From NCBI GenBank assembly GCA_040285825.1, contig JAUPSS010000007.1, forward strand, positions 272,501-336,500: DNA of 64,000 nucleotides. The letters are read 5' to 3'. A program made the translations under genes and the position numbers. Source of the stretch: Eukaryota sp. TZLM1-RC (Eukaryota; Protista; Metamonada: BaSk clade). The notes under the pieces were generated by a model that saw nothing but the letters and a program-made list of their open reading frames with translations, ran no database searches and had not been told where the DNA came from. How positions within the stretch are numbered: the stretch's first letter is position 1; every line of letters starts with the position of its first letter. Shown here in pieces: positions 1-64,000 of the stretch.

Positions 1-1484
1 TAATTACTCTGCAGTTACTTCTGTATGCTGGAGCTAATTCGAAACATTTGTCAATTCTGATGACTTCAAGACATTCTACTGAACAGGTTTTCATACATAA
101 TCGCCTGCTTGTTTAGACGCATGACTCATTCTCTTGGTATTTTTTAGGTGGATGCTGAAGAATTTCATACAGGAGGTCCAAAAAAAGTTGCACATCTTTG
201 AAATTGTGTAGTTTTAAGCTGCGCTTGTAGTGGCCAAACTTTTTCAAAACGGAGACAAACAGCTTCAAGATTGTGTGAAGAATTAGTTAGTATTCTTTCA
301 TCAGTTAATTATTTCGTAATAACGCAAGAAGATCACTTACATCTTTGGAACGGAGGAAACTTTTCTGATCAACCAGTACTGTCTCAATAGTATCATCGAA
401 AAGGTCGATAAAAGTCAGCTTCAATATACCAAAAGTCTTATTACATTATTTTTCAAAGTATCTGTAACTATGAGCTCTGCAAGTTCAGAGTCTGTTATTC
501 GTTCAACGACGGCTGATAGGCAATGATTATCCCATTGAAAGATATGACCTTTTCTTTTTTTTTGTTTTATTTTTTGTTTTTATTTTAATTTTTCTTGGGT
601 TCGTTATTAGCACCCATACTAATCACTTTACCACCTGGATGAACATATGACTTGAAAAAATTACCACACACTACATGGTTAATAGCTTTACCTTCAAAAT
701 CAACGGTAACTATAGTAGTCAGTTACATTTTCCCTAGCTAGAGAACTCGGTAAAATTAAATCTGATCTTTTAGTCTGTTGAAGGATTCAACGATCACTTT
801 TTTGCCTTTGTAAACTTTTCAAAATAATTCAAAACAGGAAAATACAGTATTTTTAACTATTAAACCAACCGCCAAAAGCTTAATTGGTACAAACTAATTT
901 AAATATCCAATGGCGATTAGGAATCGTTTCCACTTTGTTAAGACATTTTGATGGATTTAAAATGACTTAAAATTAGTGGAAACTGGTTCATTTTGAAAAG
1001 AATTTGTGAAAAAATGCAAAGGTCAGTGTGGGAAGCAAGAAAGTTATTATTCCAGCCATAGTCAGTAAACACGCTTAACACGTTTTAACATTGTTCAACG
1101 GTTGAACTTCAACCTCAATATGAAATTTTATAAATTAAAGTTTATTAATCAATTTTAACTACACTCAAAGCCATCCAGATCTTTTCATTGACCAAATCCT
1201 TCTTCACTACTAACATTATGCTATATCTTCTATTTCAATTTCACTATGGCAAACTATTTTGTATCAGTTTGTTGCTTTTCGTTCACTAAACATAAACAAA
1301 TAACAGAAGTTTATGAACGGAATGAAAGAAATCAAAGAAAATAAAAGCTGATACAATTTAAACTAACGATCACGTGATGTACTTTCCAGAATAGGAAGGT
1401 CACGTTTAGCTACTGCTGACACCGCCTTCTCTTTCTCTTTCTTCGGGTTTAGTGGAGAGTTTCTTGAATGTGATGTAGACAGTA

Positions 1485-2270
1485 CTACTGCGCATCATCA
1501 GCCACAATACGCTTTACTTCAGCCGACTTTTCACGCAAATGTCGTTGTCCACTCACTGATAACCATTTATACTCGGAGTGGGTTAACGTGTTGTTGATTT
1601 GCGTATACAATTCATACAATCTCTCTATAACTAAAAAGTGTGTATAAAATCTTGTAACTGTCAGTTTTTTCGGAGCTCCAATTCTTTTCATCAGCTTCTT
1701 AGTAAAAGGTTTATCTAATACGAAATTGACCCCCAATGCAGCTTTTTGAAACAACATTTCAAGTGATTGAAGTCTATGTTTGGAATCAGCAGTACATCTA
1801 TCTTTGAGAAAAAAATTTAATGTGTGAATAGCACAACGAATCCCGCAAATATGTTGGTATTTTTCTGCTTGATTGATGGCAGCGTTTAAATAATAAGAAG
1901 CTCTGTCAGTTATAACAAAATTAATATATGTAGGGCCGATTTGTTGAATACCATCATTGAATAATTTTGTTAAATAACTATCACTTTTTCGTTCATCGCG
2001 TTGGTATCAACAGCTTTATAAAAGACACTCAAATTCGAGATCATTAGACAAAAATTGATCAAAGAATTGTGATTTATTTCAGAACCATCTACCACAAGAG
2101 CAAATCCCTTTTGGCCATTGTCTTTGATTGTTTGTGCAAGGAAAGCTTTTCTGGTATTATTACCGGATAAGCGAAGAACAGGAGGTGTGTACATGGACTG
2201 TACCGGTTGAGGCGTCGGTGGGAGAGCAGCATAAGTTGCAGTTTGTGTAGGGCCAGTAGTGCGGCATGAA
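1485..2270 (-). pseudogene. Degenerate hAT-superfamily (DUF659-type) transposase relic
   Basis: Fragmented minus-strand frames give GFALVVDG..SLINF, GIQQIGPTYINFVITDRAS and IRCAIHTLNFFLKD, matching the DUF659 motifs DGW..LINF, V.TDNA and CxxH. An upstream W..CNLC..H stretch is BED-finger-like. Stops and frameshifts present; no TIRs found. Confidence 0.65.
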
Positions 2271-2429
2271 CTGAGGGAGTAATAAAAAGTAGTTGAAAGA
2301 TTACAGGGGAGTCCTAAACCTCAGTCCATATTTAAACTTAAATTGGGGACCGGCTCTTGAATGGATCAAATAGCCTTGTTCTTTGACAACTGCTTGGCAA
2401 GACGAAGGACAGATAGACTGTAAGGCACT

Positions 2430-2560
2430 TGGGGATATATCATTGAACCAAGATTTCTTCCAACATTAGCTTCTTCAATATCTTTATAATATTTTCTATG
2501 TTTTTCTTTTGCTTTTAAATCAAGACGACTCACAGGATTAAGTTTTCTTCTTTTGCATAA
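2430..2560 (-). mobile_element. Short diverged fragment of family-B non-LTR endonuclease region
   Basis: tgtttttcttttgcttttaaatcaagacgactcacaggattaagttttcttct resembles 20361-20413 (RRKLNP...LD.KAKEKHRK). Confidence 0.55.
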
Positions 2561-2760
2561 TGGTAATCAATATGATAGTTCAAATTTTTTTGTCTGAAAC
2601 ATTTACATCCACACCACTAAAAACACCAATAGAATGGTCCTTGCCTTTTGATTTCCTCATCAACAGTTTCGACGCTGAACCTTAGATGCTACACTTTGCA
2701 AGACAACAAGAAATGTGGTGTCTACATCTATCATTTCCTTCAAGAAACGCAACCTTTGAC

Positions 2761-5341
2761 TTTTTTTCCCTCATACAAATTTTATTCAAACAAAGTTATA
2801 AAAAACCAAAAATCTATCTCCTCACACTCCACATCTACTAAAGAAAAGTTACCTACAACTTTTTCTTCATAAAATTTTCCTAGTGATAAGAAAGAACTAG
2901 AAAAAAGACTATACATTCCTGATTGATTTTTTAGATGTTGATTTATAGGTTTAGAATAAAAAGGTTTCGCTTAAAAATAAGAAAAAAGACTATACATTCC
3001 CTTAAAAATAGAAAATACAATTGTGTTTTGCCAAAAGGTTCGGTCAAATAGTCTTCCAGTTCTATTTTTGACAAAAGATTAGAAATCGTCCAAAAAAGAT
3101 AGCGCAGTTTTACCCAAACTTCCAAATAAAGAAAAAGCAAAAGGACAAAGAATGTATTGAGTTTATTGAGTTTATAATTTTCGCTTCTTTGGCTCTTCGT
3201 AAAGGTGAATTATAAGGCTGTGAAAGTTTTCATTTGAGCTGTTTGATACATCAGTAGATCTGACATCAATAATGATCATTGATCCATCATTGGTCCGGGA
3301 ACTAGCAAATCACCACGGCTATCACCAAAAGAATTTCTGCCAGCTTCATCAGCCAATTTTGAAAGCAAAGGTTCAAAAAAAGATTCAATCTTGTACGATT
3401 TAAACATACAATAAAGCTGATCACGAACTGCATCATGCACTTTTGATCTAAAAAAATAAATTGATTACAATTAAATAAATGGGTTGGAGTGACAGACTTT
3501 CCACATTTACAATTGTATCAATGAGGAAGGTTATCAGGCCAAATAAAAGATCGATGACGCATAGATAAAAAAAAGCAAGGGTCATTGAGAAACAAACCAT
3601 AAACTCTTGGTACTTGATTAATTAAACAAGAAATAGAACTATCGCAAACATCTAGTAAAAAATTTGCAAAAGCGGGATTTTTTTGCTTGGTTAGGGTTAC
3701 CATACTATTGTGCTTGGTTACCATGCTAAGACGTTTTGTTTTCACTTAATTTTTATTTATTCCAATAAAAAACAAACTATACGACAGGGTAAAAATTTTG
3801 TGTCTTCATAAGCCAAATCAGCCAAGAAGAGATCTAATGCTAAGACGTACTTCATAATCCAAGCCTTCAAATATTACTGTCAGTTTTTGTTGAATCTTCT
3901 TCACACAATACCTTAAATTAACTAAATTTCGTGGAGGAATCTCTTGAACTGACTCGGGAAAACATTGACACCAAATTTGTGGTGAAATTTCATTAATGGC
4001 AACATCAAGGTCATACAAATATTTAGAAAATGATGGACTGAGCAAATGAATGTCTTCAGGGAAACGATCAAGAAGTTCAAAAATAAAATTCTTACCACCA
4101 CCAACAAAAGCTGCTTGACAAAGAATTGAGGATCTAGTAAAGCCAACACCGCCAAATTGTGAAGAAGAGAACAAGTGAGCTCGAATTAGCTCAGGATTCA
4201 CTTCTAATAGGGAAGCAAAGAAAGTTGCACGAAGTTGATTAAATGATCGGCAACAATCGATAGACAATGAAGGTGCTGTCGACCTCAATAAGTGAGTAAT
4301 TTTCCCGGAATAACAAATTTTTTATTTAAAATATTTAATATGTTTTTCAATTTGTAATTCAGAAACTAATTGAAGCTCATTACCAAGTTTTGCAACAATT
4401 TTGTAAAGATTTTCAGTAATTTCATCAATCTTTTCTAACCAACATCCTAGAAAACGAAAAGCTTCTGGTGAATAATTGGTAAAAGGAATTTAACAATTAT
4501 TAACATTAAACTCTTTGAAATCATTACCAATTAATAAACATTTTTTAGGATTTAAGTGAAGACCAATAATTTCATATTGTTCAGCAATTTCATTTGAAGC
4601 TTTTTGACAACACCAAAAGGACCGATAAGTGAGATGTCATCCATGTAACCTGCAATTTGTAGAGAAGAGTATTTTTAATTAATAATAATCAATGATGCTT
4701 GGATTGCTATGCAAAATAATAATCGGCCTAAAGGATCCCCTTGTTTTACTCCTGATGAAGACTTTGAAGAAAACACATCATATACTAATTCACTGGGTTT
4801 AGCTTAAAACACATAGAAATAACTTGATAGTTCAGGAAAATGTTTTTGAATTACTTCATAAATTGCTTTTCTTCTTACACCATTAAAAGTGTTGCTAAAA
4901 TATAAACTGAAAATAAAATTGTTATCTTTGGAGTTCAAAAACAAGTCTGATGTCAGAGCAGCAACGGAGGCTTCAACAATCGTTTGAAATGTCAAATTGC
5001 ATTGGCAAAAAAATTTACCAGACCTTTTTAACAATTCTGTTGAAAAAAATTGAGGCAAACAAACGAGATAGAGATTTACCTACTGGAATTCGTGTAATTG
5101 CAGTATCACTAACAGGTTTTACTAAAGCAATAAGACGTGCAGCAGTAAGCTCAGGAGGAGGAACAACTTTCAATGAAACCAATTGTTAAAAATAAAAAGC
5201 TACATCATCTGCGATTTCAGGTGTCTTATTGCAGGCGGTTTTTAAAATATCAAACGAAATTCCTGATGGTCCAGCAGCTTTACCATTTGCTAAATTCTTA
5301 ATTAAAGCAAGAACTTCAGAAACAATAATTGGATTATTAAT
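2761..5341 (-). mobile_element. 5'-truncated degenerate CRE-like non-LTR retrotransposon (family C, copy C1)
   Basis: RT motifs GKAAGPSG, SSGVKQGDPLG and YMDD, then endonuclease region ending ..EEIDF. T-run (A tail) at 2761. Imperfect 8-bp TSD cctttgac 2753-2760 / cccttgac 5342-5349. Confidence 0.85.
3735..3836 (-). mobile_element. Nested ~100-bp 3' end of a family-D-like element with 12-bp TSD
   Basis: ATGCTAAGACGT at 3723-3734 and 3837-3848. The insert reads DLFLADLAYED (compare FFLTDLGYDDLEF ending at 19971), followed by AATAAA and an A-rich tail. Confidence 0.75.
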
Positions 5342-6720
5342 CCCTTGACAGTAAAGGTTTTTTTGTTCACCAGACCGGTTTTCTTCAATAAAATTCTTTA
5401 TACTTTAAAGCTAAATTAGTGAATCTGTGAATGTGTTATAATAACTATAATAACTATAATAATTGAGGATAAGATTTATTAAATCGTCTACACAATAATC
5501 TATAACCAAATCTACAAGTTATTTTCAACAGTTAAAACTGTAACAAAACCTAAAATTAGAAAACAAACCTGGAAACACAACAATCTAAATAAAAAAACTA
5601 AAACAGTTATTAAATTAAAACTTACATGTTTTGTGATCAACATCGGATCAACACAGCAAATAATGGTAATAAATTGAAAAAAGAAACCAAGAACCCAATC
5701 CTGGTCAATGATGTTCCTCCCAAAGTCCATTCCATTCATCTTTCTGGTGTTACTTTACGCTGTGAGCCACATGACGTTGATATTTCAAGTCAAAATATTG
5801 GATCTTGGTTAAAACAACAGGGTCTATGCAAGGTTGCTTTGTGTGATTCATGTGGCTGGCTTCAAGGCCACTCACTCCACCACGAAGCTCTTGTGTCCTT
5901 CTCACAAGCCAAGGAAGCGTTTGCGAAACAAATGGAAGAGTTTCAGGCAAGAGTTTCCACTATTACCCCTTTGCTAGCTCAATCGGGGGATAAAGTGGAA
6001 TCTGTTGTGAGAGGAACCCTCAATCAAAACCAATCAATTTTACATTATTTGATTGGTGATTTGATCAAGCAGTCAGGTACCAGGCTTCAACAGTTAGAAT
6101 CATCAAATACTGTTGAAGAATCACTTGCTTTTGATGCTAATTAAAAGACAACAAATTGTAAAAAAAGAAACTAAGGAAAGAAGTGGCGACGTCATGGTGA
6201 CGTGGCAAATCCCAAAAGGTGTCTGAAATAGGGTTTTATCTGAAAACTTGAGTTGAGATAGAATTTGATTAAAAGTAACAAGAAAATGAGGACACAATTC
6301 ATATTTGGAGGTAATAAATGTTTAAAGAAAGGTGAGTTCTAAACAGATTAAGTAAAGTAAGTGTTAAGTAAAAGAAGTGGGAATAAAAGCAGTGTAAAGG
6401 GCTGGTATTGATGTTAGTTATTGGAAGCCGATGACGTAGTGCCACGTGGCGTTGATGTTGTGAAAGATGGGTGGAGTAACGGGGACCGGGAACACAGCGA
6501 GAGGAGAGAGAATAGCGGAGCGGAAAGCAGTTGCCAACAGTGACGTTGCATTGAGTGGCATTAGGCAACAGAAAATCAGGCTTGGTTAGTAATGTCTAGC
6601 ACGGACAAGAATGTTGTGGGCAATGTGTAACGAAAAGTAGCACCAACACGGCCCTGATTGATGAGACGTTGATCACAGAACATGTAAGTTTCGGAAAGGA
6701 CATCCTCTTGAGAGGAAGTA
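5342..6720 (+). repeat. Segment duplicated in inverted orientation at ~45900-47003 (homology continues at 2610-2760 vs ~47003-47150)
   Basis: Reverse-complement match: 5342 cccttgacagtaaagg.. equals the rc of 46988-47003. Contains internal 24-bp inverted repeats at 5618-5641 / 6668-6691. Confidence 0.9.
5626..6144 (+). CDS. B-box-like zinc finger + coiled-coil protein (possibly pseudogene), copy 1
   Basis: CEPH...CKVALCDSC..GHSLHH followed by helical EALVSFSQAKEAFAKQMEEF, resembling a type-2 B-box plus coil. The ORF stays open in the diverged second copy. Confidence 0.5.
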   Translation: MFCDQHRINTANNGNKLKKETKNPILVNDVPPKVHSIHLSGVTLRCEPHDVDISSQNIGSWLKQQGLCKVALCDSCGWLQGHSLHHEALVSFSQAKEAFAKQMEEFQARVSTITPLLAQSGDKVESVVRGTLNQNQSILHYLIGDLIKQSGTRLQQLESSNTVEESLAFDAN

Positions 6721-7359
6721 CAGTTTGACCATGTTTGTTTGAAATGAAATGATGAGTCATGATGACGTGGCAAAGATTTTCTTTAATTACACGATTATAA
6801 TGATTCATCACCCACTATCTTACATAACCATGATGCTCATGACATTTGCAGCATCATCTACATCACTGAAAGTCGATGAAAAGAATCAACAAAAATTAGT
6901 ATAAATTGTCAATCGGCTTTCCAAGCAAATCTTTGCACTCTAGATCGCTGAAAAAAGTGTGCTTGTTGCTTTCCCAACATTGAAGTACTTGTTGTCAAAA
7001 CCAATTCATATCTTTCGGTTTTTATTCATTTTGTTTTAGTTTTGACCTACAATAGTTTCCTCTTGAACACTCTTTATGGTTCATTACAATTTAATGTTCA
7101 CTAATAATTGCGTCCAGAGCTTGGACTAAAATCATAATAACGTGTAAGCAGTACAAATATTGATTTATGTATTTCAACCACCTTGAATCATTTCAACTTG
7201 ATGTAGAAGTCATACATTTGTATTGTTTTCATAAATGCACAAACCGACACGTAATTGCCAGGCAAATAGAAGCAGTAGTTCAGAGACTAATTACAATTAC
7301 ATTTCTTTTGATTAATAATCTAAAAGTGGACTTACTGTTTTTTGCCACCACAAGGACCA

Positions 7360-8997
7360 ATGTCTGTTGATTTCTCCCAAGTACTTGCTACATGCTCTGA
7401 TACAGTAAAATTATGGTCTCCTCCTTCTGAATCTCCTTTCTTCATTAACCCACAACCATCAAATCATATTGCTTTCCACCCGGAAAACCGCACCACTTTC
7501 CTCGTCTCTCTTACGGACCAATCTCTAATCAATGTGTACGATAAATCCTCCAAACGCACATCCATTGTCACTACCCATCCTTCCGTCCTTCTCTCCTTTT
7601 CTCCTTCTGGTAATGTCTTTGCTGCACTCTCTTCCACACGCACTCAAGTCTCAATCTTTCAGTATTCAACCCTCTCTCCCCTCGCTTCTTTCTCTACTCC
7701 TGCTCCCGTTACCTCCATGTCGATGTCCAAGAATTATATAGCTGTAGGGTTAAAGAATGGAGCTACCTTGGTACACGACATTCATACAGGCAATCAAAAG
7801 CACAAGTTTCAAGATTCCCTCCGAAGAGCCGTCACCCACGTTACGTTTAACTCAATTAGCTCTCAATATTTAGCATCTGGGTTCATATCTGGCAACATCA
7901 TCATCTATAATCTACAACGAAACGACGTTTTTCACACTTTCTATGCTGTCCATAGATCACCAATAAGCTCACTTTGTTTTTCCCCAAAAAATTTGAATTT
8001 ATTAGCAAGTGTTGGAAGAGATTGCAAGCTTCGATTTTTGGATTTTCGATCGGCCAAAAAGGTAGTTTTGGAAATTCATACCAGTAAACCAATTAGTTCA
8101 GTGACGTTTCACCCCAAAGGACAAGCTGTGGCTATTGGTAATCAAGGTGGTGAAGTCAACGTGTTTGATTTAAGAGTTGTAGGAAAGTTCAAGAATGAAC
8201 AAGGTCATGAGGTGCCATTGTATACGTGGGTTGCCGGTAAGGGGGTTATCAATCATTTGGATTGGATTAACACGTCAGCATGGGTGTCAGGGTCGCCAAA
8301 AGTCCTCAGAAGTCCTGAGAAAGTCGTGAAAAGTCCGATTAGTTCGCCAACAAGAGCTCCACCACCACCACCAGATTCGCCACCTAAAACTTCTGTAAAG
8401 TCGCCTGTAGAGAAAGTTTACAGTGATCCCAACTTGTCAGATGACATGTCAGGTGAGGAAGTTGTTCACTCATTCAGGAAATCGCCGAATAGAGATCATT
8501 CTGTCGAGATTGGGAAATCTGCGAAATTTTCAGTTAAAGATGATGTGAATCCTGAATTTAGTTACAGGAAATCCACAAGATTAGAAACAAATGAAAATGA
8601 AGTTGAAAATTTGGGCAATCAACAAGCCCCAGACGAAAATTTAAATCAAGAATTGGAATCGAGTTTGCGTGGTGAAAATTTTGTTCCTAAATTTGATAGC
8701 AAAAGAGCTCATGATGACGATATAGACATTGTCGATCACTCAAACCTTTCAAATCTTATTAATAATTCTTTATTAGATTTAAAAATTGATCTCAGCAAGT
8801 CTATCTCCTCAGTTCATGTCGAGTTAATCAAATTTATCAGCCAGCAGAATGAAATTTTGACAAACAAGCTCATTGAACAACAAGAAGAGATCAAAGGTTT
8901 AAGATCTGAAGTTTCCATAATGGGTGAATATTTTAAACAACATTTTGGGACAAAGTTGGCAAGTTTTGGAGCCTATTTAAGTGAAAATAAGGAGTAG
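7360..8997 (+). CDS. NEDD1: NEDD1/GCP-WD-like gamma-tubulin ring complex targeting protein
   Basis: N-terminal WD40 repeats (LASVGRDCKLRFLD, GNQGGEVNVFDLR), Ser/Pro-rich linker, and C-terminal coiled coil with the NEDD1-type ..VHVELIKF..QQ motif. First ATG is at 7360. Confidence 0.72.
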   Translation: MSVDFSQVLATCSDTVKLWSPPSESPFFINPQPSNHIAFHPENRTTFLVSLTDQSLINVYDKSSKRTSIVTTHPSVLLSFSPSGNVFAALSSTRTQVSIFQYSTLSPLASFSTPAPVTSMSMSKNYIAVGLKNGATLVHDIHTGNQKHKFQDSLRRAVTHVTFNSISSQYLASGFISGNIIIYNLQRNDVFHTFYAVHRSPISSLCFSPKNLNLLASVGRDCKLRFLDFRSAKKVVLEIHTSKPISSVTFHPKGQAVAIGNQGGEVNVFDLRVVGKFKNEQGHEVPLYTWVAGKGVINHLDWINTSAWVSGSPKVLRSPEKVVKSPISSPTRAPPPPPDSPPKTSVKSPVEKVYSDPNLSDDMSGEEVVHSFRKSPNRDHSVEIGKSAKFSVKDDVNPEFSYRKSTRLETNENEVENLGNQQAPDENLNQELESSLRGENFVPKFDSKRAHDDDIDIVDHSNLSNLINNSLLDLKIDLSKSISSVHVELIKFISQQNEILTNKLIEQQEEIKGLRSEVSIMGEYFKQHFGTKLASFGAYLSENKE

Positions 8998-9378
8998 TGG
9001 TTCATTATTTTAAAATTCTCCAATTTTTTTAAATATTTGTATTTTATATATTTTCATAATTTTATTTTATTTAATTGTGTTTATCAACTGTTTATGCTAT
9101 TTGATTTTAAAAAATAAATCAATAAAAGTTTTTTCAAACTATTTGTTCAAAAGGATCAATAAAGTTTAAAATATTGCAATAACAAGCACACAGCTCTGTT
9201 CGCTTCTTCATTTTGTTGACTTGCTTCCTCTACTTTTTGTTATATTGATGCTATTGTAATTATTGATTTCTGTATCAAACAAATAAACCAAGTGTTTGTT
9301 TTTGTTTTATATTATTATATTGTTTTTATATTTTGTGTAAAGCTTTAATTTATTTGATTTAGGACTTTAAATACTGTT

Positions 9379-9933
9379 TTGCAAAAGTTTCAATATAGAG
9401 GCATTTATTGAGCCACTAGTACGTAAGCTGTCTTCAGATCAAACTGATGATTCCTTGGTAAAAGAAGGGCAGATTTAGTAGCTCAAGGGATCGATGGTGT
9501 TCTCAATGTTGTAGACGTTGTCTCAGTTGATGTTTGCAAAAATTCTGCTGCTCGTTTAGTGTATTCCGCTGATTCGCCGTTATCTAACGCCGAAAAAAAG
9601 AAGATAAAAAAATATGAAGAACCTTTGGCACAGTTAGGTAGAGTGGAACATGTGAAATATCAGTTTGTGCCGTTTGCAATTTCTCTTTTTGACAATATTG
9701 GACCTTCAGGGTTGCACTTTTTTGAAAATTTTAAAAAAGTGTTCCTGAATAGGTCTGGTAAAACAATGAACTCCACTTTCTGGTTAAATAGAATTGTTTT
9801 TTGCATTTTCAAGTCTATTCCTACAATGATTTCACAGGCACTTTTAGCTGTCGGTGTAGAATATGAACGTAATGCTGTGAGTATAATTATTCCAGTTTAA
9901 AAATAAATAAAAAACAAAAATATAATCAAAAAC
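9379..9933 (+). mobile_element. 5'-truncated family-A non-LTR insertion (copy A1) with 9-bp TSD
   Basis: Near-identical to the rc of 17430-17925. A-rich tail 9899-9933. TSD AATACTGTT at 9370-9378 / 9934-9942. Internal deletion just before the 3' end. Confidence 0.9.
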
Positions 9934-12780
9934 AATACTGTTCTTAGTGCATTATCGACTAGTGTAGCTCACTGACAGAAAGTTAATTTGATTCATCTTG
10001 TCTGGGGATATGGCTCATGATCAATTTTTTTGATCAATTTCCACCACCTTAACTGATATTTTCTCTTGTAAAAATCATGGAATTGGATTGGAAACAGTGC
10101 TATGACTGGCATCTATTCTGTCTACCCAGCAAAAAACACCCATATCGTCCATATTGAATTATTAAATAGTGCTAAGTCAAATAGACGGACTTGAATGGAA
10201 AGTTTTCAATAACTAATTAAGGCCATGTAGATACAAACAAGTGACATTACAAATGTTGTTACAATTTATTTACATATTTGATTAACAAATCATCCAACAA
10301 AAATCAAGATTTATCAAAAGCATTTCAATTGAGCAGCTTTGTTGTCCTGCTTGAACTTAAACCTATTTAAACAATTATTGTTTTAAATATCGACCAAATA
10401 TTGATGCTTTTGAACACAATACAGTTTAGCCATCCTGGATTTCAGTGTGGAGTCGTAAAAATTCATGAATTATAAAAACGAACGAAAATATTATATAATG
10501 TTGTTTTGTATTTGACAGTTGATGGTTATTGATTCAATTGAACAATTATTGTTTTTCAATAACGATCAGAAAAAGGATTTTGTTTATGTATTTTCTTTGC
10601 GGAGCAGTTAACTAATTTAGGTATAGATCTGTAATCATTCAATAAAGTGAACTGTAAAGAAACGCTTTATTAATAACAATACAATTTTTCCATTAACAAT
10701 TGACGTGAAATAATGAGATTGCAACACTTCTCAACAACCGCTCTTCTTGTGCTTCTATCAACTCAATCCAACAACCATGTATGACATTTTAAAAAGATGC
10801 TTTACGATCATTTACTTGAAATGCAACTATAAACAACTTTCTTCTCGCCGAACCCTCAACAGGAAATGATTAAACCAAAAAAAATCCATTTTTGGCAGAC
10901 CCTAATACACAACCAGAATTGAAACTGTCACAAATGAACTCGACTTCTGTTTACATTTAAGTTTTTGCTATATTGATAACGATTGATCAAAATGGATATT
11001 AACTAAACCGAATTGGTTTGTTTTTTCATAAAACAATTTTCGTCAATTGCATCAGTCAAAATGAAAGTAGTGATTACTTCAAGGAATTCGTTTTCACTTA
11101 CTACTGGTTAAAGTGAGTAATTTTGTTTTTTAATGCATTCGGGAACAACGACAAAATTCTTCATTAGATAAGCTCTTGTTTCTCCTTTCAAATTCTCCTG
11201 TGAACCTAGATGTAGCATTGCTTTCAAAAGTCCCTATGGTTTCTTGGCCCATATTAAGGAGTAAAAGGAAGATTAGTGTTCATCTTTGTATAGTGTCTTT
11301 TAGGTTTTCTTCTTGTGATAAATCTGTTGGTTTCTTTTCCTATATAGTATTTGTGTTGAAATTAGCTGTTCATTTAGGCTTACCTTCAAGGATTTTGATT
11401 CTTCTGTACTTTGCAGTGGTTCGATTTAATAATGAAAAATGAAGAAACAGTTTTACTCTATTTCACTACCGATTCATCAATTTAGTCTTCATGATATTGA
11501 TTTTTTCAGACTATTGCGGTTGTTGAATATGTAATTATTGGATGAACTAAAAGTATTCGTGAACTGAGTTTTTATGAAAATCAGAAACAGTAACTCTTAA
11601 ATCTTTTTCTAGAAGAACGATAATTACGTCACACTATAAATTGTCAAAAAACTCGTTTAAGCCTGTTATCTTTGAAAAAAATTTCTAGACATCTTTATAG
11701 TTGAATCACACAATTCTGAATTTATAATGAAAAAGTTCGGATGTCTATCTAATCCAATAATGCAATCACGATTCTCATTTAAAAAAACAGTAATTTGATT
11801 ATTATTTAGTAACACGTTCCTGTTTTTTTGTGTACAGATTGACAAAAAACAACTTATCAAATGATTGTTTATGACCAGAAGTAAGAAAATCAAAATAAAA
11901 AAATAAGTTATTTTATTATTGAGTTCAATCCGAATTGCGTCTTTAACATGCAAAATGGAAAGGTCAAGTTCAATCGAGGCCAACATTACAAAATTAAATG
12001 TACATTGGAACAGAGCTAACCACATGTGAAAATTTTCTGAAATACTTTGACCACAGATAGTTTTACAATTACCTAACTCCAAATTAGACAAAGGTCTATT
12101 CAACAACTGAATGCTGTTGTGTGCATTGGAAAAAGTTGTAGAGCGGCAAGTACCTGAGTCTGTTCTAACAATAACGACATGAGCTATTTTCAGTTGTATT
12201 ATCAAAAGCAACACCAAGTTTCTAACCGACTCTTCGTTCATTTCAAATCGGTTAAAATCACTATTGCATTTCAGTAATAATTCGGAAAGACATTTGTGAC
12301 GTTTTTGAAGATGGAACTATTGGTGTGTTCTAGCAATGCGCACAAAAACACGTGCTAAACACTGAACACTGAATATCAATTCTGTTAATTTCCATTATCC
12401 CAGCAATGGGCCTAACAAGACAAAATGTCTTTGACAAATAGATCTTGCACATTGTCCTTTTTGAAATCCGTATCATCACAAAATCTTGTTTACAATTTAG
12501 AATTTTGTTTTATGATCAATGTTAGTTTGACCTGATGTATTGGTGAACTGTGATGTGGAAAAATACAACTGATACACTAGCCTGATTTGATGTTGTGAGA
12601 TAAACAACAGTAACTTAACAGTTGCAGAACACCGCACAGGTGTGCAAAACACCGCATAAGTGTTGATCTAGGGGGTTTGTAAGCGTGTTGAGTGCTTTGT
12701 GCTTCTAATATTGTGCCAATGATAGTGTTTATTCTCATTGATTTTCAAACTGTTGAAGATTTTAAATTTATAATAGTTAT

Positions 12781-13796
12781 TCAATCCAAAAGCCGAAGAA
12801 CAGTGCTGCCAATGAGACAGAAATCTAATGTGCCTGATTCTGTTCGAAAACGTGTTTCAGTTTGCTTCGTTCTAACATTACTGATAGTTAATTGATCAGA
12901 AGCAACATTCACATCAATAATGTCCTTTTCATCACATAGTATTGAATTGTCTTCATTGAAATCTGGATGTTGTGGAGAGAAAATGGTGATATCAGTTTCC
13001 ACGGCGTTTGGGAATGAATAAGAGCATTGTACCCCTGAATGGAGCATGCGACCTGAATATAGTGATTGTGGGCCATCCTCCGTGAACCTTAGAGCAACGT
13101 TTCCCTGCATCATCTCAATGCAAAATTGAAATCGCAGGATACAGTGCATTTTATGGGAGGCGACTGCACCAAAAGTACAGTGTTCCGCCATATTGACATA
13201 GACGTTGCCTTCGTTGAAGGTATAATCGCCTTCATAGCTAACGAATTTCACAGTTGGAGGTGGGTGATGAATTTCATCTGTCAAATCGAGTAACAAAGCA
13301 ATTACGCTGTCAGTAGGCCGCTGAGATGACTCTTTTTATGAACAGCGACGACCAAATCATGATCATCATTTTCAATAACTGTCTGGATGAAAGCTCTTCG
13401 CCATTCTGCCGAATTGACCAAGAGTTTTTTCATCATTGCTACGCATTTGTTCATGACAACATCAACATTGAAATAGTGGACCCATCTATAAACCATCAGA
13501 ACGTTGTCTTCATCAAGTACTACTTGTTGACAATAAAGTAGTTTTAGGAAGGTAACAAGACTGTCTGTTGAATAGCGGTGTTCTGATAGATCCCCCTCAC
13601 GCTTGTCCGATTCCTCTACACTGTGCTTGAACCAACCGCGAAAGACTTCAGACCAAATCACAAGAACTCGTTCATGGACGGGAATTCTTTCGTCTCCATG
13701 AATGATGGTGAAGTCAGAGGAGTCATTACCCCATAAGTCAGAGATAGGTGCACATCTTGAAATACGAAAGATGTCTATCCCTCTATTTGTAGACAT
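12781..13796 (-). CDS. BTB/POZ-domain protein with beta-rich C-terminal domain; one frameshift at ~13335
   Basis: SDFTIIHGDERIPVHERVL..WSEVFRGWF BTB motif. Adding one A to the A5 run restores KESSQRPTDSVIALLLDL, colinear with paralogue 37420-38505. Confidence 0.8.
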
Positions 13797-14670
13797 ACTT
13801 GAATGAAGTGAGAACCAATATTGTGATATTATTGAAATAGGTTCGCAGACATCAAATATAATTGGAACATCATCAGTAAATTGTGGTTTGTGCAAATAAA
13901 TCAACATCTTGAAACTAATGAAAAACACAATTTCACATCAGTGTGATATTGATCTGTTTTGCCTTGACAGATCAAAATTTTGTTTTGTTTTTTGGTTTTT
14001 TTCTGATTAGTCCAATGTTATTATTTTAATAACATTAGAAAACCATCTGTGAAAAGAAATTGAGCCGCTGTTGAAGATTTTGTTGATGAAGGACAAGCCC
14101 TAAGTACACAGTTGGAAAAGTTTTGCACTTCCAAACATGGTTCTTCGCAACTTCTTTTTCAGGAATTAGCCACAGAGTTGCTGGACAAGTCTCATCCTCC
14201 TCAACCACCAAAAGGAACTGAAGCGTCTTTTCATCAATGTATGTGAAACATGTAGTGCGAAAAAGTACAAAAAAGTACTACAAAAAGTACGTACTTAACA
14301 AATCTGTACATACACATACTGTAGAAACTCTGTTATTGGAAAAAAATAAATAAAATGCTTCAGTTAGTGAAAATACACAGGACTGTTTTCATGATAAATC
14401 TGAGTCTAATGGTAGGGTGCTTATTTAAGCTTAAAGTACACTTGAAGTACACTTCAGTTCTTTAGAATCCTTCACTTCTTTAGAATCCAGAATCTGGACA
14501 AAACATTATCATTGCAAGAAAACCAATCCAGCATGCCCAAAGATTTTCAAAATTGCTATATCAAAATCTTTAAAAGAATCTAAGAAGTCTAGACAACTGA
14601 AACCTCTACTGTAACTTTAGACATGCTGTAAATGGTTGCTTGAGATGGCTTAAACACCTCATTTATCCCA

Positions 14671-15686
14671 ATGCTTACCTCTGACTTCATTCAAGCAAAA
14701 CCCTCTCAACTAACATCCAATCTGTGGAATGACCAAGAATCATCTGATTTTGCTATTATTTATGGTGATCATACCTTTCATGTACACAAGCACATTCTCG
14801 CGCCTTGGTCTGGTGTCTTTCGTTCTTGGTTCAACAGTCAAATGCATGAGGGAAAGAGTGGAGTATGTGACCTTTCTGAACATAGGTTTGGGGCTCAATC
14901 TTTGCAGGAAGTGTTGCAATATCTCTATTACATCGAGCTGCCATTATCACCTTCTAACATTTACCTCATTTATCGATGGGCTGACTACTTTGGAGTAGAC
15001 GAGTTGATAAAGGGAGTCCTCGAAAAGTTACAAGAACGATTGGGGTGTTATCACTGGCTGCAGCCCGTGTGCTCCCAGATTAAGGAGCACCAGGATGCAA
15101 AACTGCTTGCTACATTGACCAATCTTGCAGTTGAATCTTCATTTGACAATTTGTTAGAAGCATTGCTGTTCATGCAGATTCGCGAAGCAGACAAGACCAT
15201 GACGTTCAAGCCAGTGTTTCACCTTGACTCAGATGAAGAGCCCATTTTTCTCAATGAAGATAAAAATGTTCTCGTTTGCCTCGAGCGTACCCTCGGATCT
15301 TCTACCCCTAAAACAACGCAATGTCCAGTAACAATAACACCAGCTTTCAGGATCATGGTCACTGTAGATTTCAAAATAAGTGCAACTATTGGGCATGTTG
15401 GTATAGGATTACTGAGAAATTGTACAGAAGGTGGTCAAACAGTAGAACAATTTGTTTGGACTAATAGCTCAATTAACGCTTCTAATAGCCCACTTATGTT
15501 GCGAGGGTTGATCATCTCAACAGTGGAGCTATGATTCATATTCATGTTGACCCAAGTAAAGGAGTCTTTCGATTTGAATGTAAGGACTTTTCCAAGAGTT
15601 TCAACTTTACACCACCCGTGGATGACTTTGAAACATTCAATATTGGTTGTTTTGTAAGGGGTGTAACTATACTTACAATTCTTTGA
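14671..15686 (+). CDS. BTB/POZ-domain protein; frameshift near 15490
   Basis: SSDFAIIYGDHTFHVHKHILAPWSGVFRSWF BTB motif. A shifted frame continues ..IHIHVDPSKGVFRFE..GCFVRGVTILTIL*, like the paralogue C-termini. Confidence 0.8.
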
Positions 15687-17332
15687 CCACTGTACCTTCT
15701 GAAAGTAAATTTTGTTTTATGGACAAATTCGCTGTGTATTCAATTACAATGGTTTGGACAAACTCAAAAGCTCAAAAATATAGACAACAATAGTGAACTT
15801 ATTACATCTATATTAATTTGGTGGACACAAATTGGTAATTGTAGTGTTTTCCAAAATATCAAATTCAATTCACGGGGTGTTTCTCAACACCAGGTCATCA
15901 CTCATTCACAAGATGAAATTTGAAGACTCTAGATCACAATTTGCAAGAGGTTTATAATTTATAATCAACCTCTCATAACTTTCCTTATTCAAACCACGTT
16001 TTGGAAATCCAATAAAAGCCATTTATGAACTTAAAATAAATGTAATTTGACATTGTCCAAAGAATCTTCCCCACAGTCGATACCGTACCAATCTATTGCT
16101 TCATTCACAGTAGGAAACAAAACAACTTTGATCTTGACAGAGCAAAGGATCTCTTGTTCATCTATATGAATTCACAACTGTTCGGTAAGAGAAATTATGA
16201 CCTCCGAAACTATTTACATGAAAATATACACTGGCATTCGTTAGCAAGAGTTGTTGCCGAAGAAGAAAAAGTAATCTTGTGACATCTTCAAAGTTTCTAT
16301 GATATTCAAGTTGATGGTGAAAAAATTTATCCAGGCATCTGATGACGAGATTAAAGACTAAGCTCTAGAACACATAGAAGCTCAATTTTGTTTGTAGTTG
16401 ATCCTGCTTTTTGTAAGAATAAAGTCATCCGAATGATTCGGTTCAACAGTAAGAATCGTATTCTCGACAGCATTGAAAAAACGTTTCCGATTACGCTTTT
16501 GATACACTACTTCGATATCTTTCATTTGCAATGATGTCCACAACATCACGTCATCAGGGTCAAAAAAGAGGTGTACTAGTAACTAGTGTATTGAAAGTAG
16601 TGTTTCTGGACGTTTCGCAAACGTGAAAAGGGGTAAACGGAAATACGTGTAGTATAGCACTAGTATTTTCCTTATAACAAGGGTATGAATGCAGAACATA
16701 TATTTTTACGGACTGAATTATGTTTTGAAATTCAACCTGTTGCGGCAATTACTTTAGATACAATGATTTCAAAAAAAGTACCTTGTTGAATTTGAATAAC
16801 CAGCTATACAGTCAGTTATCCTGAGTAACACATACTATCTATCCGGTTACAGTTTGCAAATACAAAGTGTACATTAAACTTATTGATTATTGTTGGATCC
16901 GATCACTTCTTTAAGGAATCAGGTATTATTAAGTCATTATTACCTTGAAATACTTTCAACTATATGTCAAATATCATGTTTCTTGTCATATTCTATATTT
17001 AATTATGAAGCAGTGCACCTTACATATAAGAATTAATTAAAGAGTTGACAACAAGCTGCTTATGACTGTATCCATGTAGGCTACATAATGCCTCAGAATA
17101 TAGAAATGCTGAATAAAAATAACAAAAACACAAACTGCCCAACAATTGTTGGTCCTTTGAACTTGAAACGCAAAAATTAATGCGGCTTTGTTTTTCGAAG
17201 CATGCAAATATTATTGTTTTTGAGTTGAGTAATTTACTTGCATTCACTAATTGTTCGGTATTGTGTATGAGTAACTGTGTATCCTCTTGGGTATTGGTTT
17301 TACTAAATCTTTGATTTTATGTAAAGCGGCAC

Positions 17333-19239
17333 TTTTTTTTAAAACTGGAATATTTATTGAGATAAAAAAAACCCATCTAGAATTCAATATCCTCCAAACA
17401 AGCGTCACTATTACTGAACCTACTCACAGCATTACGTTCATATTCTACACCAGTAGCTAAAAGTGCCTTTGAAATCATTGTTGGAATAGACTTGAAAATG
17501 CAAAAAACAATTCTATTTAACCAGAAAGTGGAGTTCATTGTTTTACCAGACCTATTCAATAACACTTTTTTAAAATTTTCAAAAAAGTGCAACCCTGAAG
17601 GTCCAATATTGCCAAAAAGAGAAATTGCAAACGGAACAAACTGATATTTCACATGTTCCACTCTACCTAACTGTGCCAAAGGTTCTTCATATTTTTTTAT
17701 CTTCTTTTTTTCGGCGTTAGATAACGGCGAATCAGCGGAATACACTAAACGAGCAGCAGAATTTTTGCAAACATCAACTGAGACAACATCTACAACATTG
17801 AGAACACCATCGATCCCTTGAGCTACTAAATCTGCCCTTCTTTTACCAAGGAATCATCAGTTTGATCTGAAGACAGCTTACGTACTAGTGGCTCAATAAA
17901 TGCCTCTATATTGAAACTTTTGCACATGGCATATAATTGATCACGAACTGAGTCATGAACAATTGAGCGATAAGTTATAAAATACTTACAGTTTAAAATA
18001 TGGGAAAGCGTAACAACACTTTTGCAGCGACAAATTAAATCATTTGGTAATGAACAAGGCCATAGAAAACATCTCATTCTCATTGCAGTGGTCCAGTGGT
18101 GATCATTAAGAAGAAGGCCATAAATGTTGGGAATTTGGGAGATTAAGCAACTTGAGCAACTGTCTTCAAGATCAATCAAAAAGTTTGCAAAAACGGGATT
18201 TTTTTCCTTAGCCAAGCTAAGACGTACAATATAATCCAAGTTTTCTAAAACTTTCAAAAAATTGTTTCTGCAATTTTGCAAAAGTCAGTGGTAAGGAGAG
18301 CAAGCTTCTTGAAGGAAGTTCCACAATATCAGAGTAGAAACATTTAGCCCAAATATTGGGTGAAAGAGTTTCAATTTCCTGTTGCAAAGAAATAAGATAA
18401 GAGCTGTCACAATTTTCAATGAGATGAATTTTTTCAGGAAAACGATTCACAAATTCATAAATAAAATTTTTTCCACCTCCAATAAAGGCAGCTTTACAGA
18501 GGTAGCTTGATTTATGAAAATCAACACCACCAAAATTTGTACCGCAAAAAATGTGGCTTCGTAACTGAGATGCATCAATTTCCAATAATTTTGCTAAAAA
18601 ATTGGTTCTTTGTTCATTAAAAATGCGACAAAACTCCAACGAAATTGATGGTGATGTTGATCTCAAAATATGAGTAAATTTTCCAGAATAACAGATTTTT
18701 AGTAAAAAGAATTTCAAATGTTTCTCAATATTTAAATTTTCTATTGATTCTAATTCATTTCCAAATTGAGTCAACAGAGTCGAAAGTTGGCTTTTGACTT
18801 CATCAATATGTCTGAGATAACAACCCAAAAAACGAAAACCAGACTGATCATAATTGATAAAGAAGACATTGACATCATTAATGAAAAAATCAATTGGTTC
18901 ATGGCCAATAATCAAACATTTGGAGATATTCAATGAGAGACCAATATCTTCATAACGATGTTGAATAAAAGTTGCTATTTGTTTCAGAATTGTATCTATT
19001 TCTGGGAATTTTTCTTTTAATTCGCACATTAATGGATGAATTGCCAGACAAAAGAAAAAAAAATAAGTGGATCACCTTGTTTAACACCTGAAGACGAAAA
19101 CGAGTCAAAGTTTTCGTAGACCAATGTGGATGATTTTCCATAAAATGAATAGAAAAAAGGCTCAACTTCAGGAAAATGCTTTCTCAGCAAAGGTAAAATG
19201 GAAAAACGAGAAACAGAATTGCAAGCATTATTAAAATCT
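17333..19239 (-). mobile_element. 5'-truncated family-A non-LTR element (copy A2), lacking YMDD
   Basis: Near-identical to 49805-51750. T-run tail at 17333. A 42-nt in-frame deletion of IVAYMDDISVIAPI at ~18993. Confidence 0.92.
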
Positions 19240-19519
19240 CTTTTTTTAGTGCACATGAACTATTACTGTAAAAACTGTGGATGATCACCAAATGTGGGTT
19301 GCTGTTTGATATTGGATTTGAGGTTTAATGAGATCTTATCTTCACAGTATTTTCAAAGTGATGACAATGTGTACGAAGAAACGCTTTGCGTATTCTGAAA
19401 AAGAAACAATACTATTCTCTTTCACAAAAAGCTAAAGATGTTTATTGAATATATTTTTTATTTTCAAAAATACAAAAGGAGTTCGCCCAAAAATTTGATC
19501 AACAATTCTATTCTTTTGG

Positions 19520-19998
19520 TAAAAAATAGAGGTAATTTAATGCTTGAAGGACTTGATGGGACCACTATCATAACTGATGTGTGTAATAATTCTTTCATAC
19601 CATTAGCTCAGTCAAAACACAAGAATCCGCTGTCTGTTACAAAAATTTTTAAAATTGACAAATATAAAGCAAAGTTGCTATTCTTGAATGCCGAATCTCA
19701 CACTCATTATGTCCTTTGTCCTGTTGCTTTTTCGTTACATGGTACGCTTGTACCACCTGCTTTATCCTTTTTGGATGATTTTGTTGAAATTGTAAAACAC
19801 CGAACAGGAAGTATTTTGACAAAACGTTTTGGCAGACTGGATTTTTTTCCAATTTTTAAAGGTTATGTCCCCTTATTGTCTTATTTATTATCTTGTAAGC
19901 GCTCCTATGCAGGAAAAACTTCTAGTAATTTCTTTTTGACTGATTTGGGATATGATGATTTAGAATTTTAATTTTGTTGTTCAGTTTCTTAGAGGAAT
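19520..19998 (+). mobile_element. 3' fragment (endonuclease domain) of family-D non-LTR element
   Basis: RG.L...DGTTIITDV...K..KYK...CPVAFSLHG endonuclease region ending DLGYDDLEF*. Its 3' UTR is interrupted by copy B1. Confidence 0.7.
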
Positions 19999-22900
19999 CT
20001 AAAATTTATATTTATTGAATTTGCACACTTGATTAAATTAAATCATAACTAATGGGACGACTATCATTAAACCAAGATTTCCTCTACAAAATCTTGATTT
20101 GCTTGCTGTCTAGCTAAAGCTTCTCTAATTCGATTGAAAAACCGCGGTAATCTATTAATAATGGCAAATTGAATCCGTGAACGCCATAAAAAAATATCAA
20201 ATCTTTTCATTGTTTTTTCTTTCACCATTTTTTGGAAGTCATCCAAAAAAGTTTCTGCTTCAACTGATAATCTTCCATTTATCGAAAATGGGAAAGCAAT
20301 AAAAACCAGCTGTGTATTTCTATCGACATTTGAATCTTCAATTTCTTTATCATATTTTCTATGTTTTTCTTTTGCTTTAAAATCAAGAGCAGCCATAGGA
20401 TTAAGTTTTCTTCTGTGAACCAAAGTATAATTTGCAACATTACATGAGACAAAGTCAACAATAGCTTCAGAATTATCAAGCCAATCACAGTATACATCAT
20501 TTCTATCATCGGAACCAAAATTATTCAGAGAAAGTGTTTCCTTCAGCAGGGGCTCTTTGATACACGATATCCTTGCAGTTTGTGCCATATTGAAAACAGT
20601 GTCTCTAACAGCATCATGTAATGAAGAACGATAAGTTATCAATTTAGAGCAATTTAGAGCATGGCGCAAAGTGAGTTGAGGTGAATTCGAACAAATACAT
20701 TTTTCTTTTGATAATAATTGGTTAATGGGGATGTTCAGATATAATCTCATTTTTGTTACAAATGCTTCATTAGTGGCACACAATCCAAATCTTCGTGGTA
20801 CAATGGTTACAAAAAGTGAAGAATCTGACGCCTTGTTTTCACAAACACCCTTTTCCAATAACAATGAGTGAAGATCTTGATTTAAAACAGCCGAGCTGCA
20901 AATATTATTATAAAGATCTTTTCATACATTCCAGTCAATCTTTTCTGTAATGTTCGAAGAGTGTACTTCAAATTTAAAACATTTTTTTCTGGAATATTGC
21001 CATTGAATGATTGGGGAAAACATCGACCCCATTTTTCTACATCAATTCTTGAAATTTCTTCATTTAATGCAAAAACAGTGGAACTTTGCGTTGTCATCAA
21101 TAAATCTTCCCAATCTGCAAATCTTTCGGAAAACTCAAAGATTGCATTTCTGCATCCACCAACAAAAAGCACACGAGGTAAGAATAGAAGCCTTCGTCCA
21201 CCCTAAACCACCATAATGTGGACTAAGGTAAGCATGATCTGGAATTTGAAACATTTTACATCCCAATAATTGAGACAGAACTTTTGCACGTAACTCATTA
21301 AACTTTTTGAGCCAAAGGTCTAGTGACGAGAGGATTTGTAGATCGAAATATATGATTAAAATTGGAACTAAAACACAGTCTTATAATGGTAAATTTGATG
21401 TGTTTTTTTATATCTAAATTCATCATTCGGTCAATTTTGTCAGAAATTGAGTTCAACTTTTCAAACAATTTTTGGTAATTTCATCATTATTTCCTAAAAA
21501 TGAACCCAAATGACGAATAGCATCAATTGAATATAATTTGGCTTGAATTTCAATATCATCAATTATTGTGGAAACTGGAGAATTCGATAACAAAACACAT
21601 TTAAGTAAATTAAGTCGGAGACCAATTTTGGTAAATAATTCTTTAAAACATACAGTTGCTTTTTTCACAATATTTAAATCACCAATAAGCACAACATCAT
21701 CCATATATGCAATCATTTTTAGCGAAGGAAACATCTCTTGAATTTGCAGTAGAATAGGATGAATGGCCAAACAAAGCAAAAGAGGTCCTAACGGATCTCC
21801 TTGCTTTACGCCACTTGATGAACTCAAAATGTTGTTACCAAAATGTAAATTAGAATATGTGCAATATGTTGATTGAAAATATGGTATTAATTCCGGCATA
21901 TATTGCAATAGAGCACCATGGATACTGCGACGACTTAGCGAATTGAAAGCATTACTAAAATCCAATGACATGCAAACATTGGATTCATTTTGACGAAATA
22001 AGACATCAGTAGCAAAAATCGCTGAAGAGACTCCATCTGTAGTATTTATACCATATTGAAAGGGTAATAAAATCTTTTTTGCTTTTTCATTGAACCTGCT
22101 TAAGCAACACGCAGAAAAAATATTGTGTAAGCTCTCAGAGACTGCAATAGGACGAACATCCATTTTTGAATTTTTGACAAGTGCAGTCAAACGAGAACTT
22201 CTTAATTCTTCTGGGTATTTGCGTTGACCAGATAATATTTGGTTGAAAAATTTGGTCAATAAACCAAGGCAATCTTCTGAAGAAATAATCGCGGCATTTA
22301 CATGATCAATAGTAATACCAGAAAGTCCGGCAGACTTACCACGAGGTCTCTTTTTGATAACCGAAAAAACTTCTGATGGCATCAATGGATAATTTTCCCA
22401 GTATGTGCCGTAAAAATTTTGATCCATTATAGGGTCTTCATAAGGATGAAGTATTTTCAGTTTATCTATTGTATTTTCATTGTTCGGTGCTTTGACTCCG
22501 GGACTTAAAGCTGACAAAGCCTTGGACCATTTGTTGTCAAAGCATTTGTCTTCAAAAATTTTACTTAATTTCTCGGATGACTGATTTCTCGGTGCTATAG
22601 TAGTTAAATCTTCGGAAATATTAACGAAATTTTGTTCAAAAGGAGGACAAAAAGAACCAAAAAATTCCCAAATAATAATGATAGCATACTTTCCTTTACA
22701 TAATTGATCCAAAAATCTTTGAAAAACGAAAGCAAATTCATTGCATTTGGTCGGATGAATTTCTTGAGGTATTCTTATAGGAGGATGGTAGTTATCAACT
22801 ATGCGGCATTTCAAGCAGCGATCAGAAGTTTTTCCTTTTGCATTTTTTCTAAAAGAAATACCACAAGTGTTGCAAGTTTTGTGCTTTAATCGGTTGCTAA

Positions 22901-23344
22901 CTGGTTTTGCAACAACTTGTGGAGCATTATTTATGGGTTCTACCTTAGACTCTTTCCTTCTAATAAATTTTCTTTTACATTTTGTTTCAGAATTTGCCGC
23001 ATCATTTTTTCCAACATTGGGGCATGTTCGAGCATTATGTCCCTGTTGTCGACACTTTGAGCATCTGTAGGAGCGTGGCTTTGTTTTTAAACAAACTTTT
23101 TTTTCATCGTGATTGTCTAAAAATTCTTGATCAGAATTTTTTTTGTCCAAAAATGAAGAGAGAAGAGGTTGAGGAGGAGAGGTGGAAAGGACGTCTTGAG
23201 CATCTTGTTGACTATCGTTCTTTCTTTTGACTCCATTAGAATCAGAAACTGATTCAGGCATCAACAAGAAAGAATAGAAGCAATGATCTCGGTTCAGCCA
23301 GGTTTTAAGTTAAACGGTTATATGTAGAGGAAGAAAAAAAATTC
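19999..23344 (-). mobile_element. Full-length family-B CRE-like non-LTR retrotransposon (copy B1)
   Basis: ORF from 23261 to 20067 (frameshifted): CSKCRQQGHNARTC knuckle, CxxC..CxxC, RT (RPIAVSE, GVKQGDPLGP, YMDD), C.C..H...C finger, endonuclease R.D..D..K..KY. TSD TAGAGGAAT at 19990-19998 / 23345-23353. Confidence 0.93.
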
Positions 23345-23771
23345 TAGAGGAATAAATTAATTGTTCAAAAACAAATTCTTCCAGTTCAATTTTGAGAAAT
23401 TGAAAAACAGCTAGATTTTGTTCAATAGTTTTTACCAAAAATTCAAAATAAGGAAAAGTATGAATTAATTGACAAAATATGAAATAATGAAGTTATGAAA
23501 TGTTTGGTTTGATATGTTAACTGTCCAATGGCAATGAATCTTTAAAATCAACAACCAGAATTCGTTGTTCAGAAACACATCCAAATTCTCTGTATTCAAG
23601 ATTGAAACTTTGACTGTACGTACAGTTAGTGAAGCTTTTGATTTTATGCATTTCAGAAGAAGTTTATAAAACATTGTTTTCTTTGCAGAAAATTCCTATT
23701 TTATTTGCAAAAACAGATTCTGTGTATTTTTTTAACTTAATTGCCAATTCAACTACTTTTCAACTAACAAA

Positions 23772-25979
23772 CTACATCATCTCTTCTACATATTCACGGA
23801 ATACATCAACCAAAAACATATCAGATGAATACTGAATCCACCATGGAAAACAAGATAATTCTACTAAATATTCATTCTTGATTAGTTTAACAGATTTAAT
23901 TAAACCTTGATCAATCAGTTGTCTCGGCATTAAAGGAGATGTCCAAAGACTATATTCACTTGGTTGAATCAATTGAATGAATTTCAACGAGGGAAAGTTT
24001 TCTTCAGTGATATTGGCAGGAACATCATGATGAATTATCAATTCCTGTAAGTTTGGTAATTGTATTTCAGTATTTACTGAAACTTCCAATAGTACTTCAA
24101 GTCTATTAATACCTTGAGGTAAGGGTATTTGCGAGTTTAGTAGTTTTTCGGAAATATCACTAGATGAAACCAAATGCTTTAATGATGATAGATAGCTTAA
24201 ATCTACAAAACCCAGTACATTATATCCAAGCACTAACTTCACTAGTGAAGGAGGTAATTGTTCTATATTGAATGCATAAAGAAGCTCTAAAATTCTGAGA
24301 TTTGATAAATGGACCATATTAATAGAAAATCTACGGAATCCTGACTCTCCACCAAGCTGAACAACCTCAACATTTGGGAAAAATGAAAATATTTGTGGAT
24401 CATAATCAACACCATCATAGTAAACACCAAGTTTTTTAATTCTAGTATTAATTACTTTGGGACCATTGTAAGCAGTAGATAATCGTAATTGTAAATCACA
24501 AATATTTTCTTTTAATTGTAAATTTTCAGGATTTTTTGAAAATTCAAAACCATTGATCACTTCTCTGGCAGATTTAGCCACTTTCTTGCTAATTGAACAT
24601 TTGGTATAGAATCTGGCTTTTGTATAAGCATGTTTTCCAAACAAGTTCTTCAAATATTGTAAATATTCAAAGTAAATTTGAGAAATCAATCCACTAAACA
24701 TTCTATCCAAAGGTTGTTTCGAATATTGAAAAATGCCAAGAATTTCTGAACCAAATACTTTGACAGGTTTTGGTCGATCAATCAAATCACCTGTACCTAA
24801 TTGACCTTTATCGTTCCTTCCCCAAGCCCAAACAGTGTTTTTGTTGTAGGCAAAGAGGAAGTCATTGCCTAAAGAAATACCTTCTATATTAGTGAAAGTT
24901 TCAACACAAATAGGGTGATAAAGAAATTCATATGACTCACTGATTGCATTCAATTGACCCCAAACAAAGACTTTACCATTATTATCAATGGCAGAATAAA
25001 CGCCTCGGTAGCCACAAATAGTAGCAATATTACTTAAACCAAACACTTTGGTGGGATTGGTATTGAAAACCTCATTCTGGTCAATTCCAATCTCAAACTT
25101 CCAAACATCACCTTCCGAATCAATGACGAATAGCTGGTTCTTATCAAATAAAATAGATTTTTCTGAAAACTTTTCCTTATTTAAACAAGGAAATTTGGTA
25201 AATAAAACCTTGAATGACCTTTTAATAGTCCAATAGAATAAGGCATTATTAACACCAATAGCAACGAACGAATCACCCTTAGCGCAAAGAAAATCAACAT
25301 TAATTACTTCCTCAATTACTTCAATTGATTTCCCATCACCCATTTTCAAAACTTGACCTTCATGAGTCAACGCGAAGAAGCATCTAAAACCACCGTAAAC
25401 TTCCTTAATGATATAAGGAATGTTTATTGGAGTAATTGGCAGTGAGTTTTCATTTGAATTATTGATTTGACGTTTAGAATTACCACCCCAACCATACAAC
25501 TTACCTTCAGAAGAGAGGGCAAGGGAAGAATAATTACCTGCTGAAATGGAAACAATATTGCTGATTGGTATTTTGATTGGTAATTTGATTGTTTCAGGTC
25601 CATAAAAGGAAACTTGATGTTCTTCATTACGCCCCCAACCATAGACCTCACCAGAACACGTAAGGAGAAGGGTGTGTGCAAAGCTGCTGGAAATACACCT
25701 AACCCCAAGTTTTTGATCGATCAAACGGTTGAGAGAACCTGGCAATTCATGATGCCGATCTAGGTTGGTGGTGGGTTGTGCTTGGGTAGTAGATGGATGT
25801 TCTGAAGGTTGTGGAAAAGGGAAGTGGGAACAGAATCCATCCTCGCCAAAAAGTGGACTTTGAGTTCCAGAATCGGAAGCAGCAGGTGAAGAGCATTGCC
25901 GACAGAGTTTCCGGGAAGGGAATGGCGTGGAATCATTAGAGGAGGGGTGTTCGAAAGGGTTGTCTTGGTGGTGCGACAT
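23772..25979 (-). CDS. RCC1-repeat protein with C-terminal LRR-like region
   Basis: RCC1 blades GEVYGWGRNE, GKLYGWGGNS, VWAWGRNDKGQLGTG, then LxxLxL repeats (LSNLRILEL, LPPSLVKLVL, LPNLQELII). First ATG is at 25979. Confidence 0.85.
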   Translation of the reverse strand: MSHHQDNPFEHPSSNDSTPFPSRKLCRQCSSPAASDSGTQSPLFGEDGFCSHFPFPQPSEHPSTTQAQPTTNLDRHHELPGSLNRLIDQKLGVRCISSSFAHTLLLTCSGEVYGWGRNEEHQVSFYGPETIKLPIKIPISNIVSISAGNYSSLALSSEGKLYGWGGNSKRQINNSNENSLPITPINIPYIIKEVYGGFRCFFALTHEGQVLKMGDGKSIEVIEEVINVDFLCAKGDSFVAIGVNNALFYWTIKRSFKVLFTKFPCLNKEKFSEKSILFDKNQLFVIDSEGDVWKFEIGIDQNEVFNTNPTKVFGLSNIATICGYRGVYSAIDNNGKVFVWGQLNAISESYEFLYHPICVETFTNIEGISLGNDFLFAYNKNTVWAWGRNDKGQLGTGDLIDRPKPVKVFGSEILGIFQYSKQPLDRMFSGLISQIYFEYLQYLKNLFGKHAYTKARFYTKCSISKKVAKSAREVINGFEFSKNPENLQLKENICDLQLRLSTAYNGPKVINTRIKKLGVYYDGVDYDPQIFSFFPNVEVVQLGGESGFRRFSINMVHLSNLRILELLYAFNIEQLPPSLVKLVLGYNVLGFVDLSYLSSLKHLVSSSDISEKLLNSQIPLPQGINRLEVLLEVSVNTEIQLPNLQELIIHHDVPANITEENFPSLKFIQLIQPSEYSLWTSPLMPRQLIDQGLIKSVKLIKNEYLVELSCFPWWIQYSSDMFLVDVFREYVEEMM

Positions 25980-26084
25980 CAGCTGATGTTGAGGAGTTGA
26001 AAACAACTATTGGAGAGAAGAATTGAACAGAAATTTGGAATTTCAATAAAGCTCTACTTGTTGAACTTGTACACTTAACAGCAG

Positions 26085-26320
26085 AACTCATAACTAATGG
26101 GACGAGATTGATTCAGCCAAGATTTTCTTCTACAAAATCTTGGTCTGCTTGCTGTTTCGATCAAGGTTCTCTAATTCGATTGAGATTCCGGGACAACCTA
26201 TATATTGTGTCAAATTGAGATCGAGCAGGCCATAAAAAGATTCCAAATCTTTCATTTTTCTCTTTCGAACTTGTTTTTGGAAATTATTCAAAAAGTTACT
26301 GCTTCTACTGATAGTCTCTG
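26085..26320 (-). mobile_element. Old 3'-end fragment of family B
   Basis: taactaatgggacga..ccaagattt..ctacaaaatcttg matches 20047-20100. Confidence 0.7.
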
Positions 26321-26998
26321 CACAACAATTGCAAGTAGTTCACATTGCACATCCTGATTGAATTCGCAATTTATATGAATGAAGCAACCTTAAAAATCAT
26401 TTATGTTAAATTATTCCTAAATTCACGATCATCAACATATATATTATTCTCCTAAATACGCTAAAAATTAACTTATTTTGGCATATTGCTCCAAAGTCAC
26501 AATATGTAAGCAAAAAAATATTTCAAACATTGAATATTTCTTGATTTATTCAACAAAAATCACTGTTGAATAGTTTGAAATTTGTCAGTTTTGGTTATTG
26601 AAGCGGTTTAGTTGACATCTGGCTCAATGGTTCAACTGTGTATACAGTTAATAAGAAATTTATTCTTCAAAGTACTGATGAGAAGAACTTGCGGTTAACA
26701 CTCTTGCGGTTAACACTCAACTGAGTAGAACAGTGGCAACAAATAATAATGATTTGTTGCTTTGATAACAATGTTTTTTCCTCTTTGGCAGTTCAACGTA
26801 AAATACCACCAATGGTCCAAAAATTCAAAACATGTACAATTAACAAAATATTTCTCATTTGTTTCAATAATTAATATCGATAGCTATTTATTAAAAACTA
26901 TAAATTCTTGGTTCACGCACACACCCTGTCACACACACCAACAGACAAAGTAATTATTTTTTGATCCAGAAGATTGAACTTAAATAGACAAGATCAAT

Positions 26999-27993
26999 TC
27001 AATCTAAAATACGGAGCACAGCCCTTCCATTCAAAGTGAAAGACACCGTTTTTGATGAAGTCCAGCTTTGAGTTTTCTTTTGCTCTGTTCTCTGGTTGGT
27101 GACGGTCAATTCACCAGAGACAATATCAATGGCAATAATATCTCCTTCACTACATGGAATGTATCCCTCCTTCTCTAAATCAGCATATTCAATGGAACAT
27201 AAAGTGATGCTGGGTGGCTTTGTCGTGCTAGTTGGAGCTGTTGTGGTTGTGGATTTTTGAGCTATACCAAACGGAGGTGTAGAATAACCAAAACTTGATG
27301 ATTGTCCAAAAGCAGAAGGTTGTTGATAAGTAGGTTGCGAATTCTTGATAAACGCCATTGTCATCTTTCCGCGAACCATGTCAAAAACAAACTTGGCTCG
27401 CGAGAGGTTTTCACTTTGTCCAGAATCATTGATAAGTCCATTCTTATTGTCATTAGACATGCTGACAAAAACCTTACCATTACCCATGACGCAATTGTTC
27501 GAACTATTGTTTGAGCTACCAAAGCAGATGTTGGGTTGGATAGAAGAAGAAGTGGATGGATATTGCAATTGATCACTCAAATCAAGCAAAAAAGTTAGTA
27601 AATTTTCGGCAAGAGGCTGAGATGACCCCTGTCCACGAACACAAACTAGCAGATCATGATCATCATTGTCAAAAACCGTTTGAAAGAAGGTTCTTCGCAA
27701 ATCTTTGGATTTCAACAACATTTCTCGTATCATATCTCGGCAAAGATTCATAACAATATTAACATCGAAATAGTGGGCCCATTTGTAAACCATGAGTACG
27801 TTATCTTCGTTGACATCAGCTGCCCTGCAGTACAGAAGTTTGAGAAATGTGACAAGACTATCGGCTGAATGCGGATGTTCTGATGAAATCGACTTCACGG
27901 TTTTCGGACTCCTTCATTCCGTGTTTGAACCAGCTACGAAAGACATCTGACCAAAGAACAAGAACTCGTTCGTGAACTGGTATTCTCTTATCT
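26999..27993 (-). pseudogene. BTB/POZ paralogue decapitated by the LTR-element insertion
   Basis: DKRIPVHERVLVLWSDVFRSWFKHG upstream of ORF 26999-27898 (frameshift ~27890). Homology to paralogue 37420-38505 stops at 27993, where TGTTG begins. Confidence 0.8.
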
Positions 27994-28074
27994 TGTTGGT
28001 GCCCTAAGGCTTTTATAATATGAATAGAAAATAAATTATCTTTATCTCAACCACTTTTGCAACCTAAGGCAACA
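27994..28074 (+). repeat. Candidate 81-bp 5' LTR
   Basis: TGTTG...CAACA termini, TATAATA at 28014, AATAAA at 28030, starting exactly at the BTB breakpoint. No second copy in the window to confirm. Confidence 0.5.
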
Positions 28075-31000
28075 ATAATTATTGGCCGTATTAGGTTATA
28101 GGTATACCGTTTACACAACTCACAGCTATCAAACAGAGGATATCTTCAGCAGATATCATGTCAGTCTCTCCTCGCCAGGACACTGACTCCAGCCAAATTT
28201 TTTACATTAGACAGATGCAACAGTACGACAGAGATGCTTTGAGCATACATACAACATCAGTAGGGACTGAAGAGTCAAATAAAGAAGAGGACTCGGGCTC
28301 GAGACCACCCTCCGCCCCTCCTCATGAGAAAGATATGGAACCAGGCACGAAACCACCTCCCGTCTCTTCCAAATCAAAAACAATGGAACCAGGCACGGAA
28401 CCACCTCCCGCCTCTTCCATGTCCAACAAACCAGATAAGGTTTCAGGAACGGGACCACCCCCCTCCTCACCTAAAGAAAATGTTGAGTTAAGCTCGGATA
28501 CTTCGTCTGCCCTAAAGGACTACGAAGAACTCCAGTCCGTTTTAGAAGAAATGGACGACGATGAAAAAGAGCTTCGCCAACAGATAATGAAGGACGCGGA
28601 AGCTCACCTCGAACCAACAGATTACTGTCTGTTCGAGCAGCTCCCTCCCCTTTGGAAACAAATATCAAAATCTGGTAGAAATGTGGGATTCCAGACTCTG
28701 GGCCATAAAGGGGACCCTAATAGAGTCTACGAATTCCCTCAAAATGAGAGAAGAGAACTCATTAACGCGTTGGACACTTTGAGTAGAGAGACCTATGGAC
28801 GCGGGGCAGAACGCCGTCCTAGGATAGCCGGTATGGATAGAGAAATCCATGTGATTCTGGCAAAACCTATCAAAGTTAGGCCTGATTGGAAAGCCATTCA
28901 TTTAGATCAGTTCGGGAGAAGGATCAGGTTCTTAGCCATCGAACGAAGGAGCAGAACCGATACCGACGACATCCTGGAAACCAAATTACCGGCATGGATG
29001 GATTCGTACTTTGATACGATCATCCATAACTACTCAGAGGTAGAGGATGGGGCTCCTACTTGTTTCAGAGAATACATGGAACAAGCAGACAGCACAAATC
29101 TAAGTAAGTTGGATCCCGTCAGTGACTTCTTTGACGCGGACGCCCTAAATAATATACTTACGGAACGTTCAAGCGTATCCACATTTAGGAGCCGCCCAAA
29201 TAACTTCATTCAGCAATTCGGGGAATCAACGACAAGGAAGAAGAAGTTCAGGTTCTTGGTCACGGGTGATCAATCAACAGAGCTCCACCAGAGACCTAAA
29301 CTTCCTATAATTGCCCCCGTTATATCTGAAAAAGAGCAACCGGTACAAGTCTGTTCCATTGACGTACTCCCTGATCACATCCCAACAGTAGATGTGACAG
29401 AACGAGCAAATAGACCTACCAGAGTGGTTCAGGGACCATCAAGTCCCTCCCAACCTATGCTCACTAGTGCATCAGAAGACGAAGTCGAGTTGAGAGGACC
29501 TAGTTTAGATGAAACACCTCCTCCTCAACCCCCTCGTAGAAGAGTTACTTCTGAGGAGCCTCTCCATTTGGAAAACCTCCAAGCTTCTAGAAACATTTTG
29601 GATATGAGTATAGCAAGTAGTCTTCAGAGACATGTGGACTCTCAGCCTAGGTCAGCTGAACATAAAGCCCCTCACTTATCTGAAAAGGACCCTCTCAACA
29701 AGATGTCACTCGTCTCCTTCCTCCTCAAATTCCAAACATGGGACAAATACGGGCGCAAGATAGCCAATCGAAGCTTTCAAGCCCCTGGTCAATCTGATTG
29801 GTCTCGTGCTATGTTGATAGCAACCCAAATATTTGGCGAAGGAAAGATCCAGATTACCCCTGAGTTGTTATCATCACTCCCATCTCACATCAGAGAAGAA
29901 ATAGACAGGGACATGAAACAGCCACTGTTAAGGATCGACCCAGAACTGACGAAACGTTTGGGACCTCCTATCCATCATTATGACTTATTTAGAAGTATGA
30001 TGATTAGTACTTGTCCATCCGGCTCATCAAGCATGGTCGACCCCCATCTCATCTCTAGATGGCAAGGCCAAGGACTTCTAAGACCGGACTTCTCAGACGC
30101 TGACCTAATGGTTTTTCTGCCACGCAGGACACAATTTACCTCATATCACGAGGCTTGCTCTGCCCTAGCAAATCCATGTATAAATTGAAGAAACATCCAC
30201 AACAAAGTAGATGCGGACAACGAATTTGGTAGGTTCGTCGAAGATTTTGGAGACGTCCTGAGGATGACCACTTATATGGTTGATCACTCCATATCTGCAT
30301 CAATTAGGGGAAGCAGCGGTTTAATAACCCTCTCACCCGCCCTTATTGCAGAATATTTTCTCTTGGGTATAGTTAATTTTGCCATTACCAAGGAGCTGGC
30401 AAGCCATTGGACAAGATAAGATCTATGGGACCCTTCAACAGGTACAACTTTGTTAGACCTGATTTCGACCACCAGGAGACACTTTTCAGCTTGGTGCCAA
30501 ACAACAGGAAATAGGCACACCATGGAACTTTTGAGAAAACAAGCTGAAAGAGAAGAAGACATCCCATTAGGCCTTTCGACCATGAGAACGTTCTCTAGAG
30601 GAGCAACCCCATCTGGTCCATGTGCTAAACGTCGCTCGGGAGGCGGATCCAAAGGAACTCCCCAAAACAAATATGTCCCAGAAAGACATGAACGAGAGGG
30701 ATCTAAGTTCTGTACATTCTGTAACGTCACCGAAGGACATAATCCTATCGGTCACACGGTTTTCGAATGCAAAGACCCCCGTTGTACCAGGAGCAAGGTA
30801 CCAAAAGAATTGAGGTTTAAGATCGGCGAGGCTGATCAGCCTGCGAGAAGTGGAAGTGTAGTTAGAGGCCGAGGTGGCCACGTTAGAGGACATAAAGGTA
30901 GAGGTCAATATAGACCTATTTATTACATAAATACACAAGAGGATACATCATCAACATCATCCCCTTCTGAGAACGTGTCAGCTAGTTCGAGCATGACCTC

Positions 31001-33325
31001 TCACAGACGTATTGACCGTTTCAGCAACAGGGTCAGAAATACAGGAAACTTTCCCAATCGGAAACAAATCAACGCAATCAATCATAATCAATCAATTGCC
31101 GATTTCGGAAACCCAGTTAACAACTCCCCAACAGCTCAACAATTCTTACTAAATCCTCTACAATTCCACAAACCCAGCTCTAATATCAATAGTATTTTTG
31201 GTATAAATTCTACGGTTAGTGAGAACCACATCAGATCCCAGCGTTCTCCATTTCTAAGATTGGAGATTTTAATAAATAATATAAAAATGATTGCAACTAT
31301 TGATTCGGCAGCGTTTTGTTCGGTTATAACAGAAGATTTGGCTAACAAATGCAACATGTCAATTAATAGAGATGATACAATTGAGTTCTTACCAGCCAAT
31401 AACGTATCAAGTAAATCGCTAGGGAGTGCAACTGGTGTTCTGTCGTTCAACGTAGGAAGCATTGCGCACCAGGTACATTATAGACATACTCTTCCCATAA
31501 TCCCGGGTTCGAACAAATTATTAATAGGGATAGACATGTTAAAAACACTTGGGCTTCAGACGGATGATGGTCTTTTCATTAGATTAGACAAAGAACACCG
31601 CACTTTGTTAAATGCAGAATCTGAATTCGACTCAAGAATCGCTCAACATTCGATTGGGACCTTAGATAACCAATCATCGAGTCCTTCCGATTTTGAGGAG
31701 CAGTTAACTAGATCTGGTTGTGAGATAAAATTAGATGATGATGATAATAAATTAAAATTAACGAGTCTACTAAGAATTTTCAGCGATGTTTTTAGTGAAA
31801 CTCCAAACAGAAAAGGAATCGATTGTAAACCTCTAACAATCCCCTTTAGAGACGAGAATGCTATAGTACATAAACCTGCTAGACGATTAAATCCCAGCAA
31901 AATGGAAATAGCAAACAAAATATTTGATGAACTGATTGAAATGGGCTATGCAGTTGAATATAATTATAAATTCAGCTCTCCTATTGTCTTAGTTATATAT
32001 CCTGACGGCAAGAAACCCAGGTTAACGGGAGACTTTAGCGGTAAAGATGGAGTCAATGCCCACACGATTTCAGTAGAGCCTAATCTACCTAGGATTAGTG
32101 ATATTTTAGAATTTTTAAGTAGAGCAGATTACATAGCCACGCTTGATTTACCAAAAGCTTTCTGGCAAATGAATGTAGCAGAGAAGGACATTGAGAAAAC
32201 ATCAATCTCAATCCCTGGAAGGTCAATTATGTTTAAAAGAGCTTGCTTCGGATTAAAAAACATCCCAGCAGTATTTCAAAATATAATGATGGAAATATTC
32301 CAAATTGATGGCGTTTTCATATATATTGATGATATTATAATAGTTGGAACGACTTTCGATGAATTCTATAAGATTACAAAGAGTCCTCCAATGTGCCAGA
32401 AATAGACGTGTAAATATAGGTTTACGTAAATGTAAATTCGTAACATCCAAACACCCTATTGATATTTCAGGAAGCACCTTCCAGGATAAAACCAGATTTA
32501 TTAGTAAGAAAAAAATCGAAGCCTTGATGAGAATCCCTAGACCAAAATCAGTGAAAGAAGTTCGCTCATTGGTAGGATCCATCAATTATATAAGAGATTG
32601 GCTTCCAGGTATATCCGAATAAATAGCTCCAATTAATGAGTTAATTAAAGGAAAACCTAGAGTAATAAAATGGACCAACGAGCATGACGATTATCTTAAA
32701 CCAATAAAAGATTTAATAATTAATCACATGCCCCTTGAATTACCAGCTCCGGGCAAGCGCGTACTAATAAGTACCGACGCATCAGATGTAGCAGTTGGAG
32801 GCGTTGTTTGGCAAGAAATTGAACCATACTCCCCTGCAGGAACCCCGCTGAATAAAAGAAAAGTGAAACCTTTGTCGTTCTATAGTAGATTACTTACAGA
32901 AACACAAAGAAAATGGTCCACTTTACAGAAAGAATTATATGCAATTCTTCTGATTTTAACTGAAAGTTGTTTAGAAAGCTACCTTTTGACTAGACATCTA
33001 ACAATTTTCACCGATCACAAAAATATTGCATTCCTGGCCACGGCCCAGAGAAAAATAGAATTGTAAAGAGATGGCTGCCGATACTATCTGAATTCGACTT
33101 TGATATAGTCCATGAACCAGGTGAAGATAACCACTGGGCAGATATGCTATCGAGGAATATTGATTTAGATCAAAATGAGGAAACTCCTTCTATATGTAGT
33201 ATAAATATACCAGATACTTTACTTTCGAATTACGAGATACCTCCTATAGACGATGATTCTGATTCGGACTTCGAAGACATCCAATCAATTTCATCCCTAA
33301 GTAGACACCAGGACTTTTTGTAACG
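27994..33325 (+). mobile_element. Ty3/Gypsy-like LTR retrotransposon, 3'-truncated (gag-PR-RT-RNaseH; no integrase or 3' LTR seen)
   Basis: One frame from 28158 with in-frame stops at 30186 and 30417. CTFC..H..C knuckle, protease IDSAA, RT (SPIVLV, LDL..AFWQ, YIDD) and RNase H (TDASD, KELYAI, TDH, ADMLSR). RT follows protease directly, the Gypsy order. Confidence 0.9.
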
Positions 33326-33621
33326 ATTGTTGGAGATATTTGAAACGATCTCTTCGAACTAGTATTCGTCATGTGTGATGGGCTTTGGTCTGACAAATGT
33401 GAAAAGGGCAAAAATTGAAGAAAATTGAAAAAGATTAATCTTACCAAATTGCAAATTAAATTGAAACCCCAAAATCTAAATAGCTAAAAAAAGGATCGCA
33501 TTAGTGATACCATCCTTATGTTAGAAACAACTTGGGCATATTCGTTTCTATAAGGAGTCATGTTTTAATTTTTCTTTACAGTTGAGCACATAACATCACA
33601 TTAACATTTCAGAAATATCTT

Positions 33622-36022
33622 CTTTCCTTTTTTTTCATTCAGAATTTTTTTATTCAACAACAAAAATGAAAACATTAAATACACAACTAAAATTCCACAT
33701 CCTCAGAAACTGCCTCCCCTACATCAAAACAATTAATTGCCAAAGATTCGGAAAATTGCCCAAAAGAAGAGAAGTGAATCAGAAATTAGTTTCACCATTC
33801 CCTTAAAAATAGAAAAGACAATCCTGTTTTGCCAGTAAACAAGGTTGAAAATTCTTCCAGTTCTTTCCTTTACAACTACAACAAAATCCTCAAGGAAAGC
33901 CATAGCAGCCTCACCTAAAGATCCCAGCAAAGAAAAAACAAAGGGACATAAATTATATTGGGCATGAGAATTTTCATTAATCGAGGAAATGGGTTTCGCA
34001 TATTTAGCAATTTTATATTTTTCGCCTGCAAGAAGAGGATTATTTACATCCGAGTTAATGAGATGTTCGTCAGAGGAATTACAAGGGTCAATAGACATTT
34101 CGTCTAAAATAGTAAAACTACAATTTAAACCGGGAACAACTAGATCACCTCTTGTCAGACCCATAGAAGCTCTGTTGTAATGCGTACTATCAGTATTGGG
34201 ATTATCAAGAATTAATTTTGCGAACAACGGCTCTGAAAAGGAATATACTCGATATGATCTGCACATTACATAAATTTAGTCCCCGACGTTATTATGCACT
34301 TTACTTCTAAATGTAATGAAATGTTTACTGTCCAAAAGATGAGTAAACAAAAGACGTTTACCACATTTACAAGTAAAATGATTGGGCAAATTGTTTGGCC
34401 ACAGAAAACAACGAAAACGCACGTTTAAAAGCCATTCATTATTTTTTAACAAAATTCCATAAACAGAGGGAATTGGAGTTACTAAAGCAGCAGCTGAACT
34501 ATCACGAATATCCTTTAAAAAATTACCGAAAGCGGGATTATTAGTTTTGGTCAAGCCAAATCTTACTTTATAATCCAAGCCTTCATATAATTTAACCAGA
34601 TGGTGCTGAAGCTGTTTCAGGCAAAAACGTAAATTTGGAAGTGATCGGGTGAGAATTTCTTGAACATTTTGAGGAAAACACTGAATCCAGATATCACTAG
34701 TCAAATTATCTAATTCAGTTTGAAGTTGATTCAAATAAAAATTTGATTCACCGTGGATCAGATGAACATCATAAGGAAACCATCATAGGGATTATTATTT
34801 AATTCATTAACCTTTGGAAAAATTCAAAAATAAAATTGTATCCATCTCCTCAAAAAGCTGTTTTACATAAAATCGAAGTTTTCGTGAAACCAATTCCACC
34901 CAATTCAACAGAACAAAAAACATGACTTCGAATTAATGATTCATTTACCTCCAATAAAGAAGAACAAAATTTGACCCGAAGTTTGATGAAAGATCTACAA
35001 AAATCAGGAGATACTGAAGGAGGAATTGACCTAAAATATGAGTGAATTTTCCAGAATAACAAATTCTTAAAATAAAGAATTGGATATGTTTTTCAATATC
35101 AAATTCAGCAATAAAACTAAGATACTTGTCAAAATTCTCCAATAAATTGTTCAACTGGGAATAAAATTCATCCAAATTACCTAACCAGCCTTCAAAATAC
35201 TTGAACCCTTGTTGTTCATAATTAATGAAAGGAATTTGAACATCATCAATCAATAAAGATTGTTTTGTTCTTCCAATCAAAAGACGTTGTCGGGATTCAA
35301 AGCTAATCCAATGTCTTTGTATTCGCAGCAATGTCTTTAGAAACCCTAGAAATGCTTTCATAAGAACCAATAACAGAAATGTCATCCATATAAGCAACAA
35401 TACGTAACTCAGGGAATTCTTTCTGGGTCATTTCAATAGTATTATGAATAGCCAAACAAAAAAGCAATGGACCAAGAGAATCACCTTGTTTGACACCAGA
35501 AGAAGATTCAAAAGTAAAGGTGTCAAAGATTAAGTCCGAATTTTTTCCATAAATTAAGTAAAAATAAGCTGAAAGTTCTGGAAATTCTTGAAGAAGGACA
35601 TCGTAAATGCAATTACGCTTTACTGAATTAAAAGCATTTTTAAAGTCCAAATTGAAAATATACTGATGTTGCTGACTATTGGAAAAAAAACATCTGAAGT
35701 TATTGAGGGAACAGATGCACCTTCAATAGTTTTAATACCAAATTGAAAAGGTTTCAAATAGTCCCTTGCCTCAGTAGAAATTCTATTAAAAATCAGAGAA
35801 GAAGGCAACCTGGTTAAAGACTCTCTATTAGCAATTGGTCTAACTCCATAAGGTTTGTTACTTTTTTCTGGTTTAACTAAAGCAACTACCCGGACAGCAG
35901 TCAATTCAGGTGGAGAAACATAGTTCAAACACATTAAACTTTGAAAATAAATGGCAAGATCCTCAGAAATTTCTGGAGTATTTTTACAAGCAGTTTTTAA
36001 CAAATCAAAAGAAATGCCTGAG
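33622..36022 (-). mobile_element. 5'-truncated degenerate family-C-related non-LTR element (C2) with 10-bp TSD
   Basis: DFKNAFN, GVKQGD, AYMDD, and RGDL..D..EK.K..KY. T-rich tail from 33622. TSD GAAATATCTT at 33612-33621 / 36023-36032. Confidence 0.88.
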
Positions 36023-36540
36023 GAAATATCTTTTAATTTTAAGAAGTATCTGTACAGAATTTTATAAACAATATTGAAGAATGGTGAATTTTACGTCGGA
36101 TGATGCCAATTAGTAAAGCAGGAGCCAGCCAGCTCCTTCTCTGTATTTGGTGGTACCAACCCATACGTAATCATTATGAATTGTACTTATAACACGAACC
36201 AGTATGGACTTTCTTTGTTTGCTCTTACTGGGATAAATTATTTCATAAACTCTCTCCCCACTGCTTTCATTCTTTTGTCTATTAAATGTAATGATGGAAC
36301 TTGAAAATTTGAAGGATATGTTTCATCTGCTCACAGCATAAGAAACCATCACTAGAGACCGTAAGCATGTACTAGATAGCGCAATCCAGCAACACTTTCC
36401 TTAAGTCACACATCTCCTTTGTTTATGGCGTAAAAAATTGTTGAAACATGTCTGAGACACACGTGGAATGTGATTATGTTTTGTACAATGAATATCGACA
36501 AATCTGGAAACAAGAATATTATTCTTCCAATAAAAAACCG

Positions 36541-37090
36541 TCAACACTGTAGGAGTTCAATCAATGAAAAATTTGGACGATTTGTTGGGTCAAAATGGAC
36601 AAGCATAAGGTTCAACAAACTACGAAACAGAGAAATGGGCAGTTTATTAACACAGTTGAAATAATCAGAGTAAATTTCACAAGAATCTAAATAAAGACTT
36701 GATGACGTGACATCACATGATAACTGTAAATACAATACTAATAGCTAAATAGGTCCAAGAGCCAACAGATCTTCAGGATTGATACAGTACACCAACAATT
36801 TGATCAGTGATTATGGTCAGAAGTTTCTACCTATGAAGAGTTCTATAGAAACGGAAAATAGACTTATATTGACCACCTCCATGAGGCACCTCATCCAGTG
36901 CCTGAGGAAACACATGTTGAATTTTCAACATCGTTTCACAGTACAAGCAAGGAAATACTCGACTTTCTCAACAGCAATCCCAACATTTCATTATAGATTT
37001 AAATTGATGGTCAGCGGGCAAGGATTGTGAATGACCTTCAGGATTTTTCCTCAAGTTCCAAAACTAAGTGAACTTGAGGCTGGGTAGGCT
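36541..37090 (-). pseudogene. Possible protein-kinase relic
   Basis: Fragments resembling the glycine loop (FGT*GKILKV), D..ALG and C-lobe ..LLNLML..DPTNRP; many stops. Confidence 0.35.
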
Positions 37091-37419
37091 TTAATCTATA
37101 CAAACAATAACTAAAAATAACGTTCTTGACTAGAATAGTCTTGACTACTGATCCAATCATTTCTGAAAATCATTGAGTTAAGAAAGTATGAAATTGAATT
37201 GCGAATTGTTGAACTGATTTACCATTTACCAAAATTAATAATGTGCTTCAACTGTCACGTAGAAAATTTATGATATAACATAATCAATTCACTTAATTTA
37301 GCTTTCCTCGTTTTGAATAATTTTTTTTGTTACCTGAATTCATTTGAAACACAATATGTGGTTGTGATAACACTTTTCTCAAAAACTTTCTATTTACATA
37401 AAACACAACATAATTCCAT

Positions 37420-38505
37420 CTAATCTAAAATTCGTAACACAACCCTTCCATTTAAGGTAAAAGAAGCCGTTTTTGATGAAGTCCAACTTTGGGTTTCCTT
37501 CTGTTTTGTCCTCTGGTTGGTAACGGTCAATTCACCAGGGACAATATCGATGGCAATAATGTCACCTTCACTACATGCCATGTACCCCTCCCTGGTTGAA
37601 TCAGGATATCCAAATGAACATAAGGTGATGTTGAGTGAAGTTCTGCGCCTAGCTGGTGTAGAGGTTGTGGAAGGTGCAGAAGGTGCAGAATATGTAGAAG
37701 GTGGATGAGGGTTTGCCGCAACTTTTTTGGGTCTAGGCTGCCGAATTGCTGTGGATTGTAAATTGTTGGTGAATACCATAGTCATATTGCCTCGAATCAT
37801 ATCAAATATAAATTTTGCATGTAAGACATTTTCACTATCAGGTGATTGAGTATTGTAGATGTAATTATACTTATTTTCACTTGTCATGCTCACGAAAACC
37901 TTGCCGTCATCCATAACGGAACTGTTCGAACTACTAGATCTATTGAAGCAAATGTTGCTACGACCATTTGTGAATAAATAGGATGAATCTTGTAGTTGAT
38001 CACTTATATTGAGCAAAAAGGCTTGAATACTGTCAGCAAGAGGTTGAGATGACTTTTCTCCCCGGACACGAGCTAGCAGATCGTGATCATTGTTGTTAGA
38101 AACTGTCTGAAAGAAAGTTCTTCGCAATTCTTTAGATTTCAGCATTATTTGTGGAATGAGCAATTCTGTACACGGATCCATGACAGCATCCAGATCAAAA
38201 TAATGGGCCCATCTGTAAACCATGATTACGTTGTCCTTGTTAATATCAACTTCTTTACAGTAGAGCAGTTTGAGGAAGGTAACAAGACTGTCAGTTGAAT
38301 AAGGATGGTCTGATAGATCCACTTCACGGGTCTGAGATTCTGTCATTCCGTGTTTGAACCACCCACGGAAGACATCCGACCAGAGAACAAGAACTTTTTC
38401 ATGAACTGGAATTCTCTCGTCTCCATGAATGATGGTGAAATCTGAGGTACGGTCGCCCCAAAGGTTAGAGGAGATAGTTGTTGGAGAGATCTGAAAGGAT
38501 GTCAT
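37420..38505 (-). CDS. Intact BTB/POZ-domain protein with beta-rich (SPRY-like) C-terminus
   Basis: 361-aa ORF: SDFTIIHGDERIPVHEKVL BTB, BACK-like helices, and EGDIIAIDIVPGELTVTN. Confidence 0.88.
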   Translation of the reverse strand: MTSFQISPTTISSNLWGDRTSDFTIIHGDERIPVHEKVLVLWSDVFRGWFKHGMTESQTREVDLSDHPYSTDSLVTFLKLLYCKEVDINKDNVIMVYRWAHYFDLDAVMDPCTELLIPQIMLKSKELRRTFFQTVSNNNDHDLLARVRGEKSSQPLADSIQAFLLNISDQLQDSSYLFTNGRSNICFNRSSSSNSSVMDDGKVFVSMTSENKYNYIYNTQSPDSENVLHAKFIFDMIRGNMTMVFTNNLQSTAIRQPRPKKVAANPHPPSTYSAPSAPSTTSTPARRRTSLNITLCSFGYPDSTREGYMACSEGDIIAIDIVPGELTVTNQRTKQKETQSWTSSKTASFTLNGRVVLRILD

Positions 38506-39611
38506 TATGAAAATTCTAAAAAATTACTCTTTATAATTCATCAACCAAAAATCATTGGAAGGGTTTCAATATTGAACTGACAAGTCAATGCTTGAACAAC
38601 ATGATAACAAGATGACTCGCTCGGGGACATGTCAGATCCAGCTAACTCCAATTGAATTCAATAAAGTGTAATACCGATTTGATTCTGTTGTTCTGTTGTT
38701 CTGTTCCATCATCTGTTTCTTTCATCAAATTTCAACAATTTTTCGTATTATGTTGCATATTATTGAATTACTGAGTGGACAATTGGTGAGAATAGAAAAA
38801 CTTATTAGTTAATTGAAACAACTTCCCTTCACCAGTTTTTCCAACACATTATCTATTCAAATTCAATTAAACTTGTGATAAAAAATTGTTTCCGCTGTCT
38901 GTTACACCCGAAGATATGTTTAGGAATGTTAATTCAGTGGATAAAAACATTGTTTAAGAGCTCAAAATTGGACGATATAGGTATTTCTGCTTTTTGAACA
39001 AGATTAATCGGTTTCTAATGTTGTGAAAAAAGAAGGAAGAAATTGTTAATGTTTACAGAAAAGTCAGGGAATTACTGATTCTTGATTGTAATTGTAACTC
39101 CTGTAAAATAACAAAATGGCGCGAATAGAGGTAGCGAACATTGATGTGTTTACCTATTAATACCATAATAAGTGGACAATTTTTGATCAAGTAGATTAAA
39201 ACTATTTCACAGAATTTATCAAGTCAATATAGCGCATTTTAATTCCGAGGAGTTTTGAACAGTTCGTTTCCTTTAATATCAATTTTTTATTTCATCGAAA
39301 ATCCAACAAAAAGAACTTCGGATTTCAGTTAAAGGCAAAGGAATCTGTTTCCTGCAAAAAGTATTCAGAAGTCAGATTTAGACGAATGTAGTCACATTAT
39401 GGCTGACGGTTTACCTTCCATTAACAACCCAATTATTCCTCTTTTTCAATCAGTTCTTCATCAACGGGGCCTTTTTTTCCAAAAGAAAAACAGCAGGGAG
39501 ACTCAAGTAAGTCAAGTTTCTGTAACAAAAAGAACTATTTTAGACTGATGAGCACCCTTTTACCATAAATTATTCTTTAAATAGACCATAAAAGTTTTCT
39601 GTATCTTACAT

Positions 39612-42600
39612 TTTTTTTTTCTTCCTCTACATATAACCGTTTAACTTAAAACCTGGCTGAACCGAGATCATTGCTTCTATTCTTTCTTGTTGATGTCTGA
39701 ATCAGTTTCTGATTCTAATGGAGTCAAAAGAAAGAACGATAGTCAACAAGATGCTCAAGACGTCCTTTCCACCTCTCCTCCTCAACCTCTTCTCTCTTCA
39801 TTTTTGGACAAAAAAAATTCTGATCAAGAATTTTTAGACAATCACGATGAAAAAAAAGTTTGTTCAAAAACAAAGCCACGCTCCTACAGATGCTCAAAGT
39901 GTCGACAACAGGGACATAATGCTCGAACATGCCCCAATGTTGGAAAAAAATGATGCGGCAAATTCTGAAACAAAATGTAAAAGAAAATTTATTAGAAGGA
40001 AAGAGTCTAAGGTAGAACCCATAAATAATGCTCCACAAGTTGTTGCAAAACCAGTTAGCAATCGATTGAAGCACAAAACTTGCAACACTTGTGGTATTTC
40101 TTTTAGAAAAAATGCAAAGGAAAAACTTCTGATCGCTGCTTGAAATGCCGCATAGTTGATAACTACCATCCTCCTATAAGAATACCTCAAGAAATTCATC
40201 CGACCAAATGCAATGAATTTGCTTTCGTTTTTCAAAGATTTTTGGATCAATTATGTAAAGGAAAGTATGCTATCAATATTATTTGGGAATTTTTTGGTTC
40301 TTTTTGTCCTCCTTTTGAACAAAATTTCGTTAATATTTCCGAAGATTTAACCAATATAGCACCGAGAAATCAGTCATCCGAGAAATTAAGTAAAATTTTT
40401 GAAGACAAATGCTTTGACAACAAATGGTCCAAGGCTTTGTCAGCTTTAAGTCCTGGAGTCAAAGCACCGAACAATGAAAATACAGTAGATAAACTGAAAA
40501 TACTTCATCCTTATGAAGACCCTGTTATGGATCAAAATTTTTACGGCACATACTGGGAAAATTATCCATTGATGCCATCAGAAGTTTTTTCGGTTATCAA
40601 AAAGAGACCTCGTGGTAAGTCTGCCGGACTTTCTGGTATTACTATTGATCATGTAAAAGCCGCGATTATTTCTTCAGAAGATTGCCTTGGTTTATTGACC
40701 AAATTTTTCAACCAAATATTATCTGGTCAACGCAAGTACCCAGAAGAATTGAGAAGTTCTCGTTTGACTGCACTTGTCAAAAATTCAAAAATGGATGTTC
40801 GTCCTATTGCAGTCTCTGAGAGCTTACATAATATTTTTTCTGCGTGTTGCTTAAGCAGGTTCAATGAAAAAGCTAAAAAGATTTTATTACCCTTTCAATA
40901 TGGTATAAATACTACAGATGGAGTCTCTTCAGCGATTTTTGCTACTGATGTCTTATTTCGTCAAAATGAATCCAATGTGTGCATGTCATTGGATTTTAGT
41001 AATGCTTTCAATTCGCTAAGTCGTCGCAGTATCCATGGTGCTCTATTGCAATATATGCCAGAATTAATACCATATTTTCAATCAACATATTGCACATATT
41101 CTAATATACATTTTGGTAACAACATTTTGATTTCATCAAGTGGCGTAAAGCAAGGAGATCCGTTAGGACCTCTTTTGTTTTGTTTGGCCATTCATCCTAT
41201 TCTACTGCAAATTCAAGAGATGTTTCCTTCACTAAAAATGATTGCATATATAGATGATGTTGTGCTTATTGGTGAATTAAATATTGTGAAAAAAGCAACT
41301 GTATGTTTTAAAGAATTATTTACCAAAATTGGTCTCCGACTTAATTTACTTAAATGTGTTTTGTTATCGAATTCTCCAGTTTCCACAATAATTGTTGATA
41401 TTGAAATTCAAGCCAAATTATATTCAATTGATGCTATTCGTCATTTGGGTTCGTTTTTAGGAAATAATGATGAAATTACCAAAAAATTGTTTGAAAAGTT
41501 GAACTCAATTTCTGACAAAATTGACCGAATGATGAATTTAGATATAAAAAAACACATCAAATTTACCATTATAAGACTGTGTTTTAGTTCCAATTTTAAT
41601 CATATATTTCGATCTACAAATCCTCTCGTCACTAGATCTTTGGCTCAAAAGTTTAATGAGTTACGTGCAAAAGTTCTGTCTCAATTACTGGGATGTAAAA
41701 TGTTTCAAATTCCAGATCATGCCTACCTTAGTCCACAATATGGTGGTTTAGGGTGGACGAAGGCTTCTATTCTTACCTCGTGTGCTTTTGTTGGTGGATG
41801 CAGAAATGCAATCTTTGAGTTCTCCGAAAGATTTGCAGATTGGGAAGATTTATTGATGACAACGCAAAGTTCCACTGTTTTTGCATTAAATGAAGAAATT
41901 TCAAGAATTGATGTAGAAAAATGGGGTCGATGTTTTCCCCAATCATTCAATGGCAATATTCCAGAAAAAAATGTTTTAAATTTGAAGTACACTCTTCGAA
42001 CATTACAGAAAAGATTGACTGGAATGCATGAAAAAGATCTTTATAATAATATTTGCAGCTCGGCTGTTTTAAATCAAGATCTTCACTCATTGTTATTGGA
42101 AAAGGGTGTTTGTGAAAACAAGGTGTCAGATTCTTCACTTTTTGTAACCATTGTACCACGAAGATTTGGATTGTGTGCTACTAATGAAGCATTTGTAACA
42201 AAAATGAGATTATATTTGAACATCCCCATTAACCAATTATTATCAAAAGAAAAATGTATTTGTTCGAATTCACCTCAACTCACTTTGCGCCATGCTCTAA
42301 ATTGCTCTAAATTGATAACTTATCGTTCTTCATTACATGATGCTGTTAGAGACACTGTTTTCAATATGGCACAAACTGCAAGGATATCGTGTATCAAAGA
42401 GCCCCTGCTGAAAGAAACACTTTCTCTGAATAATTTTGGTTCTGATGATAGAGGTGATGTATACTGTGATTGGATTGATAATTCTGAAGCTATTGTTGAC
42501 TTTTGTCTCATGTAATGTTGCAAACGATACTTTGGTTCACAGAAGAAAACTTAATCCTGTGGCTGCTCTGGATTTTAAAGCAAAAGAAAAACATAGAAAA

Positions 42601-42951
42601 TATGATAAAGAAATTGAAGATGCAAATATCGATAGAAATACACAGCTGGTTTTTATTGCTTTTCCATTTTCGATAAATGGAAGATTATCAGTTGAAGCAG
42701 AAACTTTTTTTGGATGACTTCCAAAAAATGGTGAAAGAAAAAACAATGAAAAGATTTGATATTTTTTTATGGCGTTCACGGATTCAATTTGCCATTATTA
42801 ATAGATTACCGCGGTTTTTCAATCGAATTAGAGAAGCTTTAGCTAGACAGCAAGCAAATCAAGATTTTGTAGAGGAAATCTTGGTTTAATGATAGTCGTC
42901 CCATTAGTTATGATTTAATTTAATCAAGTGTGCAAATTCAATAAATTAATA
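39612..42951 (+). mobile_element. Full-length family-B non-LTR retrotransposon (copy B2), inverted relative to B1
   Basis: ATG 39693 to stop 42889 with four homopolymer indels. RT reads YIDD. TSD ATCTTACAT at 39603-39611 / 42952-42960. Starts with a T-run. Confidence 0.95.
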
Positions 42952-43589
42952 ATCTTACATGAAAAATAAATATTCTACTGAAAACTATTTTGTGTGGCTA
43001 AACATACAAAATCTTTCCTTAATGCATCATGAAATTGTGATTGGAAAGGAACAAAAAGGACCGTGAAACAGGGCACACAATTGCTTGTTGATAAGTGTCG
43101 GTATTCAAATTAATTTTACATTAATGGAACAAATAGTAAGGGATGTACTACCCCAATAATACTGAAATAAATCACTATTCAATAAATATTCAATATTCAT
43201 TAAATATTGTGTAGGTCTTTTCGCTGACAAAAACTAATAGGTCCTCCAATGTCACAGTGTTTGACAAAAATGCTGACAATTTAGAAAATCTAAAAATATG
43301 AACTCAAAAGTAGACATATTCCATTACTGATTTGATTTGAGAACCACTGCATTTCAGAGATTCTTATTTTTCCCAGGTGGATTACCTACATTGCGAATAT
43401 CAGGACACTTGATGAGGTATGGGATTGGTCTAGGTAATCTTTTGCTAAAAACTGGTTTAAAGCAATTCAAAAGTTGTAAATCATGTACCTCAATACACTG
43501 TGTTTTAAAAAGTACAACAATGATTAAATCTTTTTTTAAACACTTTTTAATTTATTACTTTCAAAAAGCTGAACACAAAGATTGAAATT

Positions 43590-44145
43590 CTAAATTTTTA
43601 CAATGCTGCTCGTGATTGCATTTACGATTTGCTAGAATGTGCTCATCACTCAGTCCGTTTAGAACCACTGTTTGATGAATTAAATTTCAGTTTGAGGCAA
43701 AAGCGAGGTGACATTCAATTTGCTCAGTATGATGGAACCGAACTATTAATCGATTGTACCACCATATCTCCATGGAAAAGGAGTTTAAATTCTGATATTC
43801 AACATTTACTTGAAGTTGCAGAACATTCCAAGAAATCAAATTACGAAGTTCTTCTTCAACGTCTTAATCGAACAAGAGGTAGAAACATCAGATTTGTCCA
43901 ATTGCTACATCATTTCTTGGTACCATTGGAAGTGAAGGTCTTCATTTTTTAGATGATTTAGGGGAACTTCTCAAAGAAAGTGGTCACACATTTGATTTGC
44001 TGATTGGGAAGAACAGAATCGTATTTTCGTTATTTAATGCTCTTCCTCGTTATATTAACTTCATTTTAAATAACATTACGGACTTATATAACGATCAGGT
44101 TGCTATACATGTGAATAGCGAAAATCTCCCGTTATTTAGTTGATG
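43590..44145 (+). mobile_element. Endonuclease-domain 3' fragment of a further non-LTR family
   Basis: ARD..Y..L....LEPLF...KRGDI...DGTELLIDCT...AE.SK...Y, then .KNRIVFSLF. Confidence 0.65.
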
Positions 44146-44169
44146 GGGTTCGTAGTAGAAAAAGTATAT

Positions 44170-44330
44170 GTTAAGGTTTGTTGTTGAGTTGTAAAGTGTG
44201 ACAGTTCCAGGAATAAAATCTTCATATCCCAAGTCAACCAAAAAAAATTGACTGGAAGTTTTTCCTTCATAATAGTGATCAATAGATAACAAAGCAGAAC
44301 AAAATAACGGAACAACACCTTTAAAAAATA
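44170..44330 (-). mobile_element. 3'-terminal family-D fragment
   Basis: IFKG...GKTSSQFFLVDLGYEDF matches the end of ORF 19438-19971. Confidence 0.6.
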
Positions 44331-44483
44331 ATTAAATGATGAAACCTATTGTACTAGCTTAGGCTGAAAAACCAAACAAAAGGACAATAAAGACAATATT
44401 TATCGAAAGCTATCCTTAAAGCAGCATAACTTGACAAAAATAGACTAAATACACAAATACAAAAGCTAAAAACACAATGTAAA

Positions 44484-45167
44484 TCACCTTTTAGCACGTT
44501 TTAGCTTCAAAGCCGACCTTTTCCTGGCCACTACCTTAGAACCACCTGACCTAGGAGGAGCTACAAGACCAGCCATAGCGGGTGGAGGTCTAGCGAAATA
44601 AGACTTGCGGGACCCACTGGGCATCTGTTGGGTAGTGAGTTCAGATACTGTCGGCCGGGTGGGTTGGTGTTCCTCTTCAAAGTCATCTTCGTCTTCTTGG
44701 AACATGGAATGTGTCCATTGATCCTTGAGCTTAGAACAAATGTCCTTGTTGTCAGCAGTCTCATCAGGATGATCACCGAGGTAGGCAACAAAAGCACCGA
44801 TGTTACTATTCTCCAGAGTATCACTAGAAACATTCTCAAAGGAGAGAAGCATCCGGAGAATCTCAGTTCGGACTTTGAGAGAACTGAGAGTACCATCAGG
44901 GAGAGGGGCTAACCACCCAGCACATTGGGTAAGGAAACCGTTATCAATGAGGTCACCATGAGCCTCAGAGCGCTGTGCCATGTCTAAGACACGGGGAAGT
45001 AATTTGACCTTGGCAAGTGCAGGAGTTCCAGCCTCGAAAGACTCAGTATCCTTTTCCACGGCTTGCTGCATTTCAGAGAGGAGCCCTTGAATTTCAGTAA
45101 GAGTTAGCTCTGTTTTCTCAAAACGGCCTCTTTTGGGAGGTGCGGAGGAGGACTTGGTTCTTGCCAT
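44484..45167 (-). CDS. IWS1: IWS1/Spn1 transcription elongation factor (TFIIS N-terminal domain)
   Basis: PALAKVKLLPRV, DNGFL...WLAPLPDGTL, L..S.IG, HPDET..NK..C.KL...W are hallmark IWS1 motifs. ATG at 45167. Confidence 0.88.
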   Translation of the reverse strand: MARTKSSSAPPKRGRFEKTELTLTEIQGLLSEMQQAVEKDTESFEAGTPALAKVKLLPRVLDMAQRSEAHGDLIDNGFLTQCAGWLAPLPDGTLSSLKVRTEILRMLLSFENVSSDTLENSNIGAFVAYLGDHPDETADNKDICSKLKDQWTHSMFQEDEDDFEEEHQPTRPTVSELTTQQMPSGSRKSYFARPPPAMAGLVAPPRSGGSKVVARKRSALKLKRAKR

Positions 45168-46198
45168 TATAAGAGGAGTTGTGAGTAGCAAATAACGCTC
45201 ATCTTGTGTAAATTCAGTTAATTTTTTTGAAGTAAATTAATGACCATCCATTCGAATAGTTGGTAGAGCAGCAGTGGAGTGTTTGTCCCACTTTGTCACT
45301 ACTCTTTTCTATAATCAAGTCGTTCTACTTTAGTTCTTTGTCATTTTCAGGATTGTCGGAAATAATATTGATCTGAACAAATGAATAAAACCAATTCAAA
45401 ATTGTTGAGCTTAACCACAAAACAATAGCTACGCTGAAACAAACATTTTCATTGAACATTTTGACTGTTAATAATGTTCGAATATTACATTGAACTACAT
45501 ATATTACATCAAGTATAGTGAAGTTTTACGGAATCACTTTTGATTGTGTTTATTGTACTCTCGAAAAAATGACAAATCAGATGTGAGCATATGTCAGGTA
45601 AACAAGTTTGTTGTAATAAACAGGTTTGTTGTAATGGAAAGTTTGGTTAGTTTATTTTAGTTCCATTAGTTCTTATTTTAAAATACAGTTTAACCAAAAA
45701 GACTCTGAGTCCACCAAATTTCGATTGTTGGATTTTGAATTTAGAAAACTGACACATCAACTGAAACAGAAGCATAGAAAATTCACATCAACCTTAATAG
45801 CGGACAGTTGATTGTCTGATTCGGGATTTGCAGGAAGGGAAAACATTTGGTGTTGATTTGATGTTCAAGAAAATTCATGCGTTATGAGGGGAAACCATAG
45901 AAGGAATTAAAATTGACAAACAACCTTCTCACAAGAGGTTGCTTTCCTCAAAACTTACATGTTCTGTGATCAACGTCTCGTCAATGAGCGACGTGTTGGT
46001 GCATCACCTTGGATCGACATCGCCTACAACATTCTGGTCCGCACAAGACATCACTAACAAAGGCAGATTCTCTGTTGCCTAATACCACTCTCAACTCAAG
46101 TTTTCTGATCAACCCATAATTCAGTCACCTTTTTGGATTTGTCACGTCACCATGACGTCGCCCTCTTATTTTCTTATTTTTTTTACAATTTGTTGTTT

Positions 46199-46717
46199 TT
46201 AATATCCATCAAAAGCAAGTGATTCTTCAACAGTATTGGATGATTCTAACTGTTGAAGTTTGGTACCTGACTGCTTGATCAAATCACCAATCAAATAATG
46301 TAAAATTGATTGGTTTTGATTGAGGGTTCCTCTCACAACAGATTCCACTTCATCCCCTGATTGAACTAGCAAAGGGGTAATAGTGGAAACTCTTGCCTGA
46401 AACTCTTCCATTTGTTTCGCAAACGCTTCCTTGGCTTGTGAGAAGGACACAAGAGCTTCGTGGTGGAGTGAGTGGCCTTGAAGCCAGCCACATGGATCAC
46501 ACAAAGCAACCTTACATTGCCAATGTTGTTGTATCCAAGATCCAATATTTTGACTTGAAATAACTACGTCATGTGGCTCACAGCGTAAAGTAACACCAGA
46601 AAGATGAATGGAATGGACTTTGGGAGGAACATCATTGACCAGGATTGGGTTCTTGGTTTCTTTTTTCAATGTATTACCATTATTTGCTGTGTTGATCCGA
46701 TGTTGATCACAAAACAT
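46199..46717 (-). CDS. B-box-like + coiled-coil protein, copy 2
   Basis: 172-aa near-duplicate of 5626-6144. Confidence 0.5.
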   Translation of the reverse strand: MFCDQHRINTANNGNTLKKETKNPILVNDVPPKVHSIHLSGVTLRCEPHDVVISSQNIGSWIQQHWQCKVALCDPCGWLQGHSLHHEALVSFSQAKEAFAKQMEEFQARVSTITPLLVQSGDEVESVVRGTLNQNQSILHYLIGDLIKQSGTKLQQLESSNTVEESLAFDGY

Positions 46718-47912
46718 GTAAGTTTTAATTTAATAACTGTTTTAGTTTTTTATTTATTTAGATTGTTGTGTTTCCAGGTTTGTTTTCTAATTTTAGGTTT
46801 TGTTACAGTTTTAACTGTTGAAAATAACTTGTAGATTTGGTTATAGATTATTGTGTAGACGATTTAATAAATCTTATCCTCAATTATTATAGTTATTATA
46901 GTTATTATAACACATTCACAGATTCACTAATTTAGCTTTAAAGTATAAAGAATTTTATTGATGAAAACCGGTCTGGTGAACAAAAAAACCTTTACTGTCA
47001 AGGGTTGGGTTTCTTGAAGGAAATAATAGATTTAGACACCACTTTTCTTGATGTCTTGTCAAAGTGTAGCATCTAAAGGTTCAGCGTCGAAACCGTTGAC
47101 GAGGAAATCTTAAGGCAAGGACCATTTGATTGGTGTTTTGGTGGTGGAGTTATTACGCGAAAAACATTACGATGAAATGACTGTAGATAAAGTTCTTGAT
47201 ATTAAGAATGAAAATTAAGGAAAAAGTTTGTTACCGTTTTATAGTATTAAATGAAAAGAAATACTTGAATCATTATCAAAACAATGAGGTGTTTGGTAGT
47301 GTTAACTATCAAGTTTGACCAGTTGGAATTGTTTTCTAAGAAAGAATGCTTTTGCTGAGTGATAAGGTCAGTATTATTACACAAATATATCAAATAAGTT
47401 GTTTCAATTTGGGTAATATTTTTTATTGATGGCAATGATTAAACATGTTTGACAGAAACGTTCTGTTCGATTTTTAATCTCACAATTGTTGTTTAACGAT
47501 TAATGAAAATCAAAAATACACAATATAATCACAAACTGTTTTAATGATGCCACATAATGCAACATATTCAGCTTTTGGGTTATTTTTATTACACTCTAAA
47601 TGTTTTCATGTTGTATGTAATTGTTAGCACAAAGGGTACACTTGATTTCTAAAAATACCATTTTAAATAAGTGCGCCAAGTTTACAGGCGCGCGAAAAAA
47701 AAAATCAACTCTTCCTCCAGACCAAACATTTCCCACTAATGGAAGCAAATGGCAATACTTTGAAAATTAGTATAAATTTCGATTCAATAGCGATTTTTTA
47801 TTCGTGCATAAATATATTTTTAATCATTGTAATTTTGGTTGTATATATCAAAACTCTTTTTTGGCATGGTCTTTTCAGAACTCTTGACAATTCAATACCA
47901 TTATTTATGAAT

Positions 47913-49036
47913 TCAACAGATTGAACTACAAATTAAACAAAAATAGTGGTTGCGTGACAATATCTTTATTTCAGACAGCAAACTTCTAAACTTTTGAAGA
48001 TTTCTTACACAGGAACTTTTGTTAGATCCGTTTCTACATCTTGTCAAACATTCATTAAATTTTGACTTTTTTGGTGATGTCAAGTTGTTAATTGTCATAG
48101 TCAGAGTCCTGAGGATCGAATGCAAAGGAGTGAGTTGGTAGTTCGTCATCTTTACAAAAGACAAGAACACTGGAATGCATATTGGTAACATTAACATTAA
48201 CTTGATAGTTTTCGATGATAGTTACACGAGCACGAGAAGAACAATTACAAGCAGCATTTGAAGCAGAACTCATCGAAGAAACAGGGATGATGTTGAAAGC
48301 ATCTTGAGGAACCAATGGTGAAATCTCATTCTCATAGAAAGGTTTGGTGTGGAGTTGGAACAAATATTTGAATCGATCAACAACTGCGAGAAATTGTTCC
48401 TTATTGCTTGTCAATTCAGACGTAACAGTTATTTGTTTGAAAAGATACCCAAGCTCTTTTTGCAGATAGAAATTGCTTTCTAGAGAAAAGGAAGAAATGA
48501 CTACAAAGTATTTTGTAATCCAATGGATATGTTTCACCTCTATGTGATTGATGAGGTAAGAATGACTGATCTTTTTCATTAATAGAGGGAACATAATGGC
48601 TGTTCCAATGAGAGGAAAAGGTTTGCCATCTATAAAGTTTGTATGCAGAATATGGGTCTGTGGATTTGGGAGTCAATTTTTCAAATTCAGAAGGGGCAAA
48701 ATCATAAATAATGGATTGACCAAAATACCCATCTAATCTGAATCCTGATGGAAATTGGTACAATTCTTCGTGTGCATTGTGATTCAGCAATTTTGCCACT
48801 GACAGAAGAAATCGATGGGCTGTCAGAGTGTCTCCTTGACTCAATGAGGGAACGTGCAGCCAAATACCTTTATTGCCGAACATTGTCGGTATGTTTAGAA
48901 TAGAATAAACATGAGAGAATGCTGCCGACCTTTTGGCATCAGGAAGACGGAAAATGTAGTTCTTGAGGACAGAAAACTTACGAGCATTCAGTAGGTCAGA
49001 TAGATCATTGTATTCAGCAGCACTTAGATCGGACAT
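47913..49036 (-). CDS. Hypothetical protein, split by frameshifts/stop (possible pseudogene)
   Basis: Three overlapping same-strand ORFs (206, 168, 94 aa) starting at ATG 49036 with coding-like composition; no motif recognised. Confidence 0.45.
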
Positions 49037-49804
49037 CGAAGAGAAACTTGCAGAAAAATGAAGGCGCGAAAATCATTTTTCCTCACCCAATTTGCTGATT
49101 CTGTGATGTGCAATAAATAACATATAATTCATATGCAAAATCAGTAAACAATGGTATATGTTCGTTTGTTAATCAAAAAGCAACAGAACACTGTTTTGGA
49201 AAATATCTTCTGGGTTAACCAATTTCATAGGGATTATTGCAACTGTTGATCAAATACCACAAGTAAACTAAGTTTATGTTTCTTCATCATCATTAATTTT
49301 GAAATCAAGAATCTCTCTTTTCTTGCTAGAATCAAACTCTTTCATTGCAGCCAATTGTTGTCCTCTTTTTATTGTATCATTGGGATAGAAGTTGTTGTCA
49401 ACTTTGACAATTATTAACAGTAGTTCATGAATTTTGGCAGCAGTCATCTTTCCCATAGATACAAGTGAGGCATAAGCTCCTTGTTGTAACAATATGAAAT
49501 TACGAATAGAAAGTTCTCCAGAACAAAATTGTTTCAAGGTATAAGCAACAGCCCACCCACATAAGCAACTGCTTGATGATCGAAGATAACAATAGACGTA
49601 GTGAGTACAATTTTAGTCTTAAATTGTTATTTTTTGATTCCAGGTTTAATCACAAGCAAGTGAGTGTTGATGACCACCATAAATTTTGTGTTGATTACAA
49701 ATATTAATTATTTTTGGTGATATGTAAATTTCAACTGTTGGCAGTATTGTTTTGTTTCAAGTTGATTCAAAACATGGTTTCATTGTGCCAATGATCTTTA
49801 CAAC

Positions 49805-52800
49805 TTTTTTTTTAAAACTGGAATATTTATTGAGATAAAAATAACCATCTAGAATTCAATATCCTCCAAACAAGCGTCACTATTACTGAACCTACTCACA
49901 GCATTACGTTCATATTCTACACCAATAGCTAAAAGTGCCTTTGAAATCATTGTTGGAATGGACTTGAAAATGCAAAAAACAATTCTATTTAACCAGAAAG
50001 TGGAGTTCATTGTTTTACCAGACCTATTCAGTAACACTTTTTTAAAATTTTCCAAAAAGTGCAAGCCTGAAGGACCAATATTGCCAAAAAGAGAAATAGC
50101 AAACGGCACAAACTGATATTTCACATGTTCCACTCTACCTAACTGTGCCAAAGGTTCTTCATATTTTTTTATCTTCTTTTTTTCGGCGTTAGATAACGGC
50201 GAGTCAGCGGAATACACTAAACGAGCAGCAGAATTTTTGCAAACATCCACGGAGACAACGTCTACAACATTGAGAACACCATCGATCCCTGGAGCTACTA
50301 AATCTGCCCTTCTTTTACCAAAGGAATCATCAGTTTGATCTGAAGACAGCTTACGTACTAGTGGCTCAATAAATGCCTCTATATTGAAACTTTTGCACAT
50401 GGCATATAATTGATCACGAACTGAGTCATGAACAAGTGAGCGATAAGTTATGAAATACTTACAGTTTAAAATATGGGAAAGCGTAACACCACTCTTGCAG
50501 CGACAAATTAAATCATTTGGCAATGAACAAGGCCATAGAAAACATCTCAATCTCATTGCAGTGGTCCATTGGTGATCATTAAGTAGAAGGCCGTAAATGT
50601 TGGGAATTTGGGAGATTAAGCAACTTGAGCAACTGTCTTCAAGATCAATCAAAAAGTTTGCAAAACGGGATTTTTTTCCTTAGCCAAGCTAAGACGTACA
50701 ATATAATCCAAGTTTTCTAAAACTTTCAAAATTTTTTTCTGCAATTTTGCAAAAGTCAATGGTAAGGAGAGCAAGCTTCTTGAAGGAAGTTCCACAATAT
50801 CAGAGGGGAAACATTTAGCCCAAATATTGGGTGAAAGAGTTTCAATTTCCTGTTGCAAAGAAATAAGATAGGAGCTGCCACAATTTTCAATGAGATGAAT
50901 TTTTTCAGGAAAACGATTCACAAATTCATAAATAAAATTCTTTCTGCCTCCAATAAAGGCAGCTTTACAAAGGTAGCTTGACTTATGAAAATCAACACCA
51001 CCAAAATTTGTACCACAAAAAATGTGGCTTCGTAACTGAGATGCATCAATTTCCAATAATTTTGCTAAAAAATTAGTTCTTTGTTCATTAAAAATGCGAC
51101 AGAACTCCAAGGAAATTGATGGTGATGTTGATCTCAAAATATGAGTAAATTTTCCAGAATAACAGATTTTGAGGAAAAAGAATTTCAAATGTTTCTCAAT
51201 ATTTAAATTTTCTATTGATTCTAATTCATTTCCAAATTGAGTCAACAGAGTCGAAAGTTGGCTTTTCACTTCATCAATATTTCCGAGATAACAACCCAAA
51301 ACACGAAAACCAGACTGATCATAATTGATAAAGGGGACATTGACATCATTAATGAAAAAATCAATTGGTTCATGACCAATAATCAAACATTTGGAGATAT
51401 TCAATGAGAGACCAATATCTTCATAACGCTGTTGAATAAAAGTTGCTATTTGTTTCAGAATTGTAATAGGAGCAATTACAGAAATGTCATCCATATATGC
51501 TACAATATCTATTTCTGGGAATTTTTCTTTCAATTCGCACATTAATGGATGAATTGCCAGACAAAAGAAAAAAGGACCAAGTGGATCACCTTGTTTAACA
51601 CCTGAAGACGAAAGCAGGTCAAAATTTTCATAGACCAATGTGGATGATTTTCCATAAAATGAATAGAAAAAAGGCTCAACTTCAGGAAAATGTTTTTGCA
51701 GCAAAGGTAAAATGGAAGAACGAGATACAGAATTGAAAGCATTCTTAAAATCTAAATTGAAGATGTAATTAGAATCACTAGAATTAAAAAACACATCCGA
51801 CGAAAGAGCAGCAGAAGAAGCACCATCAATCGTCTTGATTCCAAATTGAAACGGACTGAAAAATTCCTTGGCTTTTTTTCCAATTCTATTGAAAACAAGA
51901 GACGCAAGAATTCTTGAAAAAGATTCTCCAATTGCAATTGGACGGATTTTGGATTGACTTTTTTTAAGGGCAATTAAGCGAGCACTGGTCATCTCAAAAG
52001 GGACTTTAATTTTTAACGTAAGAAGATTGTTGAAAAAAAGAACAAGATCGTCAGCAATTTCAGGACACTGTCCAACAGCTGATTTGATCATGTCAAAATT
52101 CAACAAAGATGGCCCAGGAGCTTTTCCAGTAGGCATTTGCTGGATCAGTTTCAATACCTCAGAAGCATTGACAGGATTTTGCAGCCAATAATCAACTGAA
52201 TCTGGTTTAGTACAATGAAAATTTTCTTCCGGATGAAGATGATTCAATTGGAACAATGTGCTTTCATTACATTCAGCTAAATCAGAAGAAAATAAACATT
52301 GTTTTGCAGATCCAAAACGTCCTTTTAAAGCTAATTTTCTCACTAATTTTTCTTTCGAAAAAACATTTTTTTTTAAAATTTGATTTTTTCGATAAAAGTT
52401 TTTTATCTTTTTTCAGAAAAAATTTCCAAATAGGCGTAACATCCCATAATCCTTTACGGAGATTTTCAGTAAAGGCACGAAGAACAACAGCAAAAGGTAT
52501 CGAAGCCAACGGACTAAGCTGAGCAGGAACACGAATGGGACAACGTAGCTGATCAGCAGCAACACAAGAATCACAAAAAAGTAAAGGTCGACCGGAATCA
52601 TTGACAGCAACAAGCTTTCGACAAAAAACACATTTTTTTTCATCCTTTTGATCTTCTTTGATAGGAGTGTTATCGGGAATCTCACTTAAAAATTCATTTT
52701 TAGGATTGTGTGATAACGAAAAATTTAAATCAGCAATTGCAGCACGAGCATTCAGTTTTTCCTTTTGAATAAGCGGACAAGTTGCAATGTTATGTCCGGA

Positions 52801-53076
52801 TTTTCGACATTTACTACATTTGCGGCGGGGTTTAGAAAAATTTTCATTTAAGTTTTTTTCCAATGATTTTCTAGCATGGAGTGACAGGTGGGGAGAATGA
52901 GAACGATTGGTGGTTGAGGAGGTTGGTTTGTCAAGATCACGTTCGGTACTTTTTGCAGTCCAGTCAGTATCATTGAGAGTGTCTGACATTAAGACTGGAG
53001 GAATTCAATCGAACCGACAATAGGACGTCAAGTTAAGAAAAAGGAGGACGTTGAAAGTGAGTGAGAAAAAAAAATT
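49805..53076 (-). mobile_element. Full-length family-A CRE-like non-LTR retrotransposon (copy A3)
   Basis: ATG 52989 to stop 49849 with two homopolymer frameshifts. CSKCRKSGHNIATC, CVFC..CDSC, RT (RPIAIGE, GVKQGDPLGP, AYMDD), CRC..H...C, RADL..D..AEKKKIKKY. A tail 49805-49813. TSD TCTTTACAAC at 49795-49804 / 53077-53086. Confidence 0.95.
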
Positions 53077-55224
53077 TCTTTACAACCCAAACCCTAATAT
53101 GTCATTTCAGTTTAGTAAGCAAGAAAGTGATCACAACCACATGAAAGAGTGATATTTGATTGGTGATTTGATTTTGTGTTTGCTATTTTCATGATTCTGA
53201 CCATTTATATGGCGGATTCAGCCACAAATCTCATAAACATAGGTCAGAAAAGGATATGTCTAGGTCTTTTAAAATGTCTCTTCTTCCTCCCTTTTTTCCC
53301 ATCAAATATGTTGTTGTTCATCTTTTAACCCACATTCCAAAGATAGAGTACGTCTGGGTTTTAGTTCAGTTTTAATTATTTTGAAATTTGTTTTCTAATT
53401 TCAGGTTTTGTTATAGTTTTCACTGTTGAGAATATTGATTGTAATGAAATCCCAACCCTGCCAATGAAAAATTCCAAGTAGAATAGAAAAGACATAGAAT
53501 AATGTGATCTTTTCTTTGCTGCCACTAATCTACAAAATCATCTTTACAAATAATTTCAATGTGTCAATTGTCATGCAATACTAAGACTGAAGGGACAGTT
53601 TTTGTGTGTTTGGTGAATTATAAATTGCATTAACACTGTGTCAGATTAAATCATTTTTGATTATTGAACAGGTACTGTGTGTACAAACAACATATTTTTA
53701 ATATACTCATCCTACTCTACACCCCCTTTATTTATTTCATTAATACAATATTGATAACTACGCAAGTGTTGAATTCATGAAAAGAATTATTCAGAAAGAC
53801 TAAACACATGTCTTGATAGAAGAATGAATCGTACAGTTGAATGGAAGTTAAATCCGTTGATGTTGCCTAACGTCCAATGGGGTTAAAGGAAATCTGTCTT
53901 AGGGCGCCGACATTGATATAGGAATTCTGTGAAAATCACAGAATTTGATGATATCTGACCAATGTCTACAGTTTAATCGATTAAACTGCTGTCCTCGTCT
54001 GCAAATAGAACACATATGCATTCACGGGATTGTTTCTGCTTTAGCATTTGCGCCAAAGTGCTTGTCATAACAGATATCGGCACATTCCGCTGGAAGTGTT
54101 CATTAAACAGTTTCTCAGCTTGACTGACAACATTTTGGAATGCTTGAACATACTCAGATCTTTTCATCACCCTTTTCCATTTAGTTGGCTGTTCAGTGAG
54201 GAAAGATGCAATGATTAAACACTGATAAGCTTATACAAAAACCTTTACTTGTTCCCCTTCCTCTTGTTGACAAGCAAGTGGAAATAATGATTAAACAAAG
54301 TCAATTCCAGTAGGATCTGAAGGCCGTCAGCTATCTAAATCTTCTCCAGTTTTTGAGTATCTTGGGAAGGTAAAGTATGATGCCTTGTATGTGGCATCAT
54401 TAGAACCACTAGTTTTGAGAATCGATGTTGATTCAAGTAAACAACCATTGCACAAAGCACCCACTGAACCTCCTTCTTGTGTTTTCCATCTTGTACAGGA
54501 GAAAATAGAAGCAGACAGACCAGATCAAATTGCACGAAATCTGCAACAAGATCTTTTAGTACCTGATTGTGTAGATAATGAACTTACCTGACCTATGAAT
54601 CTCTTACCTCAATACATATCCACTGCTTACAAATTACCATTCCAATGTACTACCTCTGATCAACTCAACTGGTAGGGGCAAGACCCGGTTCAAAATAAAG
54701 TATGAAGATTAAAAAAGTATAATGTGGCATCGTTTTGAAGCTTGCTACATGTTTCGATCATGAACCTGGTTCAAGTTTTTAGAATTTACAGGTACATGTT
54801 GAATTTCAAATAACATCAAGTGCCAAATAGGACTGACCAGAAATTTGATGTGGGTCGAGTTGAGTTTCAGTTATTCTTGTATCCAGTGACACAAATCCTC
54901 CTTAACATCGCCATAGCCTCAGTTCTCTTCCCATCTTCGTTATGTGTGGGGGTTGTTGTTATTTAGTGGTTTTGTCTAAATCGTGGTTTAATTCACATTG
55001 AAATTATTCGTTTTAATTTATTTATACCCACAAATAGCAACAAAATTCTATTTCTTAATAGATATCAGCAATTAAAATGCACTGAATTTAATGAATCGAA
55101 ACATAATCGACATCAATATACACTACTTTTAGAGACTGAATTAAACCAGAATTCTGTAATTAAGACATAAATAAAAAACTTTTATAAAAACAAATCACAA
55201 AAAACGACAAATGACAAAAACAAT

Positions 55225-56307
55225 TTAATAATTGTGAGGCACTGAATATCTCCAACACTTTCTCTTGATTCCATCATTCAAAGCTTCTGAAACGATAATA
55301 ATATCATTCTCCTCAATCATTTTTTCAACCTTTTTCATCACTTTTTTGACCTTCTTTGCTTTATAACCGTGTTCTTGTTCCATAGTCCCTGGTAGATGAT
55401 CAACAAAAACATCTTTCTTCTGGTTTTGTTCCACGTACTTTAAAACATCAAGATAAACCTGCCTAACAAACCTATTTCTAGACTTGCAGTTCGATACAAA
55501 TTTCAAAAACACCATCAGACCAACCAAAACCATGACAATGATTCTAATATTGGCAATAATAAACTCTTTTGACTTGGTCACGTGAGTACGGAAGACGTTG
55601 TCGAGCTCTTCATAGCTTTTGATAGAGGACATTACATCCCAGGTATTTGTCAGAAATTCCTTTACAGAATGGAAAATGGTGACTAACTGAGTGATGAATT
55701 TACTTGTTTGGTTGTAAGTGTAGAGAGCAGCTGAACATACCTCCGACCAGTAAATGAAGGAATAGTACCCAACTGCAATCAGAGTGGAAAGAATGATTAA
55801 GAAAAAGAAAAACTTCTTGAGAGATGAGCAAAATCCAGATTTTGGCTGAGCGGCTTCTGTAGTCACAGTATTGCTAACGTCATCACAAGTTGGTGCCACG
55901 TAAGCAGTGGGCTGGGATGGTTGTGGTTGGGGAGTTTTGTTTTCTGTCGGAGTTGTAGAAACAGCGAAAGGGGATCCATTGTTGTTTTCCTTAGGTGTAA
56001 GGGGGACAGCAGAAGGGAATCCTGTGGTTGGTGACAACCCATGACCAAGGTCTTGGTTGACTTCTCCTCTTGGAGTTCTTCGGGGACAGCTGCGTGGCAT
56101 GGGACGTGCTTGGGGAGTGGCATGCGGGGTTGTGCATGATGGAGCGGAGTTGTAGACGTGTTGCTTTACCATATCCAAATAGTATTGCTTCTTCTCCTCT
56201 TTTATAGGGATAAGATTATCAAACCCATAGTCTGTCAAGATTCCTTTGAGTTCATTCTTTGTAAGTTTTGGTAAGTACTGCTGTGGAGGAAGGTCTGCGT
56301 GACTCAT
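55225..56307 (-). CDS. Src1/Man1/Heh1-like inner nuclear membrane protein (HeH/LEM-like, 2 TM, MSC domain)
   Basis: N-terminal KLTKNELKGIL...KKQYYLDMVKQHV (HeH fold), Pro/Thr linker, two hydrophobic spans, C-terminal KKVEKMIEEND..V.....G....W.Y (MSC winged helix). ATG at 56307. Confidence 0.72.
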   Translation of the reverse strand: MSHADLPPQQYLPKLTKNELKGILTDYGFDNLIPIKEEKKQYYLDMVKQHVYNSAPSCTTPHATPQARPMPRSCPRRTPRGEVNQDLGHGLSPTTGFPSAVPLTPKENNNGSPFAVSTTPTENKTPQPQPSQPTAYVAPTCDDVSNTVTTEAAQPKSGFCSSLKKFFFFLIILSTLIAVGYYSFIYWSEVCSAALYTYNQTSKFITQLVTIFHSVKEFLTNTWDVMSSIKSYEELDNVFRTHVTKSKEFIIANIRIIVMVLVGLMVFLKFVSNCKSRNRFVRQVYLDVLKYVEQNQKKDVFVDHLPGTMEQEHGYKAKKVKKVMKKVEKMIEENDIIIVSEALNDGIKRKCWRYSVPHNY

Positions 56308-57129
56308 TTTTAGAGCCAGTGATTTGATTTTTTTGACACCACAATTTTGTGCTAGAGAAACATGCAGAAACCCCTCGTCTTTTGAAGCCCCTGAGGTCAA
56401 ACGTCCACGTTCAAAAAGAATAAGTAACAGTAATTTTACACATGAAACGAGCTTTCTTCTTGAGACATGAATAATTCAATATCTCAATTTAATCATGTTT
56501 GGTTTCTCAATCACCCCATACTGCGTTATCAGTCAATAGATATGACTAAGCTGCCAGGTTTACAAAGCCTTTCTACACATTCTTCAATTTAAAATAACAA
56601 AAAACTGGGCACAACAGACTAAATTCAAACTTACAGATATAAGGGTTCTTTATTTTAACAGAAAACTCGCATTGTCATATTGGCAGAATGAGCTTTTGGT
56701 TTTTGTCACATTTTTGGTAGTTGGAGGGAAATGCTATTATGACTTCAATAATAGTGAGTCAATGATCCATTGTAAATCATGTAATGAACCATTCTATTAC
56801 TATTGGATATTCTGGACTTTTTGAGACAGACTTTGTATTCAAAGTTTCTTGATCCTCTGCACTCTACAGTTAATCAATGTCGCCATATTGTCAAGTCTTT
56901 CAGGGAAATGAATGTTACCATTTATTATACCATTTTGTGATAACAGTGTTGTTGTTGCTTCTGCTAAAAGTCATCTCTTCAAACAAAATATTAAAAATAT
57001 TATCCTTAAATGAGAATAATGTTGATCAAGAAATGTTAGCATCTATACCTGTAAATTCATTCACTTGTTCTCCAAATATAAGTTTATTTTTGTACTCAAG
57101 ATTTGGGAATTAATTCTTTATGCTGACCA

Positions 57130-59520
57130 TTACTTTTTTGCGAATGCTGTAAAGTTATAGATTGTTAAAGGCCTCCAATACGTGTTTCAGCACAGGTACG
57201 TCCTCTTTTTTCTATCCCCTTTTCAATTTGTTTGCGAAAATTTGCTAATAATTTAAAAACAGGAATATGGGATGTCACACTGTTGTGGAAATTCTTCTTG
57301 CTTAAAGTTAAAATTCATTGTCTTTCAACTCCAAACTTCGCCGTTCTGTTATGAAAAAAGAAAAATTGTTTGCAAATTAGCTTTAAAAGGACGTTTTGGT
57401 TCGCTAACAAATGCCTATTTTCATCAGAACTTGCTGAATGTAATGAAAACATTTTTGCTCAGCTTAATAACCTCCATTTAATTTGCAGATTTCAAGTGTT
57501 TCAAACCCGATAATGTTGATTATTGGTAATAGAATCCCCTAACTAAAGATAAATTGCTAAATTAATTAATAATTTACCCTCTGGAAAAACACCTGGACCT
57601 TCAATGATAACCTTCGCTATGTTAAAATCAACGATGAACCAATGTTCCGAATACATTGATGATTTGGTCTCCTTTTTCAAAATTTTTTTTTAACATTAAT
57701 AATGAAGCTTCCATCTAAAATGACAAGTTTGCGTTTAATTGCTTTATAAAAGAATGAAATGAAAATAAGACCAATTGAAATCGGAGAATCAATGTCTCGT
57801 GCTCAGTGTCTCTTGCTTTACGTGAATCTCTTTTTTACAATTCCTACTGGTTCTCAATTAACACTTGTATATAAGTAATTTAATCCAATCTTATCATCTG
57901 CTGTCAAACAAAGTGATCCATTAGGTCCTTACCTTTTCCGCCTTGCTATTCATCCTTCAATGTGTGAAATAAAACAAAAATATCCAAAAATTGAAATTAC
58001 AGCTTATATAAATGACATTTCAATAATTCATCCAATTGATTCAGTGAGAAAAATTGCTAAAGTAGTTCAACAGCGCTGTTATGAAATTGGTCTTTCTTTA
58101 AATTTTTCCAAATGTTTTTTTGACTGGTAGAGAGTCTGGTACACTTGCTATTGATGATCAAATTGTTACTTTTATCAACTATTTTGAATCAAGGCAATTT
58201 TGATGAAATTCAAAATCAACTTTCCTCTCTTTTAGCAAATTTTGAAGAGTAACTGATTATTCATTCAGATTGAGATTTTGAAAAACATCTTACATTTTTC
58301 TTTCTCAGAATTTGTTATTCAGGGAAATTTACTCATATTTTACGATAAACCTTGCCATCTATATTTTTCGAATTTTGCTGAATTTTTAATAAATTAGGAA
58401 CAGAATTTTTGGCTAATTTGCTTGACATTGATTCTTTTTTACTAAGTTTTATTTTTTGTAGCACAGAATTAGGAGGCCTTAATTTTGATAAATCTAAATA
58501 TTGGTGTAAAGCTGCATTTACTGGTGGAGGCAAAAATTCCATTTTTGCATTTTTGAAATATTTTCTTGAATAAGAAGAATTAATAGAATGTTGTGTTGGT
58601 GGTTATTTGGTGTCTTTGCAGAATGAAATCGGATGCCTCTCTCCTCAAATATGGTCCAAATTCTTTCCTATCGATATTCAAGAAATTCCACCCAGAAGCT
58701 TTATTTCTTTAAGATTTGGATACACCAAATTGCAGAAAAAAATATTAAAAGTTTTTGAATACTTGAATTTTACTGTAGATCTTCACTTATCTAAGAAAAA
58801 GAATCCCGTTTTTGCTAACTTTTGAATTGATCTTAAGGAAAGTAGCTCAAGTTGTCTCATTTCCCAAATTCCAAATGTTTATGGCTTATTGTTAAATGAC
58901 CATCAATGGACAATTGCCCCAAGGATGAGGTGTTTTTTGTGGCCATGCAGTGTGCCAAATGATTTGATTTGTGTTTATGGTCAGCTTATCAATCTGAATC
59001 AATTATTTAATAGAAAATTTGATATTACATATCGCTCAGTTGTTCACGATGCTGTTAGAGACCAACTATACGCTATGGACAAATGTCATCGCATTGATGC
59101 TTTTGTTGAACCTCTTGTGCGTAAGTTGTCATTTGAAAATGATGATAATACTTTCAGGAAACGCTGTGCTGATTTAATTACTCCTGGGTCTGATGGTGTG
59201 ATCAAATTTGTTGATGTTGTCACTGTTGACGTTTGTAAAGAATCAGAAATTGATTTTACAATTGATTTTGAAGATGAAACTCCTCTTTGCTTTGCTGAAA
59301 AGAGCAAAATCAAAAAGTGCAGTGAACCCGTAACTCCGCTCTCTTGAGCATCGGTGTCTTGAGCATTTGAAGTATGAGCTGGTTCCATTTGATGTTTCTC
59401 TTTTTGGTCACATTGGAATATCTGACATTAAATTTCTTGAAGGTTTCAGATGTTTAATAAAGGAAATAGCAGGAGAAGAGTTGAAGTTTAATTTATGGCA
59501 CAGCAGAATTGTTTTTAGTA
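57130..59520 (+). mobile_element. Old, heavily degenerate family-A-related non-LTR element
   Basis: KLALKGRFGS, GKTPGPS, IRPI.IGE, VKQ.DPLGP, LLNDHQWT, VHDAVRDQLY, ADLI; many stops. Confidence 0.85.
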
Positions 59521-60072
59521 TACTGACTTAAAGGTCTATAGCGATATGAGGATCAATAATATCACATTGGAATTTATTCGAGAGCTCATTAGCATAGATT
59601 AAATTCTCTAGTTTAATGTTTCTCTTAAGTTATACAAGCTAATTGTAATTTCAAGAAGCTTATCGGCAAAAGGATATCTTCTAGAAAAATCAAAACAAAT
59701 TTTTTTCCACCACCACACAATGTAATGTTGGTCAAATATTTTAATGAATTGAAAGTCTTCTTAAAGACATTGTGATGCAGCATACATAACAAGTTTTTGA
59801 AACAATGTTTGAAACCAGAATGGTATTTTCAATTGTGTAGAGAAAATTTGGGCAATTAATTTTCAGTCACATTAGTTCTTTATCAAGTGTTGTAGAAAAG
59901 AAATAGAATTGCTTTGTATTGAAAAAACATCATCCATATAAGCAATTATCGTTTGAGTATGAGCTATTGGTTGTGAATGTACGCTGTGTTTCGTGCACAT
60001 TGGAGAATGGTGGTTTCAAAATTAACTTTATTTCATTGTTGAAACATTTTCAGCTGCTCTCACCACACCTAG

Positions 60073-61005
60073 ATGGCACTTATCGATCTGTCAGTTGGGT
60101 CTTTCATTATTGATTTCTTCCCTCAATACTCTGCAAATCTCTCTTTCTTTCGTGAACTTTGTCAACACCATGCCTTCACTACTTGTCTTCTCGATCTACT
60201 CCCTCAGAAACTGGTCTACATCAAATCCCGTCTCTCCCTTTCTCCATCATCTGAACTATCCCCATCTAACCCTGTTCATAAGGACAAATTACATAAAAAA
60301 GGCTCAATATTTCTCGACACTTCGTCACCAACACCTGTTCTGGTTGTTTCACTTGTGCCACTCAAAAGCTGGATAGATCTGTATCCTTTGGGTGTTGTGG
60401 TGGATGATCACATTCTAGACGTTTTTCAAGCATTGCCAGTAAAAAAAGGTAATGTAAAGCAAGAAGACAAAATTGGAATCAATGTTCGTCTATTGAAACT
60501 ACATTTTCTAGACTCCCGACTGAGTTCGAGTCCCAGCAATGGCAAAGAATTTCAACATCCAGCACCACCAGAATTGTCACTTGTCCAGTTACAACAAGAT
60601 CTGCCATATTTAGAGTCATTACAATCTTTGAAAAATTACTATGAAGACAAAGATTCTACAGTCGAAATTGAAAATTCTTCAGTGTTAATTGATAGACCCG
60701 ATCGATCGGAACCACAATTGTTTCGGCTATTTGTTGGCAATTTGGCATTCAAAACCACTGTTACAAAATTAGAATTTCTTTTTTCTTCTTTTTCTTCTTT
60801 TCATTCAGCCGAGATTATTAAAGATTCATTAGGTCGATCCAAAGCTTTTGGCTATGTCTATTTCAGCTCGGATGTTCTTGAGGAGGCGATTCGAATGCAT
60901 AACGGTCATGTCATTGATGGTAGAACTATCAGAGTGGAGAGGTCAATGAAGCGGAGACATGTAGGTGGCAGGGTGAGTAAAAGGAGAAGGTCTTCACATT
61001 GGTAA
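60073..61005 (+). CDS. RRM protein with degenerate cyclophilin-like N-terminus (PPIL4/Rct1/CYP59-like)
   Basis: Clear RRM (LFVGNL, KAFGYVYF) and Arg-rich tail. The N-terminus aligns by eye with PPIL4-type cyclophilin blocks. Confidence 0.75.
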   Translation: MALIDLSVGSFIIDFFPQYSANLSFFRELCQHHAFTTCLLDLLPQKLVYIKSRLSLSPSSELSPSNPVHKDKLHKKGSIFLDTSSPTPVLVVSLVPLKSWIDLYPLGVVVDDHILDVFQALPVKKGNVKQEDKIGINVRLLKLHFLDSRLSSSPSNGKEFQHPAPPELSLVQLQQDLPYLESLQSLKNYYEDKDSTVEIENSSVLIDRPDRSEPQLFRLFVGNLAFKTTVTKLEFLFSSFSSFHSAEIIKDSLGRSKAFGYVYFSSDVLEEAIRMHNGHVIDGRTIRVERSMKRRHVGGRVSKRRRSSHW

Positions 61006-61279
61006 TCAAATGATTGGTTTAATTTTTTTCTGTCGATTTGTAATTATTGTTGGTTACGGTCAAAGGTGTTTTGTTGTTTGTTGTTTTTACTTTCAGCAAT
61101 GTAGAATTAGCTATTCATTCTCTAACTATAACTTTAGTTGTTGTCATCAATTCCTTAAGTAAAACATAGTCTCTTATCTACATCTTCATCATTGGCAGTT
61201 TCAATTCAATGACAAGCTCAGTTGCGTTGTGGATAATGATTCACCTTCCCAGACAATGGTCAAATGGAAACAATTGTAT

Positions 61280-61340
61280 ATTAAATTAAAATAAATAAAA
61301 TTAAATTAAAATAAATAAAATTAAATTTAAATTTAAATTG
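61280..61340. repeat. AT-only 20-bp tandem repeat between convergent genes
   Basis: (attaaattaaaataaataaa) x ~2.5. Confidence 0.8.
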
Positions 61341-61393
61341 CATTTAAAGAAACATAAACATTTTTATCATAATTTATTGAATATAAACAGAAA

Positions 61394-61954
61394 TTAAACA
61401 CGAGCAGCATTAGTAAAGGCCTTTGAGGCTAAATAACCAGCCAATCGTTTCTTCGCATCCTTCCTGCACTTGATATACCCAATAGCATTGGTCATTCCAA
61501 AGATGATCCCCACAACAGCCAATATCATGTGATAGGTGTCCATACCAAGGAAGAGCAGGGTGCGGAGAAGAATGAGTCCAATCCAGACGAAAGGATAAGA
61601 AATAAGCACAGTCCAAAAGACACGAGTATCAGAAGCAGAAATGACAGAGGGGTCACTGAGAGATTCAAATACCCATTCGGAGCTTCCGTCCTCATTGATT
61701 TTGTTCCAATAGCGGAGACCAACGAGAAGGCGTCCGGTAACGTTCTTGACGGTCCAAAAGTCGCATGCTAACAGTGTTATAGTGATGGCAAACCATATAA
61801 CAACGCTGTCAGGGGAGAGGAACCAGGAGACTACTGCGACTGCCTTGAAAAGAACATGGAAGAGAGCGGCAGTGGGATGCTTAGAGTTTTGACGTACAGA
61901 CTGTACAATTGAGGTTGGTTTAGTGTTTTGAGTTGTTGAGGCTTCTTCGGACAT
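61394..61954 (-). CDS. TVP23: Golgi membrane protein TVP23/FAM18 (ECHIDNA)
   Basis: HP.A.LFH..FK, DFWTVKNVTGRLLVGLRYWN, EDG.S.WVFES family signatures. Confidence 0.95.
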   Translation of the reverse strand: MSEEASTTQNTKPTSIVQSVRQNSKHPTAALFHVLFKAVAVVSWFLSPDSVVIWFAITITLLACDFWTVKNVTGRLLVGLRYWNKINEDGSSEWVFESLSDPSVISASDTRVFWTVLISYPFVWIGLILLRTLLFLGMDTYHMILAVVGIIFGMTNAIGYIKCRKDAKKRLAGYLASKAFTNAARV

Positions 61955-63358
61955 CAGTTAATGATAGAAATATCTCAAATAGAGGTAACTTGTTGAGATT
62001 ATAGTAGGAGTGAGATTTGAATCAATTTGGTCTACCATTTGATACATTTTTTATTCAAACAAAATTGTAAAAAACTAAAAATCAATCTCCTCAAACTCCA
62101 CATCTATTATTGAAAACTTACCTACAGCATTTTCTTCATAAAATTTTCCTAGTGACGAGCTAGAAACAAGGCTATACATTCCCTTAAAAATACACAATAC
62201 AATTCTGTTGAGACTACTGCGACTGCCTTGAAAAGAACATGGAAGAGAGCGGCAGTGGGATGCTTAGAGTTTTGACGTACAGACTGTACAATTGAGGTTG
62301 GTTTAGTGTTTTGAGTTGTTGAGGCTTCTTCGGACATCAGTTAATGATAGAAATATCTCAAATAGAGGTAACTTGTTGAGATTATAGTAGGAGTGAGATT
62401 TGAATCAATTTGGTCTACCATTTGATACATTTTTTATTCAAACAAAATTGTAAAAAACTAAAAATCAATCTCCTCAAACTCCACATCTACTATTGAAAAC
62501 TTACCTACAGCATTTTCTTCATAAAATTTTCCTAGTGACGAGCTAGAAACAAGGCTATACATTCCCTTAAAAATACACAATACAATTCTGTTGAGACTAC
62601 TGCGACTGCCTTGAAAAGAACATGGAAGAGAGCGGCAGTGGGATGCTTAGAGTTTTGACGTACAGACTGTACAATTGAGGTTGGTTTAGTGTTTTGAGTT
62701 GTTAAGGCTTTTTCGGACATCAGTTAATGATAGAAATATCTCAAATAGAGGTAACTTGTTGAGATTATAGTAGGAGTGAGATTTGAATCAATTTGGTCTA
62801 CCATTTGATACATTTTTTATTCAAACAAAATTGTAAAAAACTAAAAATCAATCTCCTCAAACTCCACATCTACTATTGAAAACTTACCTACAGCATTTTC
62901 TTCATAAAATTTTCCTAGTGACGAGCTAGAAACAAGGCTATACATTCCCTTAAAAATACACAATACAATTCTGTTGAGACTACTGCGACTGCCTTGAAAA
63001 GAACATGGAAGAGAGCGGCAGTGGGATGCTTAGAGTTTTGACGTACAGACTGTACAATTGAGGTTGGTTTAGTGTTTTGAGTTGTTAAGGCTTTTTCGGA
63101 CATCAGTTAATGATAGAAATATCTCAAATAGAGGTAACTTGTTGAGATTATAGTAGGAGTGAGATTTGAATCAATTTGGTCTACCATTTGATACATTTTT
63201 TATTCAAACAAAATTGTAAAAAACTAAAAATCAATCTCCTCAAACTCCACATCTACTATTGAAAACTTACCTACAGCATTTTCTTCATAAAATTTTCCTA
63301 GTGACGAGCTAGAAACAAGGCTATACATTCCCTTAAAAATACACAATACAATTCTGTT
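61827..63358. repeat. Tandem array of 4 x 383 bp (TVP23 5' CDS + promoter + retroelement 3' end)
   Basis: Units start at 61827, 62210, 62593 and 62976; near-identical, with three variable sites seen. Confidence 0.97.
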
Positions 63359-63735
63359 TTGCCAAAACGTTCGGTAAAATGTTCTTCCAGTTCTATTTTT
63401 AACAATAGAGCAAAAATTGTTCAAAAAACAAAACGCAGTTTTACCCAATGTTCCAAATGAAGAAAAAACAAAAGGACAACAAAGGTATTGAGTATGTGAG
63501 TTGGAATTCAAGTTATTGAGTTCTGTGTACTTGATAATCTTCGCTTCTTCAGCTCTACGTCAAGGTGAATTATAAGGCTGTGCCAGTTTTTCATTTGAGC
63601 TGTTAGATACATCAGTAGATCTGACATCAATAATGATTATTGGTCCATCAAGACCGGAAAATAGCACATCACCGCTGCTATCACCAAAAGAAATTCTGTC
63701 AGCTTCATCATCCAATTTTGAAAGCAAAGGTTTTT
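63191..63735 (-). mobile_element. 5'-truncated family-C element 3' end (endonuclease region)
   Basis: Homologous to 2770-3375; ORF ends ..VDVEFEEIDF*. Confidence 0.85.
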
Positions 63736-64000
63736 TTCTCTCCCCCTGGTCAACCCTCTCATATTTTACTTTCTGTCACGGCGTCCAAATTGCACTGTGT
63801 CTTTGCCAAAACGATGCCATTGGCTGATAGTGACTCTTATACTGATTGGAATGCCCAAGCAAAGATTCTACCCGTCAGATCAAGCTCATCCCCTTCACTT
63901 CTCCACTCCCCTTACCCTTCATGCTATGCTCGAAATTCTTCTCGAAAAAAAATTGGAATTTTTTAAAAATGATTTTTTGCCTTTGTGTGATGTCCCTGAT

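Follow-up and report, generated by a model that had tools for sequence, protein, structure and literature searches.

A 64,000-nucleotide stretch (the window) of the genome of the free-living protist Skoliomonas litria TZLM1-RC (GCA_040285825.1) carries several compact retrotransposons bordered by short direct repeats, which raises the question of what kind of element these are and how they select the DNA into which they insert. The initial annotation had described them as a radiation of restriction-like-endonuclease (RLE) non-LTR elements without a shared target, and as a candidate for an undescribed system. We collected 32 insertions from the window and twelve further loci and defined families A, B, E and F; the loci were picked around reverse transcriptase (RT) genes, and the sample is therefore not a random one of the genome. 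Cumulatively, our findings make it very probable that the elements are autonomous R2-type non-LTR (LINE-like) retrotransposons with dispersed insertion, which is governed by a short nick preference and generates target-site duplications (TSDs). The features within the window, including the full-length family A element A3, are given in Table 1.

Table 1. Coordinates of element A3, its parts, and the other element copies in the window.
Feature	Position	Strand	Details
A3, full-length family A, 3,272 bp	49805..53076	-	ends in A9; 98.7% identity over full length to L001:14436-17703
A3 TSD, 5' copy, 10 bp	53077..53086		exact 10-mer, just two occurrences in window
A3 TSD, 3' copy, 10 bp	49795..49804		perfect match to 5' copy
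A3 5' UTR, 87 nt	52990..53076	-	begins with two A, then T9 run and CT-rich tract
A3 ORF piece 1, 235 aa	52282..52989	-	N-terminal region
Piece 1 zinc knuckle, CX2CX4HX4C	52777-52818	-	kept in families A, B, E, F
Piece 1 C4 finger	52561-52632	-	kept in families A, B, E, F
A3 ORF piece 2, 564 aa	50649..52343	-	RT and linker; RVT_1 at 51357-51965
A3 ORF piece 3, 267 aa	49849..50652	-	CCHC motif and PD-(D/E)XK restriction-like endonuclease (about 50008-50505)
A3 3' UTR, 44 nt	49805..49848	-	includes A9 tail
B1, full-length family B	39612..42951	+	9-bp TSD, 39603-39611 / 42952-42960; without poly(A)
B2, full-length family B	19999..23344	-	9-bp TSD, 19990-19998 / 23345-23353; three extra bases at 5' junction
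A1, 5'-truncated family A	9379..9933	+	9-bp TSD at 9370 / 9934
A2, 5'-truncated family A	17333..19239	-	without clear TSD
C1, 5'-truncated, further family	2761..5341	-	8-bp TSD, one mismatch (2753 / 5342)
C2, 5'-truncated family F	33622..36022	-	10-bp TSD (33612 / 36023)
D, 102-bp 3' end of another family	3735..3836	-	inserted into C1; 12-bp TSD (3723 / 3837)
Family E 3'-end fragment, about 60 bp	2920..2979	+	21-bp TSD, 2899-2919 / 2980-3000
Decayed copy of related family	57088..59522	+	about 45-60% aa identity to A; no TSD found

Full-length members of families A, B, E and F span 3.27-3.49 kb (A, 3,272 bp; B, 3,340 bp), in keeping with the length of about 3.3 kb first proposed, and the identity among copies of one family is 96-99%. 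A size of 3.3-3.5 kb lies at the small end of R2 and CRE elements and is not exceptional. The untranslated regions are as short as had been estimated, with a 5' UTR of 80-87 nt in four families (expected, about 80-90 nt) and a 3' UTR in A3 that falls within the expected 40-60 nt. UTRs of the family gave no Rfam match at E 0.1, and they folded no better than shuffled sequences (z-score of -0.67 for the A3 3' UTR; 5' UTR fold not significant). The division of the window copies into four families had to be revised, as C1 and C2 share only ~64% DNA identity, C2 belongs to family F (88%) and D represents yet another family. A reading of family E as a unit of ~900 bp was likewise rejected; its copies run upstream to a 3.49-kb element.

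The assignment to the R2 type rests on both sequence profiles and structure. The RT was recognized by Pfam PF00078 (E 5e-24), and the family profile aligned over positions 260-956 with R2 proteins (9nl3_A, 9dou_A; E 3e-39, 138 bits) in an alignment that runs from the RT through the CCHC, PD, D and K-x2-KY motifs, while LINE-1 ORF2p matched the profile with 52 bits and in the RT/thumb part only. In piece 3 of A3, the motifs C-x-C-x7-H-x3-C, RADL, VVDVVS and K-x2-KY align with the R2 endonuclease, and the endonuclease motifs are kept in families A, B and F. Moreover, when the AlphaFold model (pLDDT 81.9, pTM 0.80) was submitted to Foldseek, the seven best matches were all R2 structures (E down to 5.6e-25, TM 0.58-0.66), with LINE-1 ranking behind. 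No ORF piece gave a Pfam match to an APE (exo-endo-phosphatase) domain, even at E 10, and an APE-type LINE was ruled out by this absence together with the R2-type C-terminal endonuclease. A search for Myb or C2H2 domains was also negative; the N-terminus holds just a gag-like zinc knuckle (CX2CX4HX4C) and a C4 finger, unlike the zinc-finger/Myb module of R2. The proposal of an RLE non-LTR element is thus borne out by profile, fold and motifs alike.

The single ORF of ~1,050 aa that had been assigned to these elements is not present as such in the assembly. The A3 frame is broken into three collinear pieces (235, 564 and 267 aa; together about 1,046 codons) by two single-nucleotide shifts at homopolymers; interruptions occur in every assembled copy, and none of the 13 full-length copies examined is intact. 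If these frameshifts and stops were real, the families would be extinct and no element in this genome could transpose any more, a reading that draws further weight from a family E copy in locus L005 with three in-frame stops. On the other hand, of 40 indels that distinguish the copies, 26 change a homopolymer of at least 5 nt by a single nucleotide, which fits the typical leftover error of R9.4 Nanopore assembly (PMC11316075) in repetitive DNA, where polishing with short reads works poorly, and copies that are 98-99% identical, bear perfect TSDs and are nested up to three deep speak against relics. Keeping both sides in mind, we regard extinction as unlikely, albeit deserving serious weight, and continue with autonomous R2-type elements as the preferred reading. 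Some copy may be active today, against which the lack of an intact assembled ORF counts. The family itself is young, abundant, real and well-behaved.

All seven direct repeats reported for the window (A3, A1, B1, B2, C1, C2 and D) lie exactly at element junctions. Matches of 7-8 nt were common in loose control windows and some E copies share flanks through tandem or segmental duplication, so that the repeats could in principle have arisen by chance in AT-rich DNA, or mark the borders of duplicated segments, rather than being TSDs. As a control, 2,000 pairs were formed from a 5' junction and a 3' junction belonging to different copies: matches of at least 9 nt occurred in 6.6% of these mismatched pairs as against 52% of true pairs. 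Further, the repeat copies abut the element ends exactly, and single-copy empty sites are available, namely for C1, in which one uninterrupted copy of the 8-mer occurs at a paralogous site (46997-47004), and for 13 nested insertions, where the host element also exists in copies that show the empty site. Chance or duplication as the source of the repeats was rejected on these grounds and is hardly credible, and the repeats are taken below as genuine TSDs. Their length over the 32 insertions ranges from 5 to 21 bp (median 10), which does not support the fairly constant nick stagger suggested initially. For two full-length E copies no TSD could be detected, a point against the preferred reading. 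The insertions also display A-rich tails and frequent 5' truncation, and their 5' junctions show extra bases and microhomology. A generic split-alignment search added two events, and the remainder of its output consisted mostly of repeat-family artefacts.

The 32 target sequences are all different: none is shared, none is rDNA and none lies in spliced-leader, U2 snRNA or tRNA genes. The elements are dispersed: insertions were found in unique DNA between ordinary genes and also within one another. Of the 32 insertions, at least 16 reside inside other copies, three independent ones lie no more than 12 bp apart in the 3' UTR of family E, and two more share a single T-rich stretch within the coding part of host elements; this could indicate that the elements are in fact target-specific, homing to related elements or to one particular repeat such as the family E 3' UTR, with the dispersed copies as exceptions. 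However, these elements make up ~40% of the sampled DNA at the protein level, with roughly 30-90% of individual sampled stretches filled by them, and RT genes guided the choice of loci; because of this about half of the insertions being nested is near expectation. In addition, A3, A1, B1, B2 and the B copies of loci L007, L008 and L011 occupy non-element DNA adjoining ordinary genes, and the apparent hot spots are T-rich with several matches to TTNN|A, so that the short motif accounts for them. Target specificity is accordingly very improbable in our estimation, and the pattern is that of insertion almost anywhere, steered only by a cutting preference of two to three bases.

This preference was evident in hand-curated sets of first-strand nick sites, comprising 16 sites for families A and B and 13 for E and F. 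In the former, T occupies position -3 in 14 of 16 sites (p 9e-6) and position -4 in 12 of 16; in the latter, C is found at -1 in 8 of 13 (p 5e-4). We also checked these biases against a conditional background, and count the outcome in their support. An A at +1 in 23 of the 32 insertions is partly a product of delimiting the TSD beside the poly(A) tail. At the second, top-strand nick no position differed from background. The earlier claim that there is no shared target hence stands insofar as no long consensus exists, and fails insofar as short, lineage-specific biases do (T at -3 in A and B, C at -1 in E and F).

These observations are consistent with a scheme in which a single frame of about 1,050-1,120 codons would encode a zinc knuckle and C4 finger, the RT, a CCHC linker and a C-terminal PD-(D/E)XK endonuclease. 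A nick would free a T-ended 3' OH, which may prime on the A-rich RNA tail; reverse transcription would often stop early, leaving 5'-truncated copies, and the other strand would be nicked 5-21 bp downstream to yield the TSD. In this scheme we infer the order of the two nicks as well as the part of the protein that reads the motif.

Among known systems, R2 (Bombyx R2Bm, zebra finch R2Tg; PDB 8gh6, 9dou, 9nl3) is the best match by sequence profile and by structure, sharing the order of RT, linker, CCHC and C-terminal restriction-like endonuclease, probably likewise in a single ORF. R2 inserts at one 28S rDNA site via its N-terminal C2H2/Myb region, has long structured UTRs and makes no long TSD (see also PMC10499050), whereas the Skoliomonas elements combine the CCHC knuckle and C4 finger with unstructured UTRs of 44-87 nt, dispersed targets and 5-21 bp TSDs. 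The features of the R2 clade in the strict sense (28S site, C2H2/Myb, structured UTRs) are thus absent. LINE-1 resembles them in a degenerate nick motif ending in A (element strand), A-rich-tail priming, variable TSDs and 5' truncation, but it uses an N-terminal APE endonuclease that is absent here, and only its RT part matches, more weakly than R2. The closest functional precedent is EhLINE1, an element of about 4.8 kb with two ORFs, although its nick motif differs. With its partner EhSINE1 in Entamoeba histolytica, it employs a restriction-enzyme-like endonuclease without a fixed target, has a short degenerate nick consensus (bottom strand GCATT) with a T-rich upstream region, and forms TSDs of up to about 22 bp (PMC1635306). 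HERO is an RLE clade with many non-specific families (PMC4640811); the similarity here concerns mostly non-specific insertion, HERO itself being defined by RT phylogeny. Protist RLE elements also include NeSL/Utopia and CRE/SLACS, among them NeSL-1_TV of the metamonad Trichomonas, with some Utopia elements weakly specific (PMC4640811); these groups target spliced-leader, U2 or tRNA genes, and no such target occurs at the 32 Skoliomonas sites. The suggestion of an undescribed system does not hold, and this is not a new kind of system, since non-targeted elements with this endonuclease were already on record in HERO (PMC4640811) and EhLINE1/EhSINE1 (PMC1635306).

The proposed radiation is supported by a quick tree (LG+G4), in which several deep lineages are common to three Skoliomonas species. 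The closest relatives outside Skoliomonas are metagenome proteins, and Atlas searches by features and by shape returned clusters of 'hypothetical protein' and nothing else. It is conceivable, if rather doubtful, that the Skoliomonas elements constitute a deep lineage of their own, separate from the five recognised RLE clades, in which the zinc-finger/Myb module was swapped for the knuckle and C4 finger and sister families diverged in a nick preference of 2-3 bases (TTNN|A vs YC|A). If so, they would offer a natural series of a restriction-like LINE endonuclease losing and retuning its target choice.

Target choice by these enzymes is a current question because R2 proteins are under development for gene insertion, and sister families seem to differ in nick preference, which provides a small, testable handle on it. 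Alongside Entamoeba, the elements provide a second case among protists in which an R2-type endonuclease acts without site specificity. Studies of gene annotation or genome architecture in Skoliomonas must reckon with them: retrotransposons go unmentioned in the genome paper of this free-living metamonad lineage, itself described only recently, and hundreds of fragments of these elements are annotated in NCBI as hypothetical proteins.

The full-length family A element of the window, A3, is 3,272 bp long, in line with the ~3.3 kb that the initial annotation gave for complete copies, and coordinates of this and other features are collected in the table. The single ORF of ~1,050 aa proposed at the same time is not what the assembly contains: the A3 frame is broken into three collinear ORF pieces (235, 564 and 267 aa) by two single-base shifts, both within homopolymer runs, and reading through these shifts yields a frame of ~1,046 codons between a 5' UTR of 87 nt and a 3' UTR of 44 nt. 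A Pfam search of the ORF pieces detected a reverse transcriptase (RT) domain in the middle one (PF00078, E 5e-24) and no APE domain in any of them. In database searches, the closest proteins were entries that NCBI labels 'hypothetical protein', with P9112_ locus tags, from 'Eukaryota sp. TZLM1-RC'. This isolate is Skoliomonas litria (PMC11603281), an anaerobic, free-living metamonad whose genome was obtained from R9.4 Nanopore reads, polished with Illumina data, and described in a paper that leaves retrotransposons unmentioned (PMC11316075).

Coordinates of the elements and of neighboring features
Feature	Location	Strand	Remarks
A3 element	window 49805-53076	minus	two A, T9 run and CT-rich tract at start; A9 at end
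A3 target-site duplication	window 53077-53086 and 49795-49804		perfect 10-bp direct repeat
T8-9 run, then CT-rich tract, at family 5' ends	window 39612-39630, 53058-53076; L002:9915; L004:21654
Variable bases at B 3' junctions	window 42947-42951, 19999-20009; B copies in L003, L005, L007, L008
Empty paralogous site of C1	window 46997-47004		single 8-mer
A and B insertions in E 3' UTRs	L001:14430-14440, L003:17290-17300, L003:18739
Truncated E copy within B copy	L001:7637-8527		duplication of 13-14 bp
Truncated B copy with T run	L003:14933
Array of E copies	L003:8273-17390		period ~3.75 kb
Tandem unit with inverted E fragment	L004:6334-11679		2.8-kb unit
Tandem 383-bp unit	window 61827-63358		four copies, 99-100% identical
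LTR-type retroelement (suggested)	window 28158-32405	plus	41-46% GC
Full Ty3-like polyproteins	L002:2359-6583, L005:1126-5351
Candidate nuclease gene	L008:7473-9428 (and the gene cut at L008:1-52)		651 aa

With the A3 pieces as tblastn query, ~10 copies or fragments, ~18 kb in total, were found within the 64-kb window. Twelve further loci of GCA_040285825.1 (L001, L002 and so on; ~270 kb, no overlap with the window) were picked around RT genes, and elements account for ~40% of this sampled DNA. These loci yielded four young families, A (3.27 kb), B (3.34 kb), E (3.49 kb) and F (3.41 kb), with within-family identity mostly of 96-99%. All four open with a T8-9 run and a pyrimidine tract, with 5' UTRs of 80-87 nt. 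Families A, E and F carry a poly(A) tail. In B the conserved 3' end is AT-rich, and between it and the target-site duplication (TSD) stand 3-17 variable, apparently untemplated bases. About one third of the copies keeping their 3' end are full length and the remainder are 5'-truncated, the shortest to 58 bp; at the 5' junction of one truncated B copy stands a T run that is absent from the parent sequence there. Grouping the two truncated window copies C1 and C2 in one family was rejected on their DNA identity of only ~64%. C2 belongs with family F (88% match), and D, a 102-bp insert within C1, is the 3' end of a further family present also in L006 and L011. As assembled, every one of 13 full-length copies examined has an interrupted frame. 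Of 40 between-copy indels, 26 alter a homopolymer of at least 5 by a single nucleotide; this pattern is compatible with Nanopore errors left over in repeats, though the changes may be genuine. In one E copy there are three in-frame stops.

A family profile built from 46 members and distant relatives aligned over positions 260-956 with the solved R2 proteins 9nl3_A and 9dou_A (E 3e-39, 138 bits), covering the RT, linker and CCHC motif as well as the endonuclease motifs PD, D and K-x2-KY; LINE-1 ORF2p matched the RT part only (52 bits). For one E copy, the 872-aa ORF was modeled confidently by AlphaFold (pLDDT 81.9, pTM 0.80). R2 proteins take the first seven places among the Foldseek matches of this model in the PDB (E down to 5.6e-25, TM 0.58-0.66), with LINE-1 next, and the endonuclease motifs are kept in A, B and F. 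Where R2 has an N-terminal C2H2/Myb module, however, all four families carry a retrovirus-like CX2CX4HX4C knuckle and a C4 finger. The UTRs matched nothing in Rfam, and their folding did not exceed that of shuffled sequences. Classification as R2 sensu stricto was rejected on target, N-terminal domains and UTRs, and the families do not fit the CRE or NeSL target types either. The evidence supports the elements well as a genuine group of young retrotransposons of the R2 type.

Each of the seven TSD strings listed initially is present exactly at its junctions. For C1, an uninterrupted paralogous copy of the flank holds the 8-mer once, and this empty site is direct proof of insertion with duplication. 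Similarly, when 13 insertions into other copies were compared with host-family sequence lacking the insert, the host sequence on one side overlapped that on the other by the TSD. The possibility that such matches are no commoner than chance, raised in the initial annotation, was tested using loosely defined junction windows, in which 52% of true junction pairs but 6.6% of 2,000 mismatched pairs matched over at least 9 nt. Among 32 curated insertions the TSDs range from 5 to 21 bp (median 10), so that the nick stagger varies rather than being fairly constant, as had been supposed.

All 32 targets differ and have no long consensus; to this extent the absence of a shared target was correctly noted, but base biases at the nick site contradict it in its full form. 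Aligning the sites on the TSD start, i.e. the inferred first-strand nick, in small samples curated by hand, we found T at -3 in 14/16 A and B insertions (p 9e-6; background 0.34, conditional on A at +1 and non-A at -1), T at -4 in 12/16 (p 6e-4), C at -1 in 8/13 E and F insertions (p 5e-4) and A at +1 in 23 of all 32 (p 6e-6). Part of the +1 A excess is due to TSD delimitation beside the poly(A) tail, and the excess holds in poly(A)-less family B too (8 of the first 10 sites). At the second nick (TSD end), no position stands out. In E 3' UTRs, one A and two B insertions, all independent, fall within 12 bp of one another, in a T-rich region with several matches to TTNN|A (| marks the nick), and one T-rich coding stretch received two insertions; both groupings are explained by clustered TTNN|A matches. 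Half or more of the insertions have another element copy as their host; given the share of elements in the sampled DNA and the choice of loci around RT genes, self-targeting is not indicated. Target choice is relaxed but not random. At one 5'-truncated E copy within a B copy, target and element share extended imperfect microhomology at the truncation point.

Of the five clades with restriction-like endonucleases (RLE), four are mostly target-specific and HERO includes many non-specific families (Kojima and Jurka, PMC4640811), which the Skoliomonas elements resemble by insertion behavior; by RT phylogeny they may belong to HERO or to R4. In Entamoeba, EhLINE1/EhSINE1 are of the restriction-enzyme-like class and insert without targeting; the nick sites of their endonuclease share a short consensus, preceded by a T-rich region, and the TSDs reach 22 bp (PMC1635306). 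The Skoliomonas families behave alike in non-targeted insertion, short nick preference and variable TSDs. As non-targeted RLE elements are already known from both, the suggestion of an undescribed system does not hold: this kind of element is known, and what is new is the families and their unstudied host.

A tree was built on the RT-to-endonuclease regions of sequences from three Skoliomonas species and of unnamed metagenome proteins. All Skoliomonas sequences fall into a single clade (support 100), in which B is the deepest branch and which a long branch separates from the metagenome proteins (20-30% identity). The branching within one element lineage mirrors that of the species, (RCL, (S. 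litria, GEM-RC)) (PMC11603281), which indicates that several element lineages are older than the species split, and 'radiation' was a fair word for them.

Further arrangements were observed around these elements. In L003, E copies alternate with one recurring 268-bp fragment of another element in a head-to-tail array, with common flanks and no TSD. In each tandem unit of L004, an inverted E fragment (E positions ~2950-3477) abuts a direct one (1465-3478), which may reflect inversion during insertion and later duplication. The tandem 383-bp unit includes the final ~40 codons of an R2-type element of the same kind. Two long ORFs in a GC-richer part of the window, the second with aspartyl protease and RT matches, suggest an LTR-type retroelement unrelated to the R2-type families; full Ty3-like polyproteins are encoded in L002 and L005. 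Finally, a gene product in L008 with a weak Cas12f1-like_TNB Pfam match may be a Fanzor/TnpB-like nuclease of S. litria.
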